Assembly: GCA_040219255.1 (NCBI GenBank) | Contig: JAVJSW010000068.1 | Location: forward strand, 256,001 to 320,000 | Origin: Sumerlaeia bacterium | GTDB lineage: Bacteria > Sumerlaeota > Sumerlaeia > SLMS01 > JAHLLQ01 | Direction of reading: 5' to 3' | DNA: 64,000 nucleotides | Shown here: positions 1-64,000 of the stretch, one piece after another | How positions within the stretch are numbered: the stretch's first letter is position 1 | Layout: each line of letters starts with the position of its first letter | Notes under the pieces: generated by a model | Seen by the model: the letters and a program-made list of their open reading frames with translations, nothing else | Database searches by the model: none | What the model was told of the DNA's origin: nothing | Program-made: the position numbers and the translations under genes

Positions 1-158
1 GGGCGTCTTGCCCTGCGAAAAAATCGCTTCCGGCCGCCCCCGCCGCGCCACGCGCGCCAGGTCCACCTGGGCGAATCCAAGATCGGTCAATGCGGGATCG
101 GAGGGAATTGTCATGGTCAATCGTGCTTCATCGTGCGTCGGAAGGTGCATGGCGAGGC

Positions 159-184
159 GTTCGTCGTCCCGCCTTCAGGCGGAA
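159..184 (+). repeat. REP-like palindromic element (GTTCGTCGTCCCGCCTTCAGGCGGAA)
   Basis: Near-identical to 26509-26534 and to the reverse complement of 26678-26703; CCGCC-TTCA-GGCGG palindrome. Confidence 0.7.
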
Positions 185-315
185 CGGTGCGGTGCCGGGC
201 GCGTCGGACTTGCTTCGATTTCCGGCCCTCGCGCAAGTCGAATCGCCCGCCGCCAAAGGCCTCCTGGCTTCATCCAAGAAACTCTCCGATCGCGTCTCCG
301 CCCTCGCGCCCCGGC

Positions 316-1668
316 CTACAGCCCCCGCTGCCCCATCGCGTCCTCGATGGCCCGCAACGTATAGAGCGTCCCCGTGGCCAGCACCGACTTGGCGCCGGGG
401 GCTTCGGCGGCTTGCTGCACGGCTTCGGCGAGGCCGGGCGCTTCGATGGCGAGGAGGCCTTCGGCGCGGGCCGCTTCCGCCAGGGCGGCGGCTTTCGCGC
501 CCCGGCCGCCAGGCACTTCGTAGCACACGGCCTGGAAAATCGCGTCGTGCGGCGCGCTCGTCAGCAGCGCGTGCAGGAACTGGCGCGCGTCCTTGTCCGC
601 CTGCATCCCCCACAGCAGCACATAGGGCCCCGGCGCCACGCCGGCCACATGCTCCAGCGCTTCGCCCAGCGCCCGGGCGCTGGTGGGGCAATGGGCGCCG
701 TCGATCACCAACCCCGGCGGCCCGGGGAAAACCTCCAGCCGGCCTCGCCAATCCAGCGCCCTCAGCCCCCGCGCCAGCACCTCGGCCCGCAACGGCCCCC
801 GCCCCGCGTCGCGCAGAAACCGGTCCGCCATCGCCACCGCCACGCCCAGGTTGCGCGCCTGATGATCGCCCAGCAGCGGCAACATCGCCGTCGCTTCCTC
901 GCCCGTGGGCAGAGTCACCCGCACCCGCTGACCCACCGGCCGGCGGTTCAGGATCTCGACCGGCGCCGGGGCCAGCATCGGCGCCCCCACCTCCGCCGCG
1001 CGCGACACGATGACCCGGTGCGCGTCGTGCTGGATCGGGGTGCGCGCTTCAAACACCACCACCGGCACGCGGGGTTTGATGATGCCCGCTTTCTCGCGGG
1101 CGATCAGGGCGATGTCGTCGCCCAGGAGCCGCGTGTGATCCCGCCCGATGGGCGTGATCGCGCACACCGCCGGCTCCACCACGTTCGTGCAATCCAGCCG
1201 CCCCCCCAGGCCCACTTCGTACACCGACGCCTCCACGCCCTCGTCGGCGAACAATCGGAACGCCAGCGCCGTCAAGCACTCGAACACCGTGCGGAAGGCT
1301 CCATCCTTCGCCTGTCCGCCTTCGACCCGCTCGCGCGCATGGGGCGCGATCAGCCCCTCCAGCGCTTCCTCGAATTCCGCCAGCGTCAGCGCCGCCCCGC
1401 CCACGCGAAAACGCTCGCCGTAATGCTCCAGATGCGGCGACGTATAGAGCCCCGTCCGCATCCCCGCGCCGCGCAGGATCGCCTCCACCATGGCCGCCGT
1501 GGACCCCTTGCCCTTCGTCCCCGCGATGTGCAGCGCCCGCGTCGCCCGCTGCGGATTGCCCATCGTCTCCAGCCACCGGCGAAAACCCTCCAGATCATAC
1601 GCCTCCGCCGTATAGGCGCGGGCGGCGGGCTGGCGTTCGAGGTCGATCAGGCGGTCGAGCAGGGTCAT
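316..1668 (-). CDS. folC: folylpolyglutamate synthase/dihydrofolate synthase
   Basis: HIAGTKGKGST P-loop, GLYTSPHL, TVFE, EVGLGGRLDCTN, DH..LLG, IAREKAGI, GRLE, DGAH motifs; start set at MTLLDRL. Confidence 0.93.
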   Translation of the reverse strand: MTLLDRLIDLERQPAARAYTAEAYDLEGFRRWLETMGNPQRATRALHIAGTKGKGSTAAMVEAILRGAGMRTGLYTSPHLEHYGERFRVGGAALTLAEFEEALEGLIAPHARERVEGGQAKDGAFRTVFECLTALAFRLFADEGVEASVYEVGLGGRLDCTNVVEPAVCAITPIGRDHTRLLGDDIALIAREKAGIIKPRVPVVVFEARTPIQHDAHRVIVSRAAEVGAPMLAPAPVEILNRRPVGQRVRVTLPTGEEATAMLPLLGDHQARNLGVAVAMADRFLRDAGRGPLRAEVLARGLRALDWRGRLEVFPGPPGLVIDGAHCPTSARALGEALEHVAGVAPGPYVLLWGMQADKDARQFLHALLTSAPHDAIFQAVCYEVPGGRGAKAAALAEAARAEGLLAIEAPGLAEAVQQAAEAPGAKSVLATGTLYTLRAIEDAMGQRGL

Positions 1669-1712
1669 GGGAAAAGGGACAATCGGGACAATGGACGAGG
1701 GGGTGCAGGGTT

Positions 1713-2360
1713 TCAGGCGGGAGGCTGGGCGGATTTGTACGTGGTCCAGGTCGGCTTGTAATCGTCCTGGGCCTGATTGCCCCAGGCTGCCCACCCGGGC
1801 CGCGTTCCCCGGGCGAACAGCTCCAGGTACGGCCCCGGACTGCACGCTTCGATCACATCGTAAAGCTCCCCCGGTTTGCGCGAATGCTCCTGCTTGCGCG
1901 TCGCCAGCAGATTCACCTGGCTGCGCCCCGGCGGCAACGTCCGCGCGTTCTTGCCCCGCACGCCAAAGAGCACCATCTCCGTCACATTCCGGAAATAGAA
2001 TCCCACCCCGCGCCCATCCGGCCCGCCGTCCTTGCGCACCTTGTACCAGATCAGGTTCGTCTTGTACTGAAATCCCCAGGCCCTCAGGACCTGCAGCCCC
2101 TCGGGCATCAGCGCGTTGGGCACCCACAGGTACAAATGCGCCGGCTCGGCCAGATGATCGCCCACCGGCAGGGCGCACAACTCCTCCAGCTCCATCGTCT
2201 CGTAGCGCCGCAATCGCCCGTGCTCCGGCGCCATCTTGCCGGTCCGGTTCTCGAAACGCCACGGCGGATCCGCCAGCACCGTCTGGAACGGCCCCCGGGC
2301 CGTGGCGAAGCGCCGAAAACTGGCGGCGGTTGGCTCCAGGGGACCACTCTCTCGGGTCAT
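1713..2360 (-). CDS. MT-A70 family SAM-dependent adenine methyltransferase
   Basis: LADPPW catalytic motif, HLYLWVPN, WGFQYKTNLIW, RNVTE, HSRKP, LELFAR. Confidence 0.9.
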   Translation of the reverse strand: MTRESGPLEPTAASFRRFATARGPFQTVLADPPWRFENRTGKMAPEHGRLRRYETMELEELCALPVGDHLAEPAHLYLWVPNALMPEGLQVLRAWGFQYKTNLIWYKVRKDGGPDGRGVGFYFRNVTEMVLFGVRGKNARTLPPGRSQVNLLATRKQEHSRKPGELYDVIEACSPGPYLELFARGTRPGWAAWGNQAQDDYKPTWTTYKSAQPPA

Positions 2361-2561
2361 GTTCCATCCTCGCAGGGGGTCGCGGACGCGCCAAGCTTTC
2401 CGCTACAAACCCCGTCCTAACCTTTGTCGTCAAGACCCCGCTCCGGGTTTCTTGCGGCACCCGCCGTTTCTTGCGGCACCCGCCGCCCTTGCCGGTCGTC
2501 CTCCCAAACATTCCGCCCCCGCCGCCCCGACTCCAGCGCCCCCAAACCCGTTGTCTGTTTA

Positions 2562-2640
2562 GTCTGATAAGTGTATTTTGTCTTTCTTTCTCCCGAAGCT
2601 CCACATGAGGGGACAAACCGCCGGGCCTGTGCGAGGCTCC
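2562..2640 (+). repeat. Dispersed ~80-bp intergenic element family A, copy 1
   Basis: GTCTGATAAGTGTA...CCACATGAGGGGACAAAC...GCCTGTG.GAGGCTCC; matches 31607-31685, 17176-17256 and 53355-53440 (reverse). Confidence 0.8.
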
Positions 2641-2845
2641 TTTCACCTCGCCGGAAACCCCGGCCGCCTCAGGAGCCTTTCCATCATGACCGCCACCCGC
2701 CTCTCTCCTTGGAACTCCCGGCGCCTTGCCGGCGCCCCTGGCCACTCCGGACCCGTGGCCCTGACGAACCGGCCAGGTTGTGCCAGAATTTTGCTCAGCA
2801 TTCGGCCCGGCGCCGTCGCGCCCCAAAGGAGCGACCCCTCCCGTC

Positions 2846-3058
2846 ATGACGGATATTGGAAAAGCCCTCTTCATCTCCGGCCTCGCTCTGGCGGCCCTGG
2901 GCGGCCTGCTGTGGCTTCTCGGCCGCGCCGGATTCCAGGGCCTGCCGGGCGACATCTCCTTTCAGGGCGAGCGCGTCAAAGTGGTCTTCCCCATTGTGAC
3001 CTGTCTTGTCCTCAGCCTTCTCTTGACCTTGATTTTGAACCTGGCGGGACGCCGATGA
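2846..3058 (+). CDS. DUF2905 family small membrane protein
   Basis: MTDIGKALFISG...LPGDI....VFPIVTCLVLSLLLT pattern with two TM helices; ATGA overlap with next gene. Confidence 0.85.
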   Translation: MTDIGKALFISGLALAALGGLLWLLGRAGFQGLPGDISFQGERVKVVFPIVTCLVLSLLLTLILNLAGRR

Positions 3059-4227
3059 ACGAACCGAACGACACCCAAGACCCCACACGCGACGACGTCG
3101 ACGAACTTCGCGCCCGCCTCTTTCCCAAGCGCCCGCGCCGCAAGTGGCCCCGATGGACCCGCATACTCGTGTCTTTTCTCCTGGGCATCAGCCTGCCCTT
3201 CACATTCCTCGTCTTCATGGGGGCTTGCGTGTATTCCGCTCCGCGCTACCAGGGACCCGTCACCGATCACTTCGACGGCAAGAAATTCTTCAACCCCGGC
3301 GTCGATCTCGACGCCGAGCGCGACGGCGGCTTCTGGAAATGGAAGCTCACCGGCGAACCCGGTGAGTGGGATGACTTCCGCCCCGCCGAACCGGGCGCCC
3401 GCCCCCCCGAGCGCGCCGCCCCTGGCGACATGCGCGTCACCTTTATCGGCCATGCCTCCGTTCTCCTCCAGATCGACGGCGTGAACCTGCTCCTCGACCC
3501 CATCTGGAGCGACCGCGCCAGCCCCGTCGGTTTCGCCGGACCCAAGCGCCGCCGCCCCCCCGGCCTGCGCTTCGAGGACCTGCCCCCCATCGACGCCGTC
3601 CTGATCAGCCACAACCACTACGACCACCTCGATCTGCCGACGCTCGAACGTCTCGCCCAGGCCCACGATCCGCTCTTCGTGGTCCCGCTGGGCAACGACC
3701 TCCTGCTGGCCAAACACGGCCTCACCAAGGCCAAAGCCCTCGACTGGGACGATGCCATCGAGGTCGCCCCCGGCGTCACCGTCACCGCCACCCAGGTCCA
3801 GCACTGGTCCGCCCGCGGACTCTCCGACCGCTACGCCACCCTCTGGTGCGGTTTCGCCATCCAGGGCGCCGACGCCGGCACCGCCTACTACGCTGGCGAC
3901 ACCGGCTATGGGCCCTTCTTCGCCGACACGGCGGAGAAGTTCGGCCCGATCCGCCTCGCCATCCTCCCCATCGGAGCCTATCTGCCCCAATGGTTCATGG
4001 CTCCCTCGCACCAATCGCCCCAGGAAGCCGTCACCGCCCACCACGTCCTCAAAGCCGGCAAGAGCCTCGCCGTCCACTTCGGCACCTTTCGCCTCGCCGA
4101 CGATGGCCAGGACGAACCGGTCGAAGGCCTGATGGAAGCCCTCGCCGCCGACGACCTCATCGGCCCCGAAGACTTCTGGATTCTGGAGTTGGGCGAGGGG
4201 CGAGACGTGCCGCCCCTCGCCCCTTGA
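3055..4227 (+). CDS. MBL-fold metallo-hydrolase (NAPE-PLD/RomA-like) with N-terminal TM segment
   Basis: FIGHAS, LLDPIWSDRASP, SHNHYDHLD, QHWSAR, AGDTGY, LPIGAY, HFGTF motifs. Confidence 0.9.
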   Translation: MNEPNDTQDPTRDDVDELRARLFPKRPRRKWPRWTRILVSFLLGISLPFTFLVFMGACVYSAPRYQGPVTDHFDGKKFFNPGVDLDAERDGGFWKWKLTGEPGEWDDFRPAEPGARPPERAAPGDMRVTFIGHASVLLQIDGVNLLLDPIWSDRASPVGFAGPKRRRPPGLRFEDLPPIDAVLISHNHYDHLDLPTLERLAQAHDPLFVVPLGNDLLLAKHGLTKAKALDWDDAIEVAPGVTVTATQVQHWSARGLSDRYATLWCGFAIQGADAGTAYYAGDTGYGPFFADTAEKFGPIRLAILPIGAYLPQWFMAPSHQSPQEAVTAHHVLKAGKSLAVHFGTFRLADDGQDEPVEGLMEALAADDLIGPEDFWILELGEGRDVPPLAP

Positions 4228-4230
4228 GCC

Positions 4231-7200
4231 TCACGGGCACGGCCGCGCGGGGCGCTTCCACTCCGCCAGGAACGGGCTCACGAACCCGTCCACCGAGATG
4301 AACTTGCCGCCGAAAACCAACCCCGGGCCATCGCCCGAATCGTAGGTCTCCATCGCGAACGCCGAATCCGAGAACCGCATTCCTGTCGTGCCCAGCACAC
4401 TCTTCCACTCGGTGCCATTCCAACGAGCCCCGTTGATCGCGGTCCCGACCGGCAGGAGGAACAGAGAACCGACAGCGTACAGCTCCGGCCCTTCTTCGTT
4501 ATCGAAGACGTGGAACGCGGTCGCCGTCTGATTCTGGCCGCCCACGTCGGTCCAGCGGCTGCCATTCCAGCGCGCCATCCCGGCGAAATTCAGCCCGCCC
4601 GCCCGATTGAACGTGCCGGAAACGACAAGCTCCGGTCCCGCACCGCTGTCGTAAACCGCCAGCGCACTGACCGCCGTGTTGGCAACCGTGTTCGCCACCA
4701 CACCGCCGTCCACGCCTCGCCATTGCGAGCCGTCCCAGCGGGCCAGCGCCAGGATCGCTTTGCCCCCGATTTCCGTGAATCGGCCCCCGATATACAACTC
4801 GGGTCCATTGCCCGCGTCGAAGATGGTGAACTCGTTGCCGACGCCGCCGCTGCCCATGCCGCCGCCGACGCCACTCCACTCGAAACCATTCCAGCGGGCG
4901 ATGCCCACCGCATCGATGCCATTCGGCCCGCCGACCTTGTCGAAATCGCCCGCCACGTAGAGCGCCGGTCCCGATCCGTCATCGAACACCAGCATGGCGT
5001 TCACCGTGTCGCCGCTTTGGCCGAGGCCGCCGCCGACGCTCTGCCAGACGGTACCGTCCCACCGTGCGATGGAGTTCGACGGCTCGTCGGAACCGAGCAG
5101 ATCGAAGGCTCCACCCAGGTAGAGCGTCTCCGTCAGACCGTCGTCGAACGCCGCAAAGCAATTGCCACGGAACTGACCCCGGCGTTCGAACTGGAAACCG
5201 CCGATGGGGTCGAAATCCGTGCCGTCCCATCGCGCCACAAAGGCCGAAGCCTCCTGCCCCGCATGGATGAACTCGCCGGTCACGTACAGGTCATCCCCTC
5301 CACCATCGTCCCACGCGAACAGGCCGTGCACGGTGTCGTTGACGCCTCGGCCAACCGGAAGGGACTCGGTGCCATCCCAGGAACCGAGGTAGCGCCAGCG
5401 CAACTCCTCCGGCCCCTGCATCGAACCGCCAATGTAGAGGCGCTCGTCGCCGCCCGGATCGTAGGATTCCATCGCTGTCACGCCCGAGTCGAACACCGCC
5501 GTGCTGATCACCACCGCCGGTTCCGCGATCCAGTCGCTGCCGTTCCAGTAGGCCACCTTCTGTGTCGTCTCGCCATCCACCATGGTAAAGGTGCCGATCG
5601 CGGCCAAGCGGTTCGAGCCGCCGATATTGGTTTCGGCGATCTGGCGGATCAGGGCGTTCGTTCCTCCGCCAAGCGCCGACCACGTCAAGCCGTTCCACTT
5701 GGCGATGTTGTTCGCCGGATTGCCCCCCGCCATGTCAAAGTTCCCCGCCGCGAAAAGCGCCGGGCCCGAACCGTCGTCCCACACATCGAGGTCATAAGCC
5801 CCGGCGCGGATGCCACTGGTGCTGGTGAATCCGGCGAGCCCCGAGCCGAGATTCGTCCACGAAGCGCCGTCCCACTTGGCGATGCCAGCGATGGGCTGGC
5901 CGCCGATGCTCTCGATCCAGCCGGACACGTAGAGGTCGCCATCGAAGGACTCCAGGTCCTCGATGCGGAGGCTGGCGGGCACCGAGTGACCGAACTCGCC
6001 GCCCACCGGAGTCAGCGTCGCCCCATCGTATTTCGCCACGCCGCGATAGAAGGTCGAATTGATCGTGAAGCCGGTTCCGCCGATAAAGAGCGCCACGCCC
6101 GAGCCATCGTCGTGGGCCACCATCTCGGTCGGCGGCAGACCGAGACCGATAAGCCCCGGGGCGAGGGTCCAGCGTTCCTCAGCCGGATCCCATTTCAGGA
6201 TGCCCCTCCCCCCATTGCGCAGCGCACCGAGCGCGTACAGCGCTTCTCCGCCGCCCAAATCGGCGACGGCGAAGTCCTGGATGCCAGCGGTGCTGGTGAG
6301 GCCGAAGGGCCGATAATCCCGTCCATCCCACGCCCAGGTGTAATTGTCCGTGCCCACGACCAGAACCGGCTCGCCATCGAATTCGTAAGGGTGAATCGCC
6401 CGCACGATATCGAGGGGGTTGGGCAGCGGAAAGCGGCCCGGTGTGAATTGCTCGGGGCATAGCGGCCGCAGAACCACATCGCCCAGATCCGTCGTGCCCC
6501 CCGCCACCACCGGGAAGGGATCGAGAGTGGCGGCGAGGGTGGCGCCGTCGATCTCGTCGTTGACGACCAATTTCACGTCGCCGAACTCGCTGGGGACTTG
6601 CGTGAAGGTGAAGACGCCGGAGGCGTCGCTCGTGCCCATGACGAATTCCGCCTCAAGGGAAGGAATCCGCAGCGCGAGTTCAACGCCGGGGGCAGCCGAG
6701 TTGTCGTCTTCCAGAATCAGACGGCCAGTCACCGTGCTCGCCAGGTTGAGCTGATAGGCGGTGAAGCTCCATTCGAGCGCCGCGCCCGTCGGATTACCGT
6801 TGGCATAGGCGAGCGGTTCTTGCAGCGACACGCGGTACTCACCGGTCGGCAGGGCGCCGGGGAAGCTCATGAAGGCGGTCCGGGTGGCTTCCTCATAGCC
6901 GGCCACGCCGGTACGCACCGGGGTGTCGTCGGCGCTGTGGAGCACTCCGTCCGCCCCCGCGTTGAACAGTTGGAAGCTGTTGAGATTGACCGACGCGGGA
7001 TCGAGGGCCTGCGGGAAGACCGCCTCGACCCGCGTGACCGCGGAGACGAAACCCTCTGGCGCGATGCTGGTCACGTTGGGCGGGTTTGGATTCCCCGCGG
7101 TCAGGTTCCAGGTCGAACTGATGGCGCGCACATTGCCCGCCAGATCGCTCGCCGTGCCGCCAAGCACCGCCCGCACCCGGTCATTGCGGACCGGATTGGC

Positions 7201-10200
7201 TGCGAAATCGAAGACGATCGCGTTCAGCGACGCTTCATAGCCAAGCGTACCGGGCACCAGGATATCGTCGGCCGTTCCGGTGGAGCGGTCGGCTCCGTCG
7301 CGAACCAGGCTGAAGGAAATGTTGCCCAGGCTCGCGGGCACCACCGGCTCGTTGAACCCGGCCTGAATGCGCGAGAGCGGATTGGAGACCGAGGCGCTCG
7401 GTTCGGGATTCCGCCAGGCGATCACCGGACCGTTCACGTCGCGGTACTCGAACGTCCAGATGATCGGATCGGCCAAGGCGTTGCCAGCCTGATCGCGGAT
7501 TCCAGCGGGCAAGGTCACCCGGTAGATGCCGAACAGAAGAGGGTCTTCGAGGCCGATCGCCAGCGTCCCCGAAAGAGCCGAGGCATCGACCGAGGCCACC
7601 GCCGCGAAACCGTCGTCCCCGGTGTCGAAGGTGCCATCGGGTCCTTGGCCGCGCACCTCCACGGCGCCGGGTTGGATGTCAGCACCCTGCAGCGGTTCGT
7701 TGAAGATGGCCGTCAGGCCACTGACCGTGGTGGTGATAACGCTCTCGTCCGCGGGGAGGGTGAAGAGCAACTGAGGGGCGAAAACGTCGTCGGTCACGCC
7801 GACGGTGCTCGTCTCGCTGACGGTTGCGTTTCCGCCAGTATCAACGGCGCGAACGTGGAAGGTGAAGGTGGATTGGGCGCTGGCGAACGGCGCCCGGAAT
7901 TCGTACTCGTAGGGAGCCGTGCCATCGGTCAGGCGCAGAATGCCATCGCGGTGGAACTCCACGTTTCGCACCTGCACGTCGTCCGAGACCAAGGCACGGA
8001 TGCGGACCGGGCTGCGCTCCTCGACCTGCGGGTTGGCTCCCTTGACGGCGAAGTTCGTGTCGAGCGTCAGCACAGGTGGCGTATCGCCCAGGTCGGGCTC
8101 GAGGTAGCGGATGACCTGAAGTCCCGCCTCGCCGTCCGCCACATAGATCAGGCCATTGGCCAGGGCGATGCCGCGGGCGATGCCCGGCGTCACGAAGGAG
8201 GTCAGTGGCTTCTCTGAATCCGTCGGGTTCGACCAATCGTAGAGATCGACGTTGTGCGGGCCATCGGCGGTGCTGTTGGGCCCTGTCGCCACGACGCCGA
8301 AGCCATTGCCGTCGGGATAGCTGTCGAGCCAGCCGAAGGCGTCCGTTTCTGGCTGATCGGCCAGGACGGGTTCGAGCGGGTTGGCGAGGGTGAACAGGTT
8401 GTAGCCCTTGGAGAAGGTCGTGGCCAGCAGGGTACCGTCGGTCCGGATGCGGGCGCGCCCCAGGCTCCCAACCCCCGCATCATTTCGCAGCCCAGGAAAG
8501 GTGGAGACGACTTCGAGAACGGGGTCGAGAAGCAAGACGTGGATGTCGGTGCCCTCGCGCGCGTACAGCAGGCCCCGCGAAATCGTCACGTCCCTGACTT
8601 GCTGCTGGCCGACGGTCAGGGTCTGGACGATCTGGCCGCTGGCGAAGTCAACGGCGTGGATCGTTCCCCGGTTGGTGCCCGCATAGACCCGGTCGCCCCG
8701 CACGGCGAGGGACGTCACACTGGCGCTGCCCATCGTCGAAGTCGATATCTGGTGAATAATCCGGTCTCCGGAGACACCGGACGAATCGATGAGCGACAAC
8801 CCCGCGCCGCCCACGCCGGCGGCAGCCCGCCGCCGATCCGCCGCCAGGACTTGTGGTGTGGCGGGCAAGGCCACCTGGCCCACCAATTGGGGCGCCATGC
8901 CGCCAAAGGCGTTGAAGATCAACAGACCGGCTTTTTTATCGATCAGGAAAACGCGGCCGTCGCTGGTGGCCGCTTCGAAGACGTTTCCCGGCGTATCCAC
9001 GGAGGCCACGATGCCCACCGGAAGCGAGGAAATCTCGGCCGGATCGAGGCCCTGCTGAACCTCGGCGGCGTCGCTGATGCCGTCGCCGTCCGAGTCGGGA
9101 TCATTGGCGAGGGTGCCGACGATGAACTCGGCGTCGTCGGGCAAGCCGTCGCCGTCGCTGTCGGGCTCGGTGGAGGGCTCGTAGAGCAGGGCCGGAATGC
9201 TTGTCAGCTCGCCCGAGCCGGCGGTATGCACCGGCGCCGACACGGTGAAAAAAGTCACTGGATCGAGCCACGAGGCGATGAAGTTCGTGTCCGCCGGCAG
9301 CACCAGGTTCAGTGGCGTTCCGCCGAATTCGTTGTAGGCGCGAATCGGAGGCGCCGACCGGTTGTCCACGTTACGCAACACGACGTAGTAAGGCTTGTAT
9401 CGCGCATCCTGGCTCGGCTCGATCAGGGTTTCCTGCAAGTCCTCGATGACGGAATAGAGCCCGCGGCGGACTGCTTCGCCGAGCGTGCCTTGGTCCTGGG
9501 CGCCCTTCAGGCTCGATCCCCCACCGGAACCCCAGCGGTCGAGAATTGCCTGCGCCGCGTTGTCCAGCGCCACCAGACGCGCCTCGAAGTCAGCCAGATC
9601 GATGAAATCGGTGTTCATCCCCGGCGGAATATCGTCCACCGAGATCCAGCCATTACCCCAGTAATCCAGCGTCCGGTTCCACCGGTCGATGCGGGCCTGC
9701 ACGATGGCGGGTGTGATGTGCGCCGGCAGGTCCAGCGCCAGAATGGCGGCCGCTTCCTCCGCCGTGATCGGCGTGGCCTCCATGTCCGGGCCGTCCTGTG
9801 CGGCGTCGAAGGCCTCGGCCAGCACCATCATCTTCATGCGGTCTTCGATGGCGACTTCTTCGAGCCATTCACGGTCGCCATAGAAGCTCTGGATCGCCGT
9901 CGCGATGATGCCCAGTTGCGTTTGCAGGAACGCGATCTCCGCGTCCAGCCGCGCCAGTTCGGACTCCGAAAGCCCCTTGCGGCCCCCGCATGCGGCGATG
10001 GCCTGGCGCACGTTGTCCAGGCAATCGAAGGCGTTCCAGAGTTGGCCCACGATGGGCGTGCTGCTGATGGCGCAACCAATCACGCTGCCGATGGCGCCCT
10101 TCGTCAGCGCCCAACCACAGCCGCCCGCCGTGGCGCCGCCGTTCTGGGAAATGTCCGCCGAGCAATTGCGCGCCGCCGACGTCGCGTTACCCACGATGCC

Positions 10201-11826
10201 CTCGACGCAATTCAGCCCCGGAATCATGCCCAGCGTGCAATCGGCCGCCGCGTTCGCCACCGCCAGATCGCAATACAGGTCGTCTTCGTCGTCTCCGTTG
10301 TTGTCGCCGTCGCCCTGCCCGCCACCCGGACCGCCGGGGCCGGGGCCGGGCTGGGGGCCGCTGCCGGGGGCGCTGCCATGCCAGCCCGGTTCGAGAATCC
10401 CCACGCCCGGGTCGCTGCAAATCAGGCTCCCGTCCTCGCTCACCGTCATCGAACCCACGAGGCGGAACAGGCCGAGGTCGTGGTCGAAGCTCCACAGGCC
10501 CGACTTCTCACCCGGCGCGAGCGTCTCGCCCGTCGCCGGACTCGGCAGGTTCGGAAAGCAAACCGGCGCCGGAACGTCGAAGTTCTGCGGGCCATCGGTC
10601 TGCACGGTGATGACCACCGGGAAGTCCAGGCCTTCGGGCAGGGGCTCGGGCAGGCGATCCGGCGGAACCGGCGCCAGGCCCACGCGGCCGCCGCGCGACC
10701 CGTCGTCGTCGTAAAGCGAGTCCGCCGGCACGGTGATGCCGACGCCGGCGTATCCGGGGAATTCATCCAGCACGGCTTGAGGAAAACCGACCGCCGTGTC
10801 GGCCGTGTCGCTGACCACTTGCAGAGCCCCCGGCTCGATCAGCGGCAGGTAGATGTCGCCGATGACTGTCTCGACGCCCGGGTCGGCTTGCCAGCGCTTG
10901 CCGACGAACGGATAGTAGGGCCCCTGCGGGAACATCGTCGGGTTACCGTCCGGGTCCGCGGTCACGGTGCGGCCGTCGATATAGGCGAAGAATGGCCCGG
11001 TGGGGGCGCCTTCCAGGCGGAAATTGCCCATGTCGTCGGTCGTCGTGGCGATGGTGTCTTCGGCGCCCTGCACGAAAATGCGTACGCCTTCCAGGGGCCG
11101 ATTCAGGGTCATCGGTTCGCCGCCGGTGCCTTGTTCCAACTCCGACGCGAACACACGCCCCACCACCACGGTGCCGGGAATCACGGTCAGGCTTTGCGTG
11201 TCGAACCGGATCGAGCGCGGACCACTGACGAGCCCATCGCCGGTCGAGTCCACGGGGTTGCCCTCCGCGTCGCGCAGCAGATCGCCGTCGATGGTGACCC
11301 GGACGCGGGTGTTGGCGGGGAGCTGTTGCTGATAGAACAGAGTCACCGTCTGGCCGTCGGGCGAGACATGAAGCCGCGCCGGCAAACGGTCGCTGCCGTT
11401 CCTGGCGTAGATGGCGGCGCTGGTGATGGTGGCGGGATCGAGAGGGGCGCTGAAGCGCAGCACCGTCTCGCGGCTGACCGAAACGTTGCCTTCGCCATCG
11501 CCGGGATCCGTCGCCGTCAGGCTCGTGGACGCCAGCGGCAACGGAGTCGGCGTGGGCGTGGGGCTGCTCGTCGGAGTAGGAGTTGCCGTGGGCGTGGGCG
11601 TTGGGGTCGGGGTCGGCGTGGCGGCTATCTGAAACGCCACCGCGTCGGCGGCATCCAGGACGCCGTCGCTGTTGACATCAGTCCCGCCGGGGGTTCGCCC
11701 GAGCAGAGGATCGATGACCTCGGGCCTGATGCCAAAGGCCGCGTGGGCCTGATTGCCCGTTCCGCAAAGTGACACGGCCATTCCGGCCGCCAGGAGCGCT
11801 GGCGCAAATCGAGACCACAGAGCCAT
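4231..11826 (-). CDS. Giant (~2530 aa) secreted surface protein: signal peptide, dockerin-like repeat, PT linker, Ig-like domains, carboxypeptidase-regulatory-like region, Cys-rich module, Ca-binding DxDxDG repeats, LVIVD repeats, C-terminal W-D/N-G beta-propellers
   Basis: Long ORF; MALWSRF signal peptide after GGGGGA; DVNSDGVLDAAD; (TP)n; F..PLDPA.I Ig motifs; DSDGDGLPD; YVADGEAGLQVI; many ARWDG repeats. Confidence 0.85.
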   Translation of the reverse strand: MALWSRFAPALLAAGMAVSLCGTGNQAHAAFGIRPEVIDPLLGRTPGGTDVNSDGVLDAADAVAFQIAATPTPTPTPTPTATPTPTSSPTPTPTPLPLASTSLTATDPGDGEGNVSVSRETVLRFSAPLDPATITSAAIYARNGSDRLPARLHVSPDGQTVTLFYQQQLPANTRVRVTIDGDLLRDAEGNPVDSTGDGLVSGPRSIRFDTQSLTVIPGTVVVGRVFASELEQGTGGEPMTLNRPLEGVRIFVQGAEDTIATTTDDMGNFRLEGAPTGPFFAYIDGRTVTADPDGNPTMFPQGPYYPFVGKRWQADPGVETVIGDIYLPLIEPGALQVVSDTADTAVGFPQAVLDEFPGYAGVGITVPADSLYDDDGSRGGRVGLAPVPPDRLPEPLPEGLDFPVVITVQTDGPQNFDVPAPVCFPNLPSPATGETLAPGEKSGLWSFDHDLGLFRLVGSMTVSEDGSLICSDPGVGILEPGWHGSAPGSGPQPGPGPGGPGGGQGDGDNNGDDEDDLYCDLAVANAAADCTLGMIPGLNCVEGIVGNATSAARNCSADISQNGGATAGGCGWALTKGAIGSVIGCAISSTPIVGQLWNAFDCLDNVRQAIAACGGRKGLSESELARLDAEIAFLQTQLGIIATAIQSFYGDREWLEEVAIEDRMKMMVLAEAFDAAQDGPDMEATPITAEEAAAILALDLPAHITPAIVQARIDRWNRTLDYWGNGWISVDDIPPGMNTDFIDLADFEARLVALDNAAQAILDRWGSGGGSSLKGAQDQGTLGEAVRRGLYSVIEDLQETLIEPSQDARYKPYYVVLRNVDNRSAPPIRAYNEFGGTPLNLVLPADTNFIASWLDPVTFFTVSAPVHTAGSGELTSIPALLYEPSTEPDSDGDGLPDDAEFIVGTLANDPDSDGDGISDAAEVQQGLDPAEISSLPVGIVASVDTPGNVFEAATSDGRVFLIDKKAGLLIFNAFGGMAPQLVGQVALPATPQVLAADRRRAAAGVGGAGLSLIDSSGVSGDRIIHQISTSTMGSASVTSLAVRGDRVYAGTNRGTIHAVDFASGQIVQTLTVGQQQVRDVTISRGLLYAREGTDIHVLLLDPVLEVVSTFPGLRNDAGVGSLGRARIRTDGTLLATTFSKGYNLFTLANPLEPVLADQPETDAFGWLDSYPDGNGFGVVATGPNSTADGPHNVDLYDWSNPTDSEKPLTSFVTPGIARGIALANGLIYVADGEAGLQVIRYLEPDLGDTPPVLTLDTNFAVKGANPQVEERSPVRIRALVSDDVQVRNVEFHRDGILRLTDGTAPYEYEFRAPFASAQSTFTFHVRAVDTGGNATVSETSTVGVTDDVFAPQLLFTLPADESVITTTVSGLTAIFNEPLQGADIQPGAVEVRGQGPDGTFDTGDDGFAAVASVDASALSGTLAIGLEDPLLFGIYRVTLPAGIRDQAGNALADPIIWTFEYRDVNGPVIAWRNPEPSASVSNPLSRIQAGFNEPVVPASLGNISFSLVRDGADRSTGTADDILVPGTLGYEASLNAIVFDFAANPVRNDRVRAVLGGTASDLAGNVRAISSTWNLTAGNPNPPNVTSIAPEGFVSAVTRVEAVFPQALDPASVNLNSFQLFNAGADGVLHSADDTPVRTGVAGYEEATRTAFMSFPGALPTGEYRVSLQEPLAYANGNPTGAALEWSFTAYQLNLASTVTGRLILEDDNSAAPGVELALRIPSLEAEFVMGTSDASGVFTFTQVPSEFGDVKLVVNDEIDGATLAATLDPFPVVAGGTTDLGDVVLRPLCPEQFTPGRFPLPNPLDIVRAIHPYEFDGEPVLVVGTDNYTWAWDGRDYRPFGLTSTAGIQDFAVADLGGGEALYALGALRNGGRGILKWDPAEERWTLAPGLIGLGLPPTEMVAHDDGSGVALFIGGTGFTINSTFYRGVAKYDGATLTPVGGEFGHSVPASLRIEDLESFDGDLYVSGWIESIGGQPIAGIAKWDGASWTNLGSGLAGFTSTSGIRAGAYDLDVWDDGSGPALFAAGNFDMAGGNPANNIAKWNGLTWSALGGGTNALIRQIAETNIGGSNRLAAIGTFTMVDGETTQKVAYWNGSDWIAEPAVVISTAVFDSGVTAMESYDPGGDERLYIGGSMQGPEELRWRYLGSWDGTESLPVGRGVNDTVHGLFAWDDGGGDDLYVTGEFIHAGQEASAFVARWDGTDFDPIGGFQFERRGQFRGNCFAAFDDGLTETLYLGGAFDLLGSDEPSNSIARWDGTVWQSVGGGLGQSGDTVNAMLVFDDGSGPALYVAGDFDKVGGPNGIDAVGIARWNGFEWSGVGGGMGSGGVGNEFTIFDAGNGPELYIGGRFTEIGGKAILALARWDGSQWRGVDGGVVANTVANTAVSALAVYDSGAGPELVVSGTFNRAGGLNFAGMARWNGSRWTDVGGQNQTATAFHVFDNEEGPELYAVGSLFLLPVGTAINGARWNGTEWKSVLGTTGMRFSDSAFAMETYDSGDGPGLVFGGKFISVDGFVSPFLAEWKRPARPCP
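11540..11622 (-). repeat. Thr-Pro dipeptide coding repeat (linker)
   Basis: Encodes ATPTPTPTPTPTATPTPTSSPTPTPTP. Confidence 0.85.
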
Positions 11827-11985
11827 GGCTGCGTCCCCCCATATCCGATCGATGGCGGCCCATGCACCGCTCCCAATGCGGGGTCGGCGGAAAAAGGGCC
11901 AGCTCAATACAATATGGAGGAAACTTTAGAGTCTGTGGCCAGAGAATGCAACCCAACGAATCGGTTCGCGGAAAAAAACCGGACC

Positions 11986-13743
11986 CTACTCCTCCGTCAA
12001 CGCCGTCCACCACTCGTCCGCCGCCGCGTGGCGCCGCACGTTCGTGGCGCAGTGCACGTTGCCGCACCACTTGTGGTATTGCTCGTCGTTGACGAAGAAC
12101 ACCTTCACCGGCAGGTCCTTCAGCCGCGCCCGCAGGTCCGCTTCCAGCACATCGCGCCCGTCCACCACCGGTCCCTCAGGCGCGGGGACGATCACCATGT
12201 CGCCCAGAATCACCGAGTTCACCATGTTCGGCACCATCGAGCGGCCGTCCTTCTCGTAGAAGGCGGGCACGCGGACGATGTCGCGGGGGGCGACGCCGAA
12301 TTCGGACTGGATTTTCTCGACCAGCGGGTCCAGGTATTTCGCCTGCACGTCTTCGTTATAGGCGATCAGTTCCTCGTCCGCCAGGAACGACGCCACCGTC
12401 ATCTCTTCCTTGTAGGTGCTAAGCAGCGGCGCGTCCTTGTCGGCGTCGGTGTCGAGGCGGCGCATGATCTTGAGCATCTCGCGCACGTTGGGCACCATCG
12501 CCACAAAGGGCCGCTCCGGGTCGCCCGTCGGCAGGAAGGAAATCAGCTCGTCCACGTGCTTGATGAGAAGGAACGTCACGTCGATGGGCAGGGCCGGGCC
12601 TTGGATTGCCTGGGCGTCGATCATGGCGACGACTTCCGGGTTCAGGGAGGCGCCGTTGTCCGCCACACCATAGTACACGCGGCCAAAGGGATAGCCGGGG
12701 ATCGGTGGCGTCGCCTCCAGGTTGCCGTACCAGTCGATCCAGGACGCGTCACCTTCGCCATCGCCGGCACCGTACTGCGGGCGATAGGTGCCTTTGCTGA
12801 ACCAGCCGAAGTCGGGTCCGAGAAGCTGCTCGCGGGGGAAACGGTCCAGCGACTTGTTGCGGTTGCTCGGCAGAACCACGCTCATGCGGACGTCCGGCCG
12901 GTGTTGGGTGTAGCCGATCTCCATCGTGTCTTGCAGCCAGATGTTCCATGCGTCGTAGGGCGCCGACGCGGGCACGATGTGAAGCTCGGTGTTGGCGGCC
13001 GGGACGATGGTCTTGAGCTGGGAAATCAGCTCGTCGTTGCGTTCGGCGAACTCGCGCACGTACAGCGTCTGGGGCCCGTCCAGGCTCGACAGCATGATCC
13101 AGGGCGCCACGCGAAGCGCCACCGTGTCGGTCACTTCCAGGCCGTCCTCGTGACGCAGCGTCACCTTGACCTCCACCACGCCGTTCCAGTCCGCATCGGC
13201 GAAGGACTTGGCTTCCATCCCGAAGCGGAACGCGCCACGGCTGACAGGGCCGTCGAGGCTATAGGCCTCGCTGCCATCGAGCGGCACGGTCTGGACGTCG
13301 GTTTTTTCCTCGGCCACGGGGCCGAAGAGGCGCACCTGGGCGCGGGCCGGTTCGGGGACCTCGAAGGCGATGGACACGGCGCCGGGCTGGGTCGAGACCG
13401 CGCGCAGTTCCAGATAAGACAGATCGCGAAAATCGGCCGGGCCATTGATCCGGTCGTCTGCATGGTCGGGATCGCCGGTGTCCTGATCGCTGTCGCAATT
13501 GTTCAGAACGAGCGCGCCGTGAGTCAGGGATGCGCGGTGCCGCCCCCGCAAGTCCGCCTCGGTCAACGAACCGTCGCGGTCGGTGTCGCCGAAGAGGGTC
13601 ACTTCCAGCGCGGGATCGGGGGCGGAGGGGACCTCCGAGTCAACCGGCTGCGAGACCTGGGAGAATGCGGGCGCGGCCGCCAAAGCGGCCAGGGCGGTCC
13701 ATGTGCGGAGGGCCGGCAGCCGGCCCGCCTGATGGGTAACCAT
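11986..13743 (-). CDS. Secreted protein-arginine deiminase (animal PADI-type)
   Basis: WLQD, GPDFG, GNLE, HVDE, PNMVN, GNVHCATN motifs matching PADI catalytic Asp/His/Asp/Cys; GALVLNNCDSD..D middle domain; N-terminal signal peptide. Confidence 0.88.
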   Translation of the reverse strand: MVTHQAGRLPALRTWTALAALAAAPAFSQVSQPVDSEVPSAPDPALEVTLFGDTDRDGSLTEADLRGRHRASLTHGALVLNNCDSDQDTGDPDHADDRINGPADFRDLSYLELRAVSTQPGAVSIAFEVPEPARAQVRLFGPVAEEKTDVQTVPLDGSEAYSLDGPVSRGAFRFGMEAKSFADADWNGVVEVKVTLRHEDGLEVTDTVALRVAPWIMLSSLDGPQTLYVREFAERNDELISQLKTIVPAANTELHIVPASAPYDAWNIWLQDTMEIGYTQHRPDVRMSVVLPSNRNKSLDRFPREQLLGPDFGWFSKGTYRPQYGAGDGEGDASWIDWYGNLEATPPIPGYPFGRVYYGVADNGASLNPEVVAMIDAQAIQGPALPIDVTFLLIKHVDELISFLPTGDPERPFVAMVPNVREMLKIMRRLDTDADKDAPLLSTYKEEMTVASFLADEELIAYNEDVQAKYLDPLVEKIQSEFGVAPRDIVRVPAFYEKDGRSMVPNMVNSVILGDMVIVPAPEGPVVDGRDVLEADLRARLKDLPVKVFFVNDEQYHKWCGNVHCATNVRRHAAADEWWTALTEE

Positions 13744-14080
13744 GAGAAAACCTTTCTTTTCTTCCGGGACTTCCGATGGAATTTGGCTCGGTCTTCCGAA
13801 CGTTCCCCCAATGCACGGCGGACCCACCAAACCGAGCGCCAATCGGGGACTGGCGCTGGAGAGCCGAGGCTGGCCGCCGTACCAAACGACGCGGGAACGA
13901 TCCGATAGAAAACCGCCAGGAAGTCCGAAAATGATGACACAACCTGGCGGAACGGGCTCGCGCGATCAAGGGGAAAGCGGCGCGGGGAGGCGGGGAGGAG
14001 AATTGGCCGCCGATGAATGCAAGAAATGGGATCGGAGATTGAGCTTCTCCTTATCCAATTCATCCCACTTATCCGCGGCC

Positions 14081-14109
14081 AAAAACAAAAAAGGCGGGCC
14101 GGCCCGGCC
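14081..14109 (-). terminator. Probable intrinsic terminator
   Basis: GC hairpin followed by a T-run on the minus strand just after the stop at 14119. Confidence 0.45.
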
Positions 14110-14118
14110 ATCATCCCC

Positions 14119-15273
14119 CTAAGAGGCGCGCCTGGGTTTCATCAAGAAAAAGCCGAGGGCCGCCACGAGAACGGCGAAGCCGCCGAGGAAACCGTAGCGG
14201 AGGAGGTTGTTGGATCCGCCGGAAGCGTCACCGGAGATGGCCGCCTCGGTTTGGGGGACTTGCGGGGCGGGGGAAGGTTGGGCGGCATCCCCTCGGGCGG
14301 GGGATGAAGCCGGTTCGATTTCAGGATCCGCCACGGCATCGAGGTCGTTGTCTTTGACGAGGGCGGCGAGGTCTTCGATGGGGGCCAATTTCAGTTGGTA
14401 GCGGTCGATGGCTTCGTAATATCGGCCCGCTTCGACCAGCTCCCGGTCGAGTCTATGGACCGGAAAGGCGTCTTTGATGCGGTGATCGTAGATGGAGAAT
14501 TGGTCGGTGTAGGGGATCTTGACTCTGAAGTCTTGTGTCTCGAGGTCCCTTGGCACCTCGAACTTCTCTATAGCAAAGACCTCCTCAAACATGCCTTCTG
14601 TTGCCGGCTGTGTCCGAGTTATCAACTTTGGGAGCGACATTTCTCCAAAGGAAGTCCAGTCGGAGTAAAGAGTGCTGCTCACAAGGGCGCCATCTTGCTC
14701 TGTGATCGTTATTTCTTCGAATTGATGTGGATTCCTAGGATTCAGGTGCAAGCGGACTGTTTCATAGTCATCCGTCATTACCACCGTGTCATTGGTGGAA
14801 TCGAGATCGATTCGATCAAAGTTCTTATAGCTAGCCAAGAGTCCACTATGCATAAACTTCGCTATGAGTTCTGTCTTATCGGCCTCGAATTTCTCTGGTC
14901 CGATCTGGTACATGAGGTATGTGGGAATACCGTCATCCGGAATCTCGAAGTGGGATGGCAGACCCGCATAGACGGCGACAGTTCCATCCCAGGACGCGAC
15001 GTATCTTGTTGTATTGCCATCCTCTTCAACAAATATCTTTTCAACTTGATAGAATTCCCCGAGCTTTTCGATACGAAAGGACTTAAAAACTTGAATGGGC
15101 TTTGCGCCGGGAATTACATAGTAGTGTTCAAGGTCAGCGCTATATTGCTCAAAACGCTCAGGCGAGTACAGCACTGACAGTTCCGATAAAATTGAATGTC
15201 CGTTTTCCGCGGTGGCGGGCGAAAAACTAATTACAAAGGACATGAGAAGGAGTAAAATGATGGTGAATTTCAT
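14119..15273 (-). CDS. Secreted hypothetical protein with C-terminal TM anchor (possible LolA-like fold)
   Basis: Signal peptide MKFTIILLLL; YSDW..FG..LPK.I motif; Pro/Ala linker then hydrophobic helix and basic tail; AT-rich core. Confidence 0.7.
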   Translation of the reverse strand: MKFTIILLLLMSFVISFSPATAENGHSILSELSVLYSPERFEQYSADLEHYYVIPGAKPIQVFKSFRIEKLGEFYQVEKIFVEEDGNTTRYVASWDGTVAVYAGLPSHFEIPDDGIPTYLMYQIGPEKFEADKTELIAKFMHSGLLASYKNFDRIDLDSTNDTVVMTDDYETVRLHLNPRNPHQFEEITITEQDGALVSSTLYSDWTSFGEMSLPKLITRTQPATEGMFEEVFAIEKFEVPRDLETQDFRVKIPYTDQFSIYDHRIKDAFPVHRLDRELVEAGRYYEAIDRYQLKLAPIEDLAALVKDNDLDAVADPEIEPASSPARGDAAQPSPAPQVPQTEAAISGDASGGSNNLLRYGFLGGFAVLVAALGFFLMKPRRAS

Positions 15274-15384
15274 AATTTGTCACTTTCGAGCTGACATGAT
15301 TTTTTATTGAATAAAAAAAATGGCGAAAGACATCGCTCTCGCCAACCGTATAGAACTGACAAGGGAGGAGGCTCGCCCGTCAGA

Positions 15385-15798
15385 CTAGCAACCTCCGCTT
15401 GAGCATGTGTAGTAGAAAGAATTTGAGGGACCGGTCTCTTCACAAACCCAGCGCGCCCTTGTCTCGCAACCCCCAGGAGCATAAACTTCGCACTCGATCG
15501 AGTCTCTAACCAAGTTCCTCGCTGTGCCGTAGTTGGGGTGGCGCTCAATACAACAATTGTCACCTTGTCCACCCGTAACGCATTCGGGCGCATCACCGCT
15601 CACGGAATCGGAACTGCAAGTACCATGGGCAGGTTCGCAAGAGGAATTGCAGCTACTCGGCTGATTCTTGCCTGCAACTGGTTCTTGGTTCTCCCCCTGG
15701 CAAACCTTGCAGTTTCCAGCGAGGCTGAAGGTGGGGATGAGAAGGGCGGCCGTGACGAGGAGGGCCGCCGAGGTCTTGATGAATGGGGAGAGCTTCAT
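15385..15798 (-). CDS. Small secreted cysteine-rich protein (137 aa, 13 Cys)
   Basis: Signal peptide MKLSPFIKTSAALLVTAALLIPTFSLA followed by a 13-Cys mature region ending in Cys. Confidence 0.75.
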   Translation of the reverse strand: MKLSPFIKTSAALLVTAALLIPTFSLAGNCKVCQGENQEPVAGKNQPSSCNSSCEPAHGTCSSDSVSGDAPECVTGGQGDNCCIERHPNYGTARNLVRDSIECEVYAPGGCETRARWVCEETGPSNSFYYTCSSGGC

Positions 15799-15971
15799 AA
15801 GCGAACTTTCCCACTCCATTTTTGATGATGGGAAACACATCGGTTATTCCTCGCGGTCTGCCAACTCGTTTTCCGGGACGGACGGATTGCTCTCTTGTCA
15901 TAGAAATGTCCCGGTCGAACGGCGGCCATGAATCCGCGACCTCCGCGGCTTCGCGCCACCGTTGCGCCCCC

Positions 15972-16949
15972 TCACCCCAGCTTCGCCGCCCGCGCCTTCA
16001 GGCCGTCCTCGATCGCGTCCAGCTCCCGCTGGCTCAGCGTGATGTCCGCCGCGCGGGCGGTTTCTTCCACTTGGCGGCGGTTGCGGCCGCCGACGATGGC
16101 GCTGGTGATCAGATCGCCGCGCAGTGTCCACGCCACGGCGATTTGGCCCGGCTGGACGCCGTGCTCGTTGGCGATGGGGCGCAGCGTGTTCTCCACGAAG
16201 TCGATGTTGATGGAGAGGTTCGGCTCCTGGTACTCCTTGGTGCGCTTGCGCCAATCGTCGTCCGGGCGCGAGGCGACCCACTCTTTCGTCACCTTGCCGG
16301 TCAGCATGCCGCTCAGCATCGGCGAGTACGCCACGATGCCGGCGTTGTGCGCGTGGCACCATTCCATCGGGCCGCCGTCGTCTTCGATGGCGCGCCGCAG
16401 CATGGAGTAAGGCGGTTGCAGACTGCTGACGGGGCGGATCTTGTGGGCGCGTTCGAGCTGGGCGGCGTTGAAGTTGCTGACGCCCGCCGCGCGGATCTTG
16501 CCCTCGTCCATGGCTTTGCCGATCTCTTCCCAGGCTTCCTCGATCTGCGCCTCCGGGTTCGGCCAGTGGATCTGGTAGAGGTCGATCACGTCGGTCTGGA
16601 GGCGCCGCAGGGACCCCTCGAGTTCTTCGCGCACGCTCTTGGCCGAGAGTTCGGCCCTCGGCTGGCCGTCGGGGCTGGGCAGAAGGCCGCATTTGGTGGC
16701 GACGAGGACCTTGTCGCGGCGGCCGGCGAGGGCTTTGCCGACGACTTCTTCGCTGTGGCCAAAGCCGTACACGTGGGCCGTATCGATCCAGTTCACACCA
16801 TTGTCGAGCGCCGCGTGGATCGCCTCGATGGACTCTTTGTCGTCCTGCTCGCCCCAGGCGAAGGCCCATCCAGACCCACCGATGGCCCAGGCTCCAAAGC
16901 CGATGACGGTCAGTTCAAGATCGCTGTTTCCAAGTTTCCGCGTTTTCAT
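15972..16949 (-). CDS. Aldo/keto reductase
   Basis: MKTRKLG, GFGAW, IDTAHVYG, ATKCG, DLYQIHWP, GVSNF, AYSPM motifs. Confidence 0.93.
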   Translation of the reverse strand: MKTRKLGNSDLELTVIGFGAWAIGGSGWAFAWGEQDDKESIEAIHAALDNGVNWIDTAHVYGFGHSEEVVGKALAGRRDKVLVATKCGLLPSPDGQPRAELSAKSVREELEGSLRRLQTDVIDLYQIHWPNPEAQIEEAWEEIGKAMDEGKIRAAGVSNFNAAQLERAHKIRPVSSLQPPYSMLRRAIEDDGGPMEWCHAHNAGIVAYSPMLSGMLTGKVTKEWVASRPDDDWRKRTKEYQEPNLSINIDFVENTLRPIANEHGVQPGQIAVAWTLRGDLITSAIVGGRNRRQVEETARAADITLSQRELDAIEDGLKARAAKLG

Positions 16950-17175
16950 CAGAGAGGGGTGCTTCCTTCGGGTGTGTGGTTGTGTGGGAACGAATAAGCA
17001 GAAGTCGCGCCGGAGGAGTCTTTTCCGCGGGCTGGCGACGTAGCAAGGCGGCAAAACGGGGGGGCGCCGCGCGTCTTTCATGGGACGCCCCCATGGAAGC
17101 CATGGTCCTCTGGCAGCGCTCGCCTCAAGTCCTTCAAAATCAACGGCGCAGCCGCACGACCCGGCTCGCTGGCGA

Positions 17176-17256
17176 TGTCTTTTTTGTCTATCTTGTCTAT
17201 TTCGTTCGTCGAGTTGCCACAAGAAGGGACAAACGGACCGGCCTGTGAAACACTCC
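17176..17256 (+). repeat. Dispersed element family A, copy 2 (diverged)
   Basis: TGTCT repeats at 9-nt period, then CCACAAGAAGGGACAAACGGACCGGCCTGTG. Confidence 0.7.
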
Positions 17257-17346
17257 CCTCCAGATCGCCACCCCAAAGGAAGCCGCAAGCCCATGAACAC
17301 CCAGCTCCGCTCCCCACTCGCACCGGCGCCGTCCGGCGTCGCCATC

Positions 17347-18504
<1,158 letters not shown>

Positions 18505-18820
18505 GGGCGGGGGGGATCCGATGTGAGAATTAAACGCGAAGCAGCAGAGGAGCGAAGAAGCAAAGAATTACGAACCGAGAGCCTTCAAGCGGAGTTGAGG
18601 GGGGCGATACACCAAATCTCTCCTGGAGGATTTTCCGTGACTGATTTCAAGTCGCGCAGAATCAAAGTTGTAGGCTTCGTGGCTCAAGGCTGCGCCTCCG
18701 TGCCTCCGAGTCACCGTGGCGAATTGTCTCCTGCCGGCAAGGCGCCGCGAACAAAAGTCCTTCCCCACCGCGAGCCGGATTCGTAGGCTCCGTCTTCGAC
18801 TCGTGAAGGAGGCGCACGCC

Positions 18821-19720
18821 ATGCGCAGCATGACAGGTTTTGGAAGAGAAACGGCGGAGGGCCCGCTCGGCAGCGTCACCGTCGAGTTGCGTTCGGTGAA
18901 CCATCGCTTCCTCGAGATCGCGGTGCGGGCGCCGTCCGCCTTGGCGGCGCTGGAGCCCGAACTCCGCGCCCGGATCAAGGAACGCCTGGTCCGGGGCCGG
19001 GTCGATGCGACCGTGCGATTCACGCCCGCGGGAGACACCACCGGCGACGCCCCCGCCGTCCGGCTGAATATCGCCCTGGTGCGGTCGTTGGCCGAGCAGT
19101 TCCGAAAAGCCCTCGGCACCGCCGAAGGTTCGGTGCGTGCCGCCGAACTGCTCAGCGTCCCCGGGGTGCTGGAAACGGGCGACGCGGAAGCGCCCACGGA
19201 AGAGAGTCTGGCGGCGCTGGGGGCGATTCTGCGCGAGGCGCTGGATGGGGCCCTGGACGGCCTGATCGCCGAGCGCACCCGCGAAGGCGCCGCCCTGCGG
19301 GAAGCCCTCGCCGCCATGGCCGCCGACATGCGCGGCCACGCCGCCGCCGTCTCCGATGGCCGCGACGCCGTGGTGGATCGCTATCGCGAACGGCTCCAGG
19401 CCCGGTTGGAAAAACTCCTCGGCCCCGAAGGCCCCGCCCTCGACCCCGGCCGGCTCGAGCAGGAAGTGCTTTTCTTCGCCGACAAGGCCGACATCTCCGA
19501 GGAATGCGCGCGCCTCGCCGCCCACCTCGACGCCCTCGACGCGGGCATCGCGGCGGACGATGAAGCGGTGGGCCGGAACCTGGAATTCCTGACCCAGGAA
19601 ATTCTGCGCGAGGTCAACACCACCGGCTCGAAATGCCGCGACCTAGACATCGGCCGGCACGCCATGGCGCTCAAGCAGTTGGTGGAATCGCTGAAGGAAC
19701 AGTTGGCCAACGTGGAATAG
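18821..19720 (+). CDS. yicC: YicC/YloC family endoribonuclease
   Basis: MRSMTGFG, ELRSVNHRFL, RGRVD, DISEE, GR.L.FL.QE..REVNT.GSK, EQLANVE; AAGGAGG RBS. Confidence 0.93.
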   Translation: MRSMTGFGRETAEGPLGSVTVELRSVNHRFLEIAVRAPSALAALEPELRARIKERLVRGRVDATVRFTPAGDTTGDAPAVRLNIALVRSLAEQFRKALGTAEGSVRAAELLSVPGVLETGDAEAPTEESLAALGAILREALDGALDGLIAERTREGAALREALAAMAADMRGHAAAVSDGRDAVVDRYRERLQARLEKLLGPEGPALDPGRLEQEVLFFADKADISEECARLAAHLDALDAGIAADDEAVGRNLEFLTQEILREVNTTGSKCRDLDIGRHAMALKQLVESLKEQLANVE

Positions 19721-19721
19721 G

Positions 19722-19867
19722 GTAGGCGGCCGTTTCGGCCGTGACCACCAGCGACGCTTCTCCCACGCCCCATCCGGTTTTCAAATGGGCGCCTTTGAAA
19801 GGCGTGAGATGAGATGGAGCGGTTTGAGAAAAAGCGCCGCCGGACATGGGCGGGACGCCCTTGCTAC
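19722..19867. repeat. Inverted REP doublet (GTAG-type)
   Basis: GTAGGCGGCCGTTTCGGCCGTG at 19722-19743 and CATGGGCGGGACGCCCTTGCTAC at 19845-19867, between convergent genes. Confidence 0.65.
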
Positions 19868-19879
19868 CCAGAAGTGCGG

Positions 19880-21109
19880 TTACTTCACGACCTTGGGGAT
19901 GCTGAAGAGCGGCAGGTAGAGCGCGATGACGATGGTACCGACGATCACACCGAGGAACACGATCAGCAGCGGCTCGAGAATCGAGGCGAGCGCGTTCACC
20001 GTGTCGTCCACTTCGCGTTCGTAGGCTTCCGCGACCTTCGTCAGCATGGCGTCGATGGCACCGGTTTCTTCGCCGACGGCGACCATGTGCACGACGAGCG
20101 GCGGGAAGACCTTACATTCGCTGAGCGGTTCGTGGATCGACTCACCGTCCTTGACGGAGTTGTAGACCTTGTCCATGGCGAGGGAAACGACCTCGTTACC
20201 GGACGTGTCGCGCACGATGTCCAACGCCTGCAAGATCGGCACACCGGCGGTGATCAGCGTGGCCAGCGTACCGGCGAACCGCGTGATGGCCACCTTCTGG
20301 AGAAGCGACCCGATGACCGGCAGCTTGAGCTTCACCCGGTCGAAGAACAGTTTCCCCTTCTTGGTCTGGTTGACTTTCTTGAAGAAGACGAAAATCGCGA
20401 CGGCGCCCAGGATCACCCAGAGCGTCTTTGTCCGTACGACATCGGACATTTTCACCAGGGCCAGCGTCAGGCCGGGCAGTTCGGCGCCAAGCTGCTCGAA
20501 AATGTCCACGAACTTGGGCATGATCTTCCACAGAATGAAGGTCACGATGACGACCGCCAGACCCGACACCACGATGGGGTACATCATGGCGGATTTCACT
20601 TTGCCGACGAGCGCCTGGCGCTTTTCGAGGAAGTAGGCGATTTTGTTCAGAACGGCTTCCAACACACCGCCGATTTCGCCCGCGCGCACCATGTTCACGT
20701 ACAGCGAGTCGAAGATTTTCGGGTGCTTCGCCAGACCTTCCGAGAGCGACGAACCGCTCTCGATGTCCTTGGCGACCTGCTGGATCTTTTCCTTGAAAAC
20801 GATCGATTCGACCTGCTCGGTCAGGATGTAAAGCGAGCGCAGAATCGGCAGGCCGGCATCGATCAGCGTGGCCAACTGACGCGTGAAGGTCATAATGTGC
20901 TTGGTCTTCACGCGGTGCATGATGTTGCGGATGCCGGGCAGGGCGAAAATGTCCAGGTCGCCCGCGCCCTTCTTCTGCTCCACCACTTTCAGCGGATAGT
21001 AGCCCATGCTGCGCAGGCGCTCGATGATGACGTCTTCGTTGTTGGCCTCGATGGTGCCGCGAACCTGTTTGCCGCCTTTGTCGAGGGCCTCGTAGAAAAA
21101 CTCCGCCAT
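19880..21109 (-). CDS. pilC: Type II secretion system F family / type IV pilus assembly platform protein
   Basis: FTRQLATLIDAGLP, GE.GG.L, AMMYP, AVGEETG, LEPLLIV, LYLPLF; AAGGAG RBS. Confidence 0.9.
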   Translation of the reverse strand: MAEFFYEALDKGGKQVRGTIEANNEDVIIERLRSMGYYPLKVVEQKKGAGDLDIFALPGIRNIMHRVKTKHIMTFTRQLATLIDAGLPILRSLYILTEQVESIVFKEKIQQVAKDIESGSSLSEGLAKHPKIFDSLYVNMVRAGEIGGVLEAVLNKIAYFLEKRQALVGKVKSAMMYPIVVSGLAVVIVTFILWKIMPKFVDIFEQLGAELPGLTLALVKMSDVVRTKTLWVILGAVAIFVFFKKVNQTKKGKLFFDRVKLKLPVIGSLLQKVAITRFAGTLATLITAGVPILQALDIVRDTSGNEVVSLAMDKVYNSVKDGESIHEPLSECKVFPPLVVHMVAVGEETGAIDAMLTKVAEAYEREVDDTVNALASILEPLLIVFLGVIVGTIVIALYLPLFSIPKVVK

Positions 21110-21250
21110 GGCTGCCGCGCTCCTTGCAGGGTTCGTCCGGGGGGGACGAAAAGACATCCCGCACCACGGCCAAGCCGGAAGCGGGCTCTTCCTCCTGTAA
21201 CAATGGGGCGGAGGGGGTCAAGCTGTCAACCGCGTGTTGCGGCGGGGTGG

Positions 21251-21569
21251 CCGCGATCCTTCACCACAGAGATGGTGCGTTGAGGGCATAGAGGACAGAG
21301 GTTCCACAGAGTGCATTCAAAACGTGCCGCAAGATGGGATGGCCTGTTGAGCCAAGTCCATAAAAATAAGCAATCTGTCAACCAAATCCGAAACGTAGCG
21401 GCGATTTCGGCATCTTGTCCCATTGTTGGTTCCTGTTTCAAGAGAACGGGCTACGGTATCTCACTCATCCAGCCAGGAGCCGGGCCATGCCCCCTTGTTC
21501 CGGTCTACTTCAAACGCACCGGTGTCATCTCTGCGTTCTCCGCGCCTCCGCGGTGATTTCTTGAAGAAT
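21251..21569. mobile_element. ~320-bp non-coding MITE-like element family B, copy 1
   Basis: Homologous along its length to 49926-50251; ends ATCCTTCA...TGAAGAAT; subterminal CACCACAGAG/CTCTGCGTTCTCCGCG repeats. Confidence 0.65.
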
Positions 21570-21601
21570 CATGGGGTGGAGTGGTGATTTCATGTAAAGC
21601 C

Positions 21602-22318
21602 TCACAAAACCCCCAACCCCCGCAGTTCCGCTTCCGCTTTGCCGCCCCAGTCCTTGTTCGCGGCGGGGCTGGCGGGGCTGGGGTGGAGGATGCGGCCGAA
21701 TTCGAGGCCGGGGAAGCCGTCGGCGAGGGCGAGGCGGGCGCGTTGTTCGGCGAAGGCTCCGACGCCGACGACCATGCGGGGTTTGAGGTAGCGCACCACG
21801 CGGCGCAGGTGCTCGTCGCAGGCGTCGATCATCGGGGTGCGTTCGGCGGCGGGGATTTTGTCCGGCGTGCGGTTGCGGCCCGAGTCCTCCAGGAAAATCA
21901 GCGGGCAGTAATTCACGACCCAGAAGCGCTCGAAAAATGCGTCCGGGGCGCCGAAGCGCTCCCGCGCCCAGCCCCAGAGGCGGGCGCCGCTGACTTCGCT
22001 GCGGGTGCAGGCGAGGCCTTCGACGGGGCGCTTTGGGTGTTCACGGGCGGGTTTGCCGATGGGGGCTTCGATGGCGAGCCAGTCGCGCACGGCGCCGACC
22101 TCGCCAAAGGGTATGCCCGTCTGGGCCATGCCCCAGGGCCCGGGGTTCATGCCCAGCAGGAGGGTCTGGCCCCCATCGCGCCGCGCCCAGCGCCGGCAGT
22201 AACGGGTGTAGGGTTCGAAGGCGTACTCGAGCACGTTGTAGGTGTGCGTGACGGGCGGCGAGAAAGTCAGAGGCGCCAGGGCGAGGCGCAGGTTTCGGGC
22301 GGCGGCGATCGGTTCCAT
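21602..22318 (-). CDS. SMUG1-type (family 3) uracil-DNA glycosylase
   Basis: GMNPGPWGMAQTGIPFG, SEVSG.RLW, NYCPL, HPSPASP motifs. Confidence 0.92.
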   Translation of the reverse strand: MEPIAAARNLRLALAPLTFSPPVTHTYNVLEYAFEPYTRYCRRWARRDGGQTLLLGMNPGPWGMAQTGIPFGEVGAVRDWLAIEAPIGKPAREHPKRPVEGLACTRSEVSGARLWGWARERFGAPDAFFERFWVVNYCPLIFLEDSGRNRTPDKIPAAERTPMIDACDEHLRRVVRYLKPRMVVGVGAFAEQRARLALADGFPGLEFGRILHPSPASPAANKDWGGKAEAELRGLGVL

Positions 22319-22357
22319 AAGAAGACAAATGTTGCCCGCGATAGGTTGCGCGTCAAG

Positions 22358-23737
22358 TCAACGGAGCATCGACGAGATATCGGACGCCGATGTGGGATAG
22401 GCCCAGCGCACGCGGCGCAACTCGGGCACAGGGGTTCCGCAGCCAAGCGCGAGGGCGAACACGTTGATCGTTTCCGCCGCGTGGGGGCCGAGCAGGTGCG
22501 CGCCGAGGATGCGGCGGCTGCCTTCCTCGATCACGATCGCGTACCCGGCGCACGGTTCGTTGCGGTGGCGCTGGGAAAACCATTGGCTGGAATCGCCGCG
22601 GTTGCAGGTGAAGGCGAGGCCCTGCTCGCGCGCCTGGACCTCGGTGATGCCCACACCGGCGATTTCCGGGATGGTGAAGGCGGCGCTGGCGGTGGCTTTG
22701 TAGCTGACCGTTCGCTCGTTGCCGTGCATCAGGTTATGGAACACGGCGGCGGCCTCGGCCCCCGCCACGGGGGTCAGGGGAGCGCCCGGCGTGGCGGTGC
22801 AATCGCCCGCCGCATAGACCGCCGGGTTGGTTGGGCTTTGCAGGTACTCGTTCACTTCGATGCCGCGCGGACCAAAGGCCACGCCCCCTTCTTCCAGGTT
22901 CAGCGCGGAAATGAACGGAATGCGCCCCATGCCGTGCACCACCAGATCGGTCGCGAGGGTTTGGCTCTCGCGGTTCGCCGTGTCGTTCGTGCACACGGTG
23001 TAGGCGCCGTCTTCGCGGCGGATTTCGCAGACGCGCCGGTTGGGGATGAATCGGATGCCCAATTCTTCGCGGCTGTAATCGACGAGGCGCCGCACGAGTT
23101 CGGCGTCGAAGCCCGACAGGGGGACTTCGTGGCTGTCGATGACGGTGACATCGGCGCCGCACCGGGCGGCGATGTGGGCGAATTCCCAACTGATGTAGCC
23201 CCCGCCGGCGAAGGTCACGCGCCGGGGCAGCTCCGGCAGGTCGAAGAAATCGTCGCTGGAGGTCAGGCAATCGGCGCCGGGAAAGTTCAGCGGCCGCGGT
23301 TTCCCACCTGTCGCCAGGAGGATCTTGCGCGCCGACAGGGTTCGCTCCGAACTATCGTCGCTCCGCACGCGGATCGTGTTCCGCCCGGCGAAACAGCCCC
23401 AGCCGTGGTAAACGTCCACGTTCGCTTCGGCGTATCGTTTCGCGTCGGTTTCGGGAACCGGATCGGTGAAGGTGTTTTTGAACTCGCGCATCGCCTGCCA
23501 ATCGAGGTGGGCCCCCGGCGCCACCAGGCTCCGGCCCTCCATGCGGCGGATCCAGTCCATGGCCTGGGCTCCGGCGCGCAGCATCTTCTTCGGCGAACAG
23601 CCCCGCAGCGCGCACGTTCCGCCCAGGGGCCGGCTTTCCACCAGCGCGACTTTCCAACCCTCGGCGGCGCAGCGTTTGGCCGGCGAGGAGGCGACGCCGC
23701 TGCCAATGACGATCAAATCGTATTCCGTTTCCGGCAT
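22358..23737 (-). CDS. Pyridine nucleotide-disulfide oxidoreductase (glutathione reductase-like)
   Basis: IVIGSG, GGTCALRGC redox pair, GGGYISWEF, YAAGD, YPT motifs. Confidence 0.9.
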   Translation of the reverse strand: MPETEYDLIVIGSGVASSPAKRCAAEGWKVALVESRPLGGTCALRGCSPKKMLRAGAQAMDWIRRMEGRSLVAPGAHLDWQAMREFKNTFTDPVPETDAKRYAEANVDVYHGWGCFAGRNTIRVRSDDSSERTLSARKILLATGGKPRPLNFPGADCLTSSDDFFDLPELPRRVTFAGGGYISWEFAHIAARCGADVTVIDSHEVPLSGFDAELVRRLVDYSREELGIRFIPNRRVCEIRREDGAYTVCTNDTANRESQTLATDLVVHGMGRIPFISALNLEEGGVAFGPRGIEVNEYLQSPTNPAVYAAGDCTATPGAPLTPVAGAEAAAVFHNLMHGNERTVSYKATASAAFTIPEIAGVGITEVQAREQGLAFTCNRGDSSQWFSQRHRNEPCAGYAIVIEEGSRRILGAHLLGPHAAETINVFALALGCGTPVPELRRVRWAYPTSASDISSMLR

Positions 23738-23916
23738 TCTCTCGGGCTCCTGACTCTCGGGATGGAACCGATAGGGACAGCAAGTCCGGCACCATGTCGC
23801 GCTGGAATCGGCCGCGTCCGGCATTTTTCCCCATCGAATCGGAAAGAGAAGTCTTGCGCGGGTGCCCGCTCCAAGGCCATGCAATGGCGGCGCTGCCCCT
23901 GAATTGAACGAAACCC

Positions 23917-24876
23917 ATGGCTTTGCAAGTCTCCAACCTGCCCGAAATCCTCTCCGCCGGCACGCAAGTGGTGGTGGAGAAAACCCTGCGTGGCGCCGCC
24001 GGAGAGCCCATCTGTCCGCAGGGCGCCGTTGGCGTGGTTGTCGGCGAACCGGACACGGCGGACGGCCTGTACCGCGTGCGCTTTCCCAACGCCTACGAGG
24101 CCGATCTGGCGCGGGGCGACTTCGACGTGCGCAAGCATTACCAGCGCCGAAGTCTCGGCGACCTCGCGGGGCTGAACGACGGCGTCGATTGGCGGCGCCA
24201 CATCATCTATCGCTGCGTGATCGGTTCACGGGCCTATGGGCTGGACACGGACGACAGCGACACCGACCGGCGCGGAATTTTCCTGCCCCCGGCACGGCTG
24301 CATTGGAGTTTGGCCGGTGTGCCGGAGCAGATCGAGGACCACCCACGCCAGGAATGCTTCTGGGAACTCGAGAAGTTCCTGACGCTGGCGCTCAAGGCCA
24401 ACCCCAACGTCCTCGAAGTCCTGCACTCGGATCTCGTCGAGCACTGCGCGCCCATCGCCGGCGAGCTGTGCGCCATGCGCGGGGCGTTTCTGTCGCGGCT
24501 CGTCTATCAGACTTACAACGGATACGTGCTATCCCAGTTCAAGAAAATGCGCCACGATCTCGACACCCGGGGCGAAGTGCGATGGAAGCACGCCATGCAC
24601 TTGATCCGCCTGCTGTGGAGCGGCAAGGAACTGGTTCGCACCGGCCAGATGGTGGTCCGCATCCATGACGGCGCGATGGTGGAGCGGCTGCTGGCCATCA
24701 AGCGCGGCGAGTGGACCTTCGAAGCCGTGGAGCAGTGGCGCCAGCGGCTCCACCGCGAGTTCGACGACGCCCTGGCGCGGACGCCGCTGCCGGAACTTCC
24801 CGACATTCGCCGCGCCGACGCGTTCCTGATTCGCGCCCGCCACCGCATGACCGAAACCGAGGAGATTGCCCGATGA
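23917..24876 (+). CDS. RlaP/YcgL-type Pol-beta superfamily nucleotidyltransferase with N-terminal SH3-like extension
   Basis: IGSRAYGLDTDDSDTDRRG (GS..DxD), KANPNVLE, KHAMHLIRL, LLAIKRGE. Confidence 0.85.
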   Translation: MALQVSNLPEILSAGTQVVVEKTLRGAAGEPICPQGAVGVVVGEPDTADGLYRVRFPNAYEADLARGDFDVRKHYQRRSLGDLAGLNDGVDWRRHIIYRCVIGSRAYGLDTDDSDTDRRGIFLPPARLHWSLAGVPEQIEDHPRQECFWELEKFLTLALKANPNVLEVLHSDLVEHCAPIAGELCAMRGAFLSRLVYQTYNGYVLSQFKKMRHDLDTRGEVRWKHAMHLIRLLWSGKELVRTGQMVVRIHDGAMVERLLAIKRGEWTFEAVEQWRQRLHREFDDALARTPLPELPDIRRADAFLIRARHRMTETEEIAR

Positions 24877-25652
24877 TTGTCGATGCCACCGGCCCGATTC
24901 CCACCGAAGACCTGCGCCGCGTCGCAGCCGCCCATCCCTACGCGCTGCTGTTCGCCACCGTCAGCGGCTCGCACATCTACGGCTTTCCCTCGCCCGATTC
25001 GGATTTCGACCTGCGGGGCGTACACGTGCTGCCGCTGCCCGAGGTCATCGGCCTCGCCACGCCGGATGAAACCATCGAGCAGGGGGCGTTTCGCGCCGGT
25101 CTCGAGATGGACCTCGTCACGCATGATGTGGCGAAGTTCTGCCGCCTGCTGCTCAAGCCCAACGGCTACGTGCTGGAACAACTCATGTCGCCCCTGGTGA
25201 TCCAGACGTCGTCCGAGCATCAAGAGCTGAAAGCCATGGCCCACGTTCTGATCACGCGCTACCACGCGCGGCACTACGAGGGATTCTTCCATTCGCAGTG
25301 GAAGCTCTTCCAACGTGACGAACCGCGCAAAGTCAAGCCGCTGCTGTATTGCTACCGGGTGCTGATGACCGGCATCCATCTGATGCGCCGCAGCGACCTG
25401 GAGCCGAACCTGGCGATCCTGGCTGAGGAATACGGCCTGCGTTACATCCCGGACTTGATCGAGCGCAAACGCGCCGGGGGCGAACACGGCACCCTCGGCG
25501 GCGCCGACTTCGCCTTCCACGAACGCGAACTGCACCGCCTCCTGGAGGAACTGCGCGACGAAGCGGACCGCTCCTACCTGCCGGAAGAACCGCTCTGCCG
25601 CGAGGACATGAACGACTTCCTGCTACGGGTGCGGATGAAGTTTCGGGAGTAG
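24873..25652 (+). CDS. RlaP/YcgL-type nucleotidyltransferase (second, paralogous)
   Basis: SGSHIYGFPSPDSDFDLRG, NGYVLE, KPLLYCYR; ATGA overlap with the upstream gene. Confidence 0.85.
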   Translation: MIVDATGPIPTEDLRRVAAAHPYALLFATVSGSHIYGFPSPDSDFDLRGVHVLPLPEVIGLATPDETIEQGAFRAGLEMDLVTHDVAKFCRLLLKPNGYVLEQLMSPLVIQTSSEHQELKAMAHVLITRYHARHYEGFFHSQWKLFQRDEPRKVKPLLYCYRVLMTGIHLMRRSDLEPNLAILAEEYGLRYIPDLIERKRAGGEHGTLGGADFAFHERELHRLLEELRDEADRSYLPEEPLCREDMNDFLLRVRMKFRE

Positions 25653-25783
25653 ATGGGGGGAATGGGCGCTCCGCGGGCACAAGAATGGAAAAATACTCGC
25701 CCTCCCTGTATACTCAAAAGAAGCCGACTCAAAAGTGCATTCTCCCGCCTAGAATAAAATAATCCACCGCGCGCATTTTTCTC

Positions 25784-25811
25784 TTGCGCGGCAGGGCGAA
25801 ATCAGTACTGT
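25784..25811 (+). promoter_or_regulatory. Candidate sigma70 promoter
   Basis: TTGCGC-16 nt-TACTGT in an AT-richer intergenic region; ACTCAAAAG direct repeat upstream at 25712 and 25727. Confidence 0.35.
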
Positions 25812-25887
25812 CCGCTCCCACGCCGCAGAGGAAAACGCACGTTTTCGCCGCGGCACTCCACTCCCTCCGCAAAGGGGACGCAGCACT

Positions 25888-26121
25888 ATGATCCGGACAG
25901 ACGTCATCAATCGCATCGCCGCAGCCGCTCAGGTTCTTCGGAATCTGGATCGGGTCCTCGGCCTCGTCGTCACCGGCTTCGCCCGCAGTCGCTCGCGCTC
26001 CTTTGCTCTCGCGAGTTCCCAAGGCGACGCCGGATACCACGGAGGAGCCCCGATGGGTTGCCCCGGACGGAAACCGGCCGGCATGGAACGTTGGCGAGAA
26101 CGAGGGATGCGCGAGGCGTAA
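25888..26121 (+). CDS. Putative 77-aa leader peptide (uORF)
   Basis: AAAGGGGA RBS before the ATG; stop codon sits in the loop of a terminator-like hairpin. Confidence 0.45.
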   Translation: MIRTDVINRIAAAAQVLRNLDRVLGLVVTGFARSRSRSFALASSQGDAGYHGGAPMGCPGRKPAGMERWRERGMREA

Positions 26122-26147
26122 GCCGCCTCTTTTCCGCACACAATCCC
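26104..26147 (+). terminator. Attenuator/terminator-like hairpin overlapping the uORF stop
   Basis: GAGGCG-TAAGC-CGCCTC-TTTT, extendable by GGGAT/ATCCC pairing. Confidence 0.5.
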
Positions 26148-26508
26148 CATCGACTCGCGGTTCCAGGCTTCGGCTTCGAACGGCACGCTCGCATTCGCTG
26201 GCCCGCGCCACGCGCCTGCGACACGCAACGCGCTCTCCTTGTCCTTCACGCCTCCGCCCACGGCGGTTCGCCGTCTTGGGTCTATGCTGAACGAATAAGC
26301 CGCGCGCCGCGTCCCGCCGTCTTCGCAGCCCCCCGCCACGCCGCCGCTTGAACCCTCCGTTGCCGCAAGGGGTCCATCGGGCCGCTTTGTGACATCCGGG
26401 AACCCGATCCCGCGCGATCACTAGTTTACTTGAACTCCTGACGCTTATGTGTGTTTGGAGACCAGAAAAACCATATTCGAATGGAAAAGAAAGAGTGTTT
26501 GATCGCAC

Positions 26509-26703
26509 GTTCGTAGTTCCGCCTTCAGGCGGAAAAGATCCGTGCAGAACGCATTGTCGCTTTTCACATGGGGACCGGTATCCCAACTGGCAGAGGACGG
26601 CGCCTCAGAAGCGCTGAGTTGCAGGTTCGACTCCCGCCCGGTTCACCAAAAGCTTTGTGCGGCCAAGGGCCGCCTCCTTCCGCCTGAAGGCGGGACGACG
26701 AGC
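26509..26703. repeat. Inverted REP doublet enclosing a tRNA gene
   Basis: GTTCGTAGTTCCGCCTTCAGGCGGAA (26509-26534) and TTCCGCCTGAAGGCGGGACGACGAGC (26678-26703). Confidence 0.8.
26572..26648 (+). tRNA. tRNA-Leu(CAG) with short variable loop
   Basis: Acceptor GGACCGG/CCGGTTC, anticodon arm GGCGC-CTCAGAA-GCGCT, 5-nt variable loop, GGTTCGACTCC T-arm, A73, encoded CCA. Confidence 0.85.
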
Positions 26704-26713
26704 ACGTTACACA

Positions 26714-26875
26714 TCTCCGGCCCCGGTGGCCGCGGTGGTTTTTTCCGAGTCCGAGAGACCGGAGCGTTGAAATCTTGGGCAGCGTCTGGCGGATACCGTC
26801 TCCCCGCCGGACAATCAACGCCCCGGTTCCTCCCGGAGCCTCGGCAAAACCCCCCGCGACCTCCGGGGCTGGGGA
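26714..26875 (+). ncRNA. 162-nt rod-shaped structured RNA of unknown family
   Basis: Nested complementary segments TCTCCGGCCCCGG/CCGGGGCTGGGGA, GGTTTT/AAAACC, CCGAG/CTCGG, ACCGG/CCGGT, GCGTTGA/TCAACGC, GTCTGGCGG/CCGCCGGAC with G-U pairs. Confidence 0.6.
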
Positions 26876-27040
26876 AGCGCAAGGCGAGAATGAACGATGA
26901 GCGGCGACAAAACTTGCCGGGTGCCGGGCGTGGGACTCTCCTTTCCCACCCACGTGGGCCGGCGCCCGGCCAGGGGGAGAGGGGGGCCAAGCGCAAGCTG
27001 AACGACCGGGCAGAGAAGGGCACGCCCCGGCGTGCTCTGC

Positions 27041-27118
27041 CGGGCCCTGGCTCAACCGGTAGAGCATCCGCCTGTTATAAGCGGAAGGTTCCGGGTTCGA
27101 TCCCCGGGGGCCCAGCCA
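27041..27118 (+). tRNA. Atypical tRNA-Asn-like gene with 9-nt anticodon loop and C1:A72 mismatch
   Basis: D-arm GCTC/GAGC, stem TCCGC/GCGGA around loop CTGTTATAA, T-arm CCGGG-TTCGATC-CCCGG, G73, encoded CCA. Confidence 0.75.
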
Positions 27119-27253
27119 TCGTATGTCCGTTCGCGGAAGACGTCGGAACTCTGGCCCGCCCACTGCCGCCAAGCTTTCTCGCTCTCGGGTTCGGCAGACT
27201 CGCCGGTCATTGTGTCTTCCCACCGCCTTCGACCCGTTCGTGGCGGGGCGGGG

Positions 27254-27724
27254 TCAATCCTCGAGATAGTCTTCCCGCGAGAGCACTTCGAGAACATAGT
27301 ACACGCATTTGCGAAGTAAGAAAGGGCTTTGCGCTTCGAAGTCACCGGCGGTGATGAAGGCTCGGGCCCCGGCGCGGGTTCGGGCGGAGAAGTCTTCCCA
27401 ACTCTCGGCGCCTTCGTCCCACATCGGATCGGGGGTCCACCGGGGCATGGTCTTGCGTTTGGACTTGTCCAGCAGATAGGCGCTGGCGGTTTGGCCCGGG
27501 TGGGCGAATTCGACCAGCAGGCAGGGCTGGACGGCGAGGATGGCACAGCCGTCCCGCGCCAAAAAGTCCAGGCCGGCGAGCGCGTCGTCCCGGCGCCAGG
27601 CGCTCCGGCCATCGGGCAGGGGAAAGGCGCGAGCCTGGAACCGGGCGGCGCTGTCGGGCGCCGGCGGCAGCCGTTTCCCGCTCTCCCGCAGCAGATAAAG
27701 CATCATTCGAATCGCAGCGATCAT
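27254..27724 (-). CDS. Hypothetical protein resembling Imm40-type immunity proteins
   Basis: AW..DDAL..L...AIL and ESWEDFSART..ARAFI...YYVL pattern; AAAGGAAG upstream. Confidence 0.5.
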   Translation of the reverse strand: MIAAIRMMLYLLRESGKRLPPAPDSAARFQARAFPLPDGRSAWRRDDALAGLDFLARDGCAILAVQPCLLVEFAHPGQTASAYLLDKSKRKTMPRWTPDPMWDEGAESWEDFSARTRAGARAFITAGDFEAQSPFLLRKCVYYVLEVLSREDYLED

Positions 27725-27906
27725 GAACCCGGGGCTTCCTTTTGCGGCTCGTTTTTCCCATGGCGCACGCTTTGCGGCATGGGGGCGATGGAAAGAGTGA
27801 CGTGTCGTGATTCTTTGGAGCGGGAAAGTCTTGTGGGGCGGTGTCCAGCCCGGTTAGTGCTCGCTCGATTTCCATCATCCCCCCCGGAAGGAGGCGGCGC
27901 CACCCC

Positions 27907-28662
27907 ATGGAAGGCAACCCCGGCGGCATCAGCCGCGACGCCCACCTGTTTCATCTCAAGCAATGCCCCCTGTTTCAGCAACTGAGCCCCGACGAACTGA
28001 ACGCGGTTTTCAATGCGTCGCAGATGGTGACGCTCGATGCACGCCAGAATATCCCGCCGAGTTCGAAGGGCGAACCGAGTGTCTGGGTGGTCAAGCGGGG
28101 CCACGTCAGCCTCTGCTACGTCGGCCCCGACGGCCGCGACGGTGTGGTCGTGATTCTCGGTCCGGGCGACCTGTTTGGCGCGCGGATGTCCGCGCCCGGC
28201 GAAGAAGCGGCCGAGGAAGAAAGCTACGGCGAGGTGCCTGTCACCCTCACCAGCGCCTGCCTTTGCCGCCTCAGCGTGAAGAAGCTGGAGGCTTTGCTGC
28301 TCCGTTATCCGAACATATCGTACTCCCTGAATAAGGCGAATTTCCGCCGCATTCATAAACTGCATGTCCGCATGGCGGACCTGATGATGCGGCCGGTGGA
28401 TCAGCGGGTCGCCATCGCCCTGCTGGATTTGGCCCAGATCGCCAGCACGGCCGGCGCCGATGGGTCGCGGACGCTGGATTTCACCGTCTCCCAGCGCGAA
28501 CTGTCCACCCTGGTCGGGAGCAGCCGCGAAATGGTGACGCGCGTGATGCAGCAGTTCCGTAAGAGCGGCCTGGTGCATTTCGAGCGGCGCATCATCACGC
28601 TGTGCGATGTGGCGCGACTCGAGGCCCTCGGCGGGCGCGTCGGCGCTCCGGCGGCGTCCTGA
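27907..28662 (+). CDS. Crp/Fnr family transcriptional regulator
   Basis: PLFQQL, LGPGDLFG cNMP domain, SQRELSTLVGSSREMVTR HTH; GGAGG RBS. Confidence 0.92.
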   Translation: MEGNPGGISRDAHLFHLKQCPLFQQLSPDELNAVFNASQMVTLDARQNIPPSSKGEPSVWVVKRGHVSLCYVGPDGRDGVVVILGPGDLFGARMSAPGEEAAEEESYGEVPVTLTSACLCRLSVKKLEALLLRYPNISYSLNKANFRRIHKLHVRMADLMMRPVDQRVAIALLDLAQIASTAGADGSRTLDFTVSQRELSTLVGSSREMVTRVMQQFRKSGLVHFERRIITLCDVARLEALGGRVGAPAAS

Positions 28663-28779
28663 GAGCAATTCTATGCGGGATGATTTTTTTCCACAAGAAG
28701 TTGCTCTTGCCCGATGGGGCCGCCCCGCCCAGCATCGGCGAATCCTATCACGATGCTCACCGGTGCCGGGGATCCGCCC

Positions 28780-30366
28780 ATGTTTTTCTCCTTTTCACGA
28801 TCAGTCCGTCTCGCCTTGGCGCCGGCCCTCTTGACCGTCGCGGGGGCACTGGCCGCTCCTCCCGCACTCCAGGGCATCCCGCCCGCCACGGCCTTCACCG
28901 ATCAGGGCGGCACCCTTCTCGGCGGCGATCTCTACGAATTGCGCAGCGCCTCCTTCGCCGACATCGACAACGATGGCGATCTGGACATTCTGCTCCAGGG
29001 CTCGACGGATTCGCGGCGGCTCTATCGCAACCTCCTGATCGAGAACGGCAGCCTGGCCTTTGAGGACATCACCGCCACCCACGGTCCCGCCGCCAACGAC
29101 ACCTCGGGCTGGAGCGCGGCCTGGGGCGATTACAATGGCGATGGCCTGGTGGATGTGTTCCTGGGTCAGACCAACGGCGGCTCCTCGCGCGGCGATCTCT
29201 TTCGAAACGATGGTGCGGCGGGATTCACCGATGTATCGGCGACGACGATCAACGACCCGGGTTTCGCGCAGAACGTGGCATGGGCCGACATCGATAACGA
29301 TCGCGACCTGGACCTGCTGATCGCCATGGAAGGCCCCGAAAAGCACGAGGTCTATATCCAGGAGGTCGATGGCTCCTTTACCCAATCGGGCCTGGCCACG
29401 GGGTTTCAGGCGCCCTTTGGCACCAAGTGCTACGGCATGGCCATCGGCGACCCGGACGCCGATGGCGACATGGATGTGTACCTGTCCACATGCCGCGTGG
29501 GAGGCAACATCCGGAACAATTTCTTCGAGAACCGCACCGTCGAGGACGGCGCCCTGGCGTTCGTGGATATCGCCGACACAAACGGCACGCAGTACCTGCC
29601 CAACAGCTACGCTACCCAGTTCCTGGACTTTGACGACGACGGCGACCTGGACCTGTTCATGTCCGGCGCGGATCAGGAAGACAACAAGATCTGGCGCAAC
29701 GACGGCGGCGGCGCCTGGACCGATGTGGACACGATCACGGGGACGCCTCTGACGCCGAACAACGGCGGCGATTTCAACGGCGCCCGCGCCATCGATTACG
29801 ACAACGACGGCGACTTGGACCTGTTTTTCCACGACCACAAGCCCTTCAACGGGGTAACCAACGCTCGCTCGCTCTTTCGCAACGAGGGCGATTGGGCATT
29901 TGTTGAGGTCACCGCCGACGCCGGCATCGCGGCCCTAAACGAGGGCGCCTACGACAGCGCCTGGGGCGATGTGGATAACGATGGCGATCTGGATTTGCTG
30001 GCGCCGACGGACGGCAGTTTCCCCACCCGCCTGTTCCTGAGCGATGCGTCGGAGAACGGCAACCACTGGGTCCAGGTGCGGCTGCGCGGCATCGCGCCCA
30101 ACACGCGGGCCATCGGCGCGGCGCTCTATGTGACGGTCAACGCGGGCACGCCCCAGGAACGCACCTATCGCCGCGACGCGAACACGAATGCGGGGGCCTT
30201 CAACCAGAGCGACACGCCGGTGCATTTCGGCCTGGGCGCGGCCTCGGTCATCGACCGCCTGCGCATCGTCTGGCCTGGCGGGCGCGAGCAGGTGATCGAT
30301 AACCCGGCCGTGGACATGCTGCACGTGATTGATTTTCCGCAGTTTGCGGGGGTGATGGTCAGGTGA
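28780..30366 (+). CDS. CRTAC1-family secreted protein (FG-GAP/VCBS repeats plus ASPIC/UnbV)
   Basis: About seven DxDNDGDLD repeats, NHWVQVRL, N..AIGA, HFGLG, IVWP; signal peptide. Confidence 0.9.
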   Translation: MFFSFSRSVRLALAPALLTVAGALAAPPALQGIPPATAFTDQGGTLLGGDLYELRSASFADIDNDGDLDILLQGSTDSRRLYRNLLIENGSLAFEDITATHGPAANDTSGWSAAWGDYNGDGLVDVFLGQTNGGSSRGDLFRNDGAAGFTDVSATTINDPGFAQNVAWADIDNDRDLDLLIAMEGPEKHEVYIQEVDGSFTQSGLATGFQAPFGTKCYGMAIGDPDADGDMDVYLSTCRVGGNIRNNFFENRTVEDGALAFVDIADTNGTQYLPNSYATQFLDFDDDGDLDLFMSGADQEDNKIWRNDGGGAWTDVDTITGTPLTPNNGGDFNGARAIDYDNDGDLDLFFHDHKPFNGVTNARSLFRNEGDWAFVEVTADAGIAALNEGAYDSAWGDVDNDGDLDLLAPTDGSFPTRLFLSDASENGNHWVQVRLRGIAPNTRAIGAALYVTVNAGTPQERTYRRDANTNAGAFNQSDTPVHFGLGAASVIDRLRIVWPGGREQVIDNPAVDMLHVIDFPQFAGVMVR

Positions 30367-30373
30367 TTGAATA

Positions 30374-30516
30374 GGAGCGCGGGCTTCCAGCCCGTGACCG
30401 GCGCGCCTTCTCCCACGTCATAAGCCGTGCTCCTAGGGCAACTTTCAGCAGACGAAGCCCATCGGCTGCGGTAGGAGTCGGGGCGTGGCTGGTCACGGGC
30501 GGGACGCCCGTGCTAC
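30374..30516. repeat. Inverted REP doublet
   Basis: GGAGCGCGGGCTTCCAGCCCGTG (30374-30396) and CACGGGCGGGACGCCCGTGCTAC (30494-30516). Confidence 0.65.
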
Positions 30517-30554
30517 ACAGGTCAGTTCAATTCCCAGAGCGCTCCCCCCCCCCC

Positions 30555-31439
30555 ATGATCCTCGTCGCCGGCATCGTCAACGTCGAAACCACCTTGCGGG
30601 TCGAAGGCTTTCCCGTCGATTACGCCAAATCCCGCTTCGCCTTCCACGGCGTCAGCGACCGCCTCGGCGGCGTCGGCTACAACGTGGCGGCGGGGTTGGC
30701 GGCATTGGGGGCCGGGGTGCGGCTCGTGGCGACGGTCGGCGGGGATCTGGCGGGGGCGACGATCCGGGGCGAGCTGGCGAAGCTGCCGGGCCTCGACACC
30801 TCGGCACTGGCCGAGGTCCCGGGCGGATCACTGCGCAGCGTGGTGCTGGTCGATCCAGAGGGCGCCGGGGCGATTTTCACGGACCTGAAGGACGCGCAGG
30901 ACCTGGCTTTTCCAGAGGACCGGTTCGAGGCCGCCCTCGACGGCGCGACGCATCTGCACGCGACCAACATCAACTGGGCCCACGCCTGCGCCGCCCGCGC
31001 CCGCGAACGCGGCCTGCCGGTCTCGACCGATGTTCAAGCCATCGGCGACCTCCTCGGCGACGCCTACAACCGGCGCTTTCTCGAACTGGCGGACATCGTG
31101 TTTTTCAGCGGCGAGAACCTCGGCGCCCCGCCCGGGGACGCCCTCGCGGCGGTGCTGGCGAACTACCCGGCGCGGCTCGTCATCTGCACCGCAGGCGCCC
31201 GCGGCGTCTGGGCGGCGGAGCGCGGCGCGCCCGCCATCGTCCACCAACCCGCCCCCGAAATCGACAAAACCCCCAACGCCACCGGCGCGGGCGACGCCTT
31301 CGCCGCAGGTTTCCTGCGGGCCTACCGCGCGGGCGGAATGGGCCTCGCGGAGTCCCTCGCCATCGGCCAACGCGTCGCGGCCCTGCGGATCACGACGCAC
31401 GGCGGGCGGTGGCCGGGGTGGGGGGAATTAAAGGGGTAA
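30555..31439 (+). CDS. PfkB family carbohydrate kinase
   Basis: GGVGYNVA...LG, VGGD..G, ATGAGDAF motifs. Confidence 0.9.
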   Translation: MILVAGIVNVETTLRVEGFPVDYAKSRFAFHGVSDRLGGVGYNVAAGLAALGAGVRLVATVGGDLAGATIRGELAKLPGLDTSALAEVPGGSLRSVVLVDPEGAGAIFTDLKDAQDLAFPEDRFEAALDGATHLHATNINWAHACAARARERGLPVSTDVQAIGDLLGDAYNRRFLELADIVFFSGENLGAPPGDALAAVLANYPARLVICTAGARGVWAAERGAPAIVHQPAPEIDKTPNATGAGDAFAAGFLRAYRAGGMGLAESLAIGQRVAALRITTHGGRWPGWGELKG

Positions 31440-31580
31440 CACGGGTGTCTCACCCGTGGACCGGCCAGCCTTCTGCGACGCCGATTGGCCGTTGAGAAAG
31501 AGTGGCTTTCAGAGGCCGATGACATCCGGCCACTTCGGATCCAGAATCCCCGCCGGACACGGCCGAGACGGCCGTGCGAC
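31436..31580. repeat. Inverted REP doublet
   Basis: GTAACACGGGTGTCTCACCCGTG (31436-31458) and CACGGCCGAGACGGCCGTGCGAC (31558-31580). Confidence 0.65.
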
Positions 31581-31606
31581 ACAGATTCGGTCCCCCCTCC
31601 CCCGTT

Positions 31607-31685
31607 GTCTGATAAGTGTATCTTGTCTTTCTTGTGCCGTAAGCTCCACATGAGGGGACAAACGGCCAGGCCTGTGAGAGGCTCC
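31607..31685 (+). repeat. Dispersed element family A, copy 3
   Basis: Closely matches 2562-2640. Confidence 0.8.
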
Positions 31686-31765
31686 TTCCAACGTTCCGCC
31701 ACGCGGCGGCCCAAGGAGCTTCACACCATGACTTCCCACATCCCCTTCGCTGTTCCGAGCGAATC

Positions 31766-33187
31766 CTATTCGTCCGCCCCGTCCATTTCGTCCAGCTCTT
31801 CCTCCCGGCGTTCCTCGCGGGGGGATTTCTCCGGCGCTGTGTCCACCGCGAAGGCGCTCTCGCCTTCGAAGACCGGGTTGCGTTCGCCGTTGCCGTCGTC
31901 GCACCACGAGCCGGCGCGGGGCGGGGGGTCCATCAGGTCTTCGATGCGCCAGAGTTCCTGGCCCACACACCCGATCAGGGCGCCGTCTTCGCCCAGAACC
32001 CAGCGGCCGCCGGGTTTGCGTTCGTCCGTGTGGTGCAGGCGGCGGGTCAGGTCGGGGTCGATGGTGGTCAACTGGCCTTCGCGCCAGAACGCCACCCGGC
32101 CCGCGCGGTCGGCGACGGCGCCGCTGGTTTGCGTGCCCCGGATGTAGGGGCCGCGCTCGATGGTTTTGCCCGGCCGCAGGATCACCAGCCGCTTGCCCGG
32201 CACCCGGGGCGCGAGCTGGCGGGCCCACTTGCGCGCGTCCGGCAGGGCGTCCAGGGCTTCCCAGGCGTCCTGCTCCGGGTCTTTTTCGTTCGTGATTTCC
32301 ACGCATCGCAGGGCGCCATCGGACCCCGCGACGCAATAGCCGTGTGTCTTCCAGTGCTCGGCGTACTGACCCTCTTCATCGAACAGGATGGTATCGAAAT
32401 GACCCCCACCCATGCTTCCAATCGCGAACCGATCGGGCCCGGCGGCGGCCTTGGCGGAATTGCGCAGCACCGGCGACGCCCAACGAATGCGCCCCGTCCC
32501 GGTGTCGAGGCCGTAGGACAGGCCCTGGCCGTCGCTGTCGGTGAAGCTGACCAGCAGCGTGCCGCCCGCCACGATCAGCGGGTTGCGCCCCGGCAGCCAA
32601 CTGACGCGCGGGCGCCAGCCGTCGGGGATTTGCAGCTCCGGGCCCTTCTGAAAAAAGCTGGGCTTGCGCGTGAAATACAACGTCGTCGCCCAGGCCGGTT
32701 TGCCATCGGCGTCAAAGGGCACATAAAGAACGCGGGGATCGCTCTTGCCCGGTTTGATGCCGGTGGCGCCTTCCGTTTTCATGGGAATCGTGGCGATCCA
32801 GAGGCCTTCCCCGCCGATCAGGAATTCGACGATTTGTTCGCCCTGTTTCAGACGCGGTTCGATCAGGCGGCCTTCCTCGCCGGGGGGCATCATTTCTTCG
32901 ATTTCCGTGCCGCGATTGACCCAGATGGCGCCGTCGGGCCCGATCCGCAGCGACGGCACGAGCCCCGCGGCGGTGCGTTCTTCGGATTGGAGCACCGGGT
33001 GCTCGAAGAGCCGGCGGCCCCGTTTGTCGGTGACGAAGCAGACGTAGCCCGGTTCGGACTCGCCGAGGCCGCCCTGCGTTTCCAGCAGCACGGCGATGCG
33101 TTCGCCGGCGGTGCCCTGGCCGGAAATCGAGCGGGACATGGCGAAGTGGAGGGGCTGGCCCGGGAGGGGAGCGGTTTCGATATCCAT
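31766..33187 (-). CDS. Hypothetical protein, probable beta-propeller
   Basis: Coding-like ORF from MDIETAP; YGLDTGTGRIRW PQQ-like blade motif. Confidence 0.65.
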   Translation of the reverse strand: MDIETAPLPGQPLHFAMSRSISGQGTAGERIAVLLETQGGLGESEPGYVCFVTDKRGRRLFEHPVLQSEERTAAGLVPSLRIGPDGAIWVNRGTEIEEMMPPGEEGRLIEPRLKQGEQIVEFLIGGEGLWIATIPMKTEGATGIKPGKSDPRVLYVPFDADGKPAWATTLYFTRKPSFFQKGPELQIPDGWRPRVSWLPGRNPLIVAGGTLLVSFTDSDGQGLSYGLDTGTGRIRWASPVLRNSAKAAAGPDRFAIGSMGGGHFDTILFDEEGQYAEHWKTHGYCVAGSDGALRCVEITNEKDPEQDAWEALDALPDARKWARQLAPRVPGKRLVILRPGKTIERGPYIRGTQTSGAVADRAGRVAFWREGQLTTIDPDLTRRLHHTDERKPGGRWVLGEDGALIGCVGQELWRIEDLMDPPPRAGSWCDDGNGERNPVFEGESAFAVDTAPEKSPREERREEELDEMDGADE

Positions 33188-33573
33188 GGCGGCGCGGCGG
33201 GGCCTTTCGGGAAAGGATGGAAGATTTGGAGCGCACAGGCGAAAAGCGGGCCTTGCACACCCCCATCTCGACACAGAACCCATAATGGGCAATGGGGAAC
33301 GCGGCGAAACGAAAATCTCACGCACGGTGGTCTTGCGCCCCATTTCACCCCAGAGAATCACAGAGGACGGAATCTTCACAGAGAGTTTGCGGAAGCACGG
33401 CCGGGCACCACCGAAGGTTCTTTGGAAGACCAATGGATTCAATCTTCTTTCGGCATTCTTGATGGCTCGATGTCGATTTTTCCGATGAATGGAAGGGCCA
33501 TGCTCCCACGAAGTTTGCGTCACCCGGTGCACCAAGACGCCCGGACCCCCGAAGCCGAGGAGGCTGACCGCGC

Positions 33574-35445
33574 ATGAAATCCCGAAATGTACTCGTTGCT
33601 GCCTGTGCCGCTGTGCTGGCGATTTTTGTGATCTTGCTGATCTTCGCGCCGGAACGCGCCCGGGAAACGCAGGAGTACGAGCCCATCGCCGTTGCCAAAG
33701 CGGCGCAGGAAGCAGCCACCGACACTCCCCGCACCGCACCCGTGGGAACGCCCGCCGCCACGCCCGAGGCCGCGGAGCAGACCGCTGCGGCCAGCGCGGC
33801 CCCCTTCCGTCTCGCCGCCGAACTGTTGGCACCGGTCGGTGACGCAGACGGCGGCGTCACCGCCCTTGTCGGCATCACCGCCATCGCCCCGGAAGACCTC
33901 GCCGAGATGGAGGCCCAGCAGGCCGCCGGCGGCGAAGGCGCCGGGGCGCGCGGTTACTTCGAACTGGCCAACGTGCGCGAATGGATCCCGGCCCGCGTGA
34001 TCGCTTTGCCGGATGGCGAAGCGGGGGTGCGAACACTGCTCAGCCCCGATCTGCCGGACGCCCCGTTCTATCGCGTGGCGGCCTACACAGACCGCGGAAC
34101 GCTGTGGCTGGCGGATGTGTTCCCGGCCGAAACGGAGCCGCGCGAGGTCGAGAGCCAGGAATACCGGATGGTGCCCCAACCCATCGAGCCCATCGCGCCC
34201 ACCGGTCTGCGGCTGCGGCTGGTGAACGACACGCTGGGCCAGGGCGAGTACCTGCTGCGGCTCTCGCGGCGCCCGGCGGAGGACGCCCTCTGGGCCGAGG
34301 ACGCGTCGCGTATCGGCGGGCTGCTGGGCCGCATGGCCCCCGCCATCGCGGCGGCCTATCGCGAGGAAGCGCCGCTGGCCGTTACCGTGGACGAGGCCGC
34401 CCGGCTGGCGCCGCTCTACCCCGACCCGGCGGTGCGGCTGACGCTGCTGACGGTGAGCGGCGTCGAGGCGGAGCCGATGGTGGTCGAGCTGGCACCCGGG
34501 CAAATCGTGGAGGCGGAGCTGGACATCGGCGCACTCTTTGGCGACGACGCGGCGGCCGGGCTGGTGGATTTGCGGGGGCGCCTCGTGCGCGAGGGCAGCG
34601 GCGAGCCCATCGCCGGGGCCCTGGTGGAACGCCCCGGTGCGCCGGGCCAGAACCAGCGCATCACGGACGAGGACGGCCGATTCGTCTTCGAAGGCCTGCC
34701 CCGCGCCCGCGAGACTAAGCTGCGAGTCCTGGCCGCCGGGCCGGGCTCGGAATTTCCCGCCACGGCGGAGGAGGAAATGGGCCTGGGCCCGCGCCGCGCC
34801 ATGCCGCGCGTCCACTGGCTGACGTTCGACCCCGTGGCGGACGCGTTGGAGGAAAGCGCTACCGAGGCGGAAGTGACCTTCGAAGTGCCCCAGTTCCGGT
34901 GGCTGCTGGCGGAAATCGACGAACGCGAGCGCGAACGGCTCGCCATCGGCGCCAAGGTGCCCTACCCGATCTATGTCCTCGAACGATACGACGAGGGCGC
35001 CGACGCCTGGCGCGAGACGGGGGCCGAGGAGTTCCTGCGCGAGGCCGACGGCATCGCCGTTTCCATCGAAGACCCGGGCATCTACCGCGTCGTGGCGGCG
35101 CGCTCGGCGGTGGACATGGCGTACAGCGAACCGGCCCTGGTCGAGAACGGCGAAGCGCGCACGCCGCTCGATTGGGAATTCGGGCGCGAAACGCAGATCT
35201 ATGTGGAGGACGCGCAGACCGGCCGGCCCGTCGGCGGGGCCTACGTGGCGATCAGCGGCCCCTACGGCTCGCTGCCGCCGCTCGAAGGCGAAACGGCCAA
35301 GGACGGCTACTTCGAAACGGGTTCCGTCAGCGTCGGCCAGATCGAAGTCTTCGCCGGCTACGGCGACAAGGAAGGCACCACCCTGGTGGACTTGGACGAG
35401 GAGTTTCCCTCGACGATCACGGTGCGGATCGGGCCGGGGGAGTAG
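33574..35445 (+). CDS. Membrane-anchored carboxypeptidase regulatory-like domain protein
   Basis: N-terminal TM; GRLV...GEPIAGALV...TDEDGRFVFEGLP and DAQTGRPVGGAYV repeats. Confidence 0.75.
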   Translation: MKSRNVLVAACAAVLAIFVILLIFAPERARETQEYEPIAVAKAAQEAATDTPRTAPVGTPAATPEAAEQTAAASAAPFRLAAELLAPVGDADGGVTALVGITAIAPEDLAEMEAQQAAGGEGAGARGYFELANVREWIPARVIALPDGEAGVRTLLSPDLPDAPFYRVAAYTDRGTLWLADVFPAETEPREVESQEYRMVPQPIEPIAPTGLRLRLVNDTLGQGEYLLRLSRRPAEDALWAEDASRIGGLLGRMAPAIAAAYREEAPLAVTVDEAARLAPLYPDPAVRLTLLTVSGVEAEPMVVELAPGQIVEAELDIGALFGDDAAAGLVDLRGRLVREGSGEPIAGALVERPGAPGQNQRITDEDGRFVFEGLPRARETKLRVLAAGPGSEFPATAEEEMGLGPRRAMPRVHWLTFDPVADALEESATEAEVTFEVPQFRWLLAEIDERERERLAIGAKVPYPIYVLERYDEGADAWRETGAEEFLREADGIAVSIEDPGIYRVVAARSAVDMAYSEPALVENGEARTPLDWEFGRETQIYVEDAQTGRPVGGAYVAISGPYGSLPPLEGETAKDGYFETGSVSVGQIEVFAGYGDKEGTTLVDLDEEFPSTITVRIGPGE

Positions 35446-35490
35446 GTTGGGGCCTGTCACAACGGGCGGCGGAACGCCAAGCTGGGGGGT

Positions 35491-38163
35491 TTACCGGCTC
35501 GTCAACTTCTCCACCCGGTTCAGCACATCCTTATACCCCGCGTCGATTTTCACGAGTTGCTTGAACATCGCGGCGGCGCGGTTGAAGAAGTGGGCTTCTT
35601 CGAGGAGTTCCGCCGTCTGGTACACCCAGCCCATGAGTTCGTCGAGTTCCGCCGGGTCGTCCTGGAGGGAGAGTTTGAGTTCGCCGAGGGTGTCGCCGGC
35701 CATGTCGAAGAGGCGTTTTTTGGCGTAGCAGTAGGCCAGTTTCGCGAGGGGGAGGCGGCTGGCTTCCGGTTGGCGGCTGGCGCGTTGGTAGTAGGTGATG
35801 GCCTGGCCGAAATCCTCGGCCTCGCGGGAGAGATCGCCGAGTTCCATGAGTTGGTCGTAGCTGGCTTTGCCGCCTTCGACCTCGCGCTGGAGGAAGGCGA
35901 AGCGTTTGCTGTCGAGGGCATGGCTGACGAGGGCGCGCAGGCGTTTCGTTTCTTTGTCCTGGGGGGCGCGCTGCTCGAGCAGTTTGTGGAATTCGGCCGC
36001 TTCGTCCGCCGCGCCCGAGTCGATGGCCATGGGGATCAGGCGGTGGAGCATGCGAGTGGCTTCTTCGCTCTCGACGACGTCGCCGCCCATGAGCCTGGAC
36101 ACGTGTTTCTTGGCGCTCTTGTAGTCCTTCAGGACGAGGTAGGCTTCGCCGAGGGCGCGGCTGATTTCTTCCGTTTCCTCGCCGCCGTTGGCCAGATAGA
36201 GGGAGTAGGCGTGGATCATTTCGGTGAACATGGCAGCGCGGCGGTAGGCCTCGCCGAGCGCCGACAGAGTCGGCAGGTGGTGGGGGCTGCGGCGCAGGAT
36301 TTTCTGGCTGGCGTCGCGCAGGGTCGCGACTGGGTCCATGCCGCGGGCGGCCATGGCTTTGATGGTTTCCAGGGCGGCGTCGTAGCGGCCTTGCTCGGCC
36401 TGGAGGTCCGACAGCAGGTCCAGCAGCGGAAAGGTGATGCCGGTGGTTTTCGTTTTGGCGGCGGCGTCTTTAGGGTCGGCGGAGCCGCCGTTGTCCTCGG
36501 GGGCCGGTTCTTTCGCGGCGGCTTTGGTGACCTTGGTGAAGGCGTACTCCAGCGTGTTGGCCACGTCGCCCCGGGCGGCCGGGTGGTTTGTCAGGATCCG
36601 GTCCGCGAGGCCGACGGCGCGCTCGCCATGGCCGCCCAGAACGAGGGCCCGCAGGGCCTCCAGGTTGAGTTCCAGATCGGCTGGGGTGTTGTGGGCGCGC
36701 TCCACCAGTTCGGCCAGTTCCTTGGAAAGGATGGCGTTCTCGACGCGGCGCAGCAGCATGTTCAGCCGGCCCTCGCGCCCGGCGTCGTGGGCGCCGGGGA
36801 CCTTCAGAGCGGCCTCCGCCGCGCCGCGGGCCTGATCCATGTCTTTCATTTCAAAGTGGGCGTGGGCCAGGATTTCCAGCCGCTCCGCGTCCTTCGGCCC
36901 TTCCTGGAAGGACTTGCGGCCCAGGAACGCGCGGGCCTTGTCGGCCTTGGCGTTGCTCATCAGAACGTGGGCGTAGCGCAACGCCAGCGCCGCGTCCTGG
37001 GGTTTGTCCTCGACTTCCTGGGCCAGCACATTCTCCAGCCGGTCCGGGTAATCCATTTCCTCGTAGAGCTGGATCAGGCGGTGGCGCTTGCCCGGTTGGT
37101 TGCGATCGAGCGCCAGGGAGCGCTCGAGCCACTTCATCTGCGCCTCGCGGTTGGCGGTGCGTTCCGCCTGGGACGCCAGGATGTTCAGCACATCCGGCCG
37201 CTCTTCCTTGTTGAGGATGTCGCGCAGGATCTTGTTGCTGCGAGGCATGGGCACGCGCTCCACCTCGCCCAGGCGCTTGGCCGCCTGCACGGCCTCGGGA
37301 AAGCGCCGCGCCGCGACCAGGAGCGAGGCGTAGGCCGCCAGCGCTTCCTCGTCCTCGCCGCCGACGCCATAGCGCTCCATGGCATCGAGGGCCTCCTCCT
37401 CGTGGCCCTGCTCGAGAAGCTCGTCCAGGTAGGCTTCCTGAAGCTGTTCGTCGTTGGGGAATTTTTCGAGGAGCTGGCGCAGGTAAGTCAGGTATTCCGC
37501 CGGTTTGCCTTCCTCGTTGGCGAGGCGGCAGAGCATTTCGAGTAGGTCCGCGTCGCGGTCGCCGGCGGCGTAGAGGTCGCGCAGCATGGCCGAGGTCTCG
37601 CCCCGGGCGCCCCGGCGGAAGCGCTCCATCGCCACGGCGCGCAGAAGCCGGTCCTGGCCCGGGCGCCACAGAAGGCCGATGCGGCTGACCAGCAAGGCGG
37701 GTCCGCCGAGGTTTTTCTGGTCCATGGACCGCAGCGCCCGATCCCAGAACCAGCGGAAGAACAGCTCGACCGCCAGGATCAGCACGGCACCAGCCAGCGC
37801 CCCGCCCGCCGCCGACAGCCAGCCGAGCGCCGGATTGCCGAATTCCTCGAGCGTGAACCAGTACCCCGCCGCCGCCGCCAACGCTCCTGGCCCGGCGAAC
37901 CCGGCGGCCATACTGACAAACGGCCGGCCCTTGGCCCTCGGGTCCAGACTGATCAGGTAGCCGAGCACCGCCAGCGCCGCCAGAACGCCCGCCACGGGAA
38001 ACAAGAGGGGCGCGAACGCGAGCGGATCGTCGAGCGTGAACTGGTTCACGATGCGCCCCTGCAACCCCTCGTCCATCCAGAAAAGCTGGAGCAGGACGGC
38101 TCCGCCCACCCCCGCCAGACAGGCGGCCCAAAAGAAAACAAGCGATGAAACACGGCGCATCAT
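35491..38163 (-). CDS. Membrane protein with large cytoplasmic TPR region
   Basis: Four N-terminal TM segments; helical repeats ending in IDAGYKDV..R. Confidence 0.8.
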   Translation of the reverse strand: MMRRVSSLVFFWAACLAGVGGAVLLQLFWMDEGLQGRIVNQFTLDDPLAFAPLLFPVAGVLAALAVLGYLISLDPRAKGRPFVSMAAGFAGPGALAAAAGYWFTLEEFGNPALGWLSAAGGALAGAVLILAVELFFRWFWDRALRSMDQKNLGGPALLVSRIGLLWRPGQDRLLRAVAMERFRRGARGETSAMLRDLYAAGDRDADLLEMLCRLANEEGKPAEYLTYLRQLLEKFPNDEQLQEAYLDELLEQGHEEEALDAMERYGVGGEDEEALAAYASLLVAARRFPEAVQAAKRLGEVERVPMPRSNKILRDILNKEERPDVLNILASQAERTANREAQMKWLERSLALDRNQPGKRHRLIQLYEEMDYPDRLENVLAQEVEDKPQDAALALRYAHVLMSNAKADKARAFLGRKSFQEGPKDAERLEILAHAHFEMKDMDQARGAAEAALKVPGAHDAGREGRLNMLLRRVENAILSKELAELVERAHNTPADLELNLEALRALVLGGHGERAVGLADRILTNHPAARGDVANTLEYAFTKVTKAAAKEPAPEDNGGSADPKDAAAKTKTTGITFPLLDLLSDLQAEQGRYDAALETIKAMAARGMDPVATLRDASQKILRRSPHHLPTLSALGEAYRRAAMFTEMIHAYSLYLANGGEETEEISRALGEAYLVLKDYKSAKKHVSRLMGGDVVESEEATRMLHRLIPMAIDSGAADEAAEFHKLLEQRAPQDKETKRLRALVSHALDSKRFAFLQREVEGGKASYDQLMELGDLSREAEDFGQAITYYQRASRQPEASRLPLAKLAYCYAKKRLFDMAGDTLGELKLSLQDDPAELDELMGWVYQTAELLEEAHFFNRAAAMFKQLVKIDAGYKDVLNRVEKLTSR

Positions 38164-38398
38164 GGTCTCGGAACAGCACCTCGCGGACTGGTGGGTTGAA
38201 GGGAAGGCCTGCGCCCTGAACAAATCCTGTACCGTGATGCGGCCAACGGCAAGCCGACGGCAAGGGGCGATTGGGATTTCTTCAGGTCTGGCGCGACACT
38301 TCCGTTCCGACCCGCGAAAGCTGACCTTGCGGAATCACCGCCCGATTGTGTCTGATTTCGAATCCCGTCCGGCCCCTCGCCGCCCAGGCCACCGACCC

Positions 38399-39532
38399 AT
38401 GCGCTCTCCCTTGCTCCCGCTGATAACCGCCGTTCTCGCGCTCGGTTGGCAAACCACCCGCGCCGAAAGCCCCCTCCGCCCCGCCTTCCACCGCGGCGTC
38501 TGCCTCGAAGGCGGCCTGCCGCTCGAGCCCTGTCACATCGAAGAACTCACCGCCACGGGCGTGACCCATGTGTCGCTCAACCCGTTTGGCTGGATGGAGA
38601 GCGCGTCCTCCACCGAAGTCCACATGCGAACCGAATCGGGCGGCGGGGGCGGCGGGCGGTGGTTTGGCGAGCGCGACGATGGCCTGCGCCAGTACGCCTC
38701 GCTGGCCCGCGAGGCGGGGATGACGGTGATGCTGCGGCCCCACATCTGGCTCCGCCGCGGGGGCAAGGACGCCCAGGGCAACGACCTCTGGCTGGACGAC
38801 ATCGGGTTCGAGACGGAGGCGCAGTGGCAGGCGTTCTTCGCCAGTTACACCCGCTTCGCCGTGCATTACGCCGCGCTGGCCGAGGACGCGGGCATGGCGT
38901 GGTACAGCGTCGGCGCGGAAATGACACGCGCCACCCGCGAACGCCCCGAGGACTGGCGCCGCGTGATCGCCGCCTGCCGCGAGGTTTACAGAGGCAAGCT
39001 GATCTACAGCGCGAACTGGTACGAGGAAGCGGAGGCCCTGGCATTCGGCGACGCGCTGGATGCGATCGGGGTTCAGGCGTACTTTCCCCTAGCCGAGGCA
39101 CCGGGCGATAGGGCGGAGGATCTGGCGGCGCGGTTCGAGGGTTGGCTCGACCGCATGGAGGCGGTTTCACGGCGCGCGGGGAGGCCCGTGATCTTTACGG
39201 AAATCGGTTATAAGGCGACGCCGAACGCGCTGGTCGAGCCGTGGGTCTGGCGCGAGGACGGCGGTCCCTCGCCGGCGACGCAGGCGCTGGGTTATCGCGT
39301 GGCACTCGCGGCGATGGCGGACGAGGAGTGGCTGGCCGGGGCGTACTGGTGGAAGTACCACGCCGACCCCTGCGCCACGGCCCAGCCCCGCCGGCCGGGC
39401 GATTTCACCTGGCAGGGCCAGCCCGCCGCCGAGATCCTGGCACGGGCCTATCGAGGTCTGGACATGGAAACGCCCGGTTCCTCGGGCGAAGAACCGGGCG
39501 CGGAGGCTTTGGGGAACGGGGGCGGGCGTTAG
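38399..39532 (+). CDS. GH113-like TIM-barrel glycoside hydrolase
   Basis: VMLRPHIW, VGAE, YSANW, IGVQAYFPL, FTEIGY, GAYWW; signal peptide. Confidence 0.8.
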   Translation: MRSPLLPLITAVLALGWQTTRAESPLRPAFHRGVCLEGGLPLEPCHIEELTATGVTHVSLNPFGWMESASSTEVHMRTESGGGGGGRWFGERDDGLRQYASLAREAGMTVMLRPHIWLRRGGKDAQGNDLWLDDIGFETEAQWQAFFASYTRFAVHYAALAEDAGMAWYSVGAEMTRATRERPEDWRRVIAACREVYRGKLIYSANWYEEAEALAFGDALDAIGVQAYFPLAEAPGDRAEDLAARFEGWLDRMEAVSRRAGRPVIFTEIGYKATPNALVEPWVWREDGGPSPATQALGYRVALAAMADEEWLAGAYWWKYHADPCATAQPRRPGDFTWQGQPAAEILARAYRGLDMETPGSSGEEPGAEALGNGGGR

Positions 39533-40149
39533 CCGCGCTTGCGGCCGGCGAACTTCCACGCGGCCGGCAGAACGGCGGCGGCGAGGATGATCTTGATGAC
39601 TTCGCCCGGCAGATAGATCAGCAAGCCCATATCGTAGGCGTGTGAGAGATTACCGCCGAGCCAGTTGCTGTACCAAAGCACGCCGGGAACGAAAATCACC
39701 GCCGTGCCCGCCGCCATCGCGATCAGCGAACGGGACATGGTGCGGTCGAAACCGCGCTCGGCCAAGTAGCCCACCAAGGCGGCGGCGGCCAGGAACCCGA
39801 GCAGATACCCGCCCGTCGGCCCCATGAAGTAAACCGGGCCGGCGCCCAGGTTCGCGAACACGGGCGCGCCCGCCAGGCCAAGCGCCAGATACGACGCCAC
39901 CGACGAAGCGGCAAGCCGCCAGCCAAGCACCATGCCGATGACCAGCACCGCAAAGGACTGCATCGAAATCGGCACGCCGGGGCTGAGGGCCGTGTTGAAG
40001 GAAAGTTTGGCGCCAATCGTCATCAGGGCGACACCGCCGATGACGAGGGCTCCGTTGCGGAGCCAGGGAAGGGCCTTGGACTCGGACGTGGTCGCCGCGG
40101 GCCACAGGGCGTCCGAAAGCGTAAGGGTGACAGGGGCGGCTTCAGACAT
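39529..40149 (-). CDS. bioY: Biotin transporter BioY
   Basis: VPISMQ, YLALGLAGAPVF, GPTGGYLLGF, GEVIK motifs. Confidence 0.93.
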   Translation of the reverse strand: MSEAAPVTLTLSDALWPAATTSESKALPWLRNGALVIGGVALMTIGAKLSFNTALSPGVPISMQSFAVLVIGMVLGWRLAASSVASYLALGLAGAPVFANLGAGPVYFMGPTGGYLLGFLAAAALVGYLAERGFDRTMSRSLIAMAAGTAVIFVPGVLWYSNWLGGNLSHAYDMGLLIYLPGEVIKIILAAAVLPAAWKFAGRKRG

Positions 40150-40173
40150 AATGGATCGTCCTTATACGAAATG

Positions 40174-40211
40174 AAAAAACCGGGCGAATTCCCACGGAGG
40201 AACTCGCCCGG
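40174..40211 (-). terminator. Intrinsic terminator
   Basis: 13-bp stem CCGGGCGAGTTCC/GGAATTCGCCCGG followed by T6 on the minus strand. Confidence 0.8.
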
Positions 40212-40273
40212 AATCAAGCCTGCTCTGATCCGAGGTGTCAAGGCCACCCGGCCTCCCGAATCGATTTAGGACA

Positions 40274-40780
40274 TTACTTCTTCGCTTCCTTGTTCACGCC
40301 GCTCGAGAGCATGCCGCCCTCGGCGATTTTGGTGACGCGCTTGTCGGAAGCGCCCGCTTCGTCCAGGCAATCGTCGAGCAGCTTGGCGTCGTCCTTCAGG
40401 CCCAGTTCCTTGGCGAAGGCCTTGACCGTGCCGTAGCCGGCGATGCCGTAGTGGGCGATGCGGTTGACGCTGGCGATGAGGGCGGCGTCGCGGACGGCGA
40501 TATCGGCGCGCTCGCCAAGGTTTTCCTCGGCCTCGCGGATGATGCCCGCCATGGCCTCGCACTTGTGGCCCGTGGGTTCGGCGCCGTGGCCGCGGATGAT
40601 GGCTTCCAGGCGTTCCTGGCGGACCTTCGAGCCCTTGTTGCATTCATCGAAGCAGGCGTTCAGGTCGCTGTTCTGGGTCGCCGTGGCGATGCGCGGAAAG
40701 ATTGTCTGGGCCTGCCGCTCGGCGCTGTGCAGATCACGAAGTTGTTCGATGTAGAGTTGTTTGAGAGTCGTCAAAGGCAT
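40274..40780 (-). CDS. Ferritin-like DUF892/YciF family protein
   Basis: L.DL.SAE.Q, CEAMAGII.E, RDAALI, HY.IAGYG motifs. Confidence 0.88.
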   Translation of the reverse strand: MPLTTLKQLYIEQLRDLHSAERQAQTIFPRIATATQNSDLNACFDECNKGSKVRQERLEAIIRGHGAEPTGHKCEAMAGIIREAEENLGERADIAVRDAALIASVNRIAHYGIAGYGTVKAFAKELGLKDDAKLLDDCLDEAGASDKRVTKIAEGGMLSSGVNKEAKK

Positions 40781-41079
40781 AGGGGGATTCCTCCGGTGGA
40801 GATTATTTACGGTCAGCGCGGGAAGGCTCGCCCCCGCGCTGGCACTTTGTACCGCCAGAGTTGTGCCACGCCGCCCATCGGCACCTGGTGCAATGACCCC
40901 CGTCAGGCCCTGCGAAAGTCCCGTCCGTGGCGCATCTCGCGCCACCTTCCCTCTCGGCGGGCGGATAGCGGCGAGGCAGAAACTTCGGCGGCGGAATTTT
41001 CGTCTTGGCCCCCCACAGGACACACGCTATTCCGTGCCCACTGAACAACCACCACCCTCTCGAAGAAGGATTTCGTTTC

Positions 41080-41499
41080 ATGGGTCTTTTCGATCGTCTG
41101 ACAGGAGGGGGAGCGATCGAGCTGACCCCCAAGAGTTCGCTCGCGCTTTCCGCCATCGTCATGATGGCCGCCGACGGCGTTGTCGAGGAGTCCGAACTGG
41201 CCTCCCTCGGCCAGATCGTGCGCGACGACAAGAAAGCCTTCCAGGATGCCTACAAGGTTTACAAGAACAAGAAGCCTTCGGAAATCATCCCGATGGTCGC
41301 CGAGAAGCTGAACCAAAGACAGCGCCTCGCCACCATCGCCATCCTCCTCGACATGGCCATGGGCGACGGCCACCTGGACAACAACGAGAAGGCCCTCCTG
41401 CAAGCCTTCGCCGATGCCTTCGAACTCGCCGAAGGCGACGTGACGGAAATCATCGACGTGATCGCCATCAAGAACAACTTCTCGATTTTCGAGGAATAA
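41080..41499 (+). CDS. TerB family tellurite-resistance protein
   Basis: MGLFD, AADG.VEE.E, MGDGHLD..E, VIAIKN; AAGGA RBS. Confidence 0.85.
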   Translation: MGLFDRLTGGGAIELTPKSSLALSAIVMMAADGVVEESELASLGQIVRDDKKAFQDAYKVYKNKKPSEIIPMVAEKLNQRQRLATIAILLDMAMGDGHLDNNEKALLQAFADAFELAEGDVTEIIDVIAIKNNFSIFEE

Positions 41500-41586
41500 G
41501 CCGGTCTCCAGCCCGCCCCCGTGCGGCGGGACGGAGCGTGATTCTCCCTTATTCCAGTTGATTCTCTGAGGACACATCGGGCGAGC

Positions 41587-42717
41587 ATGAGAGATCGTTT
41601 CGATCCGATTCTTCCCGCAGGAGACCCGCACCCCGTGCCCGCCCTTCGCCGCCTGATTCTCGTCGGAGCCTTCGCGCTCCTGGCCCCCCTCCTGCCCGCC
41701 CAGGACCTCGACTGCCCCAGCGCCACCTGCGCCGTGGTTCGGCAGGACGGGGCGACCACCGGCTCCAGCATCGGCGTGTACGAAACCATCCAGGCGGCGA
41801 TCAATGACGCGGCCATCCGTGGCCACACGGAAATCGTGGTCTATCCGGGGCGGTATTATGAGAACCTGCACTTCTCCCTCGGCGGCATGACACTGCGCTC
41901 GCTCGAGGGGCCGCTCTTGACGTGTATCGATGGGTCCACATCGGCGATTTCGGACGCCCCCACCATCGGCATGGATTCGGTGCAGGGACTGAGCTTTATC
42001 GGTTTCACCATTTCCGGCGGCGGGTACGGCGTGCTGGTTTCCATTTCCGCGGAAGCCACCATCCGCAACTGCGTGATCGAGGGGAATCGCATCGCGGGAG
42101 TTGGAACATTCTGGAACGAAGAGCTGCTTCCCCCGCCAGCTGTCAGTGTGATCAATTGCGTGGTCAGTAATAACTCTGGCAGTGGCATTGCAATGACGAG
42201 CTTACTTAATTCACGCGGATGTCCACTCGTTTCGCACATGAGTGTTCACAATTCAATCATAACCAACAATGGCCGATATGCTGTCGACTACGGTGTGGTC
42301 AATTCCATATGTTGTTGTTCCAGTTTCCTTTTCACGGATCGATTTCAGTTTTCGCACAACTTGCTATCAGCGAATGCAGAAGGAAATCTGGGCCCCTCCA
42401 TTGCTAATGGAAGCATTCCCATCGGCACCGCAAATATCCAAAACCAATCCCCCGGTTTCATCGGCTCCGCCACCGGCTGCGGCCCGGACGTTCGCCTCCT
42501 GAGCACCTCCAACGCCCGCAACCAAGGCTGGCCCGCCGCCGCTTACCGCGACCCCGATGGGTCGCGCAACGACATGGGAGCTTTCGGCGGCCCCTTCGCC
42601 GAGGCCTACTACACCTCGATGGACGACGGCCCCGTCATCAAGCAGGTCACCCCCCTCGGCACCATCCGCGCCGGAGACGGCCCCTTCACCATCGAAGCCG
42701 TCGGCGCGGCGAGGTAA
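41587..42717 (+). CDS. Secreted right-handed parallel beta-helix protein (paralogue 1)
   Basis: TIQAAI, VYPG.Y.E, GFTI.GG, I.NCVI.GN repeats, DPDGSRNDMGAFGG. Confidence 0.82.
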   Translation: MRDRFDPILPAGDPHPVPALRRLILVGAFALLAPLLPAQDLDCPSATCAVVRQDGATTGSSIGVYETIQAAINDAAIRGHTEIVVYPGRYYENLHFSLGGMTLRSLEGPLLTCIDGSTSAISDAPTIGMDSVQGLSFIGFTISGGGYGVLVSISAEATIRNCVIEGNRIAGVGTFWNEELLPPPAVSVINCVVSNNSGSGIAMTSLLNSRGCPLVSHMSVHNSIITNNGRYAVDYGVVNSICCCSSFLFTDRFQFSHNLLSANAEGNLGPSIANGSIPIGTANIQNQSPGFIGSATGCGPDVRLLSTSNARNQGWPAAAYRDPDGSRNDMGAFGGPFAEAYYTSMDDGPVIKQVTPLGTIRAGDGPFTIEAVGAAR

Positions 42718-42795
42718 GCCAAGCCGCCGCCGAAGACTCTGAAATGCCCCCTGTATCGAACAGGCACCCGCACCCGAAAAAGGAGCCTCGTCCTC

Positions 42796-43878
42796 TTGAA
42801 GTTTCCAGCCCAGTTTCTCATAGCCGCCGCCATATCGTGCTTTGCGATGACGGCATTCGCCCAGGATTTCGACTGCCCGAGCGCGGATTGCGTCGTGGTT
42901 CGCCAGGACGGCGCCACCACCGGCTCGCAAATCGGCGTGTACGACACCATTCAGGCAGCCATCCTTGCGGCACCCTCCCAGGGCTTTAGCGAAATCTTGG
43001 TCTATCCGGGGGAATACCGCGAGACGCTGCAAATCAATCAGGGCGGTCTGACCTTGCGGGCAATCGACGGCCCTCTACTGACTTGCATCAATGGGGCGGA
43101 CGACACGGACTCGACCATTCCCGTGGTCAGTTTGGGGTTCGCGCAGGAAGTGACCCTGATCGGATTCAACATCCGCGGCGGGGGCTATGGAGTTTTTCTT
43201 TCGGATTCCGCAGAAGTTCGGCTTCAGAATTGTGTTGTTGAAGGGAATCGCATTTCGGGGATCTACTCGGAATGGACAACTATCAACGTGACGCCTCCAC
43301 AGCTTACTGTTTCCAACTGTGTCGTGACCAACAATGCGGGAAATGGCATCGACGTTATCCTCCCTTCCGTGAATCCCACAACTTGCTCTTTTACCACGAT
43401 TCAAAATAGTATCGTCAGCGAGAATGCCGGAGTGGGTATTTATGTGAGCTTTCTTACGGCCTTCTCGACGCAATCCACACCAAATGAGTCCGAGCGGTTC
43501 CAAATGCAATACAACCTTGTGACCGCAAATGTCGTTGGGAACTACGGTGGGTTCCTATTGGGGATTGGCGGAAAATTGCCGATCCCGGCGACCAATGCGT
43601 CGAACCTGAGCGTTGGATTTCTTGACTCCAGCCCAGGCTGCGGACGCGATGTTCGCCTCCGCACGAATTCCCAGGCCCGCAACGCGGGATGGCCCACCAC
43701 CGCGTTTCGCGATCCCGACGGCTCGCGCAACGACCTCGGCGTCTTCGGCGGCCCCTTCGCAGCGGGATTCTTCACCACCATCGACGACGGGCCCGTCGTC
43801 AAGCAAGTCACCCCCCTAGGCACCATTCGCATTTCCGACGGCCCCTTCACCATCGAAGCCGTCGGCGCGGCGAGGTAA
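42796..43878 (+). CDS. Secreted right-handed parallel beta-helix protein (paralogue 2)
   Basis: TTG start after AAGGAG; same N- and C-terminal motifs as 41587-42717. Confidence 0.82.
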   Translation: MKFPAQFLIAAAISCFAMTAFAQDFDCPSADCVVVRQDGATTGSQIGVYDTIQAAILAAPSQGFSEILVYPGEYRETLQINQGGLTLRAIDGPLLTCINGADDTDSTIPVVSLGFAQEVTLIGFNIRGGGYGVFLSDSAEVRLQNCVVEGNRISGIYSEWTTINVTPPQLTVSNCVVTNNAGNGIDVILPSVNPTTCSFTTIQNSIVSENAGVGIYVSFLTAFSTQSTPNESERFQMQYNLVTANVVGNYGGFLLGIGGKLPIPATNASNLSVGFLDSSPGCGRDVRLRTNSQARNAGWPTTAFRDPDGSRNDLGVFGGPFAAGFFTTIDDGPVVKQVTPLGTIRISDGPFTIEAVGAAR

Positions 43879-43882
43879 TCCC

Positions 43883-45031
43883 GTGATCCGTTTTCCTTTT
43901 CTCCTTCTCGCCGTCGCCCCCCCGCTCCTGCCCGCCCTCGCGGCGGCCCAGGGCAGCGCCGTCTCCAAGGCCTTCTTCGAGGTCCAGAACTTCGACCCCA
44001 TTCCCCTCGCCGTCGCCGACGAACCGACATCCGTTCCCTATCCGCCGGGCGACCCGATGCTGGCGTTCAACCTCTCGGGCACGAGCGGCACCATCACCAC
44101 CGCCGATCCGGCTTTTGGCGACGGCGGCCTGCCCCTCGGCCCGCATCACTTCCGCATCCTTCTGGAGGACTCGGAAGGCCGCACCGGGGCAAGCGCCTGG
44201 CGCGTCTTTCGCCACGATGGCACGCCGGTCATCACCGCCTACGAATGGACGCTGTGCACGTCGCGATGGAGCATGGGCAACATCCCGCCCCAGCCCGCCT
44301 GCGGAGCCATCGCCCGCGTCGCCGTCGATCCGCCCCGCCCCGAGGCCCAGGCCAGCGTCGATTTCAACACCCGCGACCTCGGCGTCGGCACCTACTACTT
44401 CTACATCCGGTTCTTCGATCAAGACGGTTTCACGACCGAGTGGCGCGAGTTCGTGTTCGAGATCGAACCCAACCTGCCGCTCCTTCGCGCCGAATGGACC
44501 CTGGACCCGGAAACGCCCTTTGGCGATGGCAACGCGGTCGCCATCGGCGAGCCGGACGAATTCGGCGATCACCCCCTGACGGCCCAGGTCAACCCCGCCA
44601 TCCTGCCAGCGGGAAAGAACACCATCTACCTGCGCGTCCAGCGCGACGTGCCCCGCGCCGAAGGCTCGCCCGAACCCGGCCCGGCCGACGGCAACTGGAG
44701 CGAATTCACCGAGATTCCGGTGAACCGCTGTCCCGAAGTCACCGCCCGCACCCCCGCCGCGAGCCGCCGCACTATCAACAGCAAGCGCGAAACGTTCAGC
44801 GTCACCGCCTCGGACATCGATGGCGACGGCTTGACTTACAGCCTCTTCGCCGATGGCGAGGCGGTCGCTTCCGGCCCCCTGCCCCTCGCCTACGTCTTCC
44901 CCGCTCCCGGCACCTACAACGTGGTCCTGCGCGCGACGGATGGCACCTGCCCCACCGACACCGCCTGGACGATCACCGTGACGGGAGGCCAAGGCATCAT
45001 CCTCCGCGGCCGACGGGGATTCCCGGGGTAG
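43883..45031 (+). CDS. Secreted Ig-like/PKD domain protein
   Basis: Signal peptide; ASDIDGDGLTY, YVFPAPGTYNVVLRATDG PKD motif. Confidence 0.75.
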   Translation: MIRFPFLLLAVAPPLLPALAAAQGSAVSKAFFEVQNFDPIPLAVADEPTSVPYPPGDPMLAFNLSGTSGTITTADPAFGDGGLPLGPHHFRILLEDSEGRTGASAWRVFRHDGTPVITAYEWTLCTSRWSMGNIPPQPACGAIARVAVDPPRPEAQASVDFNTRDLGVGTYYFYIRFFDQDGFTTEWREFVFEIEPNLPLLRAEWTLDPETPFGDGNAVAIGEPDEFGDHPLTAQVNPAILPAGKNTIYLRVQRDVPRAEGSPEPGPADGNWSEFTEIPVNRCPEVTARTPAASRRTINSKRETFSVTASDIDGDGLTYSLFADGEAVASGPLPLAYVFPAPGTYNVVLRATDGTCPTDTAWTITVTGGQGIILRGRRGFPG

Positions 45032-45206
45032 CCCGAAACGGGAGCGTCCCAAGACCCCCTGCGAATAAGCCACGCAACAAACCCCCCGCGCCTTTCCCTT
45101 GCCGAGAGCGGGGCGGTTCGGCGATTGCTTCTCACCCGCGAGGGGAGCCTCGACCGGCTCGCCCCGCGCAATTTCCGGTGCCCATCGACCGGCCCGAGGT
45201 ACTTCA

Positions 45207-47018
45207 TTGGCTGAATTCACCCAAGATCGCATCCGCAACTTTTCCATCATCGCACACATCGACCACGGCAAATCGACGCTGGCCGACCGCCTGCTGGAAA
45301 TGACCGGCACCCTGACTCAGCGCGAGATGCGCGCCCAGGTGCTGGACTCGATGGACCTGGAACGCGAGCGCGGCATCACCATCAAGGCCCAGGCCGTCCG
45401 CCTCTTCCACAAGGCGCCCGACGGTGTGATCTATCAGCTCAACCTGATCGATACCCCCGGCCACGTGGACTTCACCTACGAGGTGTCCCGCTCGCTCGCC
45501 GCCTGCGAGGGCGCCGTCCTCGTGGTCGATGCGGCCCAAGGCGTCGAGGCCCAGACCCTCGCCAATGTGTACCTGGCCCTGGAAAACGACCTGGAGATCG
45601 TTCCGGTCATCAACAAGATCGATCTGCCGAACGCCAACATCCCCGCCGCCAAAGCCGAGATCCGCGACGCGGTGGGCCTGAACCCGGACGACGCGATCCC
45701 CATCAGCGCCAAGACGGGCGAGAACTGCAAGGCGCTCCTCGACACGATCGTCGCGAAAATTCCGCCGCCCATCGGCAAACCGGACGAGCCCCTGCGCGCT
45801 CTGATTTTCGACTCGATTTACGATGCCTATCGCGGCGTCGTGTGCTATGTGCGCATCGTCGATGGCTCGATGCGCGCCGGCGAAAAGATCCGCTTCATGC
45901 GCGAAGGCCGCGATTACGACGTCAGCGAAGTCGGCGTCCTCACCCCGGCCCAGGTCAAAGTCGAAGAACTGTCCTGTGGCGAGGTGGGATTCTTCACCGC
46001 CGCCATCAAGAACATCCGCGACGTTCGCGTCGGCGACACCATCACCAGCGCCCGCAAACCCGCCACCAAGGCCCTGCCCGGCTACAAGGAAGCGCGTCCA
46101 GTGGTTTTCGCCGGCATCTATCCCGCCGCCAGCGACGATTACGACGATCTGAAGGACGCGCTGGAAAAGCTCCAGCTCAACGACGGCTCGGTCCACGTCG
46201 AGCCCGAAGTCAGCGAGGCCCTCGGTTTCGGCTTCCGCGCCGGATTCCTCGGGCTTCTGCACATGGAAATCATCCAGGAACGGCTCGAGCGCGAGCACGA
46301 CCTCGACCTCGTCTTCACCGCGCCATCGGTGAACTATCGCGTCACCAAAACGAACGGCGAAACCTCCTTTATCGAAAACCCCGCCAAGCTGCCCTCGGCC
46401 CAGGAAATCGACGTGTTCGAGGAACCGATGGTGATTCTGAACATTTATTTCCCGCCCAGCTATATGGGCAACGTGATGAAGTTGGCGACGTCGAAAAAAG
46501 GCCTGCAAAAAGAAATGGTCTATATCAATCCCGAGCGCGTGAAGCTGACCTACGACATGCCGTTGGCGGAAATCGTGACGGACTTTCACGACCGGCTCAA
46601 GGCCGCGACCTCCGGCTACGCCAGCTTCGATTACGACATGGCGGGTTACGCGCCGCAAAACCTGGTGAAAATGAACATCCTGATCAACGGCGAACCGGTG
46701 GACGCGCTGTCGGTGATCGTGCGGCGCGACGATTCCGCCCACAAGGGGCGCCAGCTCTGCGCCAAGCTCAAGGAAATCGTGCCGCGCCAGATGTACGCGG
46801 TGGCCATCCAGGCCGCTATCGGAGGCAAAATCGTCGCCCGCGAAACCGTCTCGGCCATGCGCAAAGACGTCACCGCCAAGTGCTACGGCGGCGATATCTC
46901 ACGTAAACGCAAGCTCCTCGAAAAGCAGAAAGAGGGCAAGAAGCGCATGAAGCAATTCGGCACCATCGAAATCCCCCAGGAGGCGTTCCTGGCGGTGCTG
47001 AAGCTGGATCAGGATTGA
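45207..47018 (+). CDS. lepA: Translation elongation factor 4
   Basis: [43 protein letters not shown]; TTG start after GAGGT. Confidence 0.97.
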
Positions 47019-47182
47019 TGCGAAATGAGACAGTTCTGTGGGGATTGTTTGGTCTGATTCTTCTTGTTGGAGTTTCCGTCACTGGTTTGGCAGTCAGTGC
47101 GGAAGGGCGCATCGTTCCCGTGGCGATTCTCGCATGGCTGCTTCTATCTGCCGTAGTATTTATAGTCAATAGAGTCCGATAA
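47018..47182 (+). CDS. 54-aa two-TM small membrane protein (not in ORF track)
   Basis: TGATG stop/start overlap with lepA; [54 protein letters not shown]. Confidence 0.6.
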   Translation: MRNETVLWGLFGLILLVGVSVTGLAVSAEGRIVPVAILAWLLLSAVVFIVNRVR

Positions 47183-47186
47183 GAAG

Positions 47187-47222
47187 GCGGGAACAGGCGC
47201 GTGCCCTGCGCCCGTTCCCGCG
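47187..47222. terminator. Hairpin between convergent genes
   Basis: GCGGGAAC-A-GGCGC/GCGCC-C-GTTCCCGC inverted repeat. Confidence 0.5.
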
Positions 47223-47230
47223 CGCGGCAT

Positions 47231-49723
47231 TCAAAACACCGCCCACCCCTCGACCCGCGATGCCGCGTCTTTGCGGTAGATCGACACGTCGTTGAAGAAC
47301 ACGTCGTAGGCCGCTCCCGTGCCGGCGTTGAAGTTGAAGAGCCGCAGGGTCTCGATGTCCAGCGACCCGCTGACCGGCGCGAGAGAGCCGGTCAGGGTGA
47401 TGGTGGCGCTTTCCTCGCCAAAGGGCACCACCCGCAGGCTGTAGGCGGTGGGGGCGGTGAGGGTGAATTCGATGTCGAGGCCCGCCGTGGTGAAGGGCAG
47501 GGCGGTCATGCGCTCGCCGAGGGAATCCTGAACGAAGTACTGGCCTTCGCCGCCTCGGAAGTAGAATTCGAACAGGTTCTCGCCCGAGGCGTTGCGCAGC
47601 CCAAAGCCCGCCGAACCGCCGGTGTTCATGTACCCGTTGTCCATGTGCAGGCGCAGCGATTGACCCGTGTCGAGCGGCGTGAAGGAGCGGCTGGCCTCCA
47701 TCACGGTGGCGGTCGATTGATTGTAGAGGCCCCAGGCCCGGCCGCCGGTGTCGATGTCGCGGTCGGCTTCGGCGGCGGCGGGGCCGTTGCTGGCCGAGGA
47801 GCCGATGAAGGCGCCGCTGGTGGGCGAGGCGCCGGTGATCTGCCAATCGCCCGCCCAGCCCGCGCCGCCCGACGGACCGCCCGCCCAGCCACCGCCATAG
47901 GCCGCGTCCTCCGCCGAATCGGCGGTCGTGAGGGCCAAATCCTGAGGCACGACGATCACGGTTCCAAAGGTCTGCAACTGCGGAATCGTGCATTCAATCA
48001 CGCCGGGGCTGGTTTCCGTCCAGTTGATCGGCCGGGGAAAGACCGTCGCCGCGTCGTCCGGCGAGCCATAGAGCACGTCCTCGGGCACGAGGCCATTGGG
48101 CAGCGTCAGCGTCACCACGAGGTTCGTCAGCGTCGAAGGCGCAGCGGTCGTCGTGGTCCATTCCGAGGCGCCATCCAGATGGAGCAGCGTCCACGCGGCG
48201 CCGCCTTCGGCCGTGCGATAGGAATGGGCCAGGGTTCCGGCGATGGCCAGATCGGTCTCGCGCGGTTGCACACCGGGCCCGTGGTTGATGCGGTAGAGGG
48301 CGGCATCGTGGCCGTTGTATTGGCGGATGGTGGCGAAGTTCGCGGCGCTCTGGACCTGGGCGTCGGGATAGAACAGCGAGTTCAGGCCGCGGATTTCGCC
48401 GGTGTCTTCCTTGGGCTCGCCGGCCACCATGAAACTGCCGCCGCCATAGAGATGCGCGCCCATCAGGAGGCGCAGGTTCGCATTGGGCCATGACGTTTGC
48501 GAGGGATTCATGTCGGCAGGATAGCACTTCGACACGAACCGCTTGCCCGATTCCGCCACGCGGTTGGCCACCATGGCGGCCACCTGATCGTAGCGCGGCT
48601 TGTGGAAGTCCCAGTTCTCGACGAACAGGAAATCGCTGACGTCATAGAACTGCTCGATGCCTTCCTCGGCGATGTTGTTCAGCGTGGTCAAGCCGCCGGG
48701 CCGTTCTTCCTGAACGAGGGCCTGCACATCGCTGGTCAGTTTCGCCAGCATCGTGGACATGGGGGTGCCGTTGAAACTGCTGCCGGGCGAATAGTAGGGC
48801 TCGTTCCAGCCGTAAGTGTCCAATTCATAGCCATCGAAGGTCACCATGCCGGAGCCGTCCAGGCTGGTCCGCAGTTCATTCATCAGGTGCGTGTTCCACG
48901 CCGTGTCCGGCGCGAAGGCCGTCAGGTAATACCACACCCCGCCCAGGTCCGCCTCGCGCCCCACATTGCCATTATAGAACGCGATGTTGTCGCCTCCCGC
49001 GTTCGTCAGGTGGCCGTTGGGGAAAGCGCTCAGCACCGGCGGATCGGCAGCGTAGGCTGCCGTGTAGGCGATCGCCAGGATGTTCTTGGCGCGGGCTTCG
49101 GAGATCTTGTTCTGGATGTCGCCCACCTCGATGTGGAAGCCGAACGGCGGCTGGGTGTAGGACGCGCTGTCAGGCGTGTAATCGCCGTGCGCGGGAAACC
49201 AGTCGTAGTACTCGATGGCGTTCAGGTAACAGTCGGTCAGCAGGTCCGTCTTGGCCGTGTAATTCCCGCCGACGCTGCCGAACAGCGTGTAGAACCCGTA
49301 GCGCACATCGTCCGCCGTGTCCGCCACGACGGAGTAGATGCGCTCTTCCTCGTCGAGCTTCAGGGCGCTGTCGTAGAGTTCGACCTCCAGAAGGTGCCCG
49401 CCCTCGGGCAGGCCGGCGGGGAAATCGAAGTTCGTGTACTCGCCGGCCGGGGCGCGGGTTTCATCGGACAGCACCTCGCCATCCAGCCCCGTCACCCGGG
49501 CCCTCAACGTGTCGTTTCCGTCCAGGCTGCCGGAATTTTGCACCCGCACCGTAATGCGCCCCGTTTCATCGGGGCGGGCCGCCACCTGCCAGAGGAAAAC
49601 GCGGTCGATGGCGGGAATCTGGGCCTGGGCATCCGGGGTCAGAAGGGCACCGGCGAGGCCGGCCACCGCATAGGCGGCGGCGCGAAGGGGTCGTTGAATG
49701 GGGCGAATACCGAAGGGGCGCAT
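47231..49723 (-). CDS. Glycoside hydrolase family 66 (dextranase/CITase-like), secreted, with C-terminal beta-sandwich
   Basis: RYGF, N.IEYYDW..H, AYTAAYA, FDGYELDTYG motifs; signal peptide; ends SRVEGWAVF. Confidence 0.75.
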   Translation of the reverse strand: MRPFGIRPIQRPLRAAAYAVAGLAGALLTPDAQAQIPAIDRVFLWQVAARPDETGRITVRVQNSGSLDGNDTLRARVTGLDGEVLSDETRAPAGEYTNFDFPAGLPEGGHLLEVELYDSALKLDEEERIYSVVADTADDVRYGFYTLFGSVGGNYTAKTDLLTDCYLNAIEYYDWFPAHGDYTPDSASYTQPPFGFHIEVGDIQNKISEARAKNILAIAYTAAYAADPPVLSAFPNGHLTNAGGDNIAFYNGNVGREADLGGVWYYLTAFAPDTAWNTHLMNELRTSLDGSGMVTFDGYELDTYGWNEPYYSPGSSFNGTPMSTMLAKLTSDVQALVQEERPGGLTTLNNIAEEGIEQFYDVSDFLFVENWDFHKPRYDQVAAMVANRVAESGKRFVSKCYPADMNPSQTSWPNANLRLLMGAHLYGGGSFMVAGEPKEDTGEIRGLNSLFYPDAQVQSAANFATIRQYNGHDAALYRINHGPGVQPRETDLAIAGTLAHSYRTAEGGAAWTLLHLDGASEWTTTTAAPSTLTNLVVTLTLPNGLVPEDVLYGSPDDAATVFPRPINWTETSPGVIECTIPQLQTFGTVIVVPQDLALTTADSAEDAAYGGGWAGGPSGGAGWAGDWQITGASPTSGAFIGSSASNGPAAAEADRDIDTGGRAWGLYNQSTATVMEASRSFTPLDTGQSLRLHMDNGYMNTGGSAGFGLRNASGENLFEFYFRGGEGQYFVQDSLGERMTALPFTTAGLDIEFTLTAPTAYSLRVVPFGEESATITLTGSLAPVSGSLDIETLRLFNFNAGTGAAYDVFFNDVSIYRKDAASRVEGWAVF

Positions 49724-49925
49724 CGGGGGGGGGGTCCTTGTCAAAACGCTTACACACAGTCGCCGCTCGCAATTCAGCCCGGTCGATCCCCGGCGGGACC
49801 CTCGTGTTTGGCCAAGACCCTTGTCATGAAGGCTTGAACGAGCGGAAAGGCGCCGACTGTTGGACCGATGGAATAGAAGGGGGAGCCAGGACGGTCAAGA
49901 GTAAAAGCGCTTTTGCACTCTGAAA

Positions 49926-50251
49926 CCGCGATCCTTCACCACAGAGGGCACGGAGGACAGAGGTTCCACAGAGATCATTTGAAAGATGTGCTCAGGAAAG
50001 TGAGCTGTCTGCGCCAAGTCGAAGGAAAGAAGAAATCTGCGAATGAATCCCAAATCCGAATACTTGCCAGACCCAACCAAAGTCGCGGCAATTCTGGCAA
50101 TTTCCTGCATGGATAGTCACGTTTCAAAGAATCGGCCGCCGTTTTCCAGTCATCCAGCCAGAAACCGAGGCCTGCCGGTGGTTCCGACTAACTTCAAAAG
50201 CGCCAACCAACTCTGCGTTCTCCGCGTCTCATCGGTGATTTCTTGAAGGAT
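49926..50251. mobile_element. ~320-bp MITE-like element family B, copy 2
   Basis: Perfect ATCCTTCA/TGAAGGAT terminal inverted repeat; homologous to 21251-21569. Confidence 0.65.
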
Positions 50252-50371
50252 TAAGGCCCTGGACAAGGACCCGAAAGGAGTTTGTAAGTATACGTTCGTT
50301 CTTTTTCTCTTGCCGCCATCCCGCCCCTTCGCCACCTATCCCTCATCCTCTCGAACAAAGGGTGTCGTCCC

Positions 50372-52288
50372 ATGGGGTTCTTCCGTCTTCTCTTTCTGGC
50401 CACTCTGCTGCTCGCGGCCGGCTGTTCGTCGCACTACATGAAGAGCACGCCGTTGTGGGACGATGATTATCCGGTGGCGAAGGGGCCAGCGGGCGACCGG
50501 GTGAATCTGTGGCCCCTGGCCTACTATCGCGACCCCGCTCTGTCGGTGCTGTGGCCGTTGGTGACCGTGTCGGACGAGGGCCACAGCTTCTATCCGTTCT
50601 ACGAATACCGCGTCGATACGGAGCGGCTGGCGTTGGGCGTGCTCCATCCGGCGCTGCCGGGCCTGGCGGTGATGGACGGGAGCAAGGGCTACTGGCGCGT
50701 CCTGACCGTGGCGCGCAGCATCCCCGGCGACTACCTGATCGCGGCGCCGCTGTGGTTTCAGTTCAAGGAGTTCCTGTGGACGCCGCTGATGGCGATGAGC
50801 CGCGGCGAGGCGGAGCCATTCTTTGGGGTCCTTGGGCCGTTGCTTTTCTATCGAGAGCACAACGGCTCAAAGATGGTTTACGCCCCGTGGCCGTTGGTGG
50901 GGGTCTGGTGGAACGATTCGGTGGGAGGTCAGTTGTTTCCGCTCTTCTACCACAATCGAACGCGGGAGATGAATGGCACGAACATTGGAATTTTTCTCTT
51001 TCACACCGAGAGATACGATGACCGGTCTTTCACTTCTTATCTGATGCCCTTGGGAGCATTTGGGCACAAAGAAGAGAAGACGTGGAACCAGTTTTTTCCT
51101 CTTTGGATTTATCGATCGACCGAAGATGGCCCGCTGCTGTGGGCGATGTTTCCTTTCTTTCATCGGATTCAAAGAGACAGCCTGAAAGGTCTCGGGATCT
51201 ATCCGCTCTTTGGCCGATATGTCTGGCCAGATAAGAACAAGAGCCTGACGCTCTCCCTGCCGTGGGTGGAGTCCCGGGCCGAAGGTCATCGCTTCCGGGC
51301 CATCCCGCTGCTGCTCTCGGGCCGATTCGAATGGCGCGGCGGCTCCTACACATCTGGCGTTTTTCCCCTGTCCCATTTCTACAAAGACGAAGATTTTGAA
51401 CTGCAATCGGTCGTTCCACTTTTCCTGCGTGCCAAATCCACGGAAGAGGATGACGAGGAAGGCGTTGCGAATCAGATGTTTCTCACGCCGTTCCTGAGCT
51501 GGGGCGACGATTTGATGGGCGGATCGGATTACCGGAATGGCATGGGACGGTTCTACAATTTGGGGGATCTCCTGTTCCATCACTTCTGTCGCGACGACAT
51601 GAAGCAGACCGCTCTTCTGCTTCCCTTTTTCGGCACGACCTGGAAAAAGGACGAAGGCCGCAGCACGCATCTTTTTCCGCTCTTCTGGACGTCTTCGATG
51701 GATGATAACGCCAACCGAGGCGGCATTCTGCTTTCACTTCTGGGCAAATGGCACATTTCGAACAATGCAGCATACGAAAACCGCGCTCTTCTCGAGCAAC
51801 ATTTCACCGCCCTGGCCGACGACGAAACGTCCGGTTCCCCAATCGCCATCGACAACCCCATCGTGAACGCCCGGTGGCGCGGGCCGCTGGGGCTGATCGG
51901 GCGCAAGGACCAATGGATGTGGCGGGGCGAGCCCTCGCGCCCGGCGGAGGACGCCCTTCAGCGCGAGCGCTCGGCCTGGGTCACGCCCTTCTGGTTCAGC
52001 GAATCCGACGGCCACGGCGCGGCGAAACGCTTTCTCCTCGGCCGCCTCTACGACGAAAAAACCGTTCCGGAGGCGGGCGAAAACGGCGAAACGTACACGC
52101 GCCAGCGGGTGCTCTGGCGCCTCTGGCATCGGGAACGGTTCGGCCAGCAGGTCAGTGTCGATGCCTTTCCCTTCATCACTTACGATCAGGATCCCGCCAA
52201 CGCGTCTTGGGATTTCGCCGGCGGCCTGTTGGGATACGAACGCATTGGCGCCCGCAAACGGAGCAAGCTGCTCTGGATGCGGTTCTAA
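50372..52288 (+). CDS. Hypothetical lipoprotein with repeated aromatic (L/F)(F/W)P(L/F) motifs
   Basis: LLAAGC lipobox-like signal; many LWPL/LFPLF repeats. Confidence 0.75.
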   Translation: MGFFRLLFLATLLLAAGCSSHYMKSTPLWDDDYPVAKGPAGDRVNLWPLAYYRDPALSVLWPLVTVSDEGHSFYPFYEYRVDTERLALGVLHPALPGLAVMDGSKGYWRVLTVARSIPGDYLIAAPLWFQFKEFLWTPLMAMSRGEAEPFFGVLGPLLFYREHNGSKMVYAPWPLVGVWWNDSVGGQLFPLFYHNRTREMNGTNIGIFLFHTERYDDRSFTSYLMPLGAFGHKEEKTWNQFFPLWIYRSTEDGPLLWAMFPFFHRIQRDSLKGLGIYPLFGRYVWPDKNKSLTLSLPWVESRAEGHRFRAIPLLLSGRFEWRGGSYTSGVFPLSHFYKDEDFELQSVVPLFLRAKSTEEDDEEGVANQMFLTPFLSWGDDLMGGSDYRNGMGRFYNLGDLLFHHFCRDDMKQTALLLPFFGTTWKKDEGRSTHLFPLFWTSSMDDNANRGGILLSLLGKWHISNNAAYENRALLEQHFTALADDETSGSPIAIDNPIVNARWRGPLGLIGRKDQWMWRGEPSRPAEDALQRERSAWVTPFWFSESDGHGAAKRFLLGRLYDEKTVPEAGENGETYTRQRVLWRLWHRERFGQQVSVDAFPFITYDQDPANASWDFAGGLLGYERIGARKRSKLLWMRF

Positions 52289-52626
52289 TCCTGCGCCTCC
52301 AACTCCTCCATCAAGTCCTCCATCTCGGGCAGAAGATCCTGCCCCGAACCCTCGGGCGCCAGGGCGGCGCGCTCCATGCCTTGCCGCAGGATGATTTTGG
52401 CAGCGTCCGTTTCGCCTTGGCGCTCCAGGACTTGCGCGCGCAGATAGTACGCCGCGATGTGATCCGGCGAGGCCCCGATGACGAAGTGCAGATGCGTTTC
52501 CGCCTCGGCGATGGCCTCGGGCGAGCCGTCTTCTTCCAGGAGTTTTTGCGCCAGGGAAAACCGCGGCACGGGATCGCTCTCGTCGAGAGCCACCAGTTTG
52601 CGGATCGTTTCGATGTCGATAGCCAT
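52285..52626 (-). CDS. Small TPR protein
   Basis: DPV.RFSLA, PDHIAAYY..AQVL helical repeat pattern. Confidence 0.75.
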   Translation of the reverse strand: MAIDIETIRKLVALDESDPVPRFSLAQKLLEEDGSPEAIAEAETHLHFVIGASPDHIAAYYLRAQVLERQGETDAAKIILRQGMERAALAPEGSGQDLLPEMEDLMEELEAQD

Positions 52627-52780
52627 GGGCGGCGGTCTCCTTGGGGCGGCGGGGATTTCCGGCGCAAGGCCGGTTGGACTCAGTCTCGGGGCGGAGGCGA
52701 GGGAGGCAAGTCAAAGCGCGAGGGGTGATGGGTTTCCGAGAAACTCTCCGCCGGGGGCACGAGGACGCGGAGATTTGGCA

Positions 52781-53053
52781 TCAGGCGATTTTCTCGGCCC
52801 GCATGCGTTCTGTGGCGCGGCGGGCCCGGCGTTTCAGATCTTCCGGCAAACTCAAGCAGTTGCAATCCTCCACGGCGCCGATCAAAGCGTAGGCGGCCAT
52901 GGCATGGATGCGGTCGGGGAAGGCGGCCGTCCAGATTTCATAAGCGACCTCCCACCCCATTCGGCGGAGTTCCTCGAGCGAACCGATGCCCACCGCTTCC
53001 AGTTCGGCGGCGCATTTCGGGCCGATGTTGCGCGCTTTTTCCAGGGGCGTCAT
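52781..53053 (-). CDS. TfoX/Sxy C-terminal domain protein
   Basis: RNIGP...L..VGI...EEL..G, YAL.GAV motifs; start MTPLEK. Confidence 0.8.
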   Translation of the reverse strand: MTPLEKARNIGPKCAAELEAVGIGSLEELRRMGWEVAYEIWTAAFPDRIHAMAAYALIGAVEDCNCLSLPEDLKRRARRATERMRAEKIA

Positions 53054-53086
53054 GAGGTCGGACCTCCAAGTGAGTGATGCGAAACT

Positions 53087-53302
53087 TTGGCGAATATCAG
53101 GCCACTTTGTCAAGACCCAATCGGCGGAATCTCGGAGGATTTCAGCCCCGGGCCCTGGACGGGATGGAACGTGTTCGCCTTCGACGCCGAAACGGGAGAG
53201 GTCAGCGACTTCGCGTGGTTCGGCGAGGACGGCCGCCTGGCCCGAGACTTCGGCAGGGAACCGATGGCGGTGTACCGGCTGCGGGATGGGGCGGGGCGTT
53301 GA
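53087..53302 (+). pseudogene. Possible 3' gene remnant
   Basis: Coding-like tail WNVFAFDAETGEVSDFAWFGEDG... without a convincing start. Confidence 0.3.
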
Positions 53303-53354
53303 GGGCGACGGGTTGAGGTTCATGGCGCGGGGTCTCCTTCGCGGTGGGGGCGAT

Positions 53355-53655
53355 GGAGAGAGCGTCGCACAGGGCGGTCGGTTTGTCCCCTCATGTGGCG
53401 CAAGAGAGACAAGATAGACAAGAAAGACGAAAGAGACGAATGGAGCTTGGGTGAGGAGGGTAGCAGGCGGGGATGGGGAATTCACCGCAGAGATGCGGGG
53501 GACGCGGAGGTTGGGGCGGGAGGAGGAGTTTGTAAGCGTGGATCGGGGCGGGATGGACGCGGATTGGGTGCGAGCGGAGCGGGGACCGGGGAAGACACGG
53601 GGATAACGGGAAGGGGAAATGGCCACGGATGGGGACGGATCGGGAATCGGATGAG
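53355..53655. repeat. Cluster of degenerate 9-nt-period repeats, including family A copy 4 on the minus strand
   Basis: Reverse family A at 53355-53440, then TTCACCGCAGAGATGCGGGGGACGCGGAG and CCACGGATGGGGACGGAT-type units. Confidence 0.7.
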
Positions 53656-53660
53656 GGCCA

Positions 53661-54395
53661 GAGGCGCGGGGCCTGGCGCGGGCCACGATCCGGCGCAAAC
53701 TGTCCGCTCTGGCGTCGCTTTTCGACCACCTTTGCGAGTGCAACGCCGTCGCCGGCAACCCGGTGGATGGCGTCAAGCGCCCCCGCAGCGAGTCGCGCGA
53801 AGGCAAAACCCCGGCGCTGGGCGACGATCAGGCGCGGGCGCTGCTGGCGGCGCCCCGGGGCGATTCGCTCAAGGCCAAGCGGGACCGGGCGATTTTGTCG
53901 ATGCTGCTCTATCACGGCTTGCGGCGCGAGGAGATGTGCCGCCTGCGGGTCGCCGACATCGAAGCGCGCCGCGGCGTGGCGCATTTGCGGGTGTTCGGCA
54001 AGGGGGCGAAGGTGCGCTATGTGCCGCTTCATCCGGCGACGGGGCGGCTGGTGCACGAGTACCTGGAGGCGGCTGGGCACGAGGATGACACCAGCGGGGC
54101 GCTGTTCCGGCCTGTGGTCAACAACGCAACGCCGGACGGCCTGGCGCGGGGGCTCGATCCGGGCAGCGTTCACCGCGAAATCGTCGCGCGTTACTGCCGC
54201 GAGGCGGGCATCGCCGCCTCAGGCATCGGCCCTCACGCCCTGCGGGCGACGGCCGCGACGAACGCCCTCGACCACGGCGCCGACATCGCCCGGGTGCAGG
54301 CGTGGCTCGGGCATGCGGATATCTCGACCACCAAAATGTATGATCGGCGCGGGGAGAGGCCGGAGGAGAGTCCGACGTTTCGGGTGGAGTATTGA
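53661..54395 (+). pseudogene. 5'-truncated tyrosine recombinase/integrase
   Basis: Frame reads EARGLARATIRRKLSALASLF before the listed start, with an in-frame TGA at 53652; catalytic GLR, K, HALR, LGH, Y retained. Confidence 0.8.
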
Positions 54396-54742
54396 GGAGG
54401 GGAGGACTTCAGCCCAATGCCGGGAGAGCTGAGAGGTTTGATCCGGGAGTATCATCGGGAAGCGGCGTAAAATGTTTCCTTCTTACGAGTGCTGGAATTG
54501 AGGCACAAGCATACTAATCGCCTTTCAGCATTTTTCTTTCTGAGTGAGCAATTGTGGAGATTGTCCAGTCAGAGAGAAAAAAAACCTCTACCACTTAACC
54601 ACTACATACATTGCTTGCGATCGCTTTCGACTTGGCTTGCCTCGCCACCCAATATGAGATTCCGGCAATTACTGCGTAGGCCTACAAGCTGGACTCACTA
54701 GGTTTTTCCTCCGCACCACCGGACTGTCATATCCCGACAGGA

Positions 54743-55093
54743 CTACGTTCTGTATATAAAAATTTTTTTGCATTCGTTTTCTGAAGAAAATTCCAAAACA
54801 AAAATAGCCAAATCGATTTCATATACATAAGCAATATGATCAACTTCAATTTCCACATCAAAAAAATCACTTTTCCATTTTTGCCCCGACTCAACAAGGA
54901 AATCCGGTTCCCCATTGGCTCGCAGACATTCTTCCATACTCATTCCTATAGATACATTTGCGACGAATTCCAGCTCCTTTTGAAGCCATATTGCTTGGGA
55001 TCCACTCAAATACAGTGTCAGTACAATATTGGCGATACACCCAAGGGATAAAATAATGACTGCTGTAAAAAGAGCAAGTTGAGATTTCTTCAT
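54743..55093 (-). CDS. Putative membrane-anchored immunity protein (BamE/BLIP-like)
   Basis: AT-rich, directly after the Rhs toxin; N-terminal TM; IGMS.EEC...GEPD motif. Confidence 0.55.
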   Translation of the reverse strand: MKKSQLALFTAVIILSLGCIANIVLTLYLSGSQAIWLQKELEFVANVSIGMSMEECLRANGEPDFLVESGQKWKSDFFDVEIEVDHIAYVYEIDLAIFVLEFSSENECKKIFIYRT

Positions 55094-55133
55094 GGAATTT
55101 ACCTTCAAGAATTATCAGAAATCAAGGAACACT

Positions 55134-55967
55134 TTAATCGATCAACTCATAGTATCCATACGTCTCAAGTCTCTTCACCTCATTAGGGAAAGAAAAATAG
55201 TGAACGGAGCCATCGGTTGCACCAAAAATCGAAGCAGGAGAAGTCTCTATGGAACCAAGTCCCCATAGAATTCCGTCCCCTTTTATCCACTCAACGTAAC
55301 TTACTTCACGCTCGTCTTCTACCAACCTAAAGTTCGCCGAAGGAACGTCTAGCAAAACTATCCAAACAGATTTATTCTCCTTGCCATTATTATATTTTAT
55401 AGCTCTACCCACTTCCTTCCAAACATCGCCGTATTTAGCGTCGATTCTTGGACAGAGGACAGAGATTGACGGCAACTTAGGAGGAGATTTGGGGCCCCAT
55501 TTGGTATCACACCAAGACCCGCATGGAAGGGCTTTGGGACAGTCGACTCCATCAAGAGCAGCGGCGGTATCTTCTACTGCATCATTAAAACCTGTTCCAG
55601 CCTCATGAACTATTTGCCCCATGATCGCAGCGGATGATCCAAAGCAATTTCTTAGTGCACAAGCCAAGAAACAATGAACCCATTTGTCGTCTCGTCCTCT
55701 TTCTCTGCCCTTCTTGTTTGCCCATCTCTTCCAATAGCTGGGAGAGAAACGGTTGAGGCTTATACATGGAGACCATAAGTTGCCTGTGGGGTCTGCGCGA
55801 AGAATTGGTTCATGTTCTGCGAAGGAGTAGGCATCCTCAATGTATGCTGGATACGGCGCCTCCGACAAAAACACCCCAATCTTCCCATTGTACCACCTCT
55901 GATACATATAAACCAACCCCACATCCCCATCGAACTCCTTGGTGAAGGACCCCCTGAAATGAACCAC
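55134..55967 (-). pseudogene. Rhs repeat-associated core plus C-terminal toxin domain (orphan/split)
   Basis: TKEFDGDVGLVYMYQRWY..IGVFLS, P...DPTG cleavage motif followed by a variable AT-rich CT. Confidence 0.8.
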
Positions 55968-56047
55968 TTCCTTACTTCTCCATTAATCGTGGAGCACAGG
56001 CGCTGAGTTGTCCAGCTTGATCACCGCCAGACCAGTGCCGCCCTCTA

Positions 56048-56470
56048 TTAGTCCTGTGGTTCACATCGGGGGCTCTTTGTGTTATGTCCCCAGCCACTCT
56101 GGCCGTTGGCGTTGGCCCAGAGGCCCGTGGCCCAGTTGTCCATCACGTTGCCGAAGGCGTCCTTGTACACTTCGCGCGAGAAGGCGCCGCTCGGGTTCGT
56201 GACGGTCATGACCGAGCCGACCTGGTCGTAGTGGAACCACGAGTCGGTGACGGCCGGCAGGGCAGCGACGGCGGGCTGGATAACGCGGTTGCGCAGGATG
56301 TGGGCGATGCTGCCGGGGCCGATGACGTTGTGCTCGACGGTGACGGCGTTCGAGAGGCGGACGTCGTCCATATACAGGACCGGGTCGTAGGATTGAGGCC
56401 GGACCACAAGCCCATCGGTATCGACCCAGGTTTCGGAGGAATAGGCTTCGAAATCGGCGGCGACGTCGCG
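56048..56470 (-). pseudogene. Upstream Rhs core fragment
   Basis: WFHYDQVGSV..VTN.SG......DAFG...GWGHNTK; 5' end missing. Confidence 0.75.
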
Positions 56471-56568
56471 GGGCGGCGGTTTGTGCGGGCGGCAACTCGG
56501 CATGCGTCGTTTCCGGGGTGGGACGTTGGGGATGATTATGCGCGGCGGGGGGGGCGTTGCCAATAGGT

Positions 56569-56658
56569 TTCCGCGTGAACGCGGGACTACGAACACCCCG
56601 CCCCTCCCCTCCAAAAACACCTTGCCGTTCTTCGCCCCGCCTTTCAGGCGTGGGGGAC
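56569..56658. repeat. REP-like palindromes
   Basis: TTCCGCGTGAACGCGGGACTACGAAC (56569-56594) and CCCCGCCTTTCAGGCGTGGGG (~56635-56657). Confidence 0.6.
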
Positions 56659-56737
56659 GTTATTGCGAGACTTTGTCCGGGAAGCCCATACGCCCATGTT
56701 CCGCCGCCGCCGATCCGATACTCCGACGACTGCTTTG

Positions 56738-59317
56738 ATGCCGCATTGGCGCGGGGAGGAGCTTGAGGAGACGGGGGAGGTGGCTGGCTCGGCGGTGTCT
56801 GCGGAGGACGCGTGGCGGCCGGGGTTTGGGAATTTGGTGGCTCGGGGGGTTTGGTGGATTGGGGCGATGGTGATTTGTGCGGGGTTGACGGCGGCGGGGG
56901 CGGCGACGGGGGGGATGGCGGCTTGGTTGTTGGAGGGCCCGATGATTCGGGAGGTGGTGGAATACCGGCCGCCGGAGACGACAGTGCTGCTGGATCGGGA
57001 GGGGGCGGTGATGGCGACGTTGGCGACGGAGCGGCGGACGGTGATTGGGCTGCGCGAACTGCCGAGTTATCTGCCGGAGGCCTTTATCGCGATCGAGGAT
57101 ACGAATTTCGCCTATCACATCGGGGTGGACCCGCGGGGGATCGTGCGGGCGGCGGTGATCAACGCGGTGGAGGGCCGGGCGGCGCAGGGGGCGAGCACGA
57201 TCACGCAGCAGTTGCCGCGCAATCTGCTGGAGTGGGTGGGGCGCGAGAAGACGATCCGGCGCAAGGCGCTGGAGGCGTTGGTGGCGCTGCGGATGGAGCG
57301 GCTGTATGCGAAGGATCAGATCCTGGAGGTGTACCTGAATCAGATTTATCTGGGGTCGGGGAATTACGGGGTCGAGGCGGCGGCGCAGGCGTATTTCGGC
57401 AAGAGCGCGGCGGAGGTGTCGCTGGCTGAGGCGGCCCTGCTGGGCGGTTTGCCTCAGTTGCCCGAGGTGTATTCGCCGCTGAACAATCCGGACCGGGCGC
57501 GCGAGCGTCGCGATGTGGTGCTGGCGCGGATGGAGGAGCTGGGGTGGATCACGGCGAAGGAGTACGGCGAGGCGGTGGCGGCTCCCGTGGTGCCGGAGGA
57601 GGGGCTGGAGCGGCCGCAGCGTCAAGCGGACGGGGGGTTTTTCCTGGACGGGGTGCGGCAGCAGTTGCGGGCGGACGCTCGCGTACCCGCCGGGGCATTG
57701 CGGGCGGCGGGTTGGCGCGTGGAAACGACGATGGACCCCGCAGCGCAATCGCTGGCGGAGGGCATCCTGGCGGAGGGGTTGGAGGAGGAAGAGGGGCATT
57801 GGCTGGACGAGCGGCCGGAACGTTGGCGCCGGGCGCAGGCGGAGGGCGAGCAGCCGCGGCCGGAGAAGGGCGTCGTGGTGATGGCGGAGGTATTGCGGGT
57901 GTACGACGATTCGGGCGGGGGGCGGTCCTTCGCGGTGGAGCTGGCGACGGGGCAGCGGGCGACGCTCTCTGTGCCCGCGGCGACGGCGGGGTATTTCGAG
58001 GCGGTGGAGCCGGGCGACGGCGTGGATGTGGAAGTGACGGCGGCTCCGGAGGCGGGGTCGCGTTTGTTTCAGGGGCGCTTGCTGCCGGTGCACCGGTTGC
58101 AGGGCGCCCTGGTGGCGATGGACGCGGCATCGGGCGAGGTGCTGGCGCTGGCGGGCGGGCGGCGCTGGGGCGACCGGGCGAACGGGGGCTATTTCAACCG
58201 GGCGACGCGGGCGAAGAGGCAGGTGGGCTCGACGATCAAGCCCCTGGTTTTCGCCGCCGCCATGGAGGCGGGCTATACGCCGGCAAACGTGATCGACGAT
58301 GCGCCGCTGCGGTTCGCCGACGGGTACGAGCCGCTGAATTTCGAGCGGCGGTTCTTCGGGCCGACGACTTTGCAGGAGGCTCTCGAGCAGAGCCGCAATG
58401 TGGTGACGGTGAAGCTGGCGCGCGAGGTGGGACTGGAGTCCATCGTTCGGGGCGTCGAGGCCTTCGATACGAGCGCCGCGCTGGGCAACGCGGCGTGGGA
58501 CCTGCCGCGCTATTACCCGGTGGTGCTGGGCAGCGAGAACGCGACGCCGCTGGAGATGGCGGCGGCCTATGCGCCGCTGGCGAATGGCGGGATGAGGGTC
58601 GAGCCGAGCCTGTGGCGCCGCGTGCGGATCGACACGGGCCAGGTGATCGAGGCGGAGGGCGCGGCGCCGAGGCGGCTGCTCTCGGCCCGCGCCGCCGCCC
58701 ACATGGTCCAGATGATGGCAGGAGTCATGAGCCATGGCAGCGGCCGCATGGCGCGCGGGTACTTGCCGCCGGAGCTGCGCAATGCCTGCGGAGGCAAGAG
58801 CGGCACGACCAACGACACGAAGGATTCGTGGTTCGTGGGCTTCGCCCCCGGTCGCGATGGGCCGATCACGGTGGCGGTCTGGATCGGTTTCGACCACCCG
58901 CTGCCGCTCGGCCCGCATCGGACCGGCGGACGGTCGGCGGGGCCGATCTGGGGGCAGTTCGTGGCGGCGTACTGGCGGGCCGTGGCGCCCATCGCCACGC
59001 GCGAGCCCCGGTTGCCCCTGCCCGCGGGTTGGGAAGCGGTGCCCATCGACGAAGACACCGGCTATCGCGCGGAAGTGGCCGGTGCCGGAGACAGCGTCAA
59101 ATGGCACGTGTACCCGGCCGGCACCGCCCCCGGCCTGGCCCCGCCGCCCGCTCCCGAGCCCCTGCCGGTGTACGGCCCGGGCGGCCTGGAGGGCCTGATC
59201 GTGGACGGCGTGGTGGTGCCGGCGGAGGCGTTGACGACGGAGACGCTGCGGGCGTTCGCTCCGGCGGGCGATGGGGTGACGACGGGCGGGTTGGTGGTGC
59301 CTCGGGGGGATGGGTGA
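56738..59317 (+). CDS. Class A penicillin-binding protein (PBP1A family)
   Basis: EDTNF..H.G, GASTITQQL, RK..E transglycosylase motifs; STIK, SRN, KSG transpeptidase motifs; start uncertain. Confidence 0.92.
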   Translation: MPHWRGEELEETGEVAGSAVSAEDAWRPGFGNLVARGVWWIGAMVICAGLTAAGAATGGMAAWLLEGPMIREVVEYRPPETTVLLDREGAVMATLATERRTVIGLRELPSYLPEAFIAIEDTNFAYHIGVDPRGIVRAAVINAVEGRAAQGASTITQQLPRNLLEWVGREKTIRRKALEALVALRMERLYAKDQILEVYLNQIYLGSGNYGVEAAAQAYFGKSAAEVSLAEAALLGGLPQLPEVYSPLNNPDRARERRDVVLARMEELGWITAKEYGEAVAAPVVPEEGLERPQRQADGGFFLDGVRQQLRADARVPAGALRAAGWRVETTMDPAAQSLAEGILAEGLEEEEGHWLDERPERWRRAQAEGEQPRPEKGVVVMAEVLRVYDDSGGGRSFAVELATGQRATLSVPAATAGYFEAVEPGDGVDVEVTAAPEAGSRLFQGRLLPVHRLQGALVAMDAASGEVLALAGGRRWGDRANGGYFNRATRAKRQVGSTIKPLVFAAAMEAGYTPANVIDDAPLRFADGYEPLNFERRFFGPTTLQEALEQSRNVVTVKLAREVGLESIVRGVEAFDTSAALGNAAWDLPRYYPVVLGSENATPLEMAAAYAPLANGGMRVEPSLWRRVRIDTGQVIEAEGAAPRRLLSARAAAHMVQMMAGVMSHGSGRMARGYLPPELRNACGGKSGTTNDTKDSWFVGFAPGRDGPITVAVWIGFDHPLPLGPHRTGGRSAGPIWGQFVAAYWRAVAPIATREPRLPLPAGWEAVPIDEDTGYRAEVAGAGDSVKWHVYPAGTAPGLAPPPAPEPLPVYGPGGLEGLIVDGVVVPAEALTTETLRAFAPAGDGVTTGGLVVPRGDG

Positions 59318-59358
59318 GGGGGTGAGGATACCTTTCATACCGCAACCAAGATTAGTAA

Positions 59359-62300
59359 TTAATCCAAGATCCTCGCTCGAATCTCTAAATTGTCTGCTTC
59401 CATTCGAATCGGATGTAGGCTGACATGTTCATTCACTATGTAATTGTCGTTTCCCTGGACAAAAGCCCAGGCAAAGAACTGCGTCTGGATAGGATCTCTA
59501 ACTTCTGCCGAAGTCATTGGTATCCTCCTGTTTAGCGACTCAGGACCCCACTCGTTCTGTACAATCCCGTTGGTCAGATAGGCCATTCTGGGAATGCCAT
59601 GCTCATCAAGGACAAGCCGAGAGCCAGAATTCATCGCCAAGTCGCCTTCGAAACGTGGGTCCCAATCGTAGAGTTTCCTTATAGGAAAATCCAACTCTTC
59701 TGAACCGAAATAAAATTCAAATTCATCCATCCAGCAGCCTCCGAAGGTGGACCCCCAGTTAACCGGTATGCCGGAGGGATCGTAGAAGTCGAAGCTCCTC
59801 ACATTAAGTATATCAGAAAATCCCATGGCGCCAGAATAACTAGAGGAGATCCATTGGTTGGGATCATCCCTATGTGTGGTGCTGTAAACATAGGGAAACT
59901 TATGCACCACCCAAAGGTTTTGCCCCCATTCGGAGTAGGGTTCGGGGGTCTGTTGGAAAAGGCCGGGGTCCTTTATAAGAAGATCAAGTTTTACTTCAAA
60001 GCTCTTGACTGCCGCAAAATCAAAAGGCCAGCCCCAGGATATTGTCTGCTCGCCCGTGGTGAGTCTGCCAGTTTCAAAGACATAGGGAGCCGTCGTAGCA
60101 AACACAAGCTTCCCGTTTTCGATCGTAATGGTTCCACCGAAATCTGGAACGCCTGCTGGCATATAGGTCTGTGCCACTGACGCATAGGACATAGTAAAAG
60201 CAGGGTCGGAAAAGTCGTCAACCCAAAGGATGTCATAAAATATTTTCACCCTCCAACCATTTCCCCAGTGAGCGTCTATTGTCCCTTCGTCATCAAAAAA
60301 ACTTACTCTGAAATCATGCTTGGCGTCGGAGGGGATAGTGATGTCGAATTGCCACTCATCGCCGGTCCACGTGCCAGCTACCTCATGAACAGCCTCTTGA
60401 GACAAGTCCTTCTTGAACAGGAATCGCGCCATTACCTCCGGAGAGTTCTCTAACGGTCTCTGTCTCGGATTGTAAAAGACATGAGCCTCTTCGCCTGCCG
60501 CGGGATTTTCTGGTTCACACTGGACGATATCAAGCTCAGAGCCTTTGTAAATTGATTGACTAATAATTGGACTGTGCTTCCCATCAAAGCTGAAAGCTTG
60601 GACAAAGAATGTTCTGTAGATCGATGTTCCGAATTGGGATTGGGAATAGCTCCATTCCTCTGCACCATCTGCGGGATACCATGATGATTGGTAGTCTTCG
60701 CTAACCAACACCTCGCTGATCGGTGCCCCTTTAGAACTGGCCTGGCCCGATATAGTAATCTCTCCGGATGGATACCACCACCAAGGTGTGATGATGGTAG
60801 ACTCGGGTGGTGAGGTTATAGTGACATCAACATCGGCCTTTGTTACCCGTCTCGATTCGACGCGACTTACTGCTCCCTCTTCGGTCCAAGCCCGCACTTC
60901 AATGAGGGTTGTGCTGTTGTCAATTAGATAGGGAACAATAAAATCCCAGGCATTTGTTCCAGAAGCTGCCTGCCAATTTCCCCCATTTATACCCCATTCG
61001 ACCAGCCTGATTGTACCCTCAAGGGCTTCGGCTGAACCAAAAAATCTCACGCTTGTTGTCGATAGAGGATACCAGGGGTCGACCTCTGGTGAGTCGATTG
61101 TCACCCGAACTCGAGGGGTGCCGCGCGTGATGATGCGTTTGACACTCGCAACATAGGGACCGTTCCCGAGCAGAGCCTGAACCTCAATCGTATTCACTCC
61201 CTCTTCTAGTTCTCCTGCGACGAAGCTCCAGGACGGAATAGGGCCCATATCGTGCCATCTCTTTGATCCAATGCGCCAACGAACATTCCCTAGTTCCTGA
61301 GCAGGAAAATTGGCAGTCCCATAAAAAACATACTGGGTAGTCTCGGCGGACAAGATGATGTCAGTTGAGGGATCAGCAATAAGTAAACCTGGAGACAGTT
61401 CCGTCCAAATCGGCTCGAACGCCAATTGAAAAGTATTGGATTCCAGTTGTTTTATGATTGGCAAAGGTGGTTTCAAGTCAAGGCCCGCCAGATTATCCAA
61501 CGCCGTCAGCGTATAGTCCCCCAGCGGCATTTCCTCGACCAGGCTGCGGGTGCCTTGGCCTTCAAGGCGGTAGCCTCCGGGGCCGGTGAGGATCCAGGCG
61601 CCTTCGTCGGGGGTGGGGGTGATGCGGATTTCCGGCGGGGTCGGTTGGTCGCCGGGCAGGTATTGGCCGGTCAGGGGGGCGATGCTGGCGCCTTCTAATG
61701 TGTAGGCCATGATGCGGGGTTTTTGCCAGCCCTCGATATCGTCGAAACCGATGAAGTAGCGCCCCGCCGGGATCCAGGGCAGGTCGCGGGTGGTGCCGGT
61801 GCCTTCGAGGAAGATGTGGCCGTTGGTCTCGCCGCCGCCGTCGATGCGCCAGCGGGCGATGGTCTCCACCTCGGCCGGTTTGATGACCACGTAAAGTTGC
61901 CCTTCCTTGCCCCGCCAGTTCAGGTGCCGCGTGACCCGTTCGTTGGGCGGAAGGGTGAAGGTATGCACCGCGGGGAAGGGCAGGTCCATCGACGGATCTT
62001 CGGTCAGTTCATGGGCCGTCAGGGTGCAGGCTCCGGGCGGTACGGAGGCGACGGTGCGCGTGCCGCGCCCTTCGAAGACAAAACCGCCGGAGGCCTCAAG
62101 GGTCCACCGGCCTTGGTAATCGTTGGTCACGACTTCGATGGTGCTCGATTCGCGGAAGACGCCGCGATAGGGCGTGCGCAGACCGTCGGCTGTGTTCACC
62201 AGGGTGAAGGAGAAGCCGTAGTCGCCGGCGGGCGCGGTGTCTTTGCGGGTGAAGGTGGCGGAGAGAACCGGCCCCGAGGCGTTCGACGACACCCCGACGT

Positions 62301-64000
62301 GGGGGTCGCCGCTCTCGATGCGGTAGGCGGCGGTGTCGGCTTCGGCGATGGTTTCCGCGCGGTGAAAGGTGCGGATCGAATCGAGGGTTTCGCTGCCGAG
62401 GAGGAACGTGGCGATTTTTTCGAGGACGCCGCTGACCCGGCTGATGGGTGCGGCGACTTCCGGCGGGCAATTGGTGCGCCGGGCGTTGACGCCAAAGCGT
62501 TTGGGTTCTCCAGAGGTCACGGCGATGGTCTTGGTCTCGGCGGCGGCGGCGCCCTTTTCGTCGAGCAGCGTCAGCACGTTGGATTCGGTGATGAACTCGT
62601 CATAGGCGGCCTCGAGCGCATCGATCAATTCGCTGACGTTGTAGATGAGGGCGGCGGTTGCCGCTACCAGACCCACAGTGCCCAGGCCGCCGGTGACCCC
62701 GGTGGTGGCGGTGAACGCGATGACCGCCTGATAGCTGCTGTAAGTCAAAATGGCGTAGCGCACGACGCGCTTGTGCACGGGGCGCAGGGCTTTCTGGTCA
62801 TCGGCCTCGCCCAAGAGTGCGTTCGCCTGAAGGAAGCGAAGAGTCGTCAGCGCTTCGTCCTCGCTCAGGGCGGAAACGGCGCCGCGTTCGCGTGCGAGAT
62901 CGGCGAGCGCCGCGCGCAGATCCGGCAGAGACGGATGCTGGGCGTCCGCGTTTTCGAGGTCGGCGAGGAGGGCCTCGATGGCGGCCATCATGGCGTCCAG
63001 CTCCGCCACCAGGGCGCCCTTCACATCGTCCACCGGCGGGGCTTCGGCGACTTCGATGGCCCGCACGACGCCTTCGCGGCCGGGCACGGCGATCGCCAGA
63101 TCGAAGGTGCCCGCAGGCGTGTCCGGCGGGATTGTGAACAGCGCCAGGCCATCGGGCGTCACGGGGAGATTGGCCGCCTCGCCCCGGAACTGCGCCACCA
63201 GGGTTGTGGCTCCATCGAGCGGCACCACCGACACAAAGGCCAGCACCTGGCCCGGCAGGTACGGCCCCGGCACCGTCGTCAGCACCAGCCCGTCGCTGCT
63301 GCCGTCATCCACGGGCGCCGTCCATCGGAACCCATCGTGGGCCAGCAGTTGGCCGTCCAGGGCGAGCAGTTCGAAAAGCAGATCGTGGGTTCCCGCCGCC
63401 AGCGGCACGGGCACGTCTCCGGAGGTCCAATCGACCACCGGCACCCGGCCCACCGAGGCCCTGAGGACCGAGTCCACGCCGACGGAGGCGCCTTCGGCTT
63501 CGGCGCGGAAGACGAAGGTGGCGGTGTCCTGGCCCGGAGCCAGCACCGCCGGCACGGGGCTGGTCGGCGTTTCTCCGACCGACAGCGCCGCCGGCAAGGC
63601 CTCGACATCGCGCACCACGTCGGCCGAGTCCACCTCGCCGTCGCGGTTGGCGTCCGGTCCCTGGGCCACGCACGGCAGGCTGGCGTTGTCCGACCAGCCC
63701 AGAACATAGCCCGCGATCACGTTCTCTGGAGCCGGAGCATGGATGGTAAAGGTCAGTTCCGCCGGCACCGCATAGGCGTCGCCCGAAAGCGAAGCGATCC
63801 CGGCCCCTTCGGCTTCGATCCGCAGCACATACGCGCCCGGTTCGCGGGTCACGGCGCACAGGAGCAGGCGCACTTCGCGCCCGTCGAGGAACTCCATCGG
63901 CACCACCGCCAAATCCACCGGCGCCCCATCGCGAGTCAGCGTCACGTCCTCGCGCCCCAGGCCCGTCACCTCCTGATCGAACAGTGCCGTGACATAGCCA
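59359..64000 (-). CDS. Large surface protein (5' end beyond window): dockerin-like repeat, helical hydrophobic module, Ig-like domains, AT-rich C-terminal region
   Basis: Open frame of more than 1536 aa; DANRDGEVDSADVV; VTIDSP/VTITSP Ig repeats; GC drops below ~61500. Confidence 0.8.
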   Translation of the reverse strand, partial: GYVTALFDQEVTGLGREDVTLTRDGAPVDLAVVPMEFLDGREVRLLLCAVTREPGAYVLRIEAEGAGIASLSGDAYAVPAELTFTIHAPAPENVIAGYVLGWSDNASLPCVAQGPDANRDGEVDSADVVRDVEALPAALSVGETPTSPVPAVLAPGQDTATFVFRAEAEGASVGVDSVLRASVGRVPVVDWTSGDVPVPLAAGTHDLLFELLALDGQLLAHDGFRWTAPVDDGSSDGLVLTTVPGPYLPGQVLAFVSVVPLDGATTLVAQFRGEAANLPVTPDGLALFTIPPDTPAGTFDLAIAVPGREGVVRAIEVAEAPPVDDVKGALVAELDAMMAAIEALLADLENADAQHPSLPDLRAALADLARERGAVSALSEDEALTTLRFLQANALLGEADDQKALRPVHKRVVRYAILTYSSYQAVIAFTATTGVTGGLGTVGLVAATAALIYNVSELIDALEAAYDEFITESNVLTLLDEKGAAAAETKTIAVTSGEPKRFGVNARRTNCPPEVAAPISRVSGVLEKIATFLLGSETLDSIRTFHRAETIAEADTAAYRIESGDPHVGVSSNASGPVLSATFTRKDTAPAGDYGFSFTLVNTADGLRTPYRGVFRESSTIEVVTNDYQGRWTLEASGGFVFEGRGTRTVASVPPGACTLTAHELTEDPSMDLPFPAVHTFTLPPNERVTRHLNWRGKEGQLYVVIKPAEVETIARWRIDGGGETNGHIFLEGTGTTRDLPWIPAGRYFIGFDDIEGWQKPRIMAYTLEGASIAPLTGQYLPGDQPTPPEIRITPTPDEGAWILTGPGGYRLEGQGTRSLVEEMPLGDYTLTALDNLAGLDLKPPLPIIKQLESNTFQLAFEPIWTELSPGLLIADPSTDIILSAETTQYVFYGTANFPAQELGNVRWRIGSKRWHDMGPIPSWSFVAGELEEGVNTIEVQALLGNGPYVASVKRIITRGTPRVRVTIDSPEVDPWYPLSTTSVRFFGSAEALEGTIRLVEWGINGGNWQAASGTNAWDFIVPYLIDNSTTLIEVRAWTEEGAVSRVESRRVTKADVDVTITSPPESTIITPWWWYPSGEITISGQASSKGAPISEVLVSEDYQSSWYPADGAEEWSYSQSQFGTSIYRTFFVQAFSFDGKHSPIISQSIYKGSELDIVQCEPENPAAGEEAHVFYNPRQRPLENSPEVMARFLFKKDLSQEAVHEVAGTWTGDEWQFDITIPSDAKHDFRVSFFDDEGTIDAHWGNGWRVKIFYDILWVDDFSDPAFTMSYASVAQTYMPAGVPDFGGTITIENGKLVFATTAPYVFETGRLTTGEQTISWGWPFDFAAVKSFEVKLDLLIKDPGLFQQTPEPYSEWGQNLWVVHKFPYVYSTTHRDDPNQWISSSYSGAMGFSDILNVRSFDFYDPSGIPVNWGSTFGGCWMDEFEFYFGSEELDFPIRKLYDWDPRFEGDLAMNSGSRLVLDEHGIPRMAYLTNGIVQNEWGPESLNRRIPMTSAEVRDPIQTQFFAWAFVQGNDNYIVNEHVSLHPIRMEADNLEIRARILD

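Follow-up and report, generated by a model that had tools for sequence, protein, structure and literature searches.

Bacterial Ro60/Y-RNA (Rsr-YrlA) and rtcBA modules carry a tRNA-like RNA and a long stem beside RNA-repair genes. Characterised RlaP (RNA ligase-associated Pol-beta) nucleotidyltransferases are single-gene, RtcB-linked enzymes, as with PfRlaP and PaRlaP in rtcB-rlaP-rtcA, and further copies lie in Pnkp/Hen1 operons. [quoted passage not shown] Long, horizontally transferred tRNA arrays (L-arrays; for example the Anabaena PCC 7120 trn operon, pCC7120delta) are described as adjoining RNA-processing genes, and their tRNAs as being induced by translation stress along with rtcB and hen1-pnkP; 23 of 26 array tRNAs of Anabaena are aminoacylated in vivo, pseudogenes occur in such arrays also, and the idea of array tRNAs as sponges or spare tRNAs has been published (PMC8421152). 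An earlier note on the present DNA, which stated that cryptic tRNA arrays accompany RNA-repair operons and respond to translation stress, thus gave a fair account of what that paper describes. The array unit has been defined as at least 20 tRNA genes at a density of at least 2 per kb (PMC4758250).

The window, i.e. the whole 64-kb stretch of DNA that was analysed, contains a pair of RlaP-type genes, N1 and N2, followed on the same strand by non-coding DNA with two tRNA genes. We consider it reasonably likely that two separate things lie side by side here, an RlaP pair and a small non-coding tRNA island. On this reading, the two do not constitute a dedicated enzyme-plus-guide-RNA system. The genes of the pair are as follows.

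23917..24876, plus strand: N1, RlaP (PF10127) nucleotidyltransferase of 319 aa (Pfam, orthologue alignment, AlphaFold2, Foldseek)
24873..25652, plus strand: N2, RlaP (PF10127) nucleotidyltransferase of 259 aa (Pfam, sequence)

PF10127 matched residues 95-306 of N1 (E 6.9e-40, 137.7 bits) and matched N2 (E 3.5e-48, 164.9 bits), with a cut-off of 23 bits. In the GS...DxD motif, G103, S104, D115 and D117 of N1 were invariant among 32 orthologues and G32, D44 and D46 of N2 among 36, and the translation of N2 contains S33 together with DxD. The stop codon of N1 and the start codon of N2 overlap in ATGA, as read from the sequence. Matches, motifs and overlap all agree with the earlier description of two coupled GS..DxD nucleotidyltransferases on the plus strand; in the predicted proteins the catalytic carboxylates are intact, and the gene overlap makes the two genes translationally coupled. 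N1 and N2 share about 25-31% identity in cross-matches, and homologues of N2 at 55-64% identity span many phyla. A sequence search against solved structures gave no match for either protein.

The AlphaFold2 model of N1 (mean pLDDT 90.6) shows an N-terminal beta domain followed by the RlaP nucleotidyltransferase domain with a helical domain. The N-terminal part (approximately residues 1-85), which is kept in the 32 orthologues, is SH3/Tudor-like and matched SH3, Tudor and PWWP domains in Foldseek, and the body matched HalB and kanamycin nucleotidyltransferase; the model thus resembles the dimeric KNTase-type nucleotidyltransferases and HalB. Unlike the characterised single-gene RlaP enzymes, N1 and N2 are two paralogues, one with this extra domain. 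Complex prediction for N1 with N2 scored 0.50 (0.46, 0.50 and 0.52 in the separate runs) against 0.00 for the best control, at least 56% of the contacts agreed between runs, and partner pLDDT was at least 85. Of 157 solved complexes, 116 reach the mark for such scores, as do 2 of 215 mismatched pairs, but only 18 of the 157 solved complexes, together with both passing mismatches, reached it at scores of 0.60 or below, and these counts apply only roughly because custom alignments were used for N1 and N2. N1 and N2 probably act as a heteromer, to which the prediction lends weak support.

The survey of the pair covered 80 loci, the best among at least 595 confirmed ones; these 80 come from several phyla and include no close relative of this genome. 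N1 and N2 occurred together in 64 of these best 80 loci, and all-against-all clustering of their neighbours left the pair without any other widely common neighbour; it is a self-contained, widely conserved module. RNA-repair-type neighbours (Hen1, Pnkp, Thg1, KptA, ARH, PARG, Macro, RNA ligase, HD-kinase, R2K) were found in 15 of the best 80 loci, among them Pnkp in six to eight and an RNA ligase in one, and Hen1-N1-N2-Pnkp operons are present on two Deinococcus plasmids. Since the pair sits among RNA-repair genes in these 15 loci and between hen1 and pnkp on the plasmids, as do RlaP copies in Pnkp/Hen1 operons, we assign it to the known RlaP family of RNA 3'-end repair enzymes. The PF10127 matches and the repair operons of the relatives also support the earlier statement that RlaP-family nucleotidyltransferases are tied to RNA repair.

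Some features of the pair would fit a conflict system, whether toxin-antitoxin-like or a signal-producing defence nucleotidyltransferase in the manner of HalB/Hailong or MenT/AbiEii, with oligonucleotide synthesis or modification of tRNA 3' ends as its activity. In Foldseek, N1 came structurally closest to HalB of Hailong (E 9.4e-05, TMq 0.32), although the TM-score is low and the match reflects the fold common to KNTase-type enzymes. Most of the best 80 loci have the pair on its own; in some, N1 and N2 are separated by genes of the conflict type (SIR2_2, SUKH, ankyrin, ARH, R2K), and AbiEi/AbiEii adjoin the pair in one locus (L006) and on the D. gobiensis plasmid. However, PADLOC models gave no match to N1, N2 or the downstream ORF, there are operons in which the pair lies between Hen1 and Pnkp, and the biochemistry described for RlaP points to repair (PMC12776372). 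We therefore regard a conflict role as highly improbable.

[quoted passage not shown] Judging from the homology to characterised RlaP enzymes and from the genes around it in other genomes, the most likely activity of the pair is the addition of one or two nucleotides at the 3'-OH of RNAs trimmed by nucleases, chiefly tRNA halves. The RNA ligase association from which RlaP takes its name is absent from the 64-kb window and is found with orthologous pairs elsewhere; neither the window nor 65 of the best 80 related loci showed a ligase. Pfam analysis of the window ORFs, of which 26 further ones gave ordinary matches, detected no Ro60/TROVE, RtcB or ligase, tblastn of the window found neither Hen1 nor Pnkp, and the earlier note had likewise reported no ligase or Ro60. 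Within these 64 kb the repair pathway thus lacks a ligase and is incomplete; the nucleotide-extended RNAs could be resealed by an RNA ligase from another part of the genome.

Downstream of N2 lies 1.6 kb of non-coding DNA, with a GC content near the window mean except for one AT-richer patch. An ORF of 110 aa or more follows the pair in 75 of the related loci; it starts within 300 nt of N2 in 61 of them, and the largest gap in the 75 is 1106 nt. The non-coding stretch and the gene beyond it comprise the following features.

25653..26510, no strand assigned: unstructured non-coding spacer of 858 nt (fold z -0.24, GC3 unbiased, no Rfam match at E<=10)
26511..26535, no strand assigned: inverted repeat, REP-like palindrome copy, formerly called the terminator of a uORF (repeat search)
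26572..26648, plus strand: tRNA-Leu(CAG) of 77 nt with a 3-bp D stem, A73 and encoded CCA (ARAGORN, Rfam)
26677..26701, no strand assigned: further REP-like palindrome copy, in the opposite orientation to that at 26511..26535 (repeat search)
26714..26876, no strand assigned: the "rod", an imperfect inverted repeat some 160 nt long (folding z-scores)
26926..26992, no strand assigned: GC-rich hairpin, not above chance (z -0.90 on plus, +0.26 on minus)
27004..27044, no strand assigned: small hairpin abutting the second tRNA, marginal (z -2.31 on plus, -2.06 on minus)
27041..27118, plus strand: tRNA whose anticodon loop has 9 nt (CUGUUAUAA), with C1/A72 mismatched, G73 and encoded CCA (ARAGORN, Rfam)
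27254..27724, minus strand: convergent ORF of 156 aa with coding bias (GC3 0.78) and no Pfam match

The nearest ESM Atlas clusters of the convergent ORF carry PF15569 Imm40 with a score of 0.85, below the 0.9 mark, and the product is, as a lead only, possibly an Imm40-like immunity protein. This ORF is treated as a neighbour of the island.

An Rfam scan of 25400-27600 returned nothing beyond the two tRNAs, even at E<=10. The first, tRNA-Leu(CAG), scored 40.5 bits for RF00005 (cut-off 29). Its variable region of about 5 nt differs from the long stem-loop arm of the canonical bacterial (class II) tRNA-Leu (about 85 nt or more in total length), an ordinary 85-nt tRNA-Leu being present for comparison in a related locus (L004), and ARAGORN and Rfam agree on the short variable arm for which this 77-nt gene had been singled out. 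It was matched best by tRNA-Leu genes of 75-79 nt in the long arrays of Adhaeretor and Anabaena and by short phage tRNA-Leu genes; the top four of 44 array tRNAs, at 65-73% identity, were Leu(caa), Leu(gag) and Leu(tag) of Adhaeretor and Leu(caa) of Anabaena. Among the sequences compared, a short-arm tRNA-Leu was found only in the two arrays and in phages. By sequence, the window tRNA-Leu is of the L-array type, nearest to the short-arm array genes and like them in its short variable arm and D-arm pattern, and it is probably chargeable. Unlike L-arrays, the 64-kb window contains two tRNA genes in all (ARAGORN), fewer than the 20 of an array unit, both encode CCA, and no HNH homing endonuclease was seen.

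The second tRNA, for which an expanded anticodon loop had been claimed, indeed has a loop of 9 nt through a 2-nt insertion and scored 54.5 bits for RF00005 (cut-off 29). ARAGORN labelled it "tRNA-Stop(tta)". With 9 instead of 7 nt in the loop and position 1:72 unpaired, it departs from canonical elongators, and its isotype is ambiguous, the loop and discriminator being Asn-like and the body coming closest to tRNAs for Ala, Thr, Asn or Lys. Frameshift-suppressor tRNAs with 8-nt loops (SufB2, yeast mitochondrial tRNA-Thr1) share the enlarged loop in an otherwise good cloverleaf; the present tRNA differs from them in its 9-nt loop and 1:72 mismatch. A search of titles and abstracts gave no example of a bacterial tRNA with a 9-nt anticodon loop. 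It appears to be either a pseudogene or a non-canonical tRNA.

Both tRNAs might instead be the organism's own chromosomal genes, one of them decaying, with neither horizontal transfer nor a repair link, and the inverted repeat a MITE- or REP-type selfish element. The genes around the island are ordinary chromosomal ones (Tgt, YicC, T2SS-F, UDG, LepA), and Pfam detected no mobility gene, HNH homing endonuclease or RAYT transposase in the window; the CCA encoded in both tRNAs, the spread of REP-like repeats over the window and the near-average GC content of the island, one AT-richer patch aside, fit as well. This explanation is nevertheless unlikely, considering that the tRNA-Leu matched array and phage short-arm genes best among the sequences compared, that a 9-nt anticodon loop with a C1/A72 mismatch is unexpected in a housekeeping tRNA, and that a 1.6-kb non-coding stretch is unusual. 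On the two-part reading preferred here, the island would hold two supernumerary-looking tRNA genes of the horizontally transferred long-array or phage type, the second being Asn/Lys-like and crippled or altered by the loop insertion, accompanied by a single long inverted repeat and by copies of a genome-wide REP-like palindrome.

The palindromes flanking tRNA-Leu recur at 166-185 and 56568-56587, and a window search gave seven matches to the pattern at four places against 0.23 expected. The hairpins are thus assigned to a genome-wide REP-like repeat, here defined from four copies in the 64-kb window. Like REP and other palindromic intergenic repeats, the palindrome is short and GC-rich and lies at several intergenic places in both orientations; in distinction to REP, the family is known from these four copies and no RAYT transposase was seen in the window. 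An attenuator at 26511-26535 was considered and rejected: the consensus scan called no terminator at this hairpin, which is followed by AAAAG rather than a U-run and is repeated elsewhere, and the putative uORF (26447-26617) overlaps tRNA-Leu. ORFs in 25653-27253 have a third-position GC of 0.60-0.72, against 0.83 in N1 and N2, and lack coding bias. The uORF with its terminator, as formerly proposed, is accordingly withdrawn. The promoter placed after the nucleotidyltransferases fared no better, with a single promoter-like site (25686-25714) against a mean of 0.5 in shuffles, and terminator-like sites numbered 3 against 3.9 expected.

The 162-nt "rod RNA" stands as a long imperfect inverted repeat (z -6.39, -98.5 kcal/mol on plus); it folds equally well or better on the minus strand (z -7.38, -104 kcal/mol) and therefore provides no evidence for a plus-strand RNA. 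No other copy or similar sequence was found in the window or in the best 80 loci. The two further structured elements of the earlier note do not stand out clearly from chance, the second being marginal, with the z-scores listed above. A tRNA-like RNA and a long stem near RNA-repair genes recall the Ro60/Y-RNA modules; the window differs from these in having no Rfam match to Y RNA or YrlA at E<=10, no TROVE and no RtcB, and the stem around tRNA-Leu consists of REP-like repeats.

The pair and the downstream RNAs had been proposed to form one undescribed system, a stress module in which the atypical tRNAs and hairpin RNAs are co-expressed with the heterodimer, which would act on them, and serve specifically as substrates, as decoys or as spare parts. 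Both tRNAs follow N2 directly and on its strand; no convincing terminator intervenes, and the scan detected none before tRNA-Leu, so that co-transcription is possible. In Adhaeretor mobilis (L033), a 20-tRNA array that includes the short-arm tRNA-Leu type of the window lies 1.7 kb upstream of the pair, and both adjoin KptA, Macro, NUDIX, ARH and PARG genes; such a module would also suit the idea, already published, of array tRNAs as sponges or spare tRNAs, and their induction together with rtcB and hen1-pnkP (PMC8421152). However, none of the best 80 loci has a same-strand tRNA downstream of N2, 63 of them are tRNA-free within the fetched flanks, and nine of the 17 tRNA-bearing loci are related cyanobacteria with one common tRNA-Val. 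A relative of the Adhaeretor locus with the same KptA/ARH/NUDIX/PARG island (L008) has no tRNA array, and in the 11 loci scanned with Rfam, tRNA was the only family detected. Together with the REP-like nature of the hairpins by tRNA-Leu and of the supposed attenuator, the rod without strand preference and two hairpins at or near chance, these results leave one dedicated system unsupported, with little sign of it in related genomes, and we judge it improbable. In the loci compared, the adjacency of pair and tRNAs is specific to this lineage. The earlier note would have given up its proposal if homologous pairs were never linked to tRNA-like or rod RNAs; this is nearly the case, with no same-strand tRNA after N2 in the best 80 loci and one array upstream, in Adhaeretor. 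As that locus joins an array with the same tRNA-Leu type to the pair, the two may be associated in a loose, non-obligate way.

On the preferred reading of two separate things, the adjacency would at most reflect the published loose tendency of tRNA arrays to lie near RNA-repair genes, and spare tRNAs could cushion the tRNA pool during repair. The RlaP repair family and the loose association of arrays with RNA-repair genes are already known, the latter from PMC8421152. A more specific arrangement, to which we give little credence, would have the stand-alone heteromeric RlaP pair co-transcribed with the short-arm tRNA-Leu and the Asn/Lys-like tRNA, the 9-nt loop turning the latter into an anticodon-nuclease decoy or a preferred substrate of the pair and the SH3/Tudor-like domain binding RNA. 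If this were true, the pair and the two tRNAs would be a minimal spare-part and repair cassette against ribotoxins, and the Adhaeretor locus, with its 20-tRNA array, RlaP pair and KptA/Macro/NUDIX/ARH/PARG genes, would be an expanded form of the same cassette.

The two tandem genes on the plus strand that the earlier note had read as RlaP-type nucleotidyltransferases, here N1 and N2, both matched the RlaP family (PF10127) in Pfam, and the GS...DxD motif is kept in both paralogues.

23917-24876, + strand: N1, 319 aa, PF10127 (RlaP), E 6.9e-40
24873-25652, + strand: N2, 259 aa, PF10127 (RlaP), E 3.5e-48

In the window sequence the stop codon of N1 overlaps the start codon of N2 as ATGA, and GC3 is 0.83 in both genes, similar to other genes of the window. 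N1 and N2 did not match any NCBIfam or PADLOC model, and no true homologue among solved structures came up when the PDB was searched by sequence with N1, N2 and an N2 profile. The first 85 or so residues of N1 form a conserved N-terminal domain. Modelled with AlphaFold2, N1 had a mean pLDDT of 90.6; in Foldseek, the N-terminal domain resembled SH3, Tudor and PWWP domains, and the body, with low TM-scores (0.31-0.34), resembled KNTase-type nucleotidyltransferases and HalB of the Hailong system.

Homologues of N2 number in the thousands, the closest being 62-64% identical when the only near-identical protein, a fragment on a 1245-nt contig, is set aside. Scanning one genome per species with a profile confirmed at least 595 N2 loci, the best 80 of which were fetched and surveyed. 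In 64 of these, N2 is preceded on the same strand by an N1 orthologue (approximately 46-56% identical), and at least three of the 16 loci without one are truncated by a contig end just 5′ of N2. The pair occurs in Planctomycetota, Cyanobacteria, Acidobacteriota, Verrucomicrobiota and Deinococcus. When the ORFs from the 80 loci and the window were clustered all against all, no further widely shared family emerged, so that N1-N2 is a self-contained, conserved module in variable surroundings. The strict pairing and overlapping genes make an N1-N2 heteromer plausible. Complex prediction scored 0.50 (0.46, 0.50 and 0.52 in separate runs), with the best control at 0.00, at least 56% of contacts agreeing between runs, and a partner pLDDT of at least 85. 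Of 157 solved complexes, 116 pass the mark for this score, as do two of 215 mismatched pairs, counts that are rough here as our own alignments were used; passing scores no higher than 0.60 came from just 18 of the solved complexes, and from both of the passing mismatches. The prediction therefore backs the heteromer weakly.

N1 and N2 are 388-3734 nt apart in 16 of the 64 paired loci. Hidden RNAs in these gaps were considered and rejected, as unrelated protein genes are found there instead, encoding a 23S-rRNA-IVS protein, glyoxalase, R2K ATP-grasp, SUKH, ankyrin, ADP-ribosylglycohydrolase, SIR2_2 and a DDE transposase (for example, L005 5564-5950, L030 5259-6002, L048 3298-5912 and L069 4448-5983; L numbers denote surveyed loci). 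The N1-N2 junction looks like an insertion hot spot for unrelated cargo genes.

Wherever the neighbouring genes are telling, they suggest RNA repair as the role of the pair. Two Deinococcus plasmids carry the gene order Hen1-N1-N2-(hypothetical)-Pnkp. At least one RNA-repair-type neighbour was present in 15 of the 80 loci (Hen1 in 9-10, Pnkp in 6-8, Thg1 in five, RNA ligase in one), though for other families the number of such neighbours may be too low, the later loci having been covered by tblastn representatives only: the Pfam neighbourhood survey took in 147 of 451 selected ORFs from L001-L031, leaving out three very long ORFs, and neighbours in the loci beyond were sought by tblastn with 17 representative proteins. 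In Streptomyces phage BRock, an RlaP homologue adjoins a polynucleotide kinase gene and has no annotated tRNA within 9 kb. This context agrees with the published picture of the RlaP family, which Burroughs and Aravind reportedly named in 2016 after its linkage to RNA ligases. In Pseudomonas, two RlaP enzymes extend RNA 3′-OH ends by one or two NMPs, and Pseudomonas RlaP helps to restore chargeable tRNA after over-trimming (PMC12776372). Tandem RlaP genes in 5′-phosphate-ligase operons may already figure in the RlaP preprint. Thg1-like 3′-5′ polymerases, which act in tRNA 5′-end repair, accompany the pair or N2 in five of the 80 loci (L003 176-922, L005 1164-2276, L030 7193-7963, L052 and L060), some of which also carry Hen1 and Pnkp. 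A gene of the cytidine/deoxycytidylate deaminase family lies just 3′ of N2 in three Acidobacteriota loci (L010 2996-3544, L014 7696-8181 and L068 6750-7184).

The window itself contains none of these RNA-repair-type neighbours (Hen1, Pnkp, Thg1, KptA, ARH, PARG, RNA ligase). The absence of an RNA ligase from the 64 kb agrees with the earlier note, and the other genes, among them Tgt, YicC, T2SS-F, UDG, LepA and glycoside hydrolases, are ordinary chromosomal ones. Queuine tRNA-ribosyltransferase (Tgt; 17347-18504, minus strand) and a YicC-like endoribonuclease (18716-19720, plus strand) are encoded 5-6 kb upstream of the pair; in the clustering of the 80 loci and the window neither was among the conserved neighbours, with no sign of linkage. 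Farther upstream, a 617-aa product (11986-13842, minus strand) matched eukaryote-type protein-arginine deiminase (PF03068, E 9.6e-72, plus PAD_M), a family uncommon in bacteria, and a giant 2557-aa protein (4231-11907, minus strand) with Big_5, Big_7 and bacterial TSP3 repeats is probably a surface adhesin. Downstream, the next convincing gene after N2 is convergent.

27254-27724, - strand: ORF of 156 aa with coding bias

This ORF had no Pfam match. In the ESM Atlas, the clusters nearest to it carry Imm40, an immunity protein of polymorphic toxins, with a score of 0.85 that falls short of the 0.9 mark, which leaves an Imm40-like identity as a lead only.

Between N2 and this ORF lies an island of approximately 1.6 kb, in which the ORFs lack coding bias (GC3 0.60-0.72). 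Just two tRNA genes were called by ARAGORN across the 64 kb, and both lie in this island.

26572-26648: tRNA-Leu(CAG), 77 nt, short variable region, 3-bp D stem, A73, CCA encoded
approximately 26714-26876: long imperfect inverted repeat ("rod"), fold z -6.39 on the plus strand
27041-27118: second tRNA, 9-nt anticodon loop CUGUUAUAA, C1/A72 mismatch, G73, CCA encoded
166-185, 26516-26535, 26677-26696 and 56568-56587, both orientations: intergenic copies of a REP-like palindrome

The earlier note had proposed that the nucleotidyltransferases and the RNAs downstream of them form one undescribed system, and this finds no support in the comparative data. ARAGORN detected no tRNA in 63 of the 80 loci, and none of the 80 has, as the window does, a tRNA 3′ of N2 on the same strand. 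Nine of the 17 tRNA-bearing loci belong to related cyanobacteria with a common tRNA-Val(CAC) 1-3.5 kb upstream; the others, one array apart, have ordinary single tRNAs in varied positions, including a downstream tRNA on the opposite strand in L004, and in L011 a tmRNA gene lies at a distance of 3.3 kb. Of the 75 loci with a downstream ORF of at least 110 aa, 61 have the first such ORF starting no more than 300 nt from N2, and because the largest gap is 1106 nt, the 1.6-kb RNA-bearing tail is unique to the window in this sample. The expectation of similar RNAs in the flanks of other pairs was not borne out either: Rfam at the gathering threshold found only tRNAs in 11 loci picked for long gaps or the array, and a search for relatives of the island across the 80 loci and elsewhere in the window recovered nothing but the REP-like palindrome and the arms of the rod itself.

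The one exception is Adhaeretor mobilis (L033), where a 20-tRNA array is followed by an SPFH gene, N1, a DUF1559 gene and N2. Beyond N2, on the opposite strand, is a cluster encoding, in this order, KptA/Tpt1 RNA 2′-phosphotransferase, a Macro-domain protein, and NUDIX, ADP-ribosylglycohydrolase (ARH) and microbial PARG proteins (6777-12717). The same combination, lacking the Macro-domain gene, occurs in only one other of the 80 loci, L008 (6777-11715), a relative of L033 with no tRNA in the fetched stretch. In these Lacipirellulaceae-type planctomycetes the cluster also includes a common 292-308-aa protein without a Pfam family. The L033 array looks like an insertion, as does the island in the window; tRNAs are tied to the enzymes solely by adjacency, in the window and one other genome.

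The tRNA genes themselves were much as first described. Rfam scored tRNA-Leu, with its short variable arm, at 40.5 bits and the second tRNA at 54.5 bits (cut-off 29), and placed a 2-nt insertion within the anticodon loop of the latter, in line with the expanded loop noted earlier. When tRNA-Leu(CAG) was compared with all 44 tRNAs of the Adhaeretor and Anabaena (pCC7120delta trn operon, L085) arrays, the best four matches were short tRNA-Leu genes (65-73% identity), and near-full-length matches in a phage collection included short tRNA-Leu of mycobacteriophages and a Sinorhizobium phage. Neither tRNA gave a BLAST match in E. coli genomes. Since its best matches are short array tRNA-Leu genes, along with phage ones, the window tRNA-Leu is by sequence of the type that long, horizontally transferred arrays carry. 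The body of the second tRNA is closest to array Ala, Thr and Asn tRNAs and phage tRNA-Lys; its loop resembles an Asn (GUU) loop with UA inserted, and G73 fits Asn. Given the 9-nt loop and the 1:72 mismatch, it is most simply read as a gene in decay, though it may have a non-canonical or decoy role; the literature matches listed for enlarged anticodon loops hold 8-nt cases and no bacterial 9-nt case.

Lack of the long variable arm was common to all seven tRNA-Leu of two unrelated long arrays: three of 75-79 nt in the Adhaeretor mobilis chromosome (L033 139-213, 312-390 and 1200-1276), with the same D-arm pattern as the window tRNA-Leu, and all four, of 75-78 nt, in the trn operon of Anabaena PCC 7120 (L085 1054-1128, 1253-1330, 1350-1424 and 1513-1590). 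We found no mention of this feature in the main text of PMC8421152, which reports that 23 of 26 tRNAs of the Anabaena array are aminoacylated in vivo, that translation inhibitors induce the array, with rtcB and hen1-pnkP co-induced, and that RNA-processing genes are enriched in tRNA array neighbourhoods. Short-variable-arm tRNA-Leu, seen in two distant arrays, phages and the window, thus appears to be a practical marker of horizontally transferred tRNA arrays.

The hairpins at 26511-26535 and 26677-26701, on either side of tRNA-Leu, together form a 24-nt inverted repeat and contain copies of the GC-rich palindrome (core CCGCC-TKMA-GGCGG, flanks conserved), the degenerate pattern of which has seven matches at four places in the window versus 0.23 expected. 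Because the palindrome recurs elsewhere in the window, the hairpin at 26511-26535, taken earlier for the terminator of a uORF, is one copy of a REP-like intergenic repeat rather than an attenuator particular to this locus; it is followed by AAAAG with no T-run, and a terminator scan made no call. The proposed uORF overlaps the tRNA and shares the lack of coding bias, and the proposed promoter comes down to one consensus match (25686-25714) against a shuffle mean of 0.5. The 162-nt rod is a real long inverted repeat, and its reading as a plus-strand RNA found no support: the minus strand folds at least equally (-104 kcal/mol, z -7.38; plus strand -98.5 kcal/mol), and the rod thus behaves as a DNA-level palindrome. 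Of two further hairpins suggested, one is at chance (z -0.90) and the other marginal (z -2.31; opposite strand -2.06). The first 858 nt 3′ of N2 are unstructured (fold z -0.24), and besides the two tRNAs the only Rfam matches in 25400-27600 at E ≤ 10 were to microRNA and snoRNA models, below threshold and taken as noise.

Taken together, a known kind of enzyme module, a conserved and probably heteromeric RlaP pair for RNA 3′-end repair, lies beside a small island with tRNA genes of the array type and repeats that look selfish. A loose association between tRNA arrays and RNA-repair genes has been published before; novelty would have lain in an enzyme-plus-RNA system, the part unsupported by the comparative data. 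Judging from homology and context, N1 and N2 most likely add one or two nucleotides, template-independently, to trimmed tRNA 3′ ends, which would afterwards be ligated by a ligase encoded elsewhere, and the island tRNAs may provide extra, spare decoding capacity. We know of no biochemical study to date of a two-subunit form of RlaP. If the pair works in this way, N1-N2 would represent the RlaP end-repair enzyme in a two-subunit form that is widespread, and the additional SH3/Tudor-like domain of N1 could account for its substrate choice.
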